A stretch of DNA of 64,000 nt from Tricharina praecox (taxonomy: Eukaryota), in contig NW_026250413.1 of the NCBI RefSeq assembly GCF_024521635.1, positions 310,001-374,000 of the forward strand, given 5' to 3'. Numbering within the stretch: the stretch's first letter is position 1; every line of letters begins with the position of its first letter. Position numbers and translations under genes: made by a program. The notes beneath the pieces are model-generated. The model saw only the letters and a list, made by a program, of their open reading frames with translations, ran no database searches and had not been told where the DNA came from. Shown here piece after piece: positions 1-64,000 of this stretch.

Positions 1-3000
1 GACCCATTGAACATTCAACCGATCATCCATGAGAATGCGGTTCAGGATGCCACCATGTGACAGTGTAGGTAAAGTACCTATGTGTTATGGCAGTCACCCA
101 CTCACTTTCTACGTGTGTGACGGAAGCATAGGCGGCTGCAGCTCTTGCAGCGCCAGAATTCTGGAAATAGGTAGGCACCGAGAGAAATCACTCAGGAACA
201 GGGAGTGTGAGTGTGTATAAAGCAGATGGCTTCTCGCCCTCGTTGCGCCGCGGTCGATGGACCTTCGGCTTATATATCCATCCACACTCCTACATATATA
301 CGGCGTTTGCTGCGCTGATGGTGTGGAGGGGAGAGTTGGATTCGTGCCCGCAAGGTGAACCCGATCGATCGTGTCTGAGAAGTCCCGTGGGGGTGTTTCT
401 CGGTTTGGGACGGGCAGTTGTCGTTGGAAATCGAACGAAAGACCCCCCGTGGTGGTGATGCTTTTACTATAATCCTAGCACCTTCTCTCCGGGAGATGCA
501 GTGCACTTGGGGAAGGGAAGGCCGGTAAACACACTGAATTCAATGGCTTGCAGAGTCAATGGAATTGGGTTTCCTTTTTTCACTTTCTTTCCTTTTTTCA
601 CTTTCTTTCCTTTTTTCACTTTCTTTCCTTTCTTTCCTTTTCCCTTTTTTCCTTTTCGTTTCTTGCCTTGAGAGGAAGTAGCACGCGACCCACTGCCGTG
701 CTCTCCCTCGCTTTTCCGCATTGCATGCATACCTGGTGCAGTCTCTCCCCAGTCCGACGAGCTCCGAAGAGAAGCATCCAATCGCACATCTGCAAACTCC
801 AGCTGAGCGAGCAGGAAGCGAAGCCATCCGACGATGCTAACTGCGGCAAGTTCGTTCAGGAGATGGTTGGTGGACGACGACGAGTCGATGACCACTCCTC
901 TTAGGTACAACTTCTGACTTGGTTACTTACCTGTGCCTAGGGGCCGAGGGCATCGAGCATCGGGTTTTTAGGCTAGCTACTTACACACACCATAGATAAT
1001 GTCACCCCACGCCCCGCAGCAGCCGTTGTTTTCGCAGGCTGAACCGTGTCGTCGCGGATCCGGCTGAAGAATCGTGTCAGGTGCCCCCCAGTGCGGCACA
1101 GGATGTCTGGCCTCGAAGGGCATCTAGAGCAGGGGGCTTGTCAATGTCGGTCCACCTGCCTGCCTGCCTGCGGTCGTGGATAGATATCCGACACGACGAC
1201 GAGCGGAGGAGAAATCGAAAGAAACAGAAGCGGATAAATGTGGAGCAGGATGCCTACGGGGAGCAAAGTCGGCGAGCTGAATGGCAGAAGCCGTCAATCG
1301 GAGCATTCCTCCAGTGATAGATTGCTCGAGATACCTATTCATGTGAGTAATGGAGGGGCCTGGGGGGTTTTGCACATGCCGACTGTAGGGGGATCTGAAA
1401 CTGTTGCCGGGAGTTGCAGCTCGTCACCCGAATTCTCCCGTCGATGAAGTCAGACGGCCCTCGCTCTCTTGGCAGGGCCACTGATGCGATGCAAGCTCCA
1501 CCACCACCACCACCACCAGCACCACCACCATCAGCACAACTACAGGCACACCACCAGCACCACCACTACAACCACCGCCGCCCCGCTCGTGTGCTATGGA
1601 GCGTCTGATTTCCGTCATCCGGACGAGAAGATCCGTCGGTTCAAGGTCCCGATGGCTGCATTGTCGTACGCGCCTCCGTCGGTGGAGTGGCAGCGGCGAC
1701 AGTCCATCAGCAGCGGTCCATCTGCGGCAGTCCATCTACCCTGAGCGTGAATGACGATACTAGTAGGTAGAGTACTAGTACCTTGAGTATCAGTGGCGGG
1801 GCAACGGCTCCCTTATCGATAGTGCACCGTCGGCATTGGCCGCCCCAGTTTGGGCGCACAGCGGGATTGAGGGGGGCGGGCGATGGCTTTTGGCCCTTAG
1901 CCCTTGGGAGTTGGGCGTGTCGGTTCGCTTGGGTGGCGTGTAACCACCGGGGGCACTGGACCAGCTGGGGGAACGGGCCAGTTGCATTCCCGTCGCCCTA
2001 GCATTTGTTGCCAATCAAATCGCCGACTTTTCAATTGGCGTGGGGCCCAAATTGTCCGTGCACTGCGTTAAGCACCCTTAACGTCTTTAGAGTGTAAATC
2101 TAATTGCCCCGCTTCTGCTCCAGAAAAATAAAATATGGAGAGAACGAAACACTCCAAACACTCCACGCTCAACACACCCTCTCCCGGATCGAGCAGATCG
2201 GACCCGCATTCCCTGCTTCCCCGGGCACCCTAGATGTGCGCCAGATTCCGCTGTGGCAGACCAGATATCGTCTCTGTTAAGTCGCCGTGTCTGACGACGA
2301 GCATCAAGCTCCAGATAACCTGCTTGTTGGCTGGCTGTCCGGAATTCGCCCTTCGAGTTAGAGAGTTCGAGTGAAACCTACGCCCCTGTGGGTATAAATA
2401 CAACCCAAGACGTCCCATCTCCGGTTTCCCAACCTCCGCAAACCTCGCCATCCCGATCCCCGCCGTCTTGCTCCCATACAGCCAAACAGACCCGCCAGAC
2501 GGCCAACTTCAAAGATCGCATCATCCGAGCCCTCCCCCATATCCGACCTCCTCGCAGTCCCCCGTAGAGGCTCCGATAGGGAACCAGCCGACCATAGCGG
2601 ACAACACTTAGGTAGGACCCACTCGTGCTCCCCCGGATCGATTTCCTAGTTATCCAAACGAAACGGTGCAGAGAATCCGCGCGTACACACTGTTTCTCGT
2701 TGCTGCTTGGCTGGCAATCAAGCATAGCTTTCCTTGTCTCTACCCCTTCCCCGCCTGCGCCGATAGCTATTTGTCCGGGAACTACGGGCGAGAGTGAGAG
2801 CTCCGGCGGGCTGCTAGGGCTACGCACGAGAAACATTTGTCTGGCTTCACTGGACTCGAGCGATAGTTCTGGTGACCTCCGCTATCTGGCACTGGCCTTG
2901 GTTGCCAGCTGCTAATTGCCTTGACGTTATCACGCTGCCCCTCCCCCGTCCCCCAAACAGAGCGAGCAACCCCGCTACCGTTACATGCACATGCACGCAG

Positions 3001-3798
3001 CTCCATCTATTACTCCCCCACCCCCCATCCCTAGATACCCCACCATAATCAATCGTCACTTTGCCTTGATCGCTTTCTGTATTTCCGAGAAATCTCTTGC
3101 AAATTTTTTCCAAGGGAATTCATTGGCTCAAGTGTCATCCCTGGTAAAATCGAATCGAGAATTCTGAGAGGCAACCGGTCCTTGACGACCATTCCCCGGC
3201 ACCCACAAGTGGTTGTCCCTTCAACCTACCCCGCCAACACTCCGAGCGACCCTAACTCAATTTCAAGCTTCTCCGGTTTCCAAGCTTAGCTGTCTTCCGA
3301 GAACCCCCCAAACCCCAACCCCACTACCTCCCCGAACACCTCCTACTTCTCGCTCCCCTTCTCTCCCTTTCATCTGCACTTTCATCTTCCTCTTCAACCA
3401 CCCCCTCCGTCCCCTCCTCTCTTTTCCTCCCTTCAATCCACCTCTCTCACATAGCCGTCCTTCAGCTCCCACCGTGCTACTCCCATTACTGTCTATCGGG
3501 ATCATCATTGCTTCGGGTTAGTCGTTATCCTCGAAAACATTCCCGGTTGATTGTCGAATTGGATGACATTGTTTCCTCATCAATTCTTTTGTGTTTCATT
3601 GCGTTGTTTCCTGTGAGTAGACGGTTTGCTGATGTCCTTGCTACATGAAGGCAGATCCACATAATAAAACCCCCTCTGGCCTAGAGCTGCTACATAGCTT
3701 CTCCGTAGACATCTCGGACCCCCGCAAACGAATCTCGTCGGCGAACCGTCTTCCCCCAAAGAACGTAGCAAGATCGGTTCACGATCTTGCTGATACCG

Positions 3799-6700
3799 AT
3801 GGAGGAAATCTACGACCCTGAGATTGAGCAAGAGGTCACAAAGGTTTTCCCCTACCAGGAAACACCAGAGAACCAGTCATGGGCAAACACCCTACCCGTG
3901 AAGCAGGGTCTCTATGATCCCGAGAACGAGAAGGATGCCTGCGGTGTCGGCTTTGCTGCGTAAGTGGGACCCGATCTCTTGCCCACTCCAACTTAATTGC
4001 CGGGTCGTGACTGACTGGGTCCAACAGCAACATCAAGGGTGTCGCGAGTCACAAGATTCTGAGCGATGCTCGAAGTCTGCTGTGTAACATGACGCATCGA
4101 GGAGCTGTCGGCTCCGATGCCCGTGATGGAGACGGCGCTGGTGTCATGACCTCCATTCCCCACAAATTTTTCGTGAAGGAGCTACGAGGGCAGACTGGAA
4201 TCAAGTTGCCAGCAAAGGGCCACTACGCTGTCGGGAATCTATTTTTCAAACCCGACGAAGATGTCCTGTTGGAGAGCAAGAAGAAATTCACAGATATTGC
4301 CGAGGGACTGGGTCTACGGGTCCTCCACTGGCGAGAAGTGCCGCATGACAGCTCCCTGTTGGGCCCTGCAGCTTTGTCGAGAGAGCCCAAGATCCTGCAG
4401 CCCTTTGTCGTTCTCAAATCGCACTACGGTGATGGAGATGAAGCTGCGTCCGTGGATGATGACACCTTTGACGAGAAGAACTTCGAGAAGCAGCTCTACA
4501 TTCTCCGTAAAGTTAGCACTCGAGAGATCGGTCTCTCCAACTGGTTCTATATATCGTCCCTTTCAAACCGCAATATCGTGTACAAGGGCCAGCTTGCACC
4601 GGTACAGGTGTACAACTACTACCATGACCTCGTCAATGTCGATTACGAGGTCCACTTCGCCCTAGTCCATTCCCGGTTCTCTACCAACACATTCCCCAGT
4701 TGGGACCGTGCTCAGCCTTTGAGATGGGCTGCTCACAATGGTAGCAAACACTCTCCGTCCATTTCCATCTCCAAAAAAGAAGAAGAGAAGAAAAAGTTAT
4801 TCTAACACTATGTAGGTGAGATCAACACTTTGCGAGGAAACAAAAACTGGATGCGGGCTCGTGAGGGTGTCATGAAGTCCACCTTCTTTGCGGACGAACT
4901 CGAGAAACTCTACCCCATCATCGAGGAGGGTGGTTCGGACTCGGCTGCTTTCGATAACGTACTCGAGCTCCTTGTGATCAATGGAGTGCTGTCGTTGCCG
5001 GAAGCGATGATGATGATGGTTCCTGAGGCATGGCAGGACAACGCCGACGTTGACCCTAAGAAGGCTGCGTTCTACGAATGGGCTGCATGTTTGATGGAGC
5101 CATGGGACGGACCTGCGCTGTTCACCTTTGCCGACGGACGTTACTGCGGCGCCACATTGGACCGAAACGGCCTGCGACCCTGTCGGTTCTACGTGACGGA
5201 TGATGATCGCATCATCTGCGCCTCCGAGGTCGGAACCATTCTGATCCCCTCCGAGAAGATCGTGCAGAAGGGACGACTACAGCCGGGGCGAATGCTGCTG
5301 GTCGATACGCTGGAAGGACGGATCGTCGACGACCGAGAGTTGAAATCGGAAGTCTCCTCGCGATTTGATTTCAGATCATGGGCGGACGACCAACTGCTCA
5401 CCCTCGACAAAATCCAGGAAGAGCTGAAGACTGCCGGAGTCTCCCTGAAAGTTCCACTGAATGAAGTCCGTCTGCAGAGTGACAGCCGTCTCCTCGCCTT
5501 TGGATACTCTTATGAGCAGGTGACTCTGTTGCTCGGCCCTATGGTAAGTTGTGCATCCTCCCAGTCCCCCATTCCAGAATGACAAATGCGAATGAATGCT
5601 GATCCCTATCCTCTTACAGGCCGCAGACTCCAAGGAAGCCCTGGGATCGATGGGTAACGACGGACCTCTGGCATGTCTCGCCAAACAACCCCGGCTCTTG
5701 TATGACTACTTCCGGCAATTGTTCGCCCAAGTGACGAACCCGCCAATCGATCCCATCCGTGAGGCTATCGTCATGTCTCTCGACTGCTACGTTGGCCCCC
5801 AGGGAAACCTTCTGGAGATGGATCCTACGCAGTGCCACCGCCTCCTCCTCCCCTCGCCCGTCCTCTCCCTCGAAGAGTTCAAGGCCGTCTCCCAGATTCA
5901 GAAGGTGCACAAGTCATGGGGCGTCACCACGATCGACATCACATTCCCCAAGTGCGATGGAATCCCCGGCTATTCCGCCGCGCTCGACGACATTTGCGCC
6001 CAGGCTAGCCAGGCGTTGGAACAAGACTCCAAGGTTATTATCCTTTCGGATCGAAACACGTCTGCGGATCGCGTCGCGATGTCAGCTCTGATCGCCTGCG
6101 GTGCGGTTCACCATCACCTTGTACGCAACCGTCTACGATCGAAGGTTGCCATCGTTGTGGAGACTGCGGAGGCTCGTGAGGTTCACCATCTATGTGTCCT
6201 GGTGGGTTACGGAGCCGATGCCGTCTGTCCCTACCTCGCCCTCGAATGCATCCTCAAGATGAACCGTGAGAATTTGATCCGCGGTGGCTTGTCGGACCAA
6301 AAGATTGTCGAAAACTACCAACACTCCTGCGACGGAGGCATCCTAAAAGTCATGTCAAAGATGGGAATCTCGACGCTCCAGTCTTACAAGGGTGCTCAGA
6401 TTTTCGAGGCTCTCGGTGTCGATGACTCGGTTGTGGACAGGTGCTTCACTGGAACTGCCAGTAGAATCAAGGGTATCACGCTCGACTACATCGCGGAGGA
6501 TGCCTTTGCGTTCCACGAGCGAGGTTTTCCGTCCCGGGAGATCATCTCCGTTCCTGGTCTTCCGGAGACTGGCGAGTACCATTGGCGTGATGGAGGAGAA
6601 GCCCATGTCAACGATCCCCTCAGCATCGCCAACATCCAGGATGCCGTCCGTTCGAAGAACGACAAGTCTTACGAGGCGTACTCTTTATCTGCATACGAGC

Positions 6701-9700
6701 AGATCAAGAACTGCACCCTCCGAGGCCTCCTCGACTTCAACTACAAGTCTTCCAGGGAAATTCACATCGATGAGGTTGAGCCGTGGACCGAGATTGTTCG
6801 TCGGTTCTGCACCGGTGCAATGTCGTACGGCTCCATCTCCATGGAGTCTCACTCGACCCTGGCCATCGCCATGAACCGATTGGGCGGAAAGTCGAACACC
6901 GGTGAAGGTGGAGAGGATTCCGAGCGCAGCCGTATCATGGAGAACGGAGACACCATGAGGTCGGCCATCAAGCAGGTGGCCTCCGGTCGTTTCGGTGTCA
7001 CCTCCCACTACCTCGCCGACTCGGATCAAATCCAGATCAAGATGGCCCAAGGAGCGAAGCCTGGCGAGGGTGGTGAATTGCCTGGGCACAAGGTTTCCCA
7101 GTCTATCGCAAAGACCCGTCATTCCACCCCCGGTGTCGGTCTCATCTCACCGCCCCCGCACCACGACATCTACAGTATCGAAGATCTTAAACAGTTGATC
7201 TACGATCTGAAATGTGCCAACCCTCGGTCGCGCGTGTCGGTGAAGCTGGTGTCCGAGACTGGTGTCGGTATCGTTGCGTCTGGTGTGGCCAAGGCCAAGG
7301 CTGATCACATCCTCATTTCCGGGCACGACGGTGGTACCGGTGCCTCTCGATGGACCGGTATCAAATACGCCGGTGTTCCTTGGGAGCTCGGTCTCGCCGA
7401 GACCCACCAGACGCTGGTGCTGAACGACCTACGTGGCCGTGTCGTGGTCGAAACCGATGGACAGCTGAGGACCGGACGAGATGTTGCGATCGCCTGCTTG
7501 CTCGGTGCCGAAGAGTATGGTTTCGCTACCACCCCGCTGATTGCTATGGGCTGCATCATGATGCGCAAGTGTCATCTCAACACTTGCCCGGTCGGTATCG
7601 CCACCCAGGACCCCGAGCTCCGCAAGAAGTTCACTGGTACGCCCGAGCACGTGATCAACTTTTTCTATTACGTTGCCAACGAGCTCCGGTCGATCATGGC
7701 CAAGCTCGGCTTCAGGTCCATCAACGAGATGGTCGGACACTCTGAGAAGTTGCTGGTGCGCAAGGATCTTCTGACGGAGAAGACCAAGAACATCGACCTC
7801 AGCAGGATTCTTACGCCCGCTCACACCCTTCGACCTGGAGTTGCGACTTTCAACGTTCGCAAGCAGGATCACCGCCTTCATGTCCGCCTCGACAACAAGC
7901 TGATTGAAGAGGCCGAAGACACGATCTCCAAGGGAATCCCCAGTCGGATCGACGCGGATATAGTCAACACTGATCGTGCTCTCGGTGCTACGTTGTCCTA
8001 CAAGATCAGCAAAGCTAAGGGTAATACCGGGCTCGCTGAAGATTCAATTCACGTGACGCTGAAGGGTTCTGCCGGTCAGTCGTTTGGAGCTTTCCTTGCA
8101 CCCGGAGTCACTCTGGAGCTCGAAGGAGACGCCAACGATTACGTCGGCAAGGGATTGTCTGGAGGTCGAATTGCGATATACCCCCCTCGCAACGCTACTT
8201 ACCAGGCTGAGGAGAACATCATCGTGGGCAACGTCTGCCTCTACGGTGCTACATCCGGTTCCGCCTTCTTCAGTGGTATTGCTGCCGAGCGTTTCTGTGT
8301 CCGGAATTCCGGAGCCACAGCTGTCGTCGAGGGTGTGGGTGATCACGGATGCGAGTACATGACTGGAGGACGTGTCGTGATTCTCGGAGAGACTGGCCGC
8401 AACTTCGCCGCTGGAATGTCCGGAGGTATTGCCTACGTTCTTGACTTCAAGCAGAAGTTTTCCAGCAAGGTGAACATGGAGATGGTTGAGCTCTCCGGCC
8501 TCTCGGACCCGCTCGAAATCGCATGGGTGCGTGGTCTCATCGAAGACCATTACCACTACACCGGATCCGAGATTGCCAAGAGGGTCCTTCTCGATTTCCG
8601 CCGAGCGCTCCCCCGTTTCGTCAAGGTACTGCCTACCGACTACAAGAGGATCCTCGAGGAGGAGGCTGCCAAGGCTGCACTGGCGAGGATCTACCCCACC
8701 GGAATGCCGGAACAGCAGGTCCAGAAGGTCGACTCCGAGAAGACCGACGCGCACAAGCACGAGGCCAGCATGACCGATCTCGAGGACAGCATCATGGACA
8801 CGAAGGCTCAGAAGAAGAAGTCCACTTTGGTCCTCAACAAGACGAAGGGATTCATGCTCTACTCCCGTCGTTCCGAGAAGTACCGCAACCCCAAGACTCG
8901 TGTCAAGGATTGGAAGGAGCTGTCTCGGAGATTGGATGTGGATGAGCTCAAGCATCAGTCGGCACGTTGCATGGACTGTGGTGTTCCTTTCTGCCAGAGT
9001 GACACCGGATGTCCCATTAGTAATGTCATCCCCAAGTGGAACACTCTAGTTTTTCAGAACAAGTGGAAGGAGGCTTTGTACGCTCTCCTCGCCACCAACG
9101 ACTTCCCCGAGGTTACCGGCCGTGTCTGCCCTGCTCCCTGCGAAGGCTCCTGTGTGCTTGGCATCAACGAGGATCCTGTCGGAATCAAGAGCATCGAGTG
9201 TGCCATCATCGACCGCGGTTTCGAAGAGGGATGGGTCATTCCAAACATTCCCACGAGCAGGACTGGAAAGAAAATCGCCATCGTCGGATCTGGACCGGCT
9301 GGAATGGCCGCTGCTAACCAACTCAACAAGGCCGGACACACTGTCACCGTGTACGAGCGCCACGACCGAATCGGTGGTCTGATGATGTATGGTATTCCCA
9401 ACATGAAGCTCGACAAGTCTATTCTCCAGCGTCGCGTCGATCTGATGGCTTCGGAAGGCATCGTCTTCAAAACCAATTCCCACGTCGGAGAAGATGTCAC
9501 ATTGGCCGACCTCAAAAAGGAGAACGACGCCATCATCGTCGCTACTGGAGCTACCGTTCCTCGCAACCTGCCCATTCCCGGTCGTGACCTGAAGGGTATC
9601 GACTTTGCCATGACCTTCCTGCATGCAAACACCAAGGACCTCCTGGACTCAAACCTTCAGGACGGCAAGTACATCTCCGCCAAGGACAAGGACGTCATCG

Positions 9701-10442
9701 TTATTGGTGGTGGTGATACCGGTAATGATTGCATCGGTACTGCTGTTCGCCACGGAGCGAAGTCGGTGGTCAACTTTGAGCTTCTTCCTGCTCCTCCGTC
9801 CGAGCGCGCCCGCGACAACCCTTGGCCACAGTGGCCCAAGATTTTCCGCATCGATTACGGACACACTGAGGTGCAGACCAAGTACGGCCGCGACCCCCGC
9901 GAGTACTGCGTCATGAGCAAGGAGTTCGTCAGCGATGGCAATGGAAACGTGAAGGGTATCAACACAGTCCGCGTTGAGTGGCAGAGAACCCGTACCGGCT
10001 GGGACATGAAGCAGGTCGAGGGATCCGAACAGTTCTTCCCCGCCGACATGGTCTTGTTGTCGATGGGATTCTTGGGTCCCGAGGACAAGGCGTTGGGAGA
10101 ATTGGAGCGTGACGGTCGCAAGAACGTCAAGACCGCTGCTGGACATTATGCCACGTCCGACCCCGGAGTGTTCGCCGCTGGTGATTGTCGCCGTGGACAA
10201 TCTTTGATCGTTTGGTGAGTAGACTCCGATGTTCTGTGCTATATGACTTTGCGCTAATGATATATCATAGGGGTATCAACGAGGGCCGTCAATGTGCTCG
10301 CGAGGTTGACCAATACCTGATGCAGTCGACCAGACTTCCGGTCACTGGAGGAATCGTCCATCGCTCCAAGATAGCTGGCGAAATCCTCGGCCGCGCCGAT
10401 CGCGCAAAGCCTCAGCAGATTGCGATCGCTGCCTCCTCATAG
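3799..10442 (+). CDS. GLT1: NADH-dependent glutamate synthase (GOGAT), fused alpha+beta eukaryotic form; exons approx. 3799-3959, 4028-4740, 4816-5543, 5620-10214, 10271-10442
   Basis: Hand splicing gives EKDACGVGF (GATase N-terminal Cys), HSRFSTNTFPSW, HNGEINTLRGN, FAQVTNPPIDPIRE, QGAKPGEGGELPG, CIMMRKCHLNTCPVG, RCMDCGVPFC, GGGDTGNDC, GDCRRGQSLIVWGINEGR. GT..AG introns restore the frame at every ORF break. Confidence 0.98.
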
Positions 10443-10815
10443 ACGACTAACTGTATCTATTGTTTCTATTTTCGAAGGAAAATTCTATTTTACTTTTTCT
10501 TTACTGGCTGTTGCCCGGTGACACGGAAGGAAGGAAGGGGCGTGCATTCTGTTTCGTTTCGTTTCGTTTCGGATTGGAAAAAAGGCTGGAGGTCGGGGGT
10601 TCGTTCTTTCTTCTCTTTAGTTAGGGCGGGGGGTTTAGGTTTGCATATTTCGGGGGCGGTTTGCGGGTACTTTGCTATTTTTCTTTTTCCTCCTTGTTTT
10701 TCTTGTCGTTCTTGTATTCTGGTTCGCATGATGGGTTACAAGATGACCGTGCTGTTGTTCTTGTGGCTAGGTAGTAGTTTGAATGCTGCATATGCCATAT
10801 GGTGCATACTACCTA

Positions 10816-10856
10816 TCTTGACTCTTGACTCTTGACTCTTGACTCTTGACTCTTGA
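10816..10856. repeat. 7-bp tandem repeat (TCTTGAC)n, about 6 copies
   Basis: Read directly from the sequence. Confidence 0.9.
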
Positions 10857-12429
10857 GATCGTCACTGGGCGGTGGGGACGCAGTGGGGGCTCAGTGGGGG
10901 GCGTGATGATTATGATGCTAGTGATATCGACGCGTATGGGGTAGAATGACTTTGCACTACCTATCCTATATCTACACCGAAACAGTCCCCGCTGTGGCCA
11001 TCCTGCCTGGATATCAGGCCGGGACTCGGGAGATGGCCTGTCGTGACTCGCGGAGACGTGGACACGAGAACTAGGTCTTGGCTTGTAATTCGTAGGAACA
11101 CGGGACTACCGTATCTACATAGATTCACAATGTACGACGTATTTGTATTTTTTATTCGCATATGGGGCTCGCTATGCCTACTTAGGTACTCTTGAGTCGT
11201 AGCAGGCGCCTTTGTGCTCACGTTCTCATATGCCTGGGAAGCTGGGAACAGAGCCGCCGCCAGTACCAGGTAAGTATTGGAGTCACTACGAATCCATGAT
11301 CCATCTGTGAGGCATCTGTGAGGCATCTGTGCGGCATCTGTGCGGCATCTCGGAGGATCTGTTTGGAAGACGTACCTACCGTATGTGCCGTAGGTATGTG
11401 CCGTAGGTAGGTAGATATGTGGCGCTGTTGGCAAGATATTGACTGCGAAGAAGAAGAAGAAGAAGTATCTGGAACAGGCGGGGACCGCTGGGGGACTGCG
11501 CATGGAGGACTCGGGGAGACGCGGAAACGGGGAGATAGGGAGACGGGGAGACGCGGAAATAGTGCTGAGCACTCAGCTCGAGGAAAGGATCACGATATAT
11601 CGTCCGGTGCCCACAACCAGGTTCACCGCCGGCTCCTCCACGAGCCCACCGTCCACCAGCCATCCTCCCAACGGGCGAGGTATTACTATGTCAGCGCGCA
11701 GGACACGAGCCGAAGCCTCGCCCAAGGAACAAACGCCAACAACGCCAACAACGCCGGCACCGCCGGCACCGCCGGGACTGGAGCGTCGAGACTAGAGCGT
11801 TGAGAAGAATCACAGCCCCGGAGTCCGAACCATCCATAATTCACAGAACAGAGAACTGGATACCGGTCTACAAGTTACAACTTACATCTAGAGACCGTAA
11901 TCGCAATCTAGCAGCGGCAGCGGCGGCAGCGGCGTGGGAGTCGGGTTTGGTTCTTTGGACTCTTGGACTCTTGGAGACGAGGAGGGTACGAAGTATGTAT
12001 TCCTATATATATGTGCCGCTGGTATGGGTATGGTGGGGGGGGATCACGTATTGACGTATCCATGGACCTAAGTAATAGATCACGACGTCTACACCAAGAG
12101 AGCCACCGCCGCCGCCGCGAGACCAGCTAATCGGCGTCCCTTGCCTGCCCGCTCGAGACAAGTATTGTACACTTGCCAATCGAAAATTTCTGGAGCAAAG
12201 GTATGGAATTCCCGCTGCACCGCCACCCTAATTTTGTGTAAAAAACCAGGTTTTTTGAAGCAGTCGACTAGGCAACGAAAGTTCGACAGAGAGAAAGAGA
12301 AGTCTTTTTCTATTTTATTGAAGCAATGAAGCTCGCTATGGTGCTGCTTTCCCAACTTTTATAACAATTTTCCGTGGGTTATGTGTTCCATCGGTCGAGA
12401 AGTAAATTTTTGGTTCGTATTTCAATGAT

Positions 12430-12497
12430 GGGTCAATTTATTTTAGTGGCGGGTCAATTTATTTTAGTGGCGAGTCAATCCATCTTAATGACAAGTC
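12430..12497. repeat. 21-bp tandem repeat GGGTCAATTTATTTTAGTGGC, 2 exact copies plus 1 degenerate, in an AT-rich patch
   Basis: Read directly from the sequence. Confidence 0.8.
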
Positions 12498-13042
12498 ACT
12501 AGATGTGCGCATGGCGAGTCAGTAACTTTGATGACTCAAGCGCAAATTCCACTCATCTGATCTGCGCTGTTCGTAACGCGCGACTGGAGACAAATTGGAT
12601 GTTAGACAGTTATCAAATGCAAGCAAATCCTCAGTAAGATTATTCCGATGATACTCTTTTTCTACCCTACCTTCTGTCATATTGCATTGTGTTCGTTGCG
12701 TTGACGCGTACATATGGTACTCTACTTTAGTTATCTAGTGGTCAAGGCGCACAAGCGCCCCGTCCCCGTCCCGCTTGAGGACACTGGAGGAAGGCTACGG
12801 AAGACTCCAAAATCTCTACGGAGAAGGGCGCCAGAAGTCCGTGACGGCGAAGAGAAAGGCATATAATACAACAAACCCCAAGGGCCAAGAGGAGGAATGA
12901 AAATATCACCAATTGTAGCCAAAGCTGCCGGAAAGCTACGAAAATACGAAGTCCGGACTCCGGCCCGGCCCGTCTGGCATGATTTCGAAGCCAAATGCAT
13001 GTAGGTGAAGGAACGGAGAACTAAACAGCAAAAGTATACCTA

Positions 13043-13187
13043 CTGTATAGTGAAGGGGGGGTAAAAAATACGCTATTTTCCGTGTCGATACGGTCAAAAT
13101 ACGTGTTTTGACCGTATTCATACGCTTTTTGACCGTATTGATACGCAAAAAAGCGTATTTTTTACCCCCCCCCCTTTCACTATACAG
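13043..13187. mobile_element. MITE, ~145 bp, Tc1/mariner-like (TA-flanked)
   Basis: Terminal inverted repeats CTGTATAGTGAA-G-run-TAAAAAATACGCT / AGCGTATTTTTTA-C-run-TTTCACTATACAG. TA at 13041-42 and 13188-89. Internal inverted motif ATACGGTCAAAA / TTTTGACCGTAT. Confidence 0.85.
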
Positions 13188-13643
13188 TATGTAGAACTCC
13201 GATTGTGTGATACTCAAATCTGGTGAATACCATTGGCAATCCTGCTCCGGCTATGAACGTTGAATTGGCCTTGAGGCCATATCCCGTGACGCCATTGGTG
13301 CTTGCCTGATGCTGCGTTCCTAGGGCTGTTCGTACTATGTATCACAAAATAGCACTCGCTAATACCTATGCAGGTCTGACCAGTCACGGCAAGGAAGCGG
13401 AAAAATTGTGCTTCTAGCTGCATGCAAAATATTTGGCCTCTTGAAAGTTGAGTGGATGGATCGTGATACGCTACTGCACCCGCTTTCGTACGCTCCAATA
13501 GCGATCGAAATTCGCCATGGCAATTCAGCTGCACGCAGCACCTCCTCACTTATCATAGCGATCTCCGCCTTTAGTGACATTTAGCTCTCTATCTCCTCTA
13601 CTCCGCGTCTCTCGGCTCCCCAGCGCTGAACTTCAGTACCATT

Positions 13644-15779
13644 ATGACTCCATTACCACTACCCGACGGAATATTGTTCGTTCTGTTCATCGCTATCCTT
13701 GCACTACTCCTCCTCAAGCCCAGAATCCAACAACTAGTACGGGAAAGCCGGCCAGAAGAGAAACTTGCGCCGCAACCCGCAATCGACGATGTAGCGGCCG
13801 ACGATACTGGAGTTCACGGAACACGAGTGCAAGCCACCACTACGACAGAAACCAAACCAGATCCTTCGATCGGAGCTCACGGCGATGTATCCCATGCCCA
13901 AGCAACATGTTTCCGGATCTCTGGAATACCCTTCAACTGGGATAGCAACAGGCTCAGACAGGCATTACGGGATATCGATCCTGAACTCTATCTTCCGCCC
14001 GCCGAGCTATCTGAGCTGTTTCCAGCTTGCTGCGACACCTCGCAAGTCGCCTTGCTCACCTTGGAACGCTGTACAGCTTACTTTCAAAACTTCAAACATA
14101 ACGACGAACGCCAGAAAGTATTCGCCGAAAATGGCCGGAAGATTCGACTTGTGTTCGACAAACACTTCTACGATTTGACACCGATGAACAGACCGACTAC
14201 ACCAATCGTTGTTGAGTTAGTGCCGTCACTGTGCTGTCGTTTCAAATGCTGACCCGCGTGTCTATCTAGCGTGATAGCAATTACTGGTCTTGGAGGCCAT
14301 GCGTTTGAGTCGTGGAGGAGCCGGACCACCACTGACCGGCCTGTTGATCGCCCGATGTGGCTTCGTGATTTTTTGCCGCAGGCAATCACAGGCCTTCGAA
14401 TTATGACCTACGGCTATGATAGCAACCTGAAGAACCCTAGTGGGGCAAACCTGACCGACTATCGGCGTAACTTCATGGAGTGTCTACAAAACGCCAGAAG
14501 GGATTGTCCGGTATGTTTTGTTGAGCCCATTCTGCGATTGAATCGTGATCAGCTGAGATGCTTATGATTCTTCTGCACCACTTAGAAACGTCCAATCATC
14601 TTTTTCGGACACAACTTGGGAGGCATACTGGTCGTGCAGGTATGAGAAAAACATACGTCTGGACACTGATATCAACTATTAACGGTTATAGACTTTAATT
14701 GAATCGAGAAAACACTCCAAGCACCGTGGTATCCTCTACTGCATCCGAGGGGTATTCTTCTTCGGAACACCTCATCAAGGACTCAGGACTGTCGAATTCG
14801 ATGAGATGGCTGGCGAACTCGACGATATGGATTCCCAACGGAAGGTTCGCAATCTACTCGCCCAGTTGCGCGAAGGCTCCGAATATCTGGAGAACCAGAA
14901 AGACGACTTGAGCGAGATGTGGGGGAAATTGCGTGGAAAGGTCTTTACTTTCCACGAGACCGAAAAGACAAAGTCGGTCAAAAAGGTGGATATTTCTACC
15001 TTCTGGGATTACATCTATAAAGTTTCCCCGGGCGGCTCTTTTGGTCCTCTTTCGGTGGTCCTGTCTGAAAGCGTGTTTTGGAACCACCGAAAAGGTGGCT
15101 CAAGCTTTCAGTGGTTCTTTCGGTGGTGTCTCTGCTTCACTTCGGAGTCACACTAATCGTTCCAAAGAACCGCCAAAAATTATCAGAAGAAACACCGTCA
15201 AAGATCCTCCAGTGCATGAATGCTGACATCAATTCATCAGCTAGGATCAGGAGTCTTCGAAAGGGCGGGCAACGAGTTCCAAATGGTCCAGCGACTATCA
15301 GCTCAGCTTTACCTTCCGGGGGAATCTCGTTTTCCGATCGCCTCCAATAATATCGACATGGTGAAGTTCGATTCACCTCAGGATAGAGCTTTTCAGACTG
15401 TTGTCACAAGCATGAAGGAGTGTCTCGGTGCGTAAGCGGAATGGTATACTACTAGAATCGGCTCGATTCCAACACTAACCCTAAAAATTCCCAAGAACAA
15501 GTGGATTGCCTGCCCGGTGTAGCTGGAGAGGAAGTTTGTGTTTTAGCTGTCGACACCTTGTTAGCAGCAGGCGCAAATCATGGCTCCGTGAACTGGTGCG
15601 GCGATACACCGCTCCACCGTGCCATCTCGAATGAACACAATGCCACAGTCTGGCTGCGCATCGACCGCGGCGCCGAAGTCTCGGCCGTCAATCACAGCGG
15701 ATCGACGCCGCTGCGCCTCGCGCTCGAGAACGGACGCGACGCGGTAGACCAGCTACTTCGCGATCGAGTGCCACCGTGA
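13644..15779 (+). CDS. N-terminal hydrophobic helix + SesB/SERAC1/DUF676-like alpha/beta-hydrolase + C-terminal ankyrin repeats; exons approx. 13644-14215, 14270-14510, 14586-14639, 14692-14985, 15241-15427, 15496-15779
   Basis: Motifs DVIAITGLGGHAFESW, MWLRDFLP, RIMTYGYDS, RPIIFFGHNLGGILV, GVFFFGTPHQGL, DMVKF. Ankyrin motifs GDTPLHRA and GSTPLRLA. Splicing keeps one open frame. Confidence 0.8.
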
Positions 15780-16189
15780 ATCAACTTTCTTCCGCTTCTT
15801 CCCCAACCTCCTCCCTTTAGCTGTACTCTACTAGACTGGTTATGTTGAGGTAACTAATACCGAGTGGAGGTACCTTTTGGAGAAGAAGAGGGCTACAACG
15901 CGCCGCTACAGCGCACAACTGACAACTCGAGCCTCTTCGGAGGCTCAGTTTCAATTATTGCGACGATGAAGGGATTTGGACTGTCATTTCTGTTTCTGGG
16001 GTTGGGTGGTGGAATTTCATTGCCAAAATGCTGTATTGTAGATACCTCTACCGGCCATAACCTTAGGGTTCCATGCTGTATGAAATATCAATCAATCGAT
16101 CAATCAATTGAGCTGTGCTCCATGTATATATGTGATGAGCCTCTCGTACCTTCCAAGTGAGAAGAAAATATGTGCAGTGAGGTTGCATG

Positions 16190-16235
16190 ATGGTCGAATG
16201 CGTGTGGTGGTCGAATGCGTGTGGTAGTCGAATGC
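16190..16235. repeat. 17-bp tandem repeat with core GTCGAATGCGTGTGG, about 3 copies, upstream of the pogo ORF
   Basis: Read directly from the sequence; may be a subterminal repeat of the transposon. Confidence 0.75.
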
Positions 16236-16395
16236 CCAGACGCTAGGAGGTGAATTTAGGGATAATTGTTTTTCTTTCTTTCCTTTTTTTGTGAGTTTTC
16301 TTTTTTTTTCAGGGGAAGGCTTAGGTCTGTCGGGAACTGTAGTTATGCTCTAGATATCTCTGTAGTGGTGAGAGTCCGGCAGCAAAGCTCAGCAA

Positions 16396-18419
16396 ATGGC
16401 GAATATCAACGAGATCTTCACGGTTACTGATAGCTATGGGGTTGCACGGGATGACGGAGAGCAGGTTGCTGGGAACGATGAGGTTGCGCGGGTTGTCGGA
16501 GAATGGCAGATGGCCAGTGGGGACGACGAGGTTGAGCTGGTTGCTGGGGAGCAGGTGTCTTGGGACAATGAGCCCGCGTCAGCTTCAGGGAGCAGGTTGC
16601 CGGGGCCGATGAGGCTGCGCGGGTTGTCGGGGAGCATTGGGTTGATGGGGACGATGGGGCTGCGCGGGTTGTCGGGGTTGCTGGCGGCGGTGAGGACGCG
16701 CGGGTTGCCGATGGCGATTCGGTTGCGCGGATTCCAACCGACGACAATATCGTATCCGGCGACCCCTTGTTCAACGACGAAATTTTACCCGAATGTGATC
16801 GATTCCAAGACGGTATGGCGATGTACCGCAGTGGTCTTGTGCCTTCCAAGCAGGAGGCGGCTGTGATTTCAGAGATGAAGGTGTCTACCTTTGTACATCG
16901 AAGTCTCGGAAGACGGTCACAGGCAGACTATGGGAAATCACGCCGGCTACTACTGGAAGCGGAGGAGAAGACTTTGATCTGGCGTTGTGATATTCTACAG
17001 CGCGCTGGATTCGCGCAGAATGCGCGGGATGTCAGAGATTTGACCGAAGTACTCCTCCGAAAACGAAATCCAACAGCAACTGTCAGTCCTCGATGGATCG
17101 ACCGGTACTTTTACAAACAAAATCCTGAAGTGAAAGCGAGATGGATTCAACAACTGGATAAAATACGGGTACAGCAGGGGAATAAACACTACGCATTGGA
17201 GCAGTTCTTCGCAAATATAAGTGTCACAGGCCTTTTTTTCTATATTCTTAAGAGAAAGATAGCTGGTTGTGTAATAGATGCATAGTCTAGTCGTCGAATT
17301 CGAAGTGGCACCGAAGGATACCTATGACCTCGACGAAACCGGATTTGTGATGGGAAATGTACAGTCTCAACGGGTGTTGGATTTGATTCGACACCCTCGG
17401 AATACGAAAAGCCGTCGTCGACCAGTACCGGATCTGAAAGAGCTTCAACATTCTGCAGGCGCACGAAGTCAAGATGGCTGCCGAGACTCAGTTGCAACTG
17501 TGATTTTCTGCATCTACACTAATGGCACCTATGTTCCCTCGGCCATTATGATGAAGGGACAGGGACAGCAAGATGCGTGGTTTCAGAATCTTGCTGGAGT
17601 TCCTCGGGATGTACTATTCGGTGCATGCCGCAACGGTTGGGCGGACAACAGCAAGACTCTTGCTTGGCTAAAACACAGTTTTGGTCCCGGAAGCGCAACA
17701 GAGAAGAAGGCTGCAGGGAAGTGGCGGATGCTCATGTTTGATGGAAAAATCTCTCATGTCAACCGTGAATCTCTATCTACTTGTCTCAATTACAAAGTCC
17801 TACCTGTTTGCCTTCCTCCGCACACCACTGATTTTTCTCTACCCCTCGATGTTGCTCTTTTTGCACCACTGCAGTCCGCATATGCCAACATCCTACGGCG
17901 CCATACCGAATTTGGAGGACGAGGTGTTTGGAAAGGAAACTTCTATCACTTTCTGCACGAGGCAGGAAGACGGCATTCACACCGGAGAATATCCGCAGCG
18001 CGTTTTGGTGGACAGGTCTGGTCCCGCTAGACTTTGAAATCATCCGAAGGAAGCTCGATATTCCCAATCCGGTCATCGCGAATACCATCCAGACAACCTC
18101 ACGGCCGCTGGCCCCCCTACTCCCGCCCTCCGAATCTCCAATCCACCATTTATCCCCCACCACTGCCGCCTCCGGCACTACCGTGCCATACGCTATATCC
18201 ACTGCACCACGAGATCACCTCGGAGAATTCCATCAACTACGAGAATCGCCGCTATCATTGGACTTGCAAGGGAACAGCCTTCCCCCGGGTACGTGGACCG
18301 GGCTTCCACATGTTCTGGATCAGGTCCCGAATGCTCATATTTCCAATGAGCTAGGAGCCAAAAGGGGAGCAGCTGGTAGCAGAAAGCAGCCACCGCGAAA
18401 AAGAACGAAGAATTCCTGA
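16396..18419 (+). mobile_element. Degenerate pogo/Fot1-family (Tc1-mariner) DDE transposase
   Basis: CENP-B-type HTH region (LLLEAEEKTLIW...VSPRWIDRYF), YDLDETGF, MLMFDGKISH (family DGHxSH), LPPHTTDFSLPLDVALFAPLQ. Frameshifts near 16590 and 17960; probable intron near 17220-17285. Confidence 0.88.
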
Positions 18420-19937
18420 CGAAGGCCGAGTTTGACTGGACGTCTGATGTCGCACAGGTTGATGAGTGGTTATCTATGTACGTGGTTCGAATATATGTAC
18501 ATACCGTAGGTATTTGACTTGGTGGCGACGAAAATCAGGTGGCTTTGTATGTACATAGGCGAAGGTTCTCGTGACTCCAGTAAAAACGGGATTGGCTACT
18601 AGGCAGTGGAATAATGCGGCCGTGTCCATTAGTTATATACCTATTCAAGATTTTGAGGGCGTGAGTGAATGGTCATGACGACCGCATGGCCGGCCAGGAA
18701 TACTCTAAATCCATGATTACACGTAGGTACATAACTACCACTGTATGTATTAATGTCGAGAATGTTGAATTGAATGGTATCATGCTTGTAAAGAACACCG
18801 TGCACTGTTCGGCCTGAAAACAGCCGAATAAGAAACCGATACGGTATTCGCCCACACTCGCGCCCGCCATCCGTTAACTATCTCGGTATCATTCAACGAG
18901 TTTGTTCGCACAAGCTCTTGGTGGTGTCTTTCTCATGAACGAGTACCTACCTTAGCTACCTACCTACCTAGAGTCCTAAACGCATGAAGAAGCGCAGGAA
19001 AAGTGCAGGAACGCAACCAACCGGTGCAGGCGGCGCACCGGACAACTGCGGAAATGCCATGGCCGTCTAGACTGTATTCAGTTGGCCGCCATGTAGTGGT
19101 GACAGCGGGGTAGGGGTGAAGCCAGAGGCATCATGGTCCATCGGGCGAGCTCAGGCGAGCTCAGGTGATGGCATGCCAAAAGATCATCAACCTGCGGAAG
19201 CTAGGACAGCCACCTACAACGTTAGGAGTCAGAACAACCACGATATCCAGGGATGCCTCATTGCCTGTCGCTAGATTCGGGACTCATAGGAATAGCACTG
19301 TAAGTAAAGCCGGCCACGGCCCAGCCCAACAGCCGGAACAGCCGCTTCGCCTTCCAACTCCTCCGCCTTTCGAAAGGAAACAAGGCGAGGCTGGCAACCC
19401 GATTGGCAGACGAACGGTGAACCGTGACCTTCCGGGGCTAATCGGATCGGTTAAGACTCGGTGGAGACGGCGATACTCTACTGGGTAAAGCGAAAGCACC
19501 ACACTACACGTTCTCCCACTGGAATGGCCACAAAGTCCACATGGCATGCTGGGCTACTACCAAGAGGCCTATGATGCCGTGTGCGCAGTCACCATACGGG
19601 CACGTGCACTGGAAGAGGCCACCGGCAGACGGCACACTCTCTTAGCAGGGTCACCATCTACAAACCTGAATCATGAACGAGTACGGTAGATACAGTAGTG
19701 TACCTATATGATCACAGAGGTAGAAAATTATGGTAAACCGGAACCAAAGAAAGGCGGGACCATCATTTTGTTTGTTTCATCATCATTGCATTTGACCTTA
19801 GTAGATCATAGCACATTACATGAGTATATATACCCGCCAACTTGCAGACTGATCTAAAAGACCAAACCAACCCACCCACGAGCTGCAGCGAGATGCAGCG
19901 AAGTCAGGCCATCCTGAAGGCGAGCCACCTAGCTTCG

Positions 19938-20682
19938 GCTTCCACACCTTGAAGGGTGGCCAGCATACGGTCGTATGCACGAGCAGCTCCTCCACGCTGC
20001 ACGTGGGTCGTGACCCAACGTGGTGATTCTGGTGTCAAGGCCCATCTTGTTAGAAAGCACATTTTTGACGAATTCTGCGGTAATTGGAGTCAGGCCACGA
20101 TCGGTAGCCCCCTCCGCGACGATGACAATCGTCTTTCTCTTCCCCATCCCACGGTGCTGCAAATAAACGTCAGTAATCCACAGACTATCACTCGGGACAC
20201 GTTTCCACTAACCTTCGCGATGATTGCACACATCTCGGTTTCCCAGCCCTTAGCCGGGGGCTTCTCAGGCAAGAATACGAAGTCCGCCCCGGTACTGACA
20301 CCAGCCATCAGCGCCAACCACCCGCAGTGTCGTCCCATGACCTCGACGACGAAAGCTCGCGAGCGAGAGTAGGCGGTGGCATCGATGAAATCCACGCTCT
20401 GACAGATTCTAGTAAGAGAACTGTAGCATCCAATGGTCGCATCGGTTCCGATCATATCGTTGTCGATGCTGCCGACCAATCCAGCGATGTTGAGGTTCTG
20501 GTACGGCTCAATCTGCTCCTGCTTGAGCTCGCCATTCTTGACGAGCTCAGCCAGTAGCCCGAGCCACTCGCCGGAAGATATCCGCACCAGTGAGCGAACC
20601 GTCTCCACCACAGATGATGAGTGCATCGATCCTGTTAATGATAAGGTTTTTGGCACCCCTCAGAGGGCCATCTCGATCCTCT
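19938..20682 (-). pseudogene. PFK: Internal fragment of 6-phosphofructokinase with retained intron (20157-20212) and two frameshifts
   Basis: [94 protein letters not shown]. No start and no C-terminal half. Confidence 0.95.
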
Positions 20683-21265
20683 TCTTCTTGGCACTACCGC
20701 CGGAGCGGATAGGTCGGCTGACCATGGGGGTATCCCCCCCATCATTCCCATCTCGCCGGCCTAATTTCCGGAGAAAAATATCATGCCGCTACCGCGACTG
20801 TGTATGCCCGCAGGGGGCTGAATGGTGGGAATTGAAGGGGATGACAACCGAGGGGTTTATCGGGTGTTGATGTCGATGGTGAGGGGAGAGAGAGAGAAAG
20901 GAGAGGGGTTTGTCGGGGGTTGATGTTGATGATGAGGAGAAAGAGAGAGAGAAGGGAGGGGAGCGGAGAGAGAGGAGCCTTTTATTCGGAAGCGGGGGAC
21001 GGCCTAGTGCGGCCTGGTGCGGCCTGGTGCGGCCTGGTGCGGGCGGGGTTATGCCCACATCCCCGCATCCCCGCACACGCCGGAGAACTAGTCCACACAT
21101 GCCGAAGAAGGCAGGAAAACTCTATCATTATAGGTCTTACCTAGACGAAAAGCACTCTTCTAACGGAAGGGGACGAAACACATGTTCTCTCGGTGTGATA
21201 CTAGACATAGTTGGAACTTACATTGTACAGTACCGTATGATACAGCTGCTATCTAGAAACTATAC

Positions 21266-21340
21266 ACACCAACTTTCTCAAACACACCAACTTTCTCAAA
21301 CACACCAACTTTCTCAAACACACCAACTTTCTCAAACACA
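21266..21340. repeat. 18-bp tandem repeat CACACCAACTTTCTCAAA x4 within scaffold unit 1
   Basis: Read directly; present as a single copy near 26125 and 28020 in sister units. Confidence 0.9.
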
Positions 21341-21374
21341 CCCGGTCCGTAGGAATTGAACACATCAAGGGGCC

Positions 21375-21451
21375 TATGGTAATCGACCACAAAAAAAGCG
21401 CCCATGGTAATCGACCGCAAAAAAGCGACCATGGTAATCGACCACAAAAAA
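21375..21451. repeat. Three repeats of ATGGTAATCGACC(A/G)CAAAAAA; four related copies at ~28047-28163
   Basis: Read directly from the sequence. Confidence 0.85.
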
Positions 21452-24400
21452 GATCTGTACATACAAGACCAAAACGCACCTCCGTCGCTGTGCAAGGATA
21501 GCAATCCTTCCCGGCTGACAGGGAGATAATCACACAGGTCAAAGGAATGGTATGACACTTCTTCTCTTGACCGTCACGCCGAGCTGGATGTCCAATATGA
21601 CAAATACTAGGTATCTCGACCATCCTATTCCGGAGCTGATCGGGCCGATCAGAGGATGGCGGTATGTACTAGACTTAGATCAAGCGGAAGCGGAAGCACC
21701 AGACTGCACGGTCTCCATTATATGAACGTAGAGAAAAAAGCCAAGACCCGCGTAGATGGCCCCGGCCAGCCTAGGGACTGTTAATGTTCACGCTCGAGTT
21801 TCAGACGGGAGCTAGAGTGATCGGATGTGCGGACAAATGGAAAAACGGCTCCCGCTACTGTAGGCCTAGACATAATGCGGAGTGCGCAGTTAACACGCGG
21901 GTACTGGAAGAGGGGAACGGTGACGATATTGATGTGATTGTAAAACTGTAGAACTGGAATCTTCCCCACCACCACTACTCCGCCGACTTGAAGACTGATT
22001 CAAAAGACCAAACGCAGAACTCAAGGAATTATTATCACGGAACGCCAACTCCGGGCCCCACTCAAGAAAATCAAGGCTTCGCCCTCTATTATACACAGCA
22101 ACAAGGTCAATGAGAAGGTGATGGCTAGCTTGGCCCAATTTGGACTGCTGCAGATAGGTTGGTAACGAGTGATATCAAAAGCATTCGGCGAGTGGGCTCT
22201 TCCGCAAAACAACAGGTGTAAATTAGTACAAACAGGCTCTCTAACATTATGTATCTAGCAGCATATATTCCCACTTCCCTCCTTCTGAAGCTTTCCTCAA
22301 CATTTGAGACAGTAAAATAAGTTACAATCCTCACAAGACTAACTTCCTCTCGCTATAGTAACTAAGTCTGCCGCTCTCGCTATAGTAATCGGGTCCGCCG
22401 CTCTCGCTATAATAGCTAGATTGGGGGTTCCAAGTATGGCTTCGTCAAAGTAGGAATCCGCCGCAGCATCTTGTGGTCTTGTCGAAGGCTTTACGGTAAA
22501 GGTAAAGGTCTCTCCCAAGCCTTGAGGAACCAATCACAGAACTCATTGCCACAGAAATGGTGGACGTCGGAGTATTGCTGAATCAGGCCCATTATGAGCT
22601 CTTGTGGGAGGTGGGATAGGTTCTGGATCTCTATCTGCTGACTGATTTTCACAACACATCGCATCGTCAGCGCGGTTGTTCCAGCAAGCATCAAGTGGGA
22701 GAGGGGGGTAGTCCGCGGAAACGTACCGAGCGCATCTTCCGAGAACTGGGTTGGTTCTCGTGTGGACGATAGCTCCACAATGTGGGCACCGTAAAACTTG
22801 GTTGTATTAGCTGCATATCCCCCATCGCGTTCGGTGGTCATTGGTGCGGTGCTACATACCTGGTAACGGCCAGCAAAGGGCGGAGCAGCGGTTAGCCACT
22901 GCCGCCGCCACCAGCACCCTACTGCTCGGGGGAAATGATTCCGCCCGAACTGCGGTGTGAGGACGTTGATTTTCGTGACCCCCGCGGCCGCAGCAGCTGC
23001 GGCCGCGGCGGTGGCGGCGTATGCCCGCATGAGGCTGATTGATAGCCGCTGCGGGATGCGCATCGAAGGGTTTGTGGAGTGTCCATTTGCCTCTCGCACG
23101 ATGAGAATACCGGGAGAATGCTCCAGATCTCTCTGGGTATGGAGGATTCCAGGATGCTCCGGTCTCGCATTAAGCTTCTTGCTCAACGCTATGCGGGCGC
23201 TATGCGGGCCGTCAGCAACCAGACAGCAGATAGGGACGTAGGAAGCCGAACATTTGAAAGCGGGATTTATCAAGTGTTGATGTTGATGATGACGTATGTG
23301 ATGGGGAGAGAAAGAGAGAGAGAGGAGAGAGGAGGGCGGAGACAGGACCTATTTATTGAAAATCGGCGGGCTAGGTGCGGCCTAGTGCGGGCAGGGTTAA
23401 GCCCGCATCCCCGCACACACCGAGGAACTAGGTACCAGTACACACCAGAGTGGAAGGCAGGGCGACCACCGGCAACTACTGAGAACCTCAGCCTTCGGAA
23501 CAACCATGATATCCAGGGATGCCTTATTGCCTATCGCTGCAGTCGGGACTCAGCATCTACTAGGTATGTATGTATAAGTAATTCCGGCCACGGTGGTCCG
23601 CAACGGACTCTTCGCCGCCGTCAAAATTCAAACCCCTCAGTCTCGGAGCCTCCCGAAAGGAAACCGGGCGGGGCTGACAGCGCGATCGGCAAACGAACGG
23701 TGAACCGTAACCTTCCTACGCCGATCGGGCTGGTCAGAGACGGCGGTACTACTAGTAGATAAAGCGGAAGCCCCAGAATTCCCGGTCTCCCCATGGACGA
23801 AGAGCAAAAAACCAAGACCCGAGCAGAAGTTGAAGGCCCCCCTCGTTAGCCCCCTTAGAACTACGGTTTTGCGGACGGTTCTTTTGCCAACGCCCTCCAG
23901 GCCGGAGGCGGGATCGAGAGGAGAACACACACAGAACTTAGAAGGAACAGAGGATATGGAGGTTTATCGCCTATTCCGTAGATGATAAGAGAGAAAGAAG
24001 AAGAAGAAGGAGCAGACGACTAAGGAGCAGACGATTAAGAAGCAGACGACTAAGAAGCAGACGACTATGTAAGGAGTAGATGACTCCGCTGGACCCGCCA
24101 ACGTTGATGCTGCCTAATAAGCCATTCGCTTCCTCCCACCGACAAGTCCTTTCGCTGACAGGTCCTCCATTGCCCCGCCACAACGGTATTGACGTTCACC
24201 GGTGGATTTCTGATGGATTCTGGTGAGATCGGATATGCGGTCCCGCGGCAAAACGGCTGAAAGTCCACATGTGCTAACATAGTTACTACCAAGAGACCTG
24301 TATGATGTGGAGTGCGCAGTCACCACCCGGACCCGTGCACTAGAAGCGGCCACCAGCAGACGACACACTCTCTTATATAGCAGTTTCACCATCTACAAAC

Positions 24401-24929
24401 GAAAATCATGAACGAGTATGGTAGATACGGTAGAGTACCTACCGGAACCAAAGAAAGGCGGTACCATTGTTTTATTTGTTTCATCATCATTGCATTCGAT
24501 CTTAGTAGATCATGGAAGATTACATGAGTATATACCCGCCAACTTGGAGACTGATCTAAAAGAACAAACTCAGAACTGAAGGAATTTTATCCACCGAACA
24601 CCAACTCTCTTGCCCCCCCCCCCCCCCACCCCCTCTCACACCCGGGTTGATTTACCCGTGCCACCCTGGCCGCCCAAAGCTTCCTCGTTCCGCTGTCTGT
24701 ATGGAGCCCAATGGATTAGATCCATGTCCTTCATCGCGTTCAGTGGTAGTCGGTGCGGTGCTACATACCTGCTAACCGCCAGCAAAGGGCGGAGCAACGG
24801 TTAGTAACCACCGCCGCCGCCACCGGAACCCTACTACGCGGGGGGAAATAATCCCGCCCGAACGGTTCGGTCATGGTGATGTGCGCAACCTCCGCGGCGG
24901 TGGCGGCGTATGCCCGCTTGGGGCTGGGT

Positions 24930-25120
24930 TCTTTGAGGGCGAAGTGGAACTCGGCCTCGTTTTCGACGTAGCTGAGCTTCTCGAGGTCAAGGTTTGTGGC
25001 ATCCTCGGACGACAACTTCTTGGGCACGGAGCCCTCGCTGTTGAAGAGCTCCTCGAGGAGGTTGGGGGAGATGGAGAGGTAGTCGCATCCGGAGAGCTCA
25101 GTGATCTCGCCAACGTCGCG
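24930..25120 (-). pseudogene. TAL1: Fragment of transaldolase (C-terminal third)
   Basis: Hand translation: [64 protein letters not shown], matching the transaldolase FRNxGEIxELAGCDYLTISPxLLEEL region. Confidence 0.92.
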
Positions 25121-25145
25121 GATGTCCCTGGGAAATTCCTAGGCA

Positions 25146-25441
25146 TGACTGTTCGAATGCTTCCTCGTCGGCAAGAGGGAAATCGTCGACTCGTTCGACT
25201 TTAGCGATGAGGTAATCATCCCGGTAGCCCCACTTCTTGATCCTAAACTTGGATCGCCGACCGTCCAGATATGGCTGTGACCGTCTGCATAAACTTGTAT
25301 GGAATCGATCTGCAGCATCGTTCCATACTCCATGAATGGAGTCCCCTCCGCGTCTCCTACCCCGTTGCTAACGAAGTTCGGAAGCACCATTCCGAACTGT
25401 TGAATCAGCAATCGATATCGAGCCTCGAATATGAAAAGCAT
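25146..25441 (-). pseudogene. Fragment of a LON substrate-binding (PUA-like) domain of fungal LON/RING-finger proteins; one frameshift, probable internal deletion
   Basis: LFIFEARYRLLI, FGMVLPN, PFMEYGTMLQI, YADGHSHIWTVG, then in a shifted frame SKFRIKKWGYRDDYLIAKVERVDDFPLADEEAFE (family LHIFEPRYRLM...DGRSLI.TVG.SRFR...DGY). Confidence 0.85.
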
Positions 25442-25679
25442 GGTCGTCGGTGCGGTGCTACATACCTGATAACTTTACAGTTACCGTCAGCAGAGGGCGC
25501 AGGAAAGATTGGTTGATAGTATCGTAGTCGAAATGATTCCGCCGATGTGTGTGAAACACATCATCGGTTCGCGGTGGCCTAGGCGACGGCGACGGCGGCT
25601 TATGCCCGCATGGGGCTGGTTGTTGGGTTGATTGAATGGATTGCTCCGAGGGGCTTGTTGAGTGTTGAAGTTGAAGTTG

Positions 25680-25870
25680 ATGTTTGATGTATATGATGAG
25701 GAGAGGATAGAGAGGAAGGGAGAGGAGACGGGAGAGAGAGGAGCTATTTATAAGAAACGGTGGCGGCCTAGTGCGGCGTGGTGCGGGAAGTACTGAGACC
25801 GCATCCCCGTATCCCCGCACACGCCGAGACACTAGGCACCAGTACACGCTGGACTGGAAGGCAGGGCGAC
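25680..25870 (-). promoter_or_regulatory. Core-promoter-like module of the array (best copy): TATAAATAG followed by a CT-rich tract and CA-rich leader; sister copies near 20980, 23350, 27635
   Basis: Minus-strand CTTATAAATAG at 25744-25754; sister copies read CAATAAATAG or GAATAAAAG at the same position. Function is inferred. Confidence 0.55.
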
Positions 25871-27091
25871 TCTGTCGTTAGCACTGACATATCCGAGCCT
25901 ACGCTGCCTGTAACTTTCGCCGCACTCGTGATTTTGATACAAATTTGGTATGCCTTCTGGCATCTGAAGGGAGTACGGTATGTAGCATTCTTGCTTCATC
26001 CGGAGTCATGACGCCATACCTACATAGAGTGAATCACTGGTGCGCTCCAGCGTCGGGTAGAAAATGTGCTTCCGTACAAATTTTCATTCGTATGTATAAT
26101 ACCACTGGTCTTTAGAAACGATACCAACTTTCTCAAACACAGCAATGGGCTCATGGTAATTGGCCAAAAAAAGAGCATATCAAATGCAAACTCCTCCGCT
26201 GTACAAAGACTCATATGCTCCGAGTGATGATGCATGAAGCCGTGTGGTCTCCCCCCTCATTACACAGTTAGTACACGCGGTGGAAGGCAGGATAACTCTG
26301 TCATTAATATTCACATATTCAAGCTTCTTATCGAGAATCGAACAGCACTCGGCCAACGTAAGGGGACGAAACAGACTGCACACTCTCTCAACAGGGTCAC
26401 CATCTACAAATGGACAAAAATCATGAACGAGTACGTAGATACGGTAGAGTAGGTAGCTGATCACAGAGGTAGATAATTCATGGTATATACATGCAGAATA
26501 TACCCGACCAAAGAAAGACGGTACCATTGTTTTTTTTTGTTTAATCATCATTGCATTCGACCTCAGTAGTAGATCATGGGAGATATATACCCGCCAATTT
26601 GGAGGCTGATCTAAAAGACTAAATGCAGAACTGAAGGAATTCTTTCCACCGAACACCAACTCCTTTGGTCCCCCCGCCCCCTCTCACACCCGGGTTGATT
26701 TACCCGTGCCACCCTGGCCGCCCCGAAGCTTCCTCGTTCCGCTGTCTGTATGGAGCCCAACGTATTAGATGCATGTCCCTCGTCGCGTTCGGTGGTCGTC
26801 GGTGCGGTGCTACATACCTGGTAACCAGTCACCGCCAGCAAAGGGCAAAGGAATGGTCCGTCGATAATCACATCGGTGCCGGCGCTCGGGGGGAACTAAT
26901 TCCGCCCGATAGCACTATGTGTGCCATGCCCTAGTTGCCGGGCGGGGAGGGGGTAGGAAGGCATCAATAGATGAATGCTATTTCCTTCGTGATATTCTGA
27001 TCAAAAAATCAGCCTCCTTCCTTTATCGTGCGGCAAACGAATCATCATGGAATATGACTTTTCTTACCTTCCATGGCATTCAACCAGATAA

Positions 27092-27211
27092 CGAGAACTG
27101 GCTTGGGTTAGAGCCGTACTCGTAAACAAACCTGGAAGCAAGGTAGCTCCCGAAGATTGCCTTGAGGTAGTTATCTAGAACCCTCTCAAGGATGGTGTCA
27201 AGGCCGATCTG
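27092..27211 (-). pseudogene. GDH2: Fragment of the NAD-specific glutamate dehydrogenase C-terminus
   Basis: Hand translation (absent from the ORF track): QIGLDTILERVLDNYLKAIFGSYLASRFVYEYGSNPSQFS, matching the fungal NAD-GDH tail RVPxxYLRAIFGSYLASRFVY. Confidence 0.88.
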
Positions 27212-29270
27212 CCATGCTCAAAGCCCAAAGTATTAGATGCATATCCCTCATCGCGATCGGTGGTAGTCGGTGCGGTACTACATACCTGCTTGACCGCCAA
27301 CAAAGGGCGGAGCAGCGGTTAGCCGCCACCGCCATAGCTGCTGCCACCGCCACCACCGGCACCCTACCATTCGGGGGGAAATAATTCCGCCCGAACGAGT
27401 TAGTCATAGTGATGTGCACGACTTCCGCGGCGGTGGCGGTGGTGTATTCCCGCTTGGGGCTGGGTTCGTTGAGAGGTTTTTGGTAGTTAGGTAAGGAAGA
27501 GAGGAGAGTATGTGTGGATGGAAGAAGGAGATGATTTGAAAGCGGGGTTTATCGAGTGTTGATGCTGAGGATGATGTATGTGATGGGGAGAGAAAGATAG
27601 AGAGAGAGGAGAATGGAGGGCGGAGAGAGGAGCTATTTATTGAAAACGGCGGGCTAGGTGCGGCCTAGGTGCGGACTAGTGCGGGCGGGTTTAAGCCCGC
27701 ATCCCCGCACACGCCGAGGAACTAGGCACCAGTACACACCGGAGTGGAAGGCAGGGCGATTCTGTCGTTAGTATGTGCTCACATGCGAGCCCACGCTGCC
27801 TGTAACTATCGTCGTACTCGTGATTTTGGTACAAAGTAGGCGTGCCTTCTGGCATCTGTAGGGAGTACGGTATGTAGCTTTCTCGCTTCATCCCGAGTCA
27901 CGACGCCATACCTACATAGAGTGAATCACTGGTGCGGTCCAACGTCGTGGATGAAATGTGATACCATACAGATTTCATTTCTATGTATGATAGATACCAC
28001 TGTTCTCTAGAAACGATACCAACCTTCTCAAACACAGCAATGGGCCATGGTAATCGACCACAAAAAGGCGCCCATTATAATCGACCACAAACAATGGCGG
28101 CGGGCCTATGGTAATCGACCACAAAAAACGGCGGCGGGCCCATGGCAGGTAATCGACCAAAAACCTCGGTATACATACAAGACCGCAAGTTGAAACGCAA
28201 CCTCCGCCGCCGCTGCTGTGCGAGGAGAGCTACAAAGGTATCCTTCCCGGCTGAAAGGCAGATAATCGCACAGGTCGACGGAATGGTTGGTGTGTAGCCC
28301 CACCGGCTCTTCTAGGTATATATCCGACCGATTAGTGAATCCAAGAATCCACCTATATCCAGACCAGTGCTTCCCCCAGATTCCGAGCCCTGGTGCTCCC
28401 GTACTCTCGCACCACGGAAGCAGCGCACAGAGTGAATGACTGCTGCCTGCATTGTGACTCGTGAGTCGGCGCAGAGTGTTCCGCCGTCCGATCTTCGTCC
28501 AATCCTCGCGCGGTTTCAGGTTTCGCCGTTTCAGCGCCGGTTTCAATATTTTTCCAGTCATTATGAATTGATTGCAAGCGACCTGTCACCTGTAGATATA
28601 GTATACCCCAGATCACGGCAGTATACTACCGGTACCTAGTCGTCCTACACACAGCGGTTCTACGTTCCACGTTTCCGGAGCCGGATTCCGAATTCCGCGT
28701 ACGACAGATGCTAAATCGGGTCGAGTGATGATCCATGTAGTCGTCCGGTCCCCCCTCCCCGTATGTACTCGTACGAATCCCGGCGCGATGAAAATCTGAA
28801 GTCTGACGTGTACCACTTTTTTGACAGTCTGACAGGTTGGCCGCGCGGCCGTTACAACTCTCGCTTCTCTTGCTCCGATACCGGTAGACCGGGACCGGGA
28901 CCTGCGCAGGCGCATCGGCCCCACACACGGACATACGCGGCCAAGCACGACGTGATATGTATCTATGTGGACTACCGTATGCCGCTTGATGAACCGTATG
29001 TACGGGAGAGAGAACTGCCGTTTCGTCCCAGTGGTTCGGTTCGGTGGGGATCTAGAGAGCCAGATGGATTCCAGAAACTTCTAGATTGCATTTACACCTG
29101 TGTCCGGTCCGGTCCAAAAACTCCCTCCCCCATCCCCCCCTCCCCCGGCCCCCCATATCATGAGTGAGTGAGACATCTACGCAGCTCGGGGGAAGGTGGG
29201 GGGAGGGGGGTGTGTGTTCTACTCTACTCTACTGCATCAAAAATAGTCCATAGTCCGTACTTACGGCGTG

Positions 29271-30317
29271 CTACCGCTTCTTCCTCAACAATCCCATCTC
29301 CCTCAATCCCTCCTTTACGAACCTGCCCACGACTCTAAGCGCCTCCTCGGCACGCCTATCCCCGCGCTTCCTCATCCACAGTAGCACCAGACCCCAAAAT
29401 ATAGCTTCGATGGCGAGGTGTCTTGCTGAAGCCCAAACTGCCCACGCGAACCACACCCACGCCTTCTTCGCCCTCGCCCTACTCTTCTCCACGCGCCGAC
29501 TCTCGAGCTGCTCCCTCAGCGCGGCCACCTCCGTCGCCATCTTCGCCAGTGCATTTTCCACGCGGCCTCTCCACGCCCTCTCCCGCGGGACCTGCTCGCC
29601 CTCCTCCCCGGTACTCGGAAACACCTCCTCGCCGTAGGGCTTAGGGCTAACCAAGCCGAGGCCCAGCTCCATCTCCAGCTCCTCATCCTCGAGTTGTGCG
29701 CCGCCGCCGCCGCCGCCGTGCCCATACGACTGCGAGTGAGTGCTCGGCACGTTGCTGCGGATCTGATCCCACACGAACTCGAGCTCGGAGACCAGTTCGC
29801 GCGCCTCCGGCGTCGCCGACGCGTACCGGTGCATCGTCTCGATCAGCGTGGTGACGTAGCGCCGCTTGGCCTCCGTGCGCGATAGCCCCGCTTGCGCGTG
29901 CCACGCTTCCCACTTGTCGACTTCGGTGCGGTGCGCGTCGGGGTCTACCGGGACGGTGGAGGTGCTGGTGGAGGTCGGGTTGGGCGTCGACGGGCGCGAC
30001 ATCACGCCTTCTACGTCGCCCTCTGAAGGGAGTCAGCTGTTGTGCGGAGGGTGCCGGCAGAGGGAGAGACTACGCACCCATGCTCTGCTTGTAGAGGCCA
30101 TAGAGTTGGAGACGCGCCTCGGGCGGCGGCCGCGCTGAGCCCTTGCGGGGGATCTTGCGGACGGTTTGCAGTGCATGCGCGAAGACTCTATCTGCGATGT
30201 GAGCTCCCGGGTCAGCCAGCCATGTCTTGAAGTCGCGGATCACGAACAGGGGTAAGCAATGGGAGCTGTGGAAGCCGAGGGAGTGACGGGAGGAAGCTCA
30301 CCGACGGAATCAGACAT
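29271..30317 (-). CDS. Acyl-CoA-binding (ACBP) domain protein with coiled coil and C-terminal hydrophobic segment; exons 30317-30302, 30191-30078, 30022-29271
   Basis: Spliced N-terminus MSDSVDRVFAHALQTVRKIPRKGSARPPPEARLQLYGLYKQSMEGDV...KWEAW...GLSRTEAKRRYVTTLIETMHRYA. Confidence 0.9.
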
Positions 30318-32976
30318 CGGTATATTACATGTAGGGGAGGGCAGTGATGGAGGGGAGTTGGGAGGAAGTTGAGTTGAACTTTTTTTCTCGAAGCTGGCGG
30401 TGGAGATGGGTACTCTATGCTGACGGCGGAGCTGAGGTAGGTAGTTGGTGGCTTATGCGCTGCTGTGCTGTGCTGTGCTGTGCTGTACCGGCTGGGATCA
30501 GCGAGACCAAACAGCCGAGGAGCGCGGGTACAGCAGATGCAATCACGTGCCAACGCCAGCTGCCATCCAGTCAGGTCACTCGACGGTGGACGCCGACGGA
30601 TTTGCTTTTGATGCCTATGTGGATAAGAAGTAGATAGGTGAGTGCCTAGGTAGGTGTGTACTTGAAGTATGTTATCGCCGAGATGAGATGCACGCGACCG
30701 GTTGGTCATGGGGACGAAGCTGTCTCGAAAGCATGTAGATAGCGCCGGTGAGCTTCTTCTTCTTCTCGACACGGGCTCGGACAGTTGAGCTCGGGCTCGG
30801 GCTCGTCAAGCTCGGGCGCTGCGAGTGACTGTCTGCGCGTTCGCCCGGTCGTCTAGACACGGCCCCAATATAATCTGCACATACCACTCTATTGACTGTA
30901 TCATGGATGGAGACGGTGCTTGAGATGAGGCTCGAGATGGCCGGAGCCACTGCCGGCGGGAGATAAAGTCCCAGATCTGTGTGCGACGTTGTTCAGCTGG
31001 CCCAGCGGCGGCATTCGGTCTCTCGGTTCCTTGGGTACGGTAGGTACGGTGGTGCTGTGGGGGAACGAAGCCAGACCGCAAGGAGAACCCCAGCCCCACG
31101 AACGATAAAGTGGCCACTCGCCAGCGTTATTATCCGGTCGTGTCGCACCCCCCACCCATCCCCCACAACTCGACTTGATCCGAATTCCGCAGCCATAGTT
31201 ATTTATTCTGCGGAGGCATGTAACTCACGATTAACGAAAGGCCTGTCGCCTGTCGGTAGAGTTGCCGGAAAAAAAGAAAGAATGAAAGAAGGAAGGAGGA
31301 AAAAAAAAGCCACGCAATGGATCATCGCTAAGTGCCGCCGTACCGTACCGTGCGGCACGTCACCCACCCACCCGCGGACGGGCGTTTCAGCTTCCACGAG
31401 CTTCCGTCCGAAACGTGTCGCGTGAGGGCCTTCCTGATCAGCACTTGACGTGGGCGGGGGGGCGTAACGAATGCCCGGATTCGAAACTCCGGATCTGCTC
31501 CCCCCGTGATGTGGGGTCGGAGAAGAAGTATATAGAGGTCGCGTCGCCCCCTGCTCGGACTGGCCGGCTGCCGGCCGAATCGTCGAGTCTCGACGACGAC
31601 AACGACGACACATATCTATGGGCCGAGACAAGTGGATACGGCACGCCGAGAAACGCGTAGAGTATTACTGGTGCTAGCAGTACTATACTTGTGCTTCCAA
31701 GCCACTGCCAATGTCACTGCCACTGCCATGCCAATTGCCAATGCGAATTGCCAATGTCCTCCAAGAGTCCAAGACTCCCATCGTGAAGGCTCTTCGTCCG
31801 TATCGTCTGTCCTTCCCGTTCTGTACCGACACATAGATACCCAGCGATCTTGGCCTCATCTTTGTCGCAAGCCGCCCTTCACCAGCAGACGCCGCCCCCT
31901 ATGATGCGCAGCTGTAACTCGTCAGCCGTCCAGCCGAAGCACAACGGTCGTTGGCGCAAACGGGAAGGCGCCTTCCTCGCAGCAAGTGCCACTCCACCGC
32001 AGAGTAGAGTAGGTGCCTTCTAGGGTAGAGTAGAGTGCCGTAGTTAGCTCGACTGGCTGTCGTGTGCCCGTCGATTTCTTGGTGCCTGTGCAATATAACA
32101 CAACTGCAGGGAAAAGCCATCAGCATCCCTTCCCGAGATCGGTCCACGGTGTTTGCGTCGTCATCATACTCTACGGACATACCTCATACATACCATGCCA
32201 TGCCATACCGTGCCATGCGCTGCCAGGCCGCAACACCGGTACCGGGTTTATGGCCCTCTCGCTTTCTGCCCTGGAGACTCGAGAGTGGTCGACCCGCTGC
32301 CGCGCCCAGGCTGGGAGGGTTCGTTCGCTCGTGCCAGTGCGTTCCCAGTCCATGCACGCCGAGCGGAAAAATAGTTTCGCGTTCGACCGGCGTTTCCGTT
32401 GTTGGTGATAGTGCCGCGACTGGATCGGCGCAGGTCTCTGGTTGTCCCGAGACAAGTCAACTTGGACCCTCTCCGTGCTCTACCTACCCTTCCATCCCCG
32501 TAGTTATCCCCCCTCCCCAGTTTACATAAGATACCAAGATCTTCTCCTGACAAGAACGCTGAGAAAGTCGGTCCGAATCCGCTCACACTTGTCACTAATC
32601 GTCCACAACAAACAAACGACTCGTCCCCTCCCTCCCTCCTTCATATACCATCAACACTTCCACCTCTCCAACTACTCACGCTCTTTCCCACGCTACTTCG
32701 CTTCTACGACCGATACCGGAACCCGTTGCTCGACGCAGAAAAGCCCCTGCAGTACGACATCATACCTACCACGGCTCCGACTTTCCGTCGATTGGATCAT
32801 CGCTTGCCATCACATCCCCGGAGGAAGGCTGTCCCGAGTTCCCGCTGTTAACCTTCGTCAACCCCCCGACATCATAATAGCATCAACCCCGAACTCTACA
32901 ATAAAAAAACAACACACAAGCCCAACATCAACACAAGCAGCAGCAGCATCGCAACGATCAAACTGCAACCACTACA

Positions 32977-34238
32977 ATGCTGTTCGGAAAATTGATACTC
33001 GGATTGACCGCGCTGGTCAGCGCTGTCGCTGCCTTCCCCAGAAGCGAAGACACAAAGTACTTCCGTGAGTGTTCCTCACCCTTTCTAGGTGGTGGCGTTG
33101 TTTGTGTCGCGTGCTAACCGCTATCGCAGATGAACCTGGGTAAGCTCTAGATACCATGCTTCTTTCTCTCCTTCTCGGCACACCCCCCACCCTCATCCCC
33201 CCAAGCCAAAACTGGAACATCGTGATGCTGCGTGTCGAATATTCCGGTTCACTAACGTTGGTGATTAACTCAGTCGCGGCAATCTGGAGGGCCATTATGA
33301 TGCTCGGTATGTTTCTCTCCCCCGCTGTCGCCGGCACGCGTAGTCCTCCCGGATACTGATATCGACGTTTCTGCTGCAGTTACTACAAGGAGACCGTCGA
33401 CTACGATACAAGGCTGGATACGTTGACGCACATGGTCCGGGCGTGGTTGCAGACGACCCAGCAGGAGAACATCGAGACGTGGATCGCCCACGGAACGCTA
33501 TTGGGATGGTGGTGGAACGCTAAGGTGAGGACTAGCGGGTGGCGGCCTGAAGCCGAGTAACAACGTTCTGACAGCTGTGATTGCAGATGCTTCCTTGGGA
33601 CTGGGACCTCGACGTCCAGGTGCACCACAACACCCTGACCATGCTGGGCCAGAAGTACAACCAAACCACGCACAAGTACAAGTCGGCGGACGGCACGGTC
33701 GAGCGCGAGTATCTGCTGGACGTCAACCCGTGGATCTGGCAGCGTGTGCGTGGCGACGGCAACAACGTCATCGACGCCCGCTGGGTCGACGTGAGGAACG
33801 GCCTGTTCATCGATATCACCGGTATCGCCGAGACCGATCCCACCAACGCTCCTGGAATCCTGAACTGCAAGAACTGGCACCGTTACCACTACGACGACAT
33901 CTGGCCGCTCCGTGACACCACCTTTGAGGGAGTGCCGGCCAAGATTCCGTACAACTTCGATGCGATCCTCGTCAAGGAGTACAACACCAAGGCACTGACG
34001 GTGACCGAGTACCAAGGGTTCGTCTCCGTTCCAGCTCTCGGGGTTTTTCTGTTTCTAACATGAAGAATACAGTCATCGTTGGAACGTCCAAACCAAGGCC
34101 TGGGAGAAGGCAACCGACGTCCCGAGCGGTGCCCAAGGCGAGCTGGCGCTCGAGAAGCCCCGAGTACCCGGCCGCTACTCGACCGTCGAAACCGGCGGCT
34201 TCTTCTATAACGTCTTTCGTTTAGTGCACTTCTGGTAG
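32977..34238 (+). CDS. LicD-family (Mnn4/fukutin-like) phosphoryl transferase with signal peptide; 6 exons including a 10-nt microexon
   Basis: Spliced KYFHEPG...GHYDARYY...ETWIAHGTLLGWWWN.KMLPWDWDLDVQV...NVIDARWVD..NGLFIDITG...CKNWHRY...PLRDTTFEG. Confidence 0.9.
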
Positions 34239-36013
34239 TACCTTACACCAACACACATGATGTCCTCGGAAGCGACAAACGGCCGGTGCCTTTTTTCATT
34301 CTTTGAGCTCTGTGTATAATTTGTACGATGACGATCAATAGTTTCGAACCCTCCTCTAGCATAATTCTCCTGTTTTTTTTTCCCTTCCTCACGACTTGAC
34401 TTGGCGAGATTGGCGCTTATGGGTTTTGATTCGATTGTTTGGTTGGTTTGGCTGGAAGGGGAAAATGGTACTGTACCAGGTACTGTACCAGGTACTGCGC
34501 GCGGTGTTTTTAGAGCTTTGCGGTGCATACTTCTAGATGGGTCCTATCTCTTTTTCTTTTCTTTTTCTTTTGTTTCGGTCTTTCACTTACGTTACGGGGT
34601 TCACATCGTTCTTCTCCTTCTCCTTCTTCTCCTTCTTCTTGTTCTTTTGTATAATCTTTGCTATACTTTACTTTACTTTTTTCACTTTTCACTGCACTCT
34701 GCACTTTGCACTGCACTTTGCACTTTATCGCGACGGCCGACCGACTTGCTCGCAGCTCGTCTCGTCTGCCTGGGGATTCTCAGATCTCTCGTCTTTTTAC
34801 TGTATGCTACCTCAGTACCTTTTGCTTATCTTGTACCTATATTGTGGGGCGTTACTATTACTATTATATTCTTCGCTGTTACTCTACCTACCATAAAAGA
34901 GGAAATATCTTGTCCATCAACGATTCAACAACCGCACAGTGCACAACCGCGGACAAATGACGTCTCGTATTGAACTTTGTGCCCTATATGATATGCGCGA
35001 TGATCGATATCTCAGGCCGGCGCAAGGGGGCAAGCCTCAAGGGCGGAAGACTGGTGTGTGTGCTACATGGAGTAGATGGAGTAACAGCGGGTGTGGCTTG
35101 CGTGCAGGACCTAGGTGCGACATGCGACGTGCGTGCAGTGTGCAACTCTGAGACACCGGCTGGCAGCCAGACGCTGAGCATGAGCATGATCAGTGAGCAG
35201 GGTTCGGAATCCGGAATTCGGAATCCGGAATCTGGAATCTGCGGAGAGAGGAGAGAGAAGGTAGTAACTGTATGTAACGGTGACAGTGACTGTGACGGGT
35301 GGCGGGTGCAAGGCGGTGGGTGGAAGGCCGCGGGCGGGTGGGTGGACGGTGGGCGGTGGAAGGTGGGAAGACAGTTGAGTGTTTGAGTGTTTGAGTAGGC
35401 GCCAGTGCCTCCACCCCCCAGAAGGAGGGGAGATGGGGACGTCGTCCCAAGATTGAACACGCCGATCGGTGCCATGGAGGGAGATGTGTCGTGCGAGCGA
35501 GTGGGTGCAGAATGGGTGCGGAGGGGCGACGATCTGGGGGCTGAGCCGCTGGGGCGGCGATCTCGCTATTATTATTTTGTAGCAGCAGCAGTATTTGTAG
35601 CAGTAATAGCAGGAGGAAGTGCGATGATCTCTGCACTGCACTGCACTGCACGGGGACGTTTACTACATACCGTAGGTACCATGAGCTTTGCCGGTCTCCC
35701 GCTGCAGCCGCCGCCGCTGCCGTGTGTGTATGTGTGTGTGCCGGTACGGTATGGATCGGCGGGTATGGAATCTGGATCGGCAGGTTTGGATCGGCAGGCA
35801 GACAGGCACTGGGCAGGCGGAGTTCGCAATTGCGTTTCGGGCTTCGGAGAGTGGGCTGTGGACTGTGGACACACGACCATCTCTAACCGCTCTGTTCGGT
35901 TGTTCGGTTGAAGATCGGCGGACAGTGGGTGGTGAACGGGTGGTGGAGGGATAGCACTGCATAGCACTCGCTCGGTACAATAATCACCGTGCACTTTTCC
36001 ACATTCGCGCGAG

Positions 36014-36600
36014 CACCTATTCAAAAACTGCTCACGGTGGAGAAGTCAACAGAAAGCCTTGTGGGCAAAGGTCGGGAAGGAGACGGAGAGAAGGAAAGAG
36101 AGGTGGTCGATAGCGGAGTTGTTCGCCGACGAGCGGTGCAGCGAGGCAATCCTAGAGTTTCTGGGAACGACGGATGTGGGGAGTAAAGCACCAGCAGACT
36201 TTGAGGAGGAGGAGGGGGAGGCAAGCATCGCATCAGGGGCAGAGCAAGAGTTCCCAGCAGGGTTCTGTGTCTGCGGCCGGTGCGAGGAAATAGGAGATGA
36301 GGATATGCGGTGATATCTTCTTGGGGCGGAAAAGGCGGAAGACGGGGAGAGAGGCGAGGGGGCAGCAGGAGGAGCGGGCATGCAGGCCCATACCGGTCTT
36401 GACTGTCAACCTACTTTCTACTTTTTGCTTGTGTCGGCCAGTCGAGGTGAAAGCCCCGGTGCCGGCCAGTCCGATGCGGCGCCCCACTTCCCCTGCCCAT
36501 CCGTCTCGGGTCAGGACAGGCAGGAAAAGAAGCTCGTTGGTTCGCCATAGTCTAGATAGGCTGTATGCGAAATAAAACAGGAAGATCTCTCTCTCTCTAT
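36014..36600 (+). mobile_element. 5'-truncated non-LTR retrotransposon (LINE) 3' end
   Basis: (RE)HLFKNCSRW...LFADERCSEAILEFLGTTDVG resembles the C-terminus of fungal LINE ORF2. Ends in AATAAA and a (CT)n tail. Flanked by the 10-bp direct repeat TTCGCGCGAG (36004-36013, 36601-36610). Confidence 0.8.
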
Positions 36601-38265
36601 TTCGCGCGAGGACGTGTGTAACTACCGTACTCTACCGTATGCTCGTCGAGTGACGGTCGAATGTGTCGGTACTCTACCTATGGCGGATACGGGGCGCTAA
36701 CAACTTGGTTGGTGGGTTTGTGGAGGGATATTTCGACGTTCGACGTTCGACGTTCGACATGCATAGGAGGTGGGTACCCAGGCAGAGTAGGTACTGACAC
36801 AGCGACACAGTTGAAACTTGACACAGTGACACATTCGACCAGTATACCGCCGCCACTGCCAGGGAAGCCGCTCTGCTCTAGGCAGCACCCACTCAGGTCG
36901 CCACGCATGCGCGCGCACTTTCCGAATCCCGATATCCGCGCGAACCACTACTAGGTATGATAGAGTAGGGTGCACTACCCCTTCGTCACGGGGCGGGGAA
37001 ATTGGCGATGGACACGGCCGGTGAATTGGAAACGAGTACCGTACCGTACGTTGGCTACCGGACCGCGAGAAGCGAGATCCTGGTGGTCGTCACTCGAGAT
37101 TCGCGGCCGCAATACCTACCTGTGTATGAGGTAGGTATGCACCACGTAAGTACCCACACGCCTGCGCGGCTATCGCGACTTGCTTCGGATGTTTGGACGG
37201 CATTCGGGAGCGCACAATTTCTTGGATGGATAGATGAATGGATCAAAACGTTTCCCCGCCGCTCGGGAGGATCACTACCTGAACCCGTGACGACTGTAGA
37301 GTACGACCGTTCTGCATAGCTTATCACTCGGGATAACCGCTTTTCTTGTTTGCGTGAGACCAATCGTGAGTCTCAGAGACAGTTGGGAGGAACCAGATGT
37401 GTACTACATCCATGATCTACTAAATTCGAATGCTAAGATGGTTAAACAAACAAAAATTAGATCGTGCGTTTAGTGTCTACATCGAAATTCTAATTGTAAA
37501 GGCAAACTTGAAAGCTTGGGTATGTCTTCACTTAAGTTTGAGGATGGTATGCATACACACCGCTGCTGGACCGTGAATCATGGCAACTTGGCAATCTGGA
37601 AGCGGAGTGGCCAGGGTGGAAATGTACACATCTAATCACCTGCGGGTATATTACAGCGCGGACAACCGGTGTCAGGAAAAACGCTTCAGTATGCGCAAGT
37701 ATCGATGGGATCTAGATGTTTCTTCTGGTTCGTTTCGTCGAGTCCTAGATGCATATCTTGATACGGTATCACGCATGTGACCCACGGTAAACGTGATGTT
37801 ATAAAGCTCCCCACAGTCTACAATCTGCTTACCGTCATGAACTGTGAATGCCCGCACACTCTGATGGTAGAACCCCCCCGAGCACTGGACACATGCGGGC
37901 TTAGGATCCCTGAGTCAATTAGGCTTTGGCTTTGGCTTAAGTTTTCAGGCGTAACCGTAAATTGTAATGAACACAGAGTTTGGAGAAAACCCCAACGAAA
38001 ATTTTCACAAGGTTTAAGTTCCAGTGTCTCTACACCTCTCATAGAACTCTGTCGAAACAACTCGACAGGAAGCTCAACTGAGTACATACCAGTTATAAAG
38101 CCCTTGGTTGGCCGCTCGCCTTTCCCTTCCCTCCATCTCTCGTACCATCTTCATCACCACCTGTCACTCGACACAAGCCATCCGCACCAATCTTTCGCTT
38201 GCACAACATTTCGTTCATAACACCGTTTCCACACGTCACGTTTCTCCCACGTAAGCTCTCTCACA

Positions 38266-39125
38266 ATGGGTATTCCGTATTACGTTGTCCCTACCAGTTC
38301 TCCCGCGCAGCAGCAGGCTGTCGTTGAACCCAAGCCCGAGCCCGTCAAGCTGCAGAACGTGAGTCTCACTCCTCCCCCGATGTTCGAGATGAGTAACTCG
38401 ATGGTGGGGATACAGACCATTCCCGGCAACATGTCGACCGAAGAGGTTGCCGAGATCTTCGGACTCAAACTGACCGACGAGCGCCGACCATTTTCTTGGA
38501 GGTGGCGCCAGCCCGCCGAGGAAGTTCACCTTGATCCGGTCGGCCTGGGTATGCACATTCAACACTCCCTTCGCTACTCCCCCCTGATAGCCGACACTGA
38601 TATGCATCTGCAGAGTCCTGGGCGCACCTGAACGAGCTGCTCGCGTCCGCGGAGCGCGAGTACCGCACGCCCGGCATGATTACCGCCTGCGTCGACGCCT
38701 ACACGGTGACGCCCTCGGACACCCGGGTGACGCACGTGGAGGGGAAGAGTTTCTCTGCGGAGGTGCAAGGCCAGCGGGAGAACACGGTGATCCGGTTCGA
38801 CTGCACGTTCGACCACATGATCACCACTGCCAACGAGGATCTGATCATTGGCGTCGAGGCCGAGGCCGACGCCGACCTCAGTGACGCCCTCATACAGCTG
38901 CTCACGAACCTGGTGGCTGTTCGCGATAATCGCGGTCAGAAATTTGCCCATGGATTCGTCTCCGACGGCGAGAGGTACGCCTTCATGAGTATCGCCGCGG
39001 ATGGTACCGTGCACTGCTCCAACGTCTACGATATCGCCCAGTGCCCCCCGCATGTAGGCATCGTCTACAATTGGATGATCGATATCATTCAGTGGAACGA
39101 CATACGGGCTGCTCACGGGTACTAA
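38266..39125 (+). CDS. Hypothetical protein with a PD-(D/E)xK restriction-endonuclease-like C-terminal domain; intron 38549-38613
   Basis: A GTATGC..CTGAT..CAG intron joins ORFs 38266 and 38676 in frame. Pattern FDH...IIGVEAE...LIQLL...HGFVSDGERYAFM resembles fungal D...VEAK...QL...YG..TDG..W.F domains. TATAAA near 38094. Confidence 0.7.
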
Positions 39126-40034
39126 AGGATGGAGGTAACCCACTAATTTCAAAGGAGGAGGAGGAAGATCGGGGGAGGGGAAGGGTTTGACATGTTTGGG
39201 TTTTATGTTATTTCATGTAAGTCGCACACGAGCCACTCTTCCGATCCGGCCACTCTGACCTTTCGCCTCGGACAGGTACTATCTATTCTACACCCAGCTA
39301 CTCGATCAATCCCACCACAAATATCACCTCCGAGATCCCGAGCCGACGGGAACGATACTGATTTCCGCACCACTAGCGGGCCAGTTTCCCAGTAAGCCTC
39401 GGGCGGAGTGAAGAGTTGGGATGAGGGTGGAGAGTGTTCTGTTATGTGTATCTGTCCTGGTGACTACTATAGTATTTACACATGTAGTGGGAAGAAAATG
39501 AAGCATGAAATGTTAGGACACGAGTCCGTCTATTACTGTATCGTGCCATTGTTTTACCGTGCTACTGTGCCATCGTGCTACCGCCAGGTCCAGTTCCGCT
39601 CGTGTGAACACGGTGGATGATCACGCGTGATCACTCGCAAGGCTGCAAATCTCGGACGGAAGTGAACGAAACGGCGGCGGAGGAGGATGGAAGCCGCTGC
39701 GGGAGTGTGTAGAGCACTACCATGGATGGCTATACTGTGCGAGTGCTCCTCGTGCTCCTCATGTACCGAGCGGGCGGACGGGCGGGCGGCGGCGGCGCTG
39801 CCCGCATGCCGACTGCCCGCCGGATCCCCGCCGTCCGCTGCTACACCCCTTTATACCTCTACACGGCTCTACACACCTCTAAGTATCTCGTACGGCCAGC
39901 CAGTCAACCAGCCAACCAGCCAACCAGCCCACATTCACACCACGCACACCACGCGCACCCTCGTCGCCCGACCCGCAGGGTTATTCACCAGAGGATCGGC
40001 CTAGAGATGCACGTACGTACGGTACATATGGTGT

Positions 40035-40207
40035 GTACGGTGTGTATGTACGGTGTGTATGTACGGTGTGTATGTACGGTGTGTATGTACGGTGTGTATG
40101 TACGGTGTGTATGTACGGTGTGTATGTACGGTGTGTATGTACGGTGTGTATGTACGGTGTGTATGTACGGTGTGTATGTACGGTGTGTATGTACGGTGTG
40201 TATGTAC
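40035..40207. repeat. 13-bp minisatellite (GTACGGTGTGTAT)n, about 13 copies
   Basis: Read directly; gives the 13-aa periodic ORFs in the track. Confidence 0.95.
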
Positions 40208-40540
40208 GTACCTAATGTATGTATTTATGTGTGTATGTACCCCACACTCCGCATCCTCAGTTGATACACACTCTACATATCGCCAGGGTAGCACCACTGC
40301 ACCGTGTGCAGCAAGGGTAGCAGCGGCCCGTTGATCTCCGCGCTGGTGGTTTCTCGGTAGCTCTCTCGGTACCCTCGATTGAGCTGTCGGTGAGCTGTCG
40401 GTGAGCGGCGGCGCGGGGGGATCGCGATTGAGTCTTTGAGGTATATATGCCCCGCGCCTTCACGCTTTTACGGCAGTTACTCGACAGTACTCAATCCATG
40501 CACGAGAGGTAGGGGGAGGGGGAGGGAAACGAAAGCGAAC

Positions 40541-40604
40541 GATTGACCGATTGACCGATTGACCGATTGACCGATTGACCGATTGACCGATTGACCGATT
40601 GACC
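40541..40604. repeat. 8-bp tandem repeat (GATTGACC)x8
   Basis: Read directly from the sequence. Confidence 0.95.
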
Positions 40605-41756
40605 TAGGTACATACCAGCAGCAGAGCGGAAACTACTCAGAAGGGGTACGAGTATGTGGGTATGCATTAACCTCCGTCCGTGCCTGGAATGGCAATGGCA
40701 ATGACAATGCAGTGGTTCAATGATGCAGTGATGCAGTGAGACTTGAGTTGTGGGGAGCAAGAGAGGCGGGCTTGGTTCATCGGTGAGCACCAGAGACTCG
40801 GAAACCAGGAGACTCGAGAGAGGAGGCCTTTGTTGTTGAGACCTTGCTAAGACCTGGTGGGACCTATGTGTTAGGAAGGTGGGACCTGGTGGGACCCGAC
40901 GGCCAATGCAGACCCAATGCGGTCCGTTAAACGTTGAATCGTTTCTGCTGTCACTATTTCTGTTCTTCCTGCTCGTCTTGCTTTTCTTCTCATCATCATC
41001 ACCACAGACCTCTTTTTCAACTGATCACGTTTTGTTCCTCACCCATTTTTGCGTCTCTCACTACCTACGAGTCTTCGAGTCTCTGTACGAGTCTGTATAC
41101 GAGCACCCCACGGCCCACTGCCCCATTGCACACGGGATGCTGCATCGTGCAGCTCAGCAATGGTTGGCAGTTGGGAGTGGAGTAATTGGAGTAATACACA
41201 ACTATGGCGGATAGGAATTCGAATGCACGACTCACGACTCACGATATCTCCACACCCACCTGCTCACCCGCATGCCCACGCACCCACGCACCCACGCACA
41301 CCTTAATACCCCGCAATTGATCTCGCAGCAGCGCCGGCAGCAGCAGGAGCAGCAGCAACGATCGACTGTCCCCATCGAGCAGTCCGGCCAAGCACGTTTG
41401 TCGTACGTCGCACCTGGACAGTGGGAATTCCCCTCCATCCCGTCCCCTCCGTCCCGTCCTGTCCTCGATATGTGAACCACGTGCCTGGGATGTGTGCTAG
41501 ATGTGTTGGGTATGTACGGGTTCAGTTCATTTCCGTTTGAATGATTTTTTAACGTTTCCAATTCAATGCTGTCTCACACTGGAGGAACTCTGGGGGGGCA
41601 TCGCGGCAAAAGCGAAGGTTAATTATAGTACAGTGCATGGCGTGCGCAGCTCACGATAGTTGCCATCAACGAGGAGAAGAATGATCGCAGTGAGTGCCGG
41701 CCAGTGCTGTGGAAAAGTGCACACCCATCCTGCTCCCCGTTGGCCCCCGCTCGCGG

Positions 41757-41787
<31 letters not shown>

Positions 41788-43977
41788 ACATCATGTGCTC
41801 TTTTACCTCCCTCCCTTCCTTCAACTTGCTTCCTGCCTACCTGCTTGCTTGCCTGCCCACTCGCCTGCCTGGATGACACGACGAGCTTCAGGTTTCCACT
41901 GCACCAGTGCACCACCGCCACCACCAGCAGCCAGCCATCCAGCACCCTCCCCTCCGCTCCATCCAACATCCCGATTCGAAATCCCCGACAAACCGGTAAA
42001 GCGGGAGCGAGTACCGCAAGCGCAAGTGCACGTGGACGTGTCGAGTACTCCAGAGTATGCGTCGTACATGGTTACCACATACATACCGGTATGTAGGTAT
42101 CGTCGGATCGACTTCGTCCGCAGCAGCGTCCCACGCGCCCCCCCAATGCCCGCCCCCAAACCCCAAACGCAATTAACGTCGGGCAGTGTACACTGGACTG
42201 GGAGCGGGCTACGATTTCTCATCATCGTCGTCGCCGGAACATCCACATCCAGACTTCCGAGCCCCCCGTCCCGCTGCCCCCATACCGACGCGTCTCGTGC
42301 ATCCCCACAAAAGGTATGTATGCGGTGCCCAGAGTGGAGTGGGGTGAATGACTACCGGTGCAGCTTCGTCCCCGGTACAGTACAGTGCAGCATACGTCCG
42401 TAGGTATGTCCTCTCCCTTTGCCACCGGACTCCGGAATGGACGCGGACGCTGTCTGTCTGTCTGTCTTGGCGGGAATCCACGTCACTTGGGCGTCGTGGT
42501 TACGTCCCTGGGGCCTGGGGGGTCTGGGGGGCCTGCGCGCGTCGTCCTCCGCCGGCTCCGTGGCCAATCGAAGCGTGCAAACCTTATTCCTTTCCACCCC
42601 TTCCCTCCTGTGTACCCCTTCCACCCCACCACCACCACCCCTAGCGGCGGCAAAAATCCCGAACATGCAAGAGCAGGCTCGAAACCCGACGCTATGTCAC
42701 CGCGAGAGAGAGAGAGGGAGAGAGAGAGGGAGAGAGAGACGAGACCCACAATTCCAGCACACCACATCTCTCGCGAGCTTGTTGATGCTCTGCTCTGCTC
42801 TGGCCTGTCCCCGTGCCCCATTATTCCAGCAGCCGGTGAGCCCGAAGGGGCAGAAAGACGCCAGAGCCCAGCGGATTGCACTACCAGCCAGCCACGGACC
42901 GCGGACCACGGTACCACCACCACCGCCCTCTTCCCCGTCCCCCACACACACACACTCGGCCAGTCCCTGCATCACATCACCCGCCTCCAGAACGGCATCG
43001 TAAACTCGTGAAATTAAGGAGAAGAAGGAGAAGGACCGTTTCTCTCCTCCCGGACTTCGCGTCCTTCATGTCGTTGAGAAGGGGGGCGCTTTGCACTGTG
43101 TCAACCACTTCAACAACCACTTCCACATCCTCAACCACTTCCACAAGTAACCACAACCATGTAACCATCCAATACCGCCATTTCAATTCGGTAGGTAGGT
43201 AGCTGTCTTCCCCCATCAGCCGCGTACACGCCGCAGTACAGCGAAGAAACACACAAGACGCTTTGTAACAAAGCAAACAACTGCGTATAAGGAACAGGCG
43301 TCCGGTACCCACCGCACCCATCCATCCACTCAGCCCATACCTGCCAATTCCCGGCAGAGATCCTTTCGCCTGCCATCTTCATGACAAAAAGAAAAGAAAA
43401 AATAATGAATCCCCACACAGAACAAGAAAAGGTAAATAAACCATTCTCAGCTTTTTCCGTGGTTAATCCCCCTTCCCTTCCAAAAGGCAAAAGGTAAAAA
43501 AAAAACCATCAAAACGAAGTAAAATGTAAAAAAAAGTAAGAAGAAAAGAAGAAAAAAAGCAAACCCACTCAAAACTCCATCCCGCAGACAAAAAAGACTA
43601 GAAAAGAAAATATTGCCTCCCCCGGGCAGACCGTCAGAGACTCAGAGGGGGGGGCTTGCAAGAGTACGCAAAAAGACGCAATCCAATCTCAAGGAATGGA
43701 AAAGAAAGGAAAAAAACTCAAGTTATTAACTTTTTTCGGTGTTTGATGATCCGCTGTATCCTCCATCCCCCACCCGCTCTTTTCATCCTACCTCCCCCTC
43801 CCCCTCCCCCTCCCCTTCTCCCCCAAATGCAATAGTAAAATCCCGTAGTAAGAAGTCCCATGATATAGTACCGTCGTTAAGAAATGTCCATCCGTCGTGA
43901 GTGTGTGTATGTGTCCTGGCAGTGATTGCAGTGATTGAAAGAAGGCTATCGGCTTAACCTTCCCATTGGTCGGCTAG

Positions 43978-45169
43978 TCATGCAGCAAACTCCAGGCCTT
44001 GTTCGAGCTCCTCAGCGGGCGTGACGAGCCCACTGACCCCCTCAGCCCATGTTGCCCCGTTCTGCTTTTCCTCCAGCGGCCACGTTTCCCTGGCATACTC
44101 CTCCAATCCCCGCCAGCCGGGCCAGAGACGACGCGCTGTATTCGGGCACTCCATCTCCGGTCTAAAGTATTCTCCTTTGTTCTCGCACAGGGTGTGCACA
44201 ATGCTCTCCAGTTGGTCCCGGTAGCCATCCGGAATGGGAATCTTAATCTCACACGGGGCATTCACGTAGCGGACCGGTCGTTGGAGGCCTCGCGAAAAGT
44301 GTTCGCAGGCTTCTGGCGGCGTCAGGACTTCGAACGCAAGGGCAATCCTAGTTTTCCCACATCTCAATTAGCTTCCGCGTTCAAGGACAGAATAGAGGGG
44401 GCAAGAAATGAGAAAATGAGAAAATGAGAAAAATAAGAAGAAAAACTAACCGCTTTCCATTCCACTTCCGCGGGCCATCCTTTAGAATCTGAATTATCGC
44501 GGCCCCAAGATCGTGTTCCGTGTCGATGAAGGGGATCCCAACGTCGGCCGGGAACGGCGTCCTCCACTCAAAGCTCCCATCCGGAATCGGCGTAAGTTGC
44601 CACAGCGGGTAGGGACGCGACGAAAAGTTATTGTGGTAGCAGCCCACATACGGGAAAGCGGCCGGGATGCCCAACTCGCGAATATATTCCTCGACCTCAA
44701 ACTTAGTCGACCACAGGGGCAGGGCGGGCAGGGCGCGGTCCTTGTGCTTCGAGTGGTCCGTCAATCCCGAGTAGACGAAGAAGGCAACGCCGGCCTTCTT
44801 CGCCGCATCCGCAAGGCTCTTGCCCGTCTGCACCTCATCGGTCCATCCGTACGGCGTGGTGTTGATGAAGGCCAGGTCCGCGCCCTCAAACAGCGTGCCC
44901 ACGAACGCGGGGTCCTCCAGGGATCCTTCCACCAGCTCCACGTCCTTCAGCGACGAGAGCTCCGCCGAGAGCTGGGCGTTCTTCTTGATGCTGCGTAGCT
45001 GGCCGCGTACGCGGTAGCCGACGGCGGAGGCCACCCGGATCACCGACGAGGCTTGCCGGCCCGACGAGTTGACGACCACCAGGAGCTTCCGCTGCGATTG
45101 CGAGTTTACGGGAGAGAGGTTTGGCCGCGAGTACGAGCTGGACAACATGTCGTCCTCCGTGGACGACAT
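43978..45169 (-). CDS. nmrA: Nitrogen metabolite repression regulator NmrA/NMR-1; intron 44348-44450
   Basis: VVNSSGRQASSVIRVASAVGY (NmrA-type VNATGRQAAS in place of GxxGxxG), LFEGADLAFINTT, EHDLGAAIIQILKDGPRKWNGKRIALAFE, EIKIPIPDGY, WRGLEEYARETWPLEE. Confidence 0.93.
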
Positions 45170-46010
45170 CTCGGACGGCGGTGGGGTATGTATGTACGGA
45201 ATTTTCTGCGCGACACCGACGACTCCCAGTTAGCATCCAGCAACCACATGAACATGAACCGTAGCGAAGACGCAATGCGAGCTGAGCTGGATAGCCATAT
45301 CCACAACCGGGGGAGAAGTTGGCGGAGGGGTGAGGTGGGGGGGAGGAAACGGGAGGATGGGCAGCAGAAGAAGTAGTGAACAGGGTATATACGACGGTTG
45401 CCGCGTTGACGCGGTTGTAACGTTGAGGTGAAGGGTATTGTGATATTGAGGGGTGGTGGTGGTGGTGATTGATAGCGACAAGGTCAACAACGGCGAGTGA
45501 CGTAGGACCAAAAGAGTCTCTCTTTTTTTTTATCTTTCTTTCTTTCTTCTCGAGGATGAAGCAGAGCAGGCAGACAGATAGGCAGGCAGATAGCAGGCAG
45601 ACAGGCAAGCAGGCAGAGAAGACGCAGACAGGCAAGCAGGCAGAGAAGACGCAGACAATGCAGGCAGAGGGTATGTCGGCAGGTGCAAAGTACAGGAGGA
45701 ATAGAGGAAGCAGATGAGGGAAGTTACGCAGATATAATAGAGCGGGCTGATAGAGAGATAGCAGGGCAGCACAGCATGTACCGGCAATCAATCAATCAAT
45801 GGGGGAGAGAGAAGGGGGAGGGGGGGTTCTGATAAAGAACGTGCGCGCGTGTGTAGAGAGACAGGGATGCGGAGGGATGGGGATGGGGATGGGTGAGCAT
45901 GTGTTTCAGTAGAGCAGACGGTAGCAGACAGCAGCAGACAGCGACAGCGACAGCAGCAGGCCGTGCTATCGAGCGGATCTTCGCTCGTGGCCAATAGGTC
46001 GGTAGCCAAA

Positions 46011-46073
46011 TCCACGCGGAGGGGCCTAACGAAACCAACTCCACGCGGAGGGGCCTAACGAAACCAACTCCAC
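46011..46073. repeat. Exact 29-bp tandem duplication TCCACGCGGAGGGGCCTAACGAAACCAAC upstream of nmrA
   Basis: Read directly from the sequence. Confidence 0.9.
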
Positions 46074-49000
46074 CGCCGCCGTCGCCGTGGGGCCATGGGC
46101 CATCGTCAGCCTCTCGAGCCCCACCGCCAGCCGGGACTCTGGGTCATGACACACTATTCCTGCGGGTTCGGCGGACAGCGGCGAGCAAGCGATGCCAAAC
46201 AGGGCCGCTGGTATCCCGGCTAGCAGCCAGAGGCAGGAGGACATGGCCAAGCGCGCAAGGTCGGGGGGAGGGATGGGGATTGGGGCATAGGTGATGAGAT
46301 GGCGGGCAGTGATGTGTATGTGGAGGCAATGATTTGTAGCAGGCAGTGATATGTAGCAGGCAATGACATGTAGAAGGCAGTGGCAGTAGCAGTAGCAGGT
46401 ACGCAGACAAACTCAAAATCCAGATTTCTCCGGAGCCACCACCACGGGTTTCTCCATGACAGCACCGGTACTGGTACTGGACTGGTACTGCTCGGTGGCT
46501 TTGGCCGAGCACCTGGCCTGACGGAGCACTACATACTAGCAGATAAGTACTTCTATAGTACGTACATGGCAGTATGTACCTGAGTCTAGCGGAAGAGCCA
46601 TGGCCACAGTCCGGGGGATCAGCGGCGGAACCGCCGAATGCACCTCCTCCAGGAGGGGTCGTTGGCGAGAGAGGAAGAAGCTCGCGAGACGGGGGGAACA
46701 GAGTGCGTGCAGTGCAGAGAGTACGTACACGAGTAGAGTACATACGATGGCCGCTTCAGGGCACATCTTCCCCTCCACAGCCGGGAATCCGCCGGCAAAA
46801 CTGCAACGCTCGCGGTCCGCGCTCGGAGAAACACGAGAGTGGGGAGAGGAAGATGAGGGGGATGGGGAGAGGCAGCGAAACCGAAAGGAAAAAATAAAAA
46901 AACAAAACAAAAACAAAACAAAAAACCAACATGAGGCAAAAGCCGTTCAGATAAGAAGGAAGCGAGGCTAACTATGCCCCGCTCGGAAACTGGGTGATAA
47001 GGCGTGATACGGGTAGATTTGGACGTTGCATGAAGAGGAGAGGCGTCAAGCCTCGCTTCTCCCCGGGTGGTGGTGGTGGGTGACAAATGTCTGGCTGGCT
47101 GGTTGGCTGGCCTGCTTCTTGCTTCCTGACCTCCTCACACCGCCAGGAACGGGACGTGCAACCCCGATGAAACAACGCAAAGCAAAGCGGAACGAAACAG
47201 AAAGGCAAGAAGATTCGCACGAGCAAGACGGGGGCCAATCGAGTAGGTACCTGGACTTCGATATCCTTCCAATTGGACGACGACAGCGGCGGCGGCGGCG
47301 ACGGCGATAAGCGGGAAGGGAGATCCAGATGATTCGGGATGAAGGGAGGCAGAGGAGCGAGGGGAAAAGCAAAAAACGGAAGAAAAAAAACAAAAACCGA
47401 TAACGGATGTTGAACAAAACAAAAGAAAGGGACCCAAACAAATGCAACGAGTCGAGCGGAGCGATCTCGATGGATGGATGGATGGGCTGGATGGATGGAT
47501 GGACGGATGGATGACGAAGATGAGGAGGCCCTGGCACCACGGTATGTACAAACAAACACCGCATCACCCAGCCCCTCACACACCAACCCACAAACCAACC
47601 CGCCCACCTCAGCATCACACCGCAACCACGCGACCTCTGGCCATGGCCATCAGGGATCCGATCAAGCGGCTGCTGCCCCTCCTCCCTGACTTCTAAGCCG
47701 TGGGGCCCGGGGGTGGCTGTTTTCAAGGCCAAATGCGAAATGCGGGGTGAGATATGGAGAAATGAAGGGGTAAAAAAAGAGAAAAGAAGAAGAAAAAAAA
47801 GCTGGAGGTGCAGATAGTGGTTTGGGTGGTGCCTTACTTTAGCCCAATAAGTTTCTCCCAATCGAGGTTGGGTTCGATAAGAACCTCTCTCTCTCTGCTG
47901 CAACGACGAAGAAAGATGCAGGTGAAAACGAAGGTATGTACGGTATGCAGCAACTACCTACACTGCCTGGCCTGGCACGGAGCCCGCTTCTCTGGGTGCA
48001 CCGGATGATGATGATGCGTGGCGTCTTTCCTTCTTCTTCTCCTTCTTCTTCTACTTCTTCTTCTGCTTCTTCTCGATCCGCCGAATGTCTCAGCTGGAGT
48101 GCAATCGCCGACGGGAGGCGGCCGGCCGGTCGGTCAGTCGGGGGGCCGACAACGGAAAGCGCGGGGCCAGGAGAGCAGGTACAAGCAGGACGCGGAAAAG
48201 CTGGCGAAGAAGGAACGTTGAGGCGGAGATCAAAAGCGAGATAGGCGGATGGATACTTACCGGTAGGGATAGGTAGGTTGGTAGGTCGGTGAGGTAGGTG
48301 AGGTGCAAAGGGGGGGGGGAAGGAGATAAAGGCCTAAGCGGAGAACTCACCCACGCCGAAAGAAAGCTCGAAGCTAATGGAAACTTCCCCGGACGATTGT
48401 GTAGTTCTTCCTCTTTCAGTTGGACTGTTGGAGCATGCAAGGCGCTCTCAATCGACGCCCTTTACCAGTTGCTTGGTTAGTAGGGGAATTCTCTACATGG
48501 AGCAGGTGGAGTAGGTAGATGCTCCAGTACCGTACCCCGGATAGAGCCCAAAGTTCCAATCGAAGAGACGAGCCTGCGTATACCTAGTACACAGAGGATG
48601 TATAGGTAGCGCACCAATCAAACCGTGCGATAGATAGGTAACAACCGAGAAAGCGTGTCCAAATCCGCTACATAAGATGACGTGCTCGGAGTGAGAGAGG
48701 TAGCTATCGATCGAAAATAGGTATCGTGGGTGACGAATGGGCTGGCCGGCTCAGCTGAGAGAGACGTCAGCTCTCAAAAAGAAGGACGGAAGGAAGAAGC
48801 AGTGCGAGTGACCAGCGGATTGAGTGGTAAGGTATGTACGGGGAATCGGTTGGTGGGGTGAGTGCACGTGTGTGATCAGAAGAGCTGATACGATCGAATG
48901 ATACTTCCCTCCACGGTTGTGGTTTAGGCGGGAATCGCGAGGGAGCGGTGGACTTTCTATGTCTCTACATACGATACCGGTATGTTCTGTCTGGCCTCAT

Positions 49001-52000
49001 CGGAACTCGTCACCATCATGGCATTACCTATTCGTTCCGAATACCTACCCGCCTCATACCTATGCTGATACCGTATGTACAAGAAGAAGAAGCAGAATAA
49101 CAGGAAGAAATCGCCAGGCTCCTCTGCTCGGACTACCTACACAGGTATTCCGGTACGGTACATGCATACATGCTTCCATGGGCCATGATAACTACCGGAC
49201 ACTAATTTGGAGTCGGAGAAATTTCGGCAGAAAGCGCCGCCGCCGCTTGCCCTCCTCCTCCGGGCTCCTCCTCCTGCGAAGCCGATTGTCCAACCAGCAG
49301 GGTGATCTGATCGCCATGGCTGTCGCACAGATGTCAGACGGCCCATCTACATATGATACATATAGTATGTATATGTACAGAATTTGCCTTCATCGCGGGA
49401 CGCATCATCACCAGCATCATCATCAGCATCACCCCACCAACACCACCACCACAACCATCCACCATCAACATCCACCCACGCGCACAAACGACGCATGAGT
49501 CTTTTCGGGGCCAGAGCCGTCACTCTCCACCTGCATCATTGCGGGAGCCCAGGTTCAGATGGAGAGGGAGAGAAAATTCAGACAAAACCCACGATGCACA
49601 CAACTCACCAGTTATCGTGAAGCACGGCAGAAGCAGAAGCAGAAGAAGAAGGAAAAAACTCAAACCACCGCTACGGCGCACCACGAACCGGCACTCTACT
49701 CTAACATGCACGTGCACCACAACCACAAGCACATAAGCACACAAGCAAGGAAGGAAAATAAAAGGAGAAGGCGAGGGAAGAGAAGAAAAAAAGTCTGCGG
49801 ACCAACCAACCCAACGAACCAACGAACCAGCGGACGAGCGAACGAACGAGCGGAAAATACCTGGTTTCTTTTATGTAAAGGCGTCATTATTGCCTGCCTG
49901 CAGAGTCCCCCCGGATTCCTGTGGCGCGAAGGAGGGGGACGATCGTGAACTCGGGAGCAAGGAGGTGAGGGAGAAGAGAGAGAAAGAAAGAGCGAGGTCC
50001 AGCGAAAGAAGCAGCTCCAGCCGCTCTGCAACGACGGAAACATGTCGGCTGTTAAAAGAAGACTCGACACGGTTCGGCAGTACCCGAGTTAGAGACCACG
50101 AGCGGGCCCGCGATCGATCCTGAGTACATACCGGTATGATGTATGATATGTACGACGAGCCAAGACATCCAGTGACTTTCCCTTCAACGATCTCATCGAG
50201 ATTCAAGGAAGCTTCCGCTCGCCTTTCCTCTTCGTTTGCAACTGTCCCGCCCGGGGGCCCAGAGATCTGAGATCCCGACATCTCGCTGACCCGCGGTTGG
50301 GCGCACTTGTTACCAAGCTGATTCCAGAGTAGCTGGCTGGCTCTTCTCGATTTTCCGTAGGGGGGAGTTTCGGCCCCCCCGCCGCTACCAGTAGTTATCC
50401 CCCCTCCATCCTCACCCCACCACATGAGTACTCAGGGCCGAAACTGGCCTCCCGCCCTTCTTTTCTGCACGGAAGCCTTCGAGAAACCGCGGTTATAGAT
50501 GGATACATCTGGTTAGCAGTTTGCAACCCACCGTGACCACAACCGCCACCAACCACCACCACCACCACCACCACCAACCATGAGAGCGGCGGGCCAACGA
50601 CGCCGCAGTGCGTACACGTTCACACGTTCACAGGATCAAGCTTCATGCAGCCAGCACCTGCCTCCAGGCGAGGCGGAGGACGAGGAGGAGGACGTTCTTC
50701 CGTAGCGACGCCCCCCAATGCCCATTCCGGCTGCTCCGCGGAGAAAGTCGAAAGTCGCAAAAAGCCATGCTCGCAGGAATTTCCCTTTGGCAACAACGCC
50801 GTGCAGGGCAGCAGGGCACGCATGACACATATCATACCGGTAGGTACGGTAGGTAGTCTACCGGCCGTATGTCCGCATCTCATCCATCTAGATGTCCGTC
50901 AACTAACGGTAACGGTAGTTACGCTCCCGTGCCTGTTCCTGTGCCTGTGCCTGAAAACTGGGAGGGGGGGCGTTGCACGGCGAGGTCACTCACTCGGCAC
51001 GGTATACCGGTAGTAGGAAGTAGTCATGTATGATACCCGAAAGGAAAGTTAAAAGAATCCCGCAAACGTCTGCGGGCCGGTCCAACGGCCAACGGCCCAA
51101 CGGCCCAACGGGCAGCTTTCTTAAGGCTTAAGCGCGCCTATATACCGGTAATTTATAGCAGCAGAGTACCGACTCCCGACTCCCGAGTCCACAGAGAGTC
51201 GGAGACGCACTGCCGCCCCAGTTACGTACAATCGGTTGGGTGGGGCCCAGAATCCCCCCACCACCCAGGTGCCACGGGAAATTTGCGACACAAGCGTTGT
51301 TTCTTTGAGATGCCAGCAGTTAACCGGGCGTGAACGGTCGGTTTTACTGGTTGGTATGGTAGAGCATCGTGGGCGAGGCATAACCAAGAACGAAGATGTA
51401 TGGTTGAGAAGAGTCCTCCGAAGGAGCGGTAGTAAAACACGGTACTTCACGACCGTCGACCGGTAGAGTAGATAGAGCACAGCTCCGTTCTGTAGATGAG
51501 AATTTGAAGGGCTGTTCCAACTTCCAACTTCCCAACTTCCTTCACGCGGCAAGACTTTTCGGACGGATCGTGTCACTCGCTCGCGGACGGCTTCGAAATT
51601 CGAATCCGGGGCCCATCTGCTGCACGCGAAGAAAAAAAAAGAAAAAAAACTCGCGCATTTAAACAGGACACGCCAGACGTTGATTCGGGCGGATGGTCGG
51701 ACCCGGGACTCGGGAGGCCGCGGGCAGCCGGCCGGGCGGGCCCCCGGATAGGCGGCCGCTAGTGGCCAAAGGCGGTCCACTCCGCCCCCGCCCCGCCCCG
51801 CTCGCCGTCGCCGCCGCCGCCGCTGCCCGCCGCTGCCCGCCGCATCCCGCTGCTCGCGAATTCCCCTACCCACACGTGTCCACTCATCGAGAGGGAAGAT
51901 ATATAAGCATAAATACAGAAACACGTATCGTAACCGTAGGGCTGATATGATCTGGAAGCTCTCGGGATCGTCTGGGTACCTATGATAACTAAGCAGGCAG

Positions 52001-52605
52001 ACCCGATGAGGAAAGAAAAGAAGACAAAAAGGTTCCCATGGAGTCCAGCCTCGGGCGATCCGTCTCGAGTCCCCCCACTCTGGCCGCTACGGATCCGCCT
52101 CGCCGCCCCGGTCGAGCGTCCGGCCTGGGTATATAGCCAGCTTGGGAATGAACGCTATGGTGCGGTACGGTCCTACGGTACGTGCCCGGCGCCCGCTCGA
52201 ACTTGCTGCCCAATCGTTTTGCGGATGGCAGAGAGATGCCCATTTCAAGTTATGCTACATACAAGAAGTCCATTCTAGGTACGGGTATGGTAGGTACATC
52301 CACCGACAATTCCGCATGTATTGTACGTCCGGCCAATCCACAGCAGCAATAAAAAATATTCCCGAAAAAATGAAGAGAAAAACACCACCGGTCCGTAGAT
52401 TTCCAACCGATATGTGGAGAAAGGAAAGGCAAACAGGAAGATAAAACATCTACATCATAAAGTACTTCTCATATTCAAGTACTTGTCTAGGTGACAATAG
52501 CACCGATTACCGAGAAAAGAAAAGATGAAGAAAAAAAAAAGTCCCCGCTAAGATATATCCATCCAATAGCCATATCCGCTCCCATAGAGAATCCCCCCCT
52601 TGTCC

Positions 52606-54453
52606 TCATTCAACGTAATCCTCATCCGATGAATCATTCACTCCTTCATTCCTTGCCGCCGCTCTAGAAGCAGACGACCCGGCCGCATTCCCCCTGCGCC
52701 CCGAACCGTGCCGTTGTCCCCTTCCTCGACCTCCACCTCTACCACGTCCACTCCTCGCCCCAGCGGTGCGAGGCCGCGGCCACGCAACCGCGCGGCCTTC
52801 GAGAAAGTCGCCCTCGTCGAATTGCGTCTCCGTCGGGCGGGCATTGTCCATCTTAATGTCGACACGATCCGGTTCGCAGAACCCATGGAGCTTCTGGTCT
52901 GCATCTTCTCCCGCCTTTTCTGCATCTTTCTGCGGGGTGGTCTTCGGAGACTGGGCGGTACCGGCACCACGTACGCGTTTGCTTCTTCGCAGCTTGGAAT
53001 CCACGTCGGAAGACTCCTTCGGGGGTGATGGAGACGCGAGCCGGAAGATTGGCTGTGGTTGGGACGAGGGCCGGACGAACGCGCGGATAAGCTGAGGCTC
53101 GTATTTGTCGCGCACGTTGGCACGTTCTCTCCATCCGAGGTCGTCGAGGATGCAGTGCAGCGAAAACTCTCGCATCCGGGGCAGATTCGGCGCCGCCGCT
53201 AGAAGGCCATCGAGGAAGGCTTCGACTTCGTCGGCATTCCACTTACGCAGGTTCAGCAATTTCAAGGAGCATAGAGAGTCGGGCCACACGGCCTCTGTGG
53301 AGATCGGCAGAAGACTGTCGTAACCAGGCTTCGCATCGTCGCCATTTCCAGAGGCAAAGTACCGGCAGTCATAGCTGAGCTGTCGCAATCGAGGAGTGTT
53401 GGAGAGGGTAGGCAGAAATGCGAGGTTGCACATGCGACAGTGAACGATCGTGAGCGACTCAAGGCCAGCACATATCGGAGAGAGCAGGAGAGGCATGAGA
53501 GCATCGGATTCGAGGGTTCGACAGTTGATGAAGCTCAGCGATTTCAACCGAAAGTTCGACATCTGGATGGGTAGCTGCGACAAGGCCTGTGGTGTAAAAT
53601 CACAGCATTCGAGCTCGATCTCCTCGACCGCCGGTAGCACGCCCAACGCCGAAACAAAGTCAAATCCAGGGTCCCACATGTAGATGACAGACAACCGCTT
53701 CAGGGTCTGGAAAGACGGCAGCAGGTGAATTCGGGTGACGGATTGTACGGTCCAACCGGCTAGAAAAAGGCCATTCCACCGCCAACTCGATAACCGTATG
53801 GGCGCCACCTTCTGCAGAGCATTCCCTCCACCTTCCACTATTGCGTCTTCCTTCGGCGTACCCGGCGCGCCTTGTAGTACATCGAATAGTGCATCAGGGT
53901 ACTTGAATGTTGGAAGTCTGATGTCGTTGTATCGATACGGAGGACGGTCCAAGTAATGTGCCAACCAAAGTTCCCGGAGGCCTGTGCATTTACTCACGAG
54001 CTCTGCTAAATCGAAGTGACCGTATCCAGGTGTCATCAATCGCAGCAGTGGGTCCACTTCCAAATACAAGTATTTGACCTTCCGTCCCAACTCTGGCCGC
54101 CTCTGCAGGGCTTGCTGCAGTTGGTGCGCGCGTATTGGTGGTTCCGTGAGCGGCATGCGGTACAGCGCGGTGATTGCGGGTTCGTAGAAGCCCTTGCACA
54201 TTGTTGCCAGCTTCAGGAGATACCCACTGTTGCTAGTCGAGCCCCGTTGGGCAGCATACAGGAATATCTCCAGCAGAACGTGGTATGGGAGTTCTGCCAA
54301 GTCTCGCTTTCGAGGTCTACGAGAGCTAGAGCTTCCGGAAACGGACGTGCTGGTGGCGGCTGTAGCGGGAGGTTTTCGAGAACGTTTCGCCTGAGGTATT
54401 GAGCTCGACTCGGGAGTTGAAGGAGCTTTGCGCTTTCCGCGGAGAGTCTTCAT
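52606..54453 (-). CDS. F-box-like / leucine-rich (RNI-like) protein with basic and RG-rich termini; start most likely at 54453 (ORF open to 54555)
   Basis: Long uninterrupted ORF; LAELPYHVLLEIFLYAA is F-box-like; repeated LxxLxL segments. Confidence 0.75.
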   Translation of the reverse strand: MKTLRGKRKAPSTPESSSIPQAKRSRKPPATAATSTSVSGSSSSRRPRKRDLAELPYHVLLEIFLYAAQRGSTSNSGYLLKLATMCKGFYEPAITALYRMPLTEPPIRAHQLQQALQRRPELGRKVKYLYLEVDPLLRLMTPGYGHFDLAELVSKCTGLRELWLAHYLDRPPYRYNDIRLPTFKYPDALFDVLQGAPGTPKEDAIVEGGGNALQKVAPIRLSSWRWNGLFLAGWTVQSVTRIHLLPSFQTLKRLSVIYMWDPGFDFVSALGVLPAVEEIELECCDFTPQALSQLPIQMSNFRLKSLSFINCRTLESDALMPLLLSPICAGLESLTIVHCRMCNLAFLPTLSNTPRLRQLSYDCRYFASGNGDDAKPGYDSLLPISTEAVWPDSLCSLKLLNLRKWNADEVEAFLDGLLAAAPNLPRMREFSLHCILDDLGWRERANVRDKYEPQLIRAFVRPSSQPQPIFRLASPSPPKESSDVDSKLRRSKRVRGAGTAQSPKTTPQKDAEKAGEDADQKLHGFCEPDRVDIKMDNARPTETQFDEGDFLEGRAVAWPRPRTAGARSGRGRGGGRGRGQRHGSGRRGNAAGSSASRAAARNEGVNDSSDEDYVE

Positions 54454-56112
54454 GCTTGGTTGTGTTGGTCTCGTTGTTGTTGTTGTAGTGAAAGGAAAGG
54501 CTGATCTGTTTAAAGTATGTTTTTGAGGATCGGATGTGGAATGTCTGTCACACATCGATTACTAAATTTCATATCAACTAAACCTGCTTTGCCACACACC
54601 AGAAGCGACGATACTTTGAATGGATAAACAAAGCCAAAAGAATTCTCAGATCATCTAGCGAAATCTGAATGACGGTGAATAGCTCCCAGAAGCTCTAGAT
54701 ATGCATCATGTGATTTATGTGCATCGAGGCTTGGCATTTTCCGTGTGATATCGTGTGATTATCGTGGCTACCTCAATTACTTCGCTGACTATATTCGTTT
54801 ACAGAAAACTTTCCTCATGGAGATTCTTAAGATTGGTTTAATTGCAGTATAGAACAATGTTCCCGTTGTTAAATAAGGAAAACTGGCCTTCCGGTTTATC
54901 GAATGCTGCAGTTCATAATTCTTTTGCTATCTCTACTCAACATTCACCTACATGTACTCAGGATATCTCTGTGATAAAAGTCAGCAAGACGACCGAAATG
55001 TCCCCTCAGCAAACCAACAGTTCTCTCAGTCGCGCCGGCGTGAATCCGACAGATTCAAGGTTCCAATCACCGCCCCTTTAGCGGCGATTTTCCACCGGCG
55101 GGCATAGGCCAGCCTAGTAAACTCCAGCGGCGTCCACGGTCTAGTCTAAGGAGGCGGAGATAGCCACGACGTCGGCGACTATAAATCCGGAGTACGCACT
55201 AGCTATCGAGGAAGGGATAGCGCGTGTGGGCATCATGCACTGAAGTCGAGATAAGGTGAGGCAGGGATCGGATTGGTGAGGGATGGGAATCAATGGCGTG
55301 GCTCGGGACTCGGGGAACTCCTGATGTGTAGCGATCCGAAGAATCTTGTTTAAATGCGTGCCGTACCCCACACCCGCCCAAGGATGGAAGGATGGAAGGA
55401 TGGGCACAGAAACTTGATGTGTGCTAGCTTCGTCATAACTTCGCATTCGGATCTTTGAGGTCGCCGTTGTGGTTGCCCAGTTTCTTGGCCTTTTGAATCG
55501 TCGCGATCCATATGGCTTCGGCTTCCTCAATAGGAATTTGAATCCAAGCGAGAACTAAGTGGCCATCGCGTATCCCATGACAGAGCTGGACTTTCCTCAC
55601 CTCCTGATAAGGTTATTTTAAGTGCCTTGTCCACCATCTTAAGGCTTGGATTCCAGCTTGGGTTCCTCGGCTTCATCGTATCTCATCACTCGTTCTTTTC
55701 CCCAGCTTCGTGCCAATGTAGCCAAGTCTCCTTGGTCTTTGAGGCAGTCAATTCCGGTCTGCACTTGTAATAAACAGCTGTATCCATGTCTCCCCGTCTT
55801 ATGACCACGGTATTCATTTTGGACATCTCTGATAGCCCTATCACTAGGTTCTCAGCTGATAGTGATTGCCCTAAACAGTTTTAAAGAGTTTGACACCTGT
55901 TCCTCCATCGGTGACACGAACATGGTGATCTCGCTCTGGTGTTTAGTCGAGTTGTGCACTTCCCCACGGAACAAGCCACGCTAGCAAGCTCCGGGTCTGT
56001 GTAACGTGCGATCCAAACCTTGGATGACTCCAACGCCAATCTAGTGGCGCACGCCTCACCTTCAAAGCAAGATCCGGATTTCGCACGATGGTCCACCTCC
56101 ACAACCATCACC

Positions 56113-57239
56113 ATGGCATCTACACCGCCCGCGAAAGCTCCCCTCTCTGCGAAGACCATACGACGGATTGTTCGTCAACCCGCACCGGTCTGCGTCGCTA
56201 GTTAGCTAGCTAGGCTGACAGCTCCGCGTAGGAAGAGAACCGGCTGAAGGCGAAAGCTATTCGCGATGCAAAACAGCGTGGCGAGAACGTCGGTACAGCT
56301 ACAGTCGCCGCGACAGAATCCGCGCCTCAGGGCAATGACAAGAAACGCCCGCACTCCGCCGTTTCCGCGACTTCACGAAAGGGTGGCGAAGGCCGCGAGA
56401 CCCTCCGTCCAATGAAGAAATTCACGAAATTCGTCGAGTATGATCTGTCAAAAATGACGGATACGAAGGGCGGGTTTATGAGCACGGATGACGACCCGCA
56501 CTCTGTTCTCTCTGCCGAGAATCTGAGCGACAAGCCGCCGGGAATGACGCTGGAGGAGTGGGCGAGGCATCAGAAGCGGAAGAAGCTGTTGAAAGAGAAG
56601 CAGGGCGCGTTTGCGCCGGCGATCTCGGCGTTGGATGAACCGGATGAGAATAAGGCTTGCTGGGAGTGTAAAGCTCCGGAGATTGATTGGAAGTGGAAGG
56701 AAACGTTTGGGTGTCGTGTCTGTGAGAAGTGCAAGAAGGACAATCCGGAGAAGTACTCCCTTCTGACGAAGACGGAGGCGAGGGAGGATTACATGTTGAC
56801 TGATCGTAAGTGCTGTCGATGTGGTCGTGCGCGGGAATGTGCTGACGATGGTACAGCTGAACTGAGAGATCAGGAGGTCATGCCCCATCTCGAAGAGCCA
56901 AACCCTCACAAATCGACATGGAGCAACATGATGCTATACCTCAAGTACCAGGTCGAGGAGTTCGCCTTGAAGAAGTGGGGTAGTTTCGAAGCCATGGATG
57001 CCGAATTCGAGAAGAGAACGGCGGATAAGAAGAAGAGGGGCGAGAAGAAGTTCATGACGAAATTACGAGAGCTGAAGAAACGTACACGGGTCGAAACTTG
57101 GAAGCGTGATAGGCAACATGGAGGCAGGGCAGCGAAGCACGAGCATGTTTGGGGTGCCGCCGTGGTGAAGGAAGACACTGGGGAAACGGTCAAGACTTGT
57201 GAGGATTGCGGGTTCGAGCTTGAGGAGTGGGTGATTTAA
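56113..57239 (+). CDS. RAD14: Nucleotide excision repair protein Rad14/XPA; introns 56170-56231 and 56806-56856
   Basis: RRIEENRLKAKA, FVEYDLSKMTDTKGGF, CxxC...CxxC zinc finger, KYSLLTKTEAREDYMLTDPEL, NPHKSTWSNMMLYLKYQVEEFA. Confidence 0.96.
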
Positions 57240-58004
57240 GCTTTTGCCTTTAGACTCGCCAAGAGAACGTTGTCCCTTGTGTTTCATGGCGTTTACTAGT
57301 AGAAGAGTGTATTATAGAACTAGAAGCCTGGCATCATAATGAGAAGAATCGAAGGTCCTGCATTTTGCCGCATTCTTTTCTTCAACTCCTGCCGAGATAA
57401 AGCACTTGCGCCAAAGAGCAAACGGCAGAAGTTCTCTTGAGCCATGACCAGTACAGGTAATTGGGATAGGCCACATTGCAGATTTTCTGCTGCCGCAGAG
57501 AATATTCACCTCAGGGACGCCGTAAGATTGGTCACTTGAGCGGTCCACCGCCCCCCATCCAACCACCCAGTGCAAACAACCTTTCGACACCTCAAATTAA
57601 CGCGGCCGAGTCAGCTCAGGTCGGATCGCGTTTAAAATCGTAGTCCTGCGCCCTGTGTTGGGCTCTTCCCTGGTGCGCTTTAAGCCATTGCCCGGCGAGA
57701 ACTATTGTCTCGCTTAGAGCGCCAATCTGGGGTCAGGGGAAATTTGTCAACTCCTTTCCAAGAACGCAGCGCAACGCACGAACCACCACCCACCACCACC
57801 TCCGACTTTCCAAGACATCGCTCGAAACACATATACACTACAAAGCCCCCAATCTTCAAACGACTCACCACCACCGACAGCGCTATCCCTACCCACCGAA
57901 CCCTCACCACCGGCGAACCCATCGGCAAATAGCGGCGATCACGTCGGAAGCTCCCTCCCTCGATTTCGGCATCAAGCGGTGGTTGCAGCAGCTTCTGAGA
58001 TAGT

Positions 58005-60632
58005 ATGGTCTGGCAATCTCCATCCAACCACAACACGGCTTCCCCGGATGGATCGAACAACGGCGGCGGAAACCCGCAGCAGCAGCATGGCCACGGCAAC
58101 GGGGGCGGACCCATAGGAGCGGAGTACACACTCCAAGGTTTGCGCCCGCTTTCTTTTTCTTTCCATCCCCGCGGTGTCGAAAATCCATCGGGGGAGACGG
58201 AGGAACTGCGCTGACAAGTGGATCTCGCAAGGGGTGATGCGGTTCCTGCAGACCGAATGGCACAAACATGAACGCGACCGGAATCGTTGGGAGATCGAGC
58301 GGGCGGAGATGAAGGCTCGGATTGCGAAGCTGGAGGGAGAAAACCGCGCCGAAAAACGACTACACCAGGTGCACCTGGCCCGGATCAAAATTCTAGAGAG
58401 GGCGCTTAAGAAAGAGAGGGCAGAAAGGGCCATGGGGGAGGGGAGAAACGCAGACGACGTCATCAAAGATGAGACAGCGCAGGCCGAGAAGGATAAGGCG
58501 AGGGGTATGTCCACCAGCTGGAGGGTCGACGACGACAGATAACTGACCTTCTCTTCCGGGGCGGTAGTGGCGGAAAAGCTCAAACGCCTAGATGAAACCT
58601 CATCGGTGTACAAAGCAGAGGCGGCGCGAAACAAGAGTCGAGCGTACCTCGAGAAGTGCCTTCAAGAGATCACCTATCTGTTGAAGCCACCGAGCCATCC
58701 TGCTCCGGCGCAGCAGCCACAGCCACAACAGCAGGTTATGAGTGCCGAAGCCATGTCTCATCAGCAGCAAGCACAGTTCGCCCTGATCCAGCAGCAGCAG
58801 GCCCAACAGCACGCGAACCTCCAGCAGCACTTGCAGCACCCCTCACCTTCCCCGAACCACCAGCCGCCTCCCCCGCCGTCGCAGTCCAATCGCGAAACAG
58901 CACAATCTCACCCGATGCGCTCTCAAGGCGGCGCCCCTAGTCATATGCCCAACGCATCTCCATACTTGGATGATCGTCCCCAGGCAGCGCAACAGCACAT
59001 CCCCTCCGGTGATGCGGGCGAGAAGACACAAGCCGGGTATTCATCTATAAAGCACGAATATGGAAAGAAGGAGACCAACCCGTTTTCGGCGGCGGCCGGT
59101 ATCGAAGTGGCCATGAGGCGCCGGGAAACCCAAGAGACCGCCGACGATGCGGGGTGGGATTTCGATGACAAGATAGGAAGCAGTAGCGACACCGATTCAG
59201 TATCCTCTTCCGAAGAACTCAATGAGTATGGGAATCATAGCGGTCGGAATAACATCGACTCACACCGGAGGAAATCGCTTTCCAAAAGACGATCCATCGT
59301 CGGACAGGATTTCTCTGTGGGTTCGACAAAGCCGGATTCAAACTTCAAGGTGAAGTTTGCGCTTCGGGGTCATCTGGATGTTGTGCGGGCAGTTGTATTC
59401 ACGGGTGGGGGGACGGTAAACGAACCTGAGATTTGCACGGCTGGTGATGACGGCGTACTCAAGCGGTGGTACATTCCCGGCAGCTATGGACTTTCTATGA
59501 GTGGTTCGTTGGATGTGGATGTGACAAGCCATTTCACCCATCGCGGACATGCCGGAATAGTCACCTGTCTAGCAGCATGTCCGGCAAGCAACGGCGATGG
59601 GGTTGGAGGTAGTGGTTGGGTCTTTTCGGGAGGACAGGATTCAACTGTGAAGGTTTGGGAAGCCGGAAGGGTGGACCCAGTGGCCACACTGGTGGGACAT
59701 ACCGACGCGGTTTGGGCGGTGTGTGTCCTGCCATCGGCCTCCGCCATCCTCGGCTCACCAGACGAACGCGTGCTTCTCGCCTCCGGATCGGCGGACGGAA
59801 CTGTCAAGATCTGGAGTGTTACATCTCCTCCCGCTCCCCCGCGACGGCCTTCATCTTCCGCATCGAATTCGAGCACAGGAAGCCTCCGCTCATTCAGCAC
59901 ATTCAACAACAACCCCGCAACATCGGCATTCGACTATTCGCTGATCTCCACCATTAAAAGACCAACCAATGCTGAGAAACCGGATGTCATTGCGTCTCCC
60001 ACCTGCATCATACCCATGAGTGTCACGGGCGATACCTTTATCGTATCGTACAATGACGCCAGCGTCATCATCTACGACACCGCATCATGCGAGGAGGTGG
60101 TGTCTATGGCATCACAGGAAACCTACGACGGCACGCCTGCGACTGGGGTCTCCTCTGTCGTCGCCACAACTATGAGTCTCGAATCCGGCGCTGAACCCGG
60201 AAAAGAAGAGGACATACTCGTGGCAGGCGCTACGGGTCAAGCGGGTGGCGTTGGCGGAGTGGTTATCTCCGGCCACGAAGATCAATATGTGCGCATCTTT
60301 GATGCCAATAGTGGTGAGTCACGAATACTTCTAGCTAGCTTAAAACGATTTGCTGATTTGTGATGATTGCAGGTCAATGTACATACACGATGCTGGCACA
60401 CCCCGCTGCGATTTCGAGTCTCGCTCTCAGTCCTGATGGCCGCGAGTTGGTTAGCGCCGGCCACGATGCGAGCCTTAGATTCTGGAGCATGGAGAAACGA
60501 TCATGCACACAGGACCTCACGCCTCACAGGCTCATGCGCGGCGAAGGTGTCTGCACAGTTGTTTGGAGTGCCGACGGCAAGTGGGTTGTGAGTGGAGGTG
60601 GCGATGGTGTGGTCAAAGTGTATTGTAGGTAG
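58005..60632 (+). CDS. pro11: Striatin (STRIPAK scaffold; PRO11/HAM-3/StrA orthologue); introns approx. 58138-58231, 58505-58567, 60314-60372
   Basis: [42 protein letters not shown] striatin N-terminus; [18 protein letters not shown]40 repeats starting at [11 protein letters not shown]. Confidence 0.95.
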
Positions 60633-61990
60633 AAGAAGACGCTTGCGTAGAGTGGAGGGAAACCCATGGGATAGCATCGGTTCTGATTTCATTTCTTCAC
60701 TCTCCTCTTTTGTCTTTCTTCCCATTGACTTTAGCTTCTTCTTTCCTTTCTCCTTCCCCCCCGCCTTCTCTTTCCTTCCTTGGGGGGAGGGATTTTTGTG
60801 AATCTCCGATCTGCGTCTGGTTTGGTTTGGGTAACGGGGTTTCTGCTGTCTTTTGAGTATACGTTGTGGTATGGTGTGATGTCATGGGCTTATTGTTTAT
60901 TCCCTTCTATTGATGAGCGTTTGGGTTGGGCGGTTGGATTGGGATTGGCGGCGTGGAGTCGGCACGAGGCGGAGCATCAATGAAATTTCGATTTTCGTGG
61001 TGATTTTACCTGTCGAGTGATATCACATGCATTATTATTTGCATCGTCTATGAAATACGATGGGGTGATCTGACATGGTTCGGATGGTGTTGCCGATAGC
61101 GATCGGAAAATATTTACATGATTCAAATCACGGCGAATGCGTAGAGTAATGAGCGACGTGGTGTTAAACCTCGTTCAGATGAGATGAGATTAGATAACCG
61201 CTAGGACTCGATGCAACATCGCAGTATAAGCGAGGAGACATACCATTCGAGGCGGCTCAAAGACGCTTTTGATGCTGAAGATTTGATAAAGACTTCCTTT
61301 ACAACGAATCCGTGAAGATTGTTGTCTGCCGGTGGCCTCTGTCGAGGTCGCTGTCTGCACAGGTGTCCTTTTCTCTTCAGAGTTGAGTCAGACGCGATGG
61401 TTATTCGAACCTCGAGTTCGTTGCAGCAATCACGGACTCTGTCCTTCGGATGAATAAAAGAACATACCGGAAAGACACAACAAAGGGAGCATAGACTCGT
61501 ACAGTGCTGGCATATCGAGTTCTTGCAGCACCTACATGTTCTAAAAGCGTGACATGCAACAAGCCTTTCGTGGCGCTAGGTAGAGTGGCTAGAACGGTTG
61601 CTTCGCACTCTGGCCCTCGTCTCCCCGACTGCCGCAACGCATTGCATCACACCGCGGCCGATCCTAAACCTTCAGACACAATCACCACCACCGCCGCCCC
61701 TCCCCGCATCTGGCGGAGCTTTGCCACGGTTTTCCGCTTGACTACTCATCACGCCCAGCAGACTCGATCGCCCGCCACACAATCCCCCACCCCGGGTTCT
61801 CCACCGCACATTCATTGTAAAAAGGATCCGGCCCGTTTGATACCCAGCCCCGCGTCACTGCCGACCTGCAGGCTTTCATCGTCCTTTCACTGCCCACAAG
61901 GGACGGCCCTCCGCGCTTCTACCAAACTCTCCCCGCTCGCTCACCTTCATATCTATCCTCCACGCACCTTTTCACAACCACCAGACGAAA

Positions 61991-64000
61991 ATGACGACTC
62001 CTCCGCAGCCTCCTATCCAGAACAGTCGCGGTCGGAAACGCCCAGCCCCGGGAACATCAGCTCCCCTCGTTTCGTCGAATCCCTCAACGAGTGTTCCCAC
62101 CGCGTCGGCGGCCGACATGAACTACTACAGTAGCCTTCCAGCGACATCGATGGGCGGTCCAAACGGTAATCTCTACAATAGTGATCCCGCGACGTCGATA
62201 AGCGCCCAGCAACAGCAGAGCGACATCTACCGACTGCAGAATGCCCAGCAGCAGCAGCAGCAACAGCAGCAACAACAGCAACAACAACAGCAACTTCACC
62301 AGCAACAGCAACAGGGCAACATCTACGACGGCAACAACCAGCTGGCAAGGGTCGCGCGGGGAAACCAGTTGATGCGCGTACCCTCATTCAGCGGCATGAA
62401 CGTTCCTGGGATTCCGCCGCAGATCAGTGGGCTTACGCCACAGATGCCGATGAACATGAACATGATGGGTGCACCAGGTATGATGGGATTGCCCGGCGGC
62501 TTCGAGCAGCCGGTGAGCGCTTCGGAAGCGATAGATAGGGAGCTTTGCGCGAGGATTGAGAGCATGAAGAAGAAGCGCTCCAACATTCCGCCATTTGTGT
62601 TGAAGCTCAGCAGGTATGGTGACCCCGCTCGTCTCCTTTAATATATGGGCGTGTGTGTCGGCGATCACCGGGCGACGTGTGATGTTGCAACACAACGCGC
62701 GCGCATGGGTCTTTATAGTTACGTCGAGAGAAATAATGCGCTGATGAGATGGAACTTTCTAGTTTTGTCAACGACCCAAACTCCGACGATTTGATTCGGT
62801 GGTCGGATTCAGGCAATTCGTTCATGGTGCTGGATGAGGAGGAGTTCTCAAAGAAGCTCATCCCAGACCTTTTCAAGCACAACAATTACGCATCCTTCGT
62901 CCGCCAACTCAACATGTACGGATTCCACAAAGTCGTCGGGCTCGCGGATGGCTCCCTCAAGACTTCCGAGCAGCGTAGCAAACCGCCGAGCGAATACGAG
63001 AATCCGTACTTCAAGAGGGGGCAGCCTGATCTGATGTGGCTTATCCAAAAGCCAAAGAGTAAGAACGCCAGGGCGAAGGGGAAGAAGGGGGTGAAGCAAG
63101 AAGAGCAGGACACTGACAAGGAGGACAATATGAGTGATGCAGGAGGAGAGTCTGGCGATATTGGAGGAGGCTACCTTGAAGGTCCAAAAGATGCGAATGA
63201 GCCTCAGAACCACAGTGGAGGAGGAGGAGGAGGAGGAGGAGGAGCAGGTAGCCGTAACCGGGGCGTTGACTTCAGCGCCCTGTCAGCACAAATCGAAGCT
63301 GTGCGTAGCCATCAGCTCATGATTTCGCAGGCGATAAACCGATTGCGGAAAGATCATCAGCAGCTTTACGAGCAAAGTTTGGCTTTCCAAAGTCTTCATG
63401 ACCGCCACGAGAATTCGATAAACGCAATACTCACTTTCCTTGCGACCGTGTACGACAAGTCGCTGGGAGGACACATCAATGGGGCGGTTAACAACCTCTT
63501 CTCCCATCAGGTGGACCAGGGTCAAGGTCTACATCGTGGTCCACCGGGCTCATCCGTGGGCCCTACTCCGACTGGTGCGATAATCCCCACAGCTCCGACC
63601 GGTGTGCGGCCAGCGGTTATGCGAACTCCTCAGATGGCGAGACGGAAACCTCTATTGCTCGAAGGCGGCCCTACGTTTTCCGGCGACTCATCACCCATGA
63701 ATGGACGGAATCCCGGAAGTCCCATACACAAGGGTAACGGAGGATCCCCCCAGGTCACGCATCAGCATCAGCATCAGCACCAGCATCAGCAAAACAACTA
63801 TCAGCAGTACCAGCAGAACACGCCCATCACGGAACTGTTCACGCCAGTCAGCGGTAATGTGACGTCACCAGCTGATTCTCCCCAGCAACACGCCGATCAG
63901 CACTTGGGAGTCAACCTACCGAATACCGGAGGATTGTACTCTCAGCCCACCACGCCTACGCCGCAATCCAACTACGCGTCTCCCAACGTACAGACGCCCC
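61991..64000 (+). CDS. HSF1: Heat shock transcription factor, truncated by the window end; intron 62614-62762; polyQ tract near 62246-62315
   Basis: IPPFVLKLSSFVND...LIRWSDSGNSF...LFKHNNYASFVRQLNMYGFHK HSF DNA-binding domain, followed by a heptad region (HDRHENSINAILTFLATVY). Confidence 0.92.

Follow-up and report, generated by a model that had tools for sequence, protein, structure and literature searches.

Architecture of the tandem array

The window analysed here, a 64-kb stretch (64,000 nucleotides) of the genome of the cup fungus Tricharina praecox, contains a four-unit, head-to-tail tandem repeat array at positions 19207–28287. The array and all features described below lie on the minus strand, and the units comprise U4 (26174–28287), U3 (23467–26173), U2 (21552–23466), and U1 (19207–21551). 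A repeat search of 18000–29500 returned 38 direct-repeat families, one of which sets the promoter landmarks at spacings of 1889, 2395, and 2371 bp. Blastn against the window and of unit versus unit recovered modules with 64–94% identity in the same order in all unit pairs; over modules longer than 200 nt, the units are 64–86% identical. Both searches confirmed the four head-to-tail minus-strand units with common ordered modules that an earlier, sequence-only reading had proposed.

At this level of divergence the units appear to be old. Their substitutions are drift-like (205 transitions versus 178 transversions in eight module pairs), no RIP signature was detected in the array, and many further indels are spread across it. 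The units start with modules A, B, C, and A and end with G, H, a partial H, and H. The inter-unit junctions all differ, and each is derivable from a single H-to-A junction by deletions, which fits tandem duplication followed by indels and not repeated precise transposition. Apart from the array copies, nhmmer profiles of the modules matched a single 48-nt piece in the remaining 55 kb of the window. Two scaffold motifs scanned against metagenomes gave no matches. The closest named relatives belong to the Pezizomycetes (Tricharina praecox).

Modules of the noncoding scaffold

Module A consists of upstream repeats with 27–34-nt units (28018–28287 in U4; direct repeats and blastn) and has a second copy at 21322–21551 in U1. 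Module B, identified at 27780–28067 by direct repeats, blastn, and nhmmer, recurs at 25888–26173 in U3 and as short remnants at 21235–21290 and 26270–26372. Module C is present in every unit: at 27516–27759 in U4 from the alignment of the four copies, and at 25650–25870 (U3), 23234–23466 (U2), and 20902–21130 (U1) from this alignment together with unit blastn. In U4 it contains GC boxes, 10–11-nt repeats, a small hairpin, a TATA-like box, a CT-rich tract, and a leader. Long blocks of module C are invariant in all four units, despite U1 being only 64–78% identical to the others there, and the invariant GC boxes match SYGGRG, which we take to be the CreA/Mig1 motif. This composition suggests a promoter-like module.

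The E module occurs in two subtypes. Type 1 is an imperfect palindrome of ~110 nt, found in U4 (27294–27473, folding z −4.16), U3 (24776–24937, z −2.02), and U2 (22868–23048, z −4.39, with an extra nested palindrome at 22978–23012); these z scores are for the minus strand, and the plus-strand values of the three copies, in the same order, are −4.4, −1.7, and −3.1. Type 2, distinguished by alignment and subtype comparison, is represented by a 3' part only in U4 (26826–26900) and by a copy without the right palindrome arm in U3 (25474–25629), and U1 retains a remnant (20772–20831; direct repeat, alignment, and nhmmer). Identity of the E/I copies is 85–86% within type 1 versus 57–70% across types. 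The module that had earlier been called exon-like proved to be this noncoding imperfect palindrome: a coding role for E was rejected, as an ATG is present in only two of the five copies and a 1-nt gap breaks the frame in U2.

The I module carries the signals GTATGT, CTAAT, and AG and is putatively intron-like. It was delimited at 27222–27293 in U4 by direct repeats, alignment, and motif count, with further copies at 26754–26825, 24705–24775, and 22803–22867 and a partial copy of the first 33 nt at 25441–25473. The motif GTATGTAGYACCGCACC occurs five times, always on the minus strand, against 0.03 expected from shuffles, and none of 100 shuffles reached five, upholding the conserved intron-like module of the sequence-only reading. 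The repeat–insert–repeat layout noted earlier for U3 and U4 is also present, except that the bracketing E/I copies belong to the two diverged subtypes.

The 3' region of the units spans ~0.9 kb. Modules F/G were located by blastn and nhmmer at 26372–26753 in U4, with copies at 24260–24704 (U3), 19532–19867 (U1), and 21973–22070 plus a diverged 21688–21850 (U2), and module H was located by blastn at 23473–23797 in U3 and 19207–19523 in U1.

The scaffold is noncoding. Multi-copy comparisons showed no codon periodicity (7/13/7 in E–I, 8/7/7 in F), the E frame has no homologue among proteins of 63–203 aa, and the other scaffold frame matches neither Pfam nor PDB. An ordinary protein-coding tandem gene family was therefore rejected, the shared part being devoid of a conserved frame, codon periodicity, and homologues. 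When the 24 ORF translations of 18900–28700 (the longest ORF in the array has 285 aa) were compared with Pfam, only cargo-derived ones matched; transposase, Rep/helicase, and RT domains were not found, as the sequence-only reading had noted. No Rfam family matched.

Pieces of five host genes

Between these modules lie five pieces of five host genes within 9.1 kb, all five in sense orientation. The first is a phosphofructokinase (PFK) fragment at 19937–20771, covering approximately amino acids 260–520 of ~970 (Pfam 3.6e-33 and 3.1e-7). It retains a 56-nt intron at 20157–20212 and carries two frameshifts and an in-frame stop; protein identity to its best database match is 94% in a stretch of 120 aa and 83% in one of 41 aa. 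Given this decay, the cargo looks like pseudogene fragments instead of a maintained product.

A LON substrate-binding (LON N-terminal) domain fragment (25150–25441) starts mid-exon, directly 3' of nt 33 of an I copy. Its identity is less firmly supported than that of the other named cargo: the Pfam E value is 0.079, 28 of 30 Atlas feature matches are LON (best 0.93), and PDB gave no match. Adjoining it is a transaldolase fragment (24929–25138) corresponding to about residues 239–304 of the 339-aa yeast transaldolase; the Pfam match (7.9e-4) is below the curated cut-off, and 20 PDB transaldolases match, the best at 1.5e-7. This piece is fused to E, and in the last 9 nt of its homology eight of nine positions also match the U4 scaffold, so that microhomology at the junction is possible.

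The fourth piece (~22491–22803) is the 3' end of a hypothetical gene for a zinc-ribbon protein, with the final ~75 codons, the stop, and an intron. It encodes the C-terminal end of this orphan protein, for which a search of 1.84 billion representatives gave a single match (E 2e-19, 88%). The intron between two exons is retained relative to the spliced model P0121. The unmatched 22071–22490 may be the 3' flank of this gene. The fifth piece (27080–27211) contains the last 40 codons and stop of NAD-specific glutamate dehydrogenase (NAD-GDH); the homology search gave E ≤ 0.01 for 269 of 276 candidates, and the piece aligns to residues 1017–1056 of a 1060-aa NAD-GDH with 92.5% identity over 40 aa. 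Here the unmatched 26901–27079 may likewise be 3' flank. A sixth insert, specific to U2 (23049–23233, between C and E), matches neither the other units, the window, nor Pfam (via the 285-aa ORF).

The identity and sense orientation of the PFK, LON, transaldolase, and NAD-GDH inserts, stated in the sequence-only reading, were borne out by Pfam, PDB, and homology searches, the identity more weakly for LON, and its list of four was extended by the zinc-ribbon 3' end as a fifth sense fragment. Its suggestion that well-expressed metabolic genes are sampled applies to three of the five parents and fails for two. The capture, downstream of the promoter-like module, of intron-containing DNA from several unrelated genes also stands, with introns in two pieces and all five in sense. 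For the orientation bias, p is ~0.03 in a one-sided test and 0.06 in a two-sided one that asks only whether all five share an orientation.

The inserts measure 0.1–0.8 kb. All six sit between module C and module F, and three start inside I at three different positions. Unit blastn found no cargo common to two or more units, all inter-unit matches being scaffold modules, and the parent genes are absent from the window. Three of the five pieces include an intron or a putative 3' flank, and the introns retained in two of them show that the cargo was copied as DNA. Retroposed chimeric pseudogenes, formed by RT template switching, derive from spliced mRNA and are marked by the loss of introns and by poly(A) tracts; this origin was rejected because the PFK 56-nt intron and the zinc-ribbon intron are retained.

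An assembly chimera or collapsed repeat is scarcely credible here, and nothing was found in its favour: the units differ by 14–36%, leaving nothing near-identical to confuse an assembler, and the cargo copies, which have frameshifts and a stop of their own, meet the scaffold modules at unique junctions.

Relation to Helitrons and other transposons

Autonomous Helitron1 elements encode a Rep/helicase ORF, which is missing from non-autonomous copies; they have 5'-TC and 3'-CTRR termini with a hairpin 10–12 nt before the 3' end, and form dispersed multi-copy families that insert at AT without target duplication. Helitron2 or Helentron-like elements (FoHeli type) of Pezizomycotina are described as having 12–16-bp asymmetric terminal inverted repeats, terminal hairpins, and TCAG... 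and ...ATTTT ends (PMC5148889), and fungal Helitrons are reported for Fusarium and Pleurotus (PMC5148889, PMC4289320). The main rival explanation of the array holds that its units are clustered members of a family of non-autonomous rolling-circle (Helitron-like) elements. Each would have captured host DNA via 3'-end bypass or filler-DNA repair during transposition and then inserted head-to-tail beside its relatives, and the repeated E/I around inserts would represent multiple element termini. It accounts for DNA-level capture with introns kept, several genes in one orientation, tandem noncoding units, and the lack of TIRs. The two E/I subtypes that bracket inserts are expected of a composite with the terminus of a second element, and multiple termini and tandem insertions are reported for Helitrons (PMC5148889). 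The lack of Rep/helicase is compatible with a non-autonomous copy, and all four C modules retain the small hairpin with a CTAG after it.

This CTAG, however, lies inside the homology block and is followed in three of four units by G, not T or TC. No Helitron1 ends (TC...hairpin-CTRR) were found at the unit edges, which differ in all four units, so that neither a common 5' nor a common 3' terminus exists; module H ends in CTGA in U1 and CCGA in U3, with no usable hairpin. Among the seven inverted pairs of at least 12 nt in 18500–28700, none recurs at unit edges as Helitron2-type ends would, and there is no 12–16-nt asymmetric terminal repeat and no TCAG.../...ATTTT end. Moreover, the points at which inserts break the I module differ in three cases, conservation extends over the whole ~2-kb unit instead of being confined to short ends, no Rep/helicase was found, and the window outside the array holds only the 48-nt piece. 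Four independent, adjacent, same-orientation insertions would also need strong self-targeting. The Helitron-like explanation is unlikely, while keeping appreciable weight, and a transposon origin would gain if the scaffold proved to be a dispersed multi-copy family.

In Pack-MULEs and other TIR transposons, long terminal inverted repeats flank the cargo. No inverted pair of at least 25 nt was found in 18000–29500, and none of at least 12 nt was suitably placed in 18500–28700. This class was rejected, as no long terminal inverted repeats surround the units or cargo. The Helitron or TIR ends that the sequence-only reading proposed to look for are missing from the unit edges, and the junctions are heterogeneous.

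Proposed origin of the array

The explanation that we tentatively prefer, at slightly under an even chance, is that an old tandem array of a noncoding, promoter-bearing unit has served locally as a sink in which ectopic gene pieces were inserted at the DNA level near the palindromic E/I modules. An old noncoding, transcription-unit-like element, composed of upstream repeats, GC boxes, a TATA-like box, a CT tract, the palindrome, the intron-like piece, and the 3' region, would have been tandemly duplicated. Within the E/I region, which is palindromic and presumably transcribed, breaks or stalled forks may then occur, and their repair would copy ectopic templates, either by template switching or by ectopic recombination, in which microhomology might help. 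Such repair would leave duplicative, DNA-level inserts of 0.1–0.8 kb, sometimes two in a row, from genes elsewhere in the genome, which would afterwards decay as pseudogene fragments. The shared sense orientation could be due to chance or to selection against antisense copies of essential genes behind an active promoter.

Acquisition in place is favoured by the age of the units and the seemingly younger cargo, the one common C–F interval, and the conservation of the type 1 palindrome. The side-by-side LON and transaldolase pieces, the invariant blocks of module C, and the location of the parent genes outside the window point the same way. Since no cargo is common to units, the captures either postdate the unit duplications or occurred unit by unit. 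Junction microhomology and cargo age are only rough inferences. E type 2 flanks inserts without having the palindrome arms, which counts against a palindrome-driven hotspot and keeps this detail hypothetical. Nor are bracketing E/I copies of different subtypes predicted by a simple leave-and-return template switch; they fit inter-unit recombination or a composite of elements.

Alternatively, a tandem duplication undergoing neutral decay would have gained a few ordinary dispersed duplications by chance, in a genome where such small events are common everywhere. This reading would be consistent with the pseudogenised cargo, the statistically weak orientation bias, and the many other indels of the array. 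It is improbable in view of five fragments of five unlinked genes plus a sixth insert in 9.1 kb and one module interval, and Pfam scans of the neighbouring ORFs (long ORFs only) revealed no gene fragments.

A maintained regulatory RNA locus seems more improbable still. Four co-regulated promoters would yield noncoding chimeric transcripts with sense host pieces, and small RNAs from these tandem-repeat transcripts, or decoys, would tune the parent genes. In its favour, conservation of the promoter-like module, with its invariant GC boxes, is far above the average for the array; the cargo is all in sense and downstream of this module, E forms a long hairpin on folding, and three cargo genes belong to central carbon and nitrogen metabolism. 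Against this, the cargo is decaying (PFK frameshifts and stop) and neither common to nor conserved between units, two of the five parents are nonmetabolic, and Rfam offers no family. Very improbable, finally, is a working genome-encoded cassette collector, in which a palindrome-marked slot behind a regulated promoter, present four times, would recurrently take sense host pieces and the chimeric noncoding transcripts or small RNAs would feed back on the parents. Such a locus would be the eukaryotic equivalent of integron-like or trans-acting-siRNA-like loci, working independently of a recombinase.

Comparison with known systems

That transposons capture gene fragments is well established for plants and animals. 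In fungi, no description of a tandem promoter-bearing noncoding scaffold with different host pieces in each unit was found in searches of an open-access library. Like mobile integrons, with which only an analogy is drawn, the array shows a promoter-like module followed by same-orientation cassettes beside ~110-nt imperfect palindromes; it differs in that no recombinase was found, in cassettes that are broken gene pieces with introns, in its eukaryotic host, and in palindromes that are not at every cassette boundary. Templated insertions or filler DNA at double-strand breaks and microhomology-mediated template switching copy inserts from distant loci, and the array resembles them in its 0.1–0.8-kb inserts, two of them in a row, and possible junction microhomology; the differences are that insertion has recurred within a single repeated locus, whose four units have six inserts, and that orientation is biased.

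Gene-capturing non-autonomous Helitrons, known from plants and bats, with fungal Helitrons in Fusarium and Pleurotus (PMC5148889, PMC4289320), share with the array intron-containing DNA-level pieces of several genes in one orientation, a tandem or multi-terminus layout, no coding capacity, and potential chimeric transcripts. The array departs from them by lacking shared TC/CTRR or ATIR-type ends and Rep/helicase, by conserving a ~2-kb unit and not short termini, and by its heterogeneous unit junctions. Transduplication by Pack-MULEs or TIR transposons, of which a fungal case is reported (PMC3538342), also places host gene fragments in a repeated noncoding frame, unlike the array in having terminal inverted repeats around it.

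Local tinkering hotspots were described only recently, in Drosophila (10.1101/2025.10.28.685065). In these 'exon shuffling hotspots' or 'tinkering loci', DNA-level fragments derived from numerous dispersed genes are gathered in a small region, some of them with intron or flanking sequence of the parent, repeats are close by, and re-transcription is proposed (Weisman, bioRxiv 10.1101/2025.10.28.685065; 10.64898/2026.08.09.743762). Rapid fragment turnover between close relatives is a further mark of such loci. The array shares the local concentration of DNA-level fragments, some with introns or putative flanks, and the nearby repeats, and might likewise be re-transcribed. Compared with the loci as outlined there, it is fungal, holds its fragments in the same slot of each tandem unit, brings its own promoter-like module, and has all fragments in one orientation. 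If transcribed, the locus would be a ready-made generator of chimeric RNA in a compact fungal genome, and it would permit a clean test of the origin of orientation-biased capture; should it be no more than a decayed cluster of transposons, it would be ordinary. The local density that defines gene-fragment hotspots is high here, at five fragments of five genes in 9.1 kb with all parents outside the 64-kb window.

Architecture of the array

Four head-to-tail units occupy positions 19207–28287 of the minus strand according to blastn (U4, 26174–28287; U3, 23467–26173; U2, 21552–23466; U1, 19207–21551). Blastn against the whole window and of unit against unit returned the same module order in every unit, with identities of 64–94% overall and 64–86% between units for the long modules. 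A repeat search of 18000–29500 yielded 38 direct-repeat families and no inverted pairs of at least 25 nt, and one direct-repeat family placed the promoter landmarks at spacings of 1889, 2395, and 2371 bp. Taken with the Pfam matches, these searches confirmed the proposal of the sequence-only reading that the locus is a tandem array with shared modules and differing gene pieces. The recurrent intron motif GTATGTAGYACCGCACC that it had singled out was found five times, on the minus strand only, against a shuffle expectation of 0.03, and none of 100 shuffles reached five.

Among the shared scaffold modules, A consists of 27–34-nt upstream repeats in U4 and U1, and B is a block common to U4 and U3. 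Module C, present in all four units, contains GC boxes, 10–11-nt repeats, a small hairpin, a TATA-like box, a CT-rich tract, and a leader. Modules E and I correspond to the "exon" and "intron" of the sequence-only reading, and modules F, G, and H form ~0.9 kb of 3′ sequence. Long invariant blocks are found in all four C copies, where U1 is merely 64–78% identical to the others. A maintained regulatory RNA locus would account for this strong conservation of module C and for the hairpin of module E, the two features in its favor, and is considered highly improbable. All four promoter-like modules (27690–27720, 25790–25830, 23395–23425, and 21040–21080, minus strand) carry an invariant pair of neighboring GCGGGG boxes, followed by 2–4 copies of a CCGCACC-type repeat of 10–11 nt, the core of which is seen again at the 5′ end of module I. 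The boxes presumably fit the CreA/Mig1 consensus.

Module E exists as two diverged subtypes. The type 1 copies (U4a, U3b, and U2, where a and b denote E/I copies within one unit) are imperfect palindromes of ~110 nt with a central hairpin, with folding z-scores (minus/plus strand) of −4.16/−4.42 for U4a, −2.02/−1.69 for U3b, and −4.39/−3.14 for U2. E/I copies are 85–86% identical among type 1, 68% among type 2, and 57–70% between types. Module I resembles a fungal intron of 72 nt (GTATGT, CTAAT, AG) and may be spliced; conservation across the array is highest in its first 33 nt (85–96% identity between copies).

Module profile searches found a sole scaffold match outside the array within the 64-kb window, 48 nt of the 3′ module. 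This piece at 37408–37455 (plus strand, opposite to the array) matches the best-conserved part of module F (nhmmer E 7.4e-8), with blastn identities of 84–85% to the copies in U1 and U3, and could represent either a short dispersed element or a common 3′-end motif. Metagenome scans with the I-module and F-module patterns gave 0 matches each.

Differences between copies are drift-like, with 205 transitions and 178 transversions over eight module pairs; this ratio ruled out RIP, the indices of which were unremarkable. An LTR structure was also dropped upon sequence inspection, as U1 is not followed by a terminal promoter-module copy and no primer-binding-site-like sequence was seen. The upstream region of U1 holds a perfect 18-nt tandem repeat (21264–21342, plus strand; 4.4 copies, 100% identity). 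Because the U3 and U4 matches to the repeat unit are partial and diverged, it represents a recent local expansion in an old array.

Coding capacity of the scaffold

The scaffold is non-coding. Module E had been translated as an exon-like module, which did not hold: its candidate ATG is kept in 2/5 copies, a 1-nt gap in U2 disrupts the translated frame, and codon periodicity is absent from the variable columns of three- and four-copy comparisons (7/13/7 in E–I and 8/7/7 in F). For the E-frame peptide, 0/21 candidates scored as a homologue (one frame, proteins of 63–203 aa). Another frame through I/F had no match in Pfam or PDB, and an Atlas search with the F–G ORF returned no match. In a Pfam scan of 24 ORF translations from 18900–28700, domains appeared solely in ORFs overlapping cargo, and no Rep/helicase was among them, as the sequence-only reading had stated for the array.

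A hidden exon in module I was considered and rejected. Differences between U4b and U3b fall in one codon phase at 7/9 positions (p ~0.025 before correction, at least 13 blocks), an excess that was lost after correction for blocks and that the three- and four-copy comparisons do not confirm. These differences, mostly synonymous, span I and the start of F (26720–26830 and 24680–24780, minus strand) in the open frame that lacked Pfam and PDB matches. Neither Rfam families nor tRNAs were found at gathering thresholds; a sub-threshold snoRNA-like match (E 0.74) was dismissed.

Cargo pieces

Five unit-specific inserts, the cargo, are recognizable as pieces of host genes, and 5/5 are in sense orientation on the minus strand. 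The four pieces named earlier (phosphofructokinase (PFK), LON domain, transaldolase, and NAD-specific glutamate dehydrogenase (NAD-GDH)) were all recognized, to which a zinc-ribbon fragment is added. The best named matches of the cargo belong to Pezizomycetes: Tricharina, Sphaerosporella, Pyronema, and Morchella.

The PFK piece (20771–19937; Pfam 3.6e-33 and 3.1e-7) corresponds to about residues 260–520 of fungal PFKs of ~970 aa. Its tblastn pieces lie in frames −3, −1, −3, and −1, indicating two frameshifts; the first of them crosses a stop, and a 56-nt intron is kept at 20157–20212. The LON substrate-binding domain piece (~25441–25150) scored below the Pfam cut-off (E 0.079) and had no match in PDB, while 28/30 Atlas feature hits agreed with it (best 0.93) and the Atlas structure rows indicated ascomycete LON-plus-RING proteins. 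This insert starts mid-exon, immediately 3′ of nt 33 of an I copy; a start within the tail of a parental intron ("chimeric introns") was rejected, as the translation is LON coding sequence. Directly 3′ of it lies the transaldolase piece (25138–24929), equivalent to about residues 239–304 of the 339-aa yeast chain, with a Pfam match below cut-off (7.9e-4) and matches to 20 PDB transaldolases (best 1.5e-7).

For the zinc-ribbon piece (22803–22491), just one of 1.84 billion representatives matched (E 2e-19, 88%): P0121, a T. praecox hypothetical protein of 268 aa; its zinc-ribbon Pfam matches are all sub-threshold. Residues 194–219 and ~220–266 of P0121 were located by tblastn in two exons with the intron retained between them, followed by a stop and ~420 nt without a match. 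The NAD-GDH piece (27211–27080), supported by 269/276 candidates at E ≤ 0.01, comprises the final 40 codons with their stop, then ~180 nt without a match; 33/40 residues match residues 1017–1056 of a 1060-aa protein, and identity to a T. praecox protein is 92.5%. PDB searches with the zinc-ribbon and GDH pieces returned nothing informative.

A sixth insert (23233–23049, minus strand) has no gene assigned. Each of the six inserts falls between C and F. Three start inside I, at three different positions, and none is common to two units in unit-versus-unit blastn. Within the window there are neither local templates for the inserts without an assigned gene nor parent genes of the cargo.

Origin of the array and its cargo

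The units differ by 14–36%, and protein identity to functional genes reaches 94% (120 aa) and 83% (41 aa) for PFK and 92.5% (40 aa) for GDH. Since no cargo is common to units and the cargo appears closer to functional genes, these data suggest that the array is older than its cargo and that the same slot was filled later, unit by unit, a rough argument on age given that proteins alone were compared and parent and orthologue are indistinguishable. An assembly artefact is very unlikely in view of how far the units have diverged and of the mutations private to the cargo.

Introns retained in the cargo ruled out retroposition, and the absence of TIRs ruled out MULE-type capture. The earlier capture interpretation held in part, for DNA-level capture of gene pieces; the Helitron or MULE ends sought were not found. 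A Helitron-like cluster would share capture at the DNA level, the single cargo orientation, the tandem units, and the lack of TIRs. However, the units share no common termini, the sole conserved hairpin with CTAG is internal and followed by G in 3/4 units, and no Rep/helicase was found. Helitron2-type terminal repeats and the ends reported for Pezizomycotina (PMC5148889) are likewise missing. This origin is rated as rather unlikely.

Each unit junction is different: H plus 29 nt leading to C, partial H plus ~70 nt leading to A, and partial G plus a B-like remnant leading to B. All can be derived by deletion from a single ancestral H-to-A junction, and such heterogeneity fits tandem duplication with subsequent indels better than repeated precise transposition. 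We tentatively propose, at a little under an even chance, that breaks concentrate at a hotspot, the palindromic E/I region of an old, promoter-bearing tandem repeat without coding capacity, and that their repair would copy ectopic DNA.

Repair by ectopic copying is consistent with the LON and transaldolase pieces lying next to each other. The end of the transaldolase homology may also overlap the U4 scaffold over 9 nt (8/9 positions), which would likewise agree with such copying. Two observations count against a palindrome hotspot: the arms are absent from type 2 E copies, and the E/I copies bracketing the U3 and U4 inserts are of two subtypes, so that they cannot have been duplicated recently on the spot. 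The bracketing subtypes are better accounted for by recombination between units or by a composite of two elements of the kind that Helitron end-bypass produces. The sense bias of the cargo (5/5, p ~0.03) may be chance; alternatively, selection may have acted against antisense copies of essential genes lying downstream of a putatively active promoter.

Relation to described systems

Among described phenomena, non-autonomous Helitrons and the Drosophila "exon shuffling hotspots / tinkering loci" come closest. The latter are reported to be small regions that gather and re-transcribe DNA-level fragments of dispersed genes, a process for which ectopic recombination at transposons has been proposed (10.1101/2025.10.28.685065; 10.64898/2026.08.09.743762). 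Compared with those loci, the present array is fungal, repeats the same slot in every tandem unit with its own promoter-like head, and carries all cargo in one direction. No comparable fungal case was found in the open-access papers searched, supplements aside.

Genomic setting

The array is embedded in an ordinary, gene-dense region, with neighbors including glutamate synthase, an NmrA-like gene, XPA, a WD40 protein, HSF, and an ACBP-like gene (29274–30032). Directly adjoining it is an ORF remnant of a pogo/Tc1-like DDE_1 transposase (17278–18416, plus strand; Pfam 2.4e-16), upstream of which the ORFs at 16372–17282 are repetitive and without a Pfam match. A gene-poor stretch (10300–16300), in which six long ORFs were scanned without a Pfam match, separates this remnant from a large glutamate synthase (GOGAT) gene (4011–10215, plus strand; Glu_synthase 1e-156 and partner domains) 9 kb from the array. 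The proximity of the GOGAT gene to an array carrying an NAD-GDH piece is probably a coincidence.
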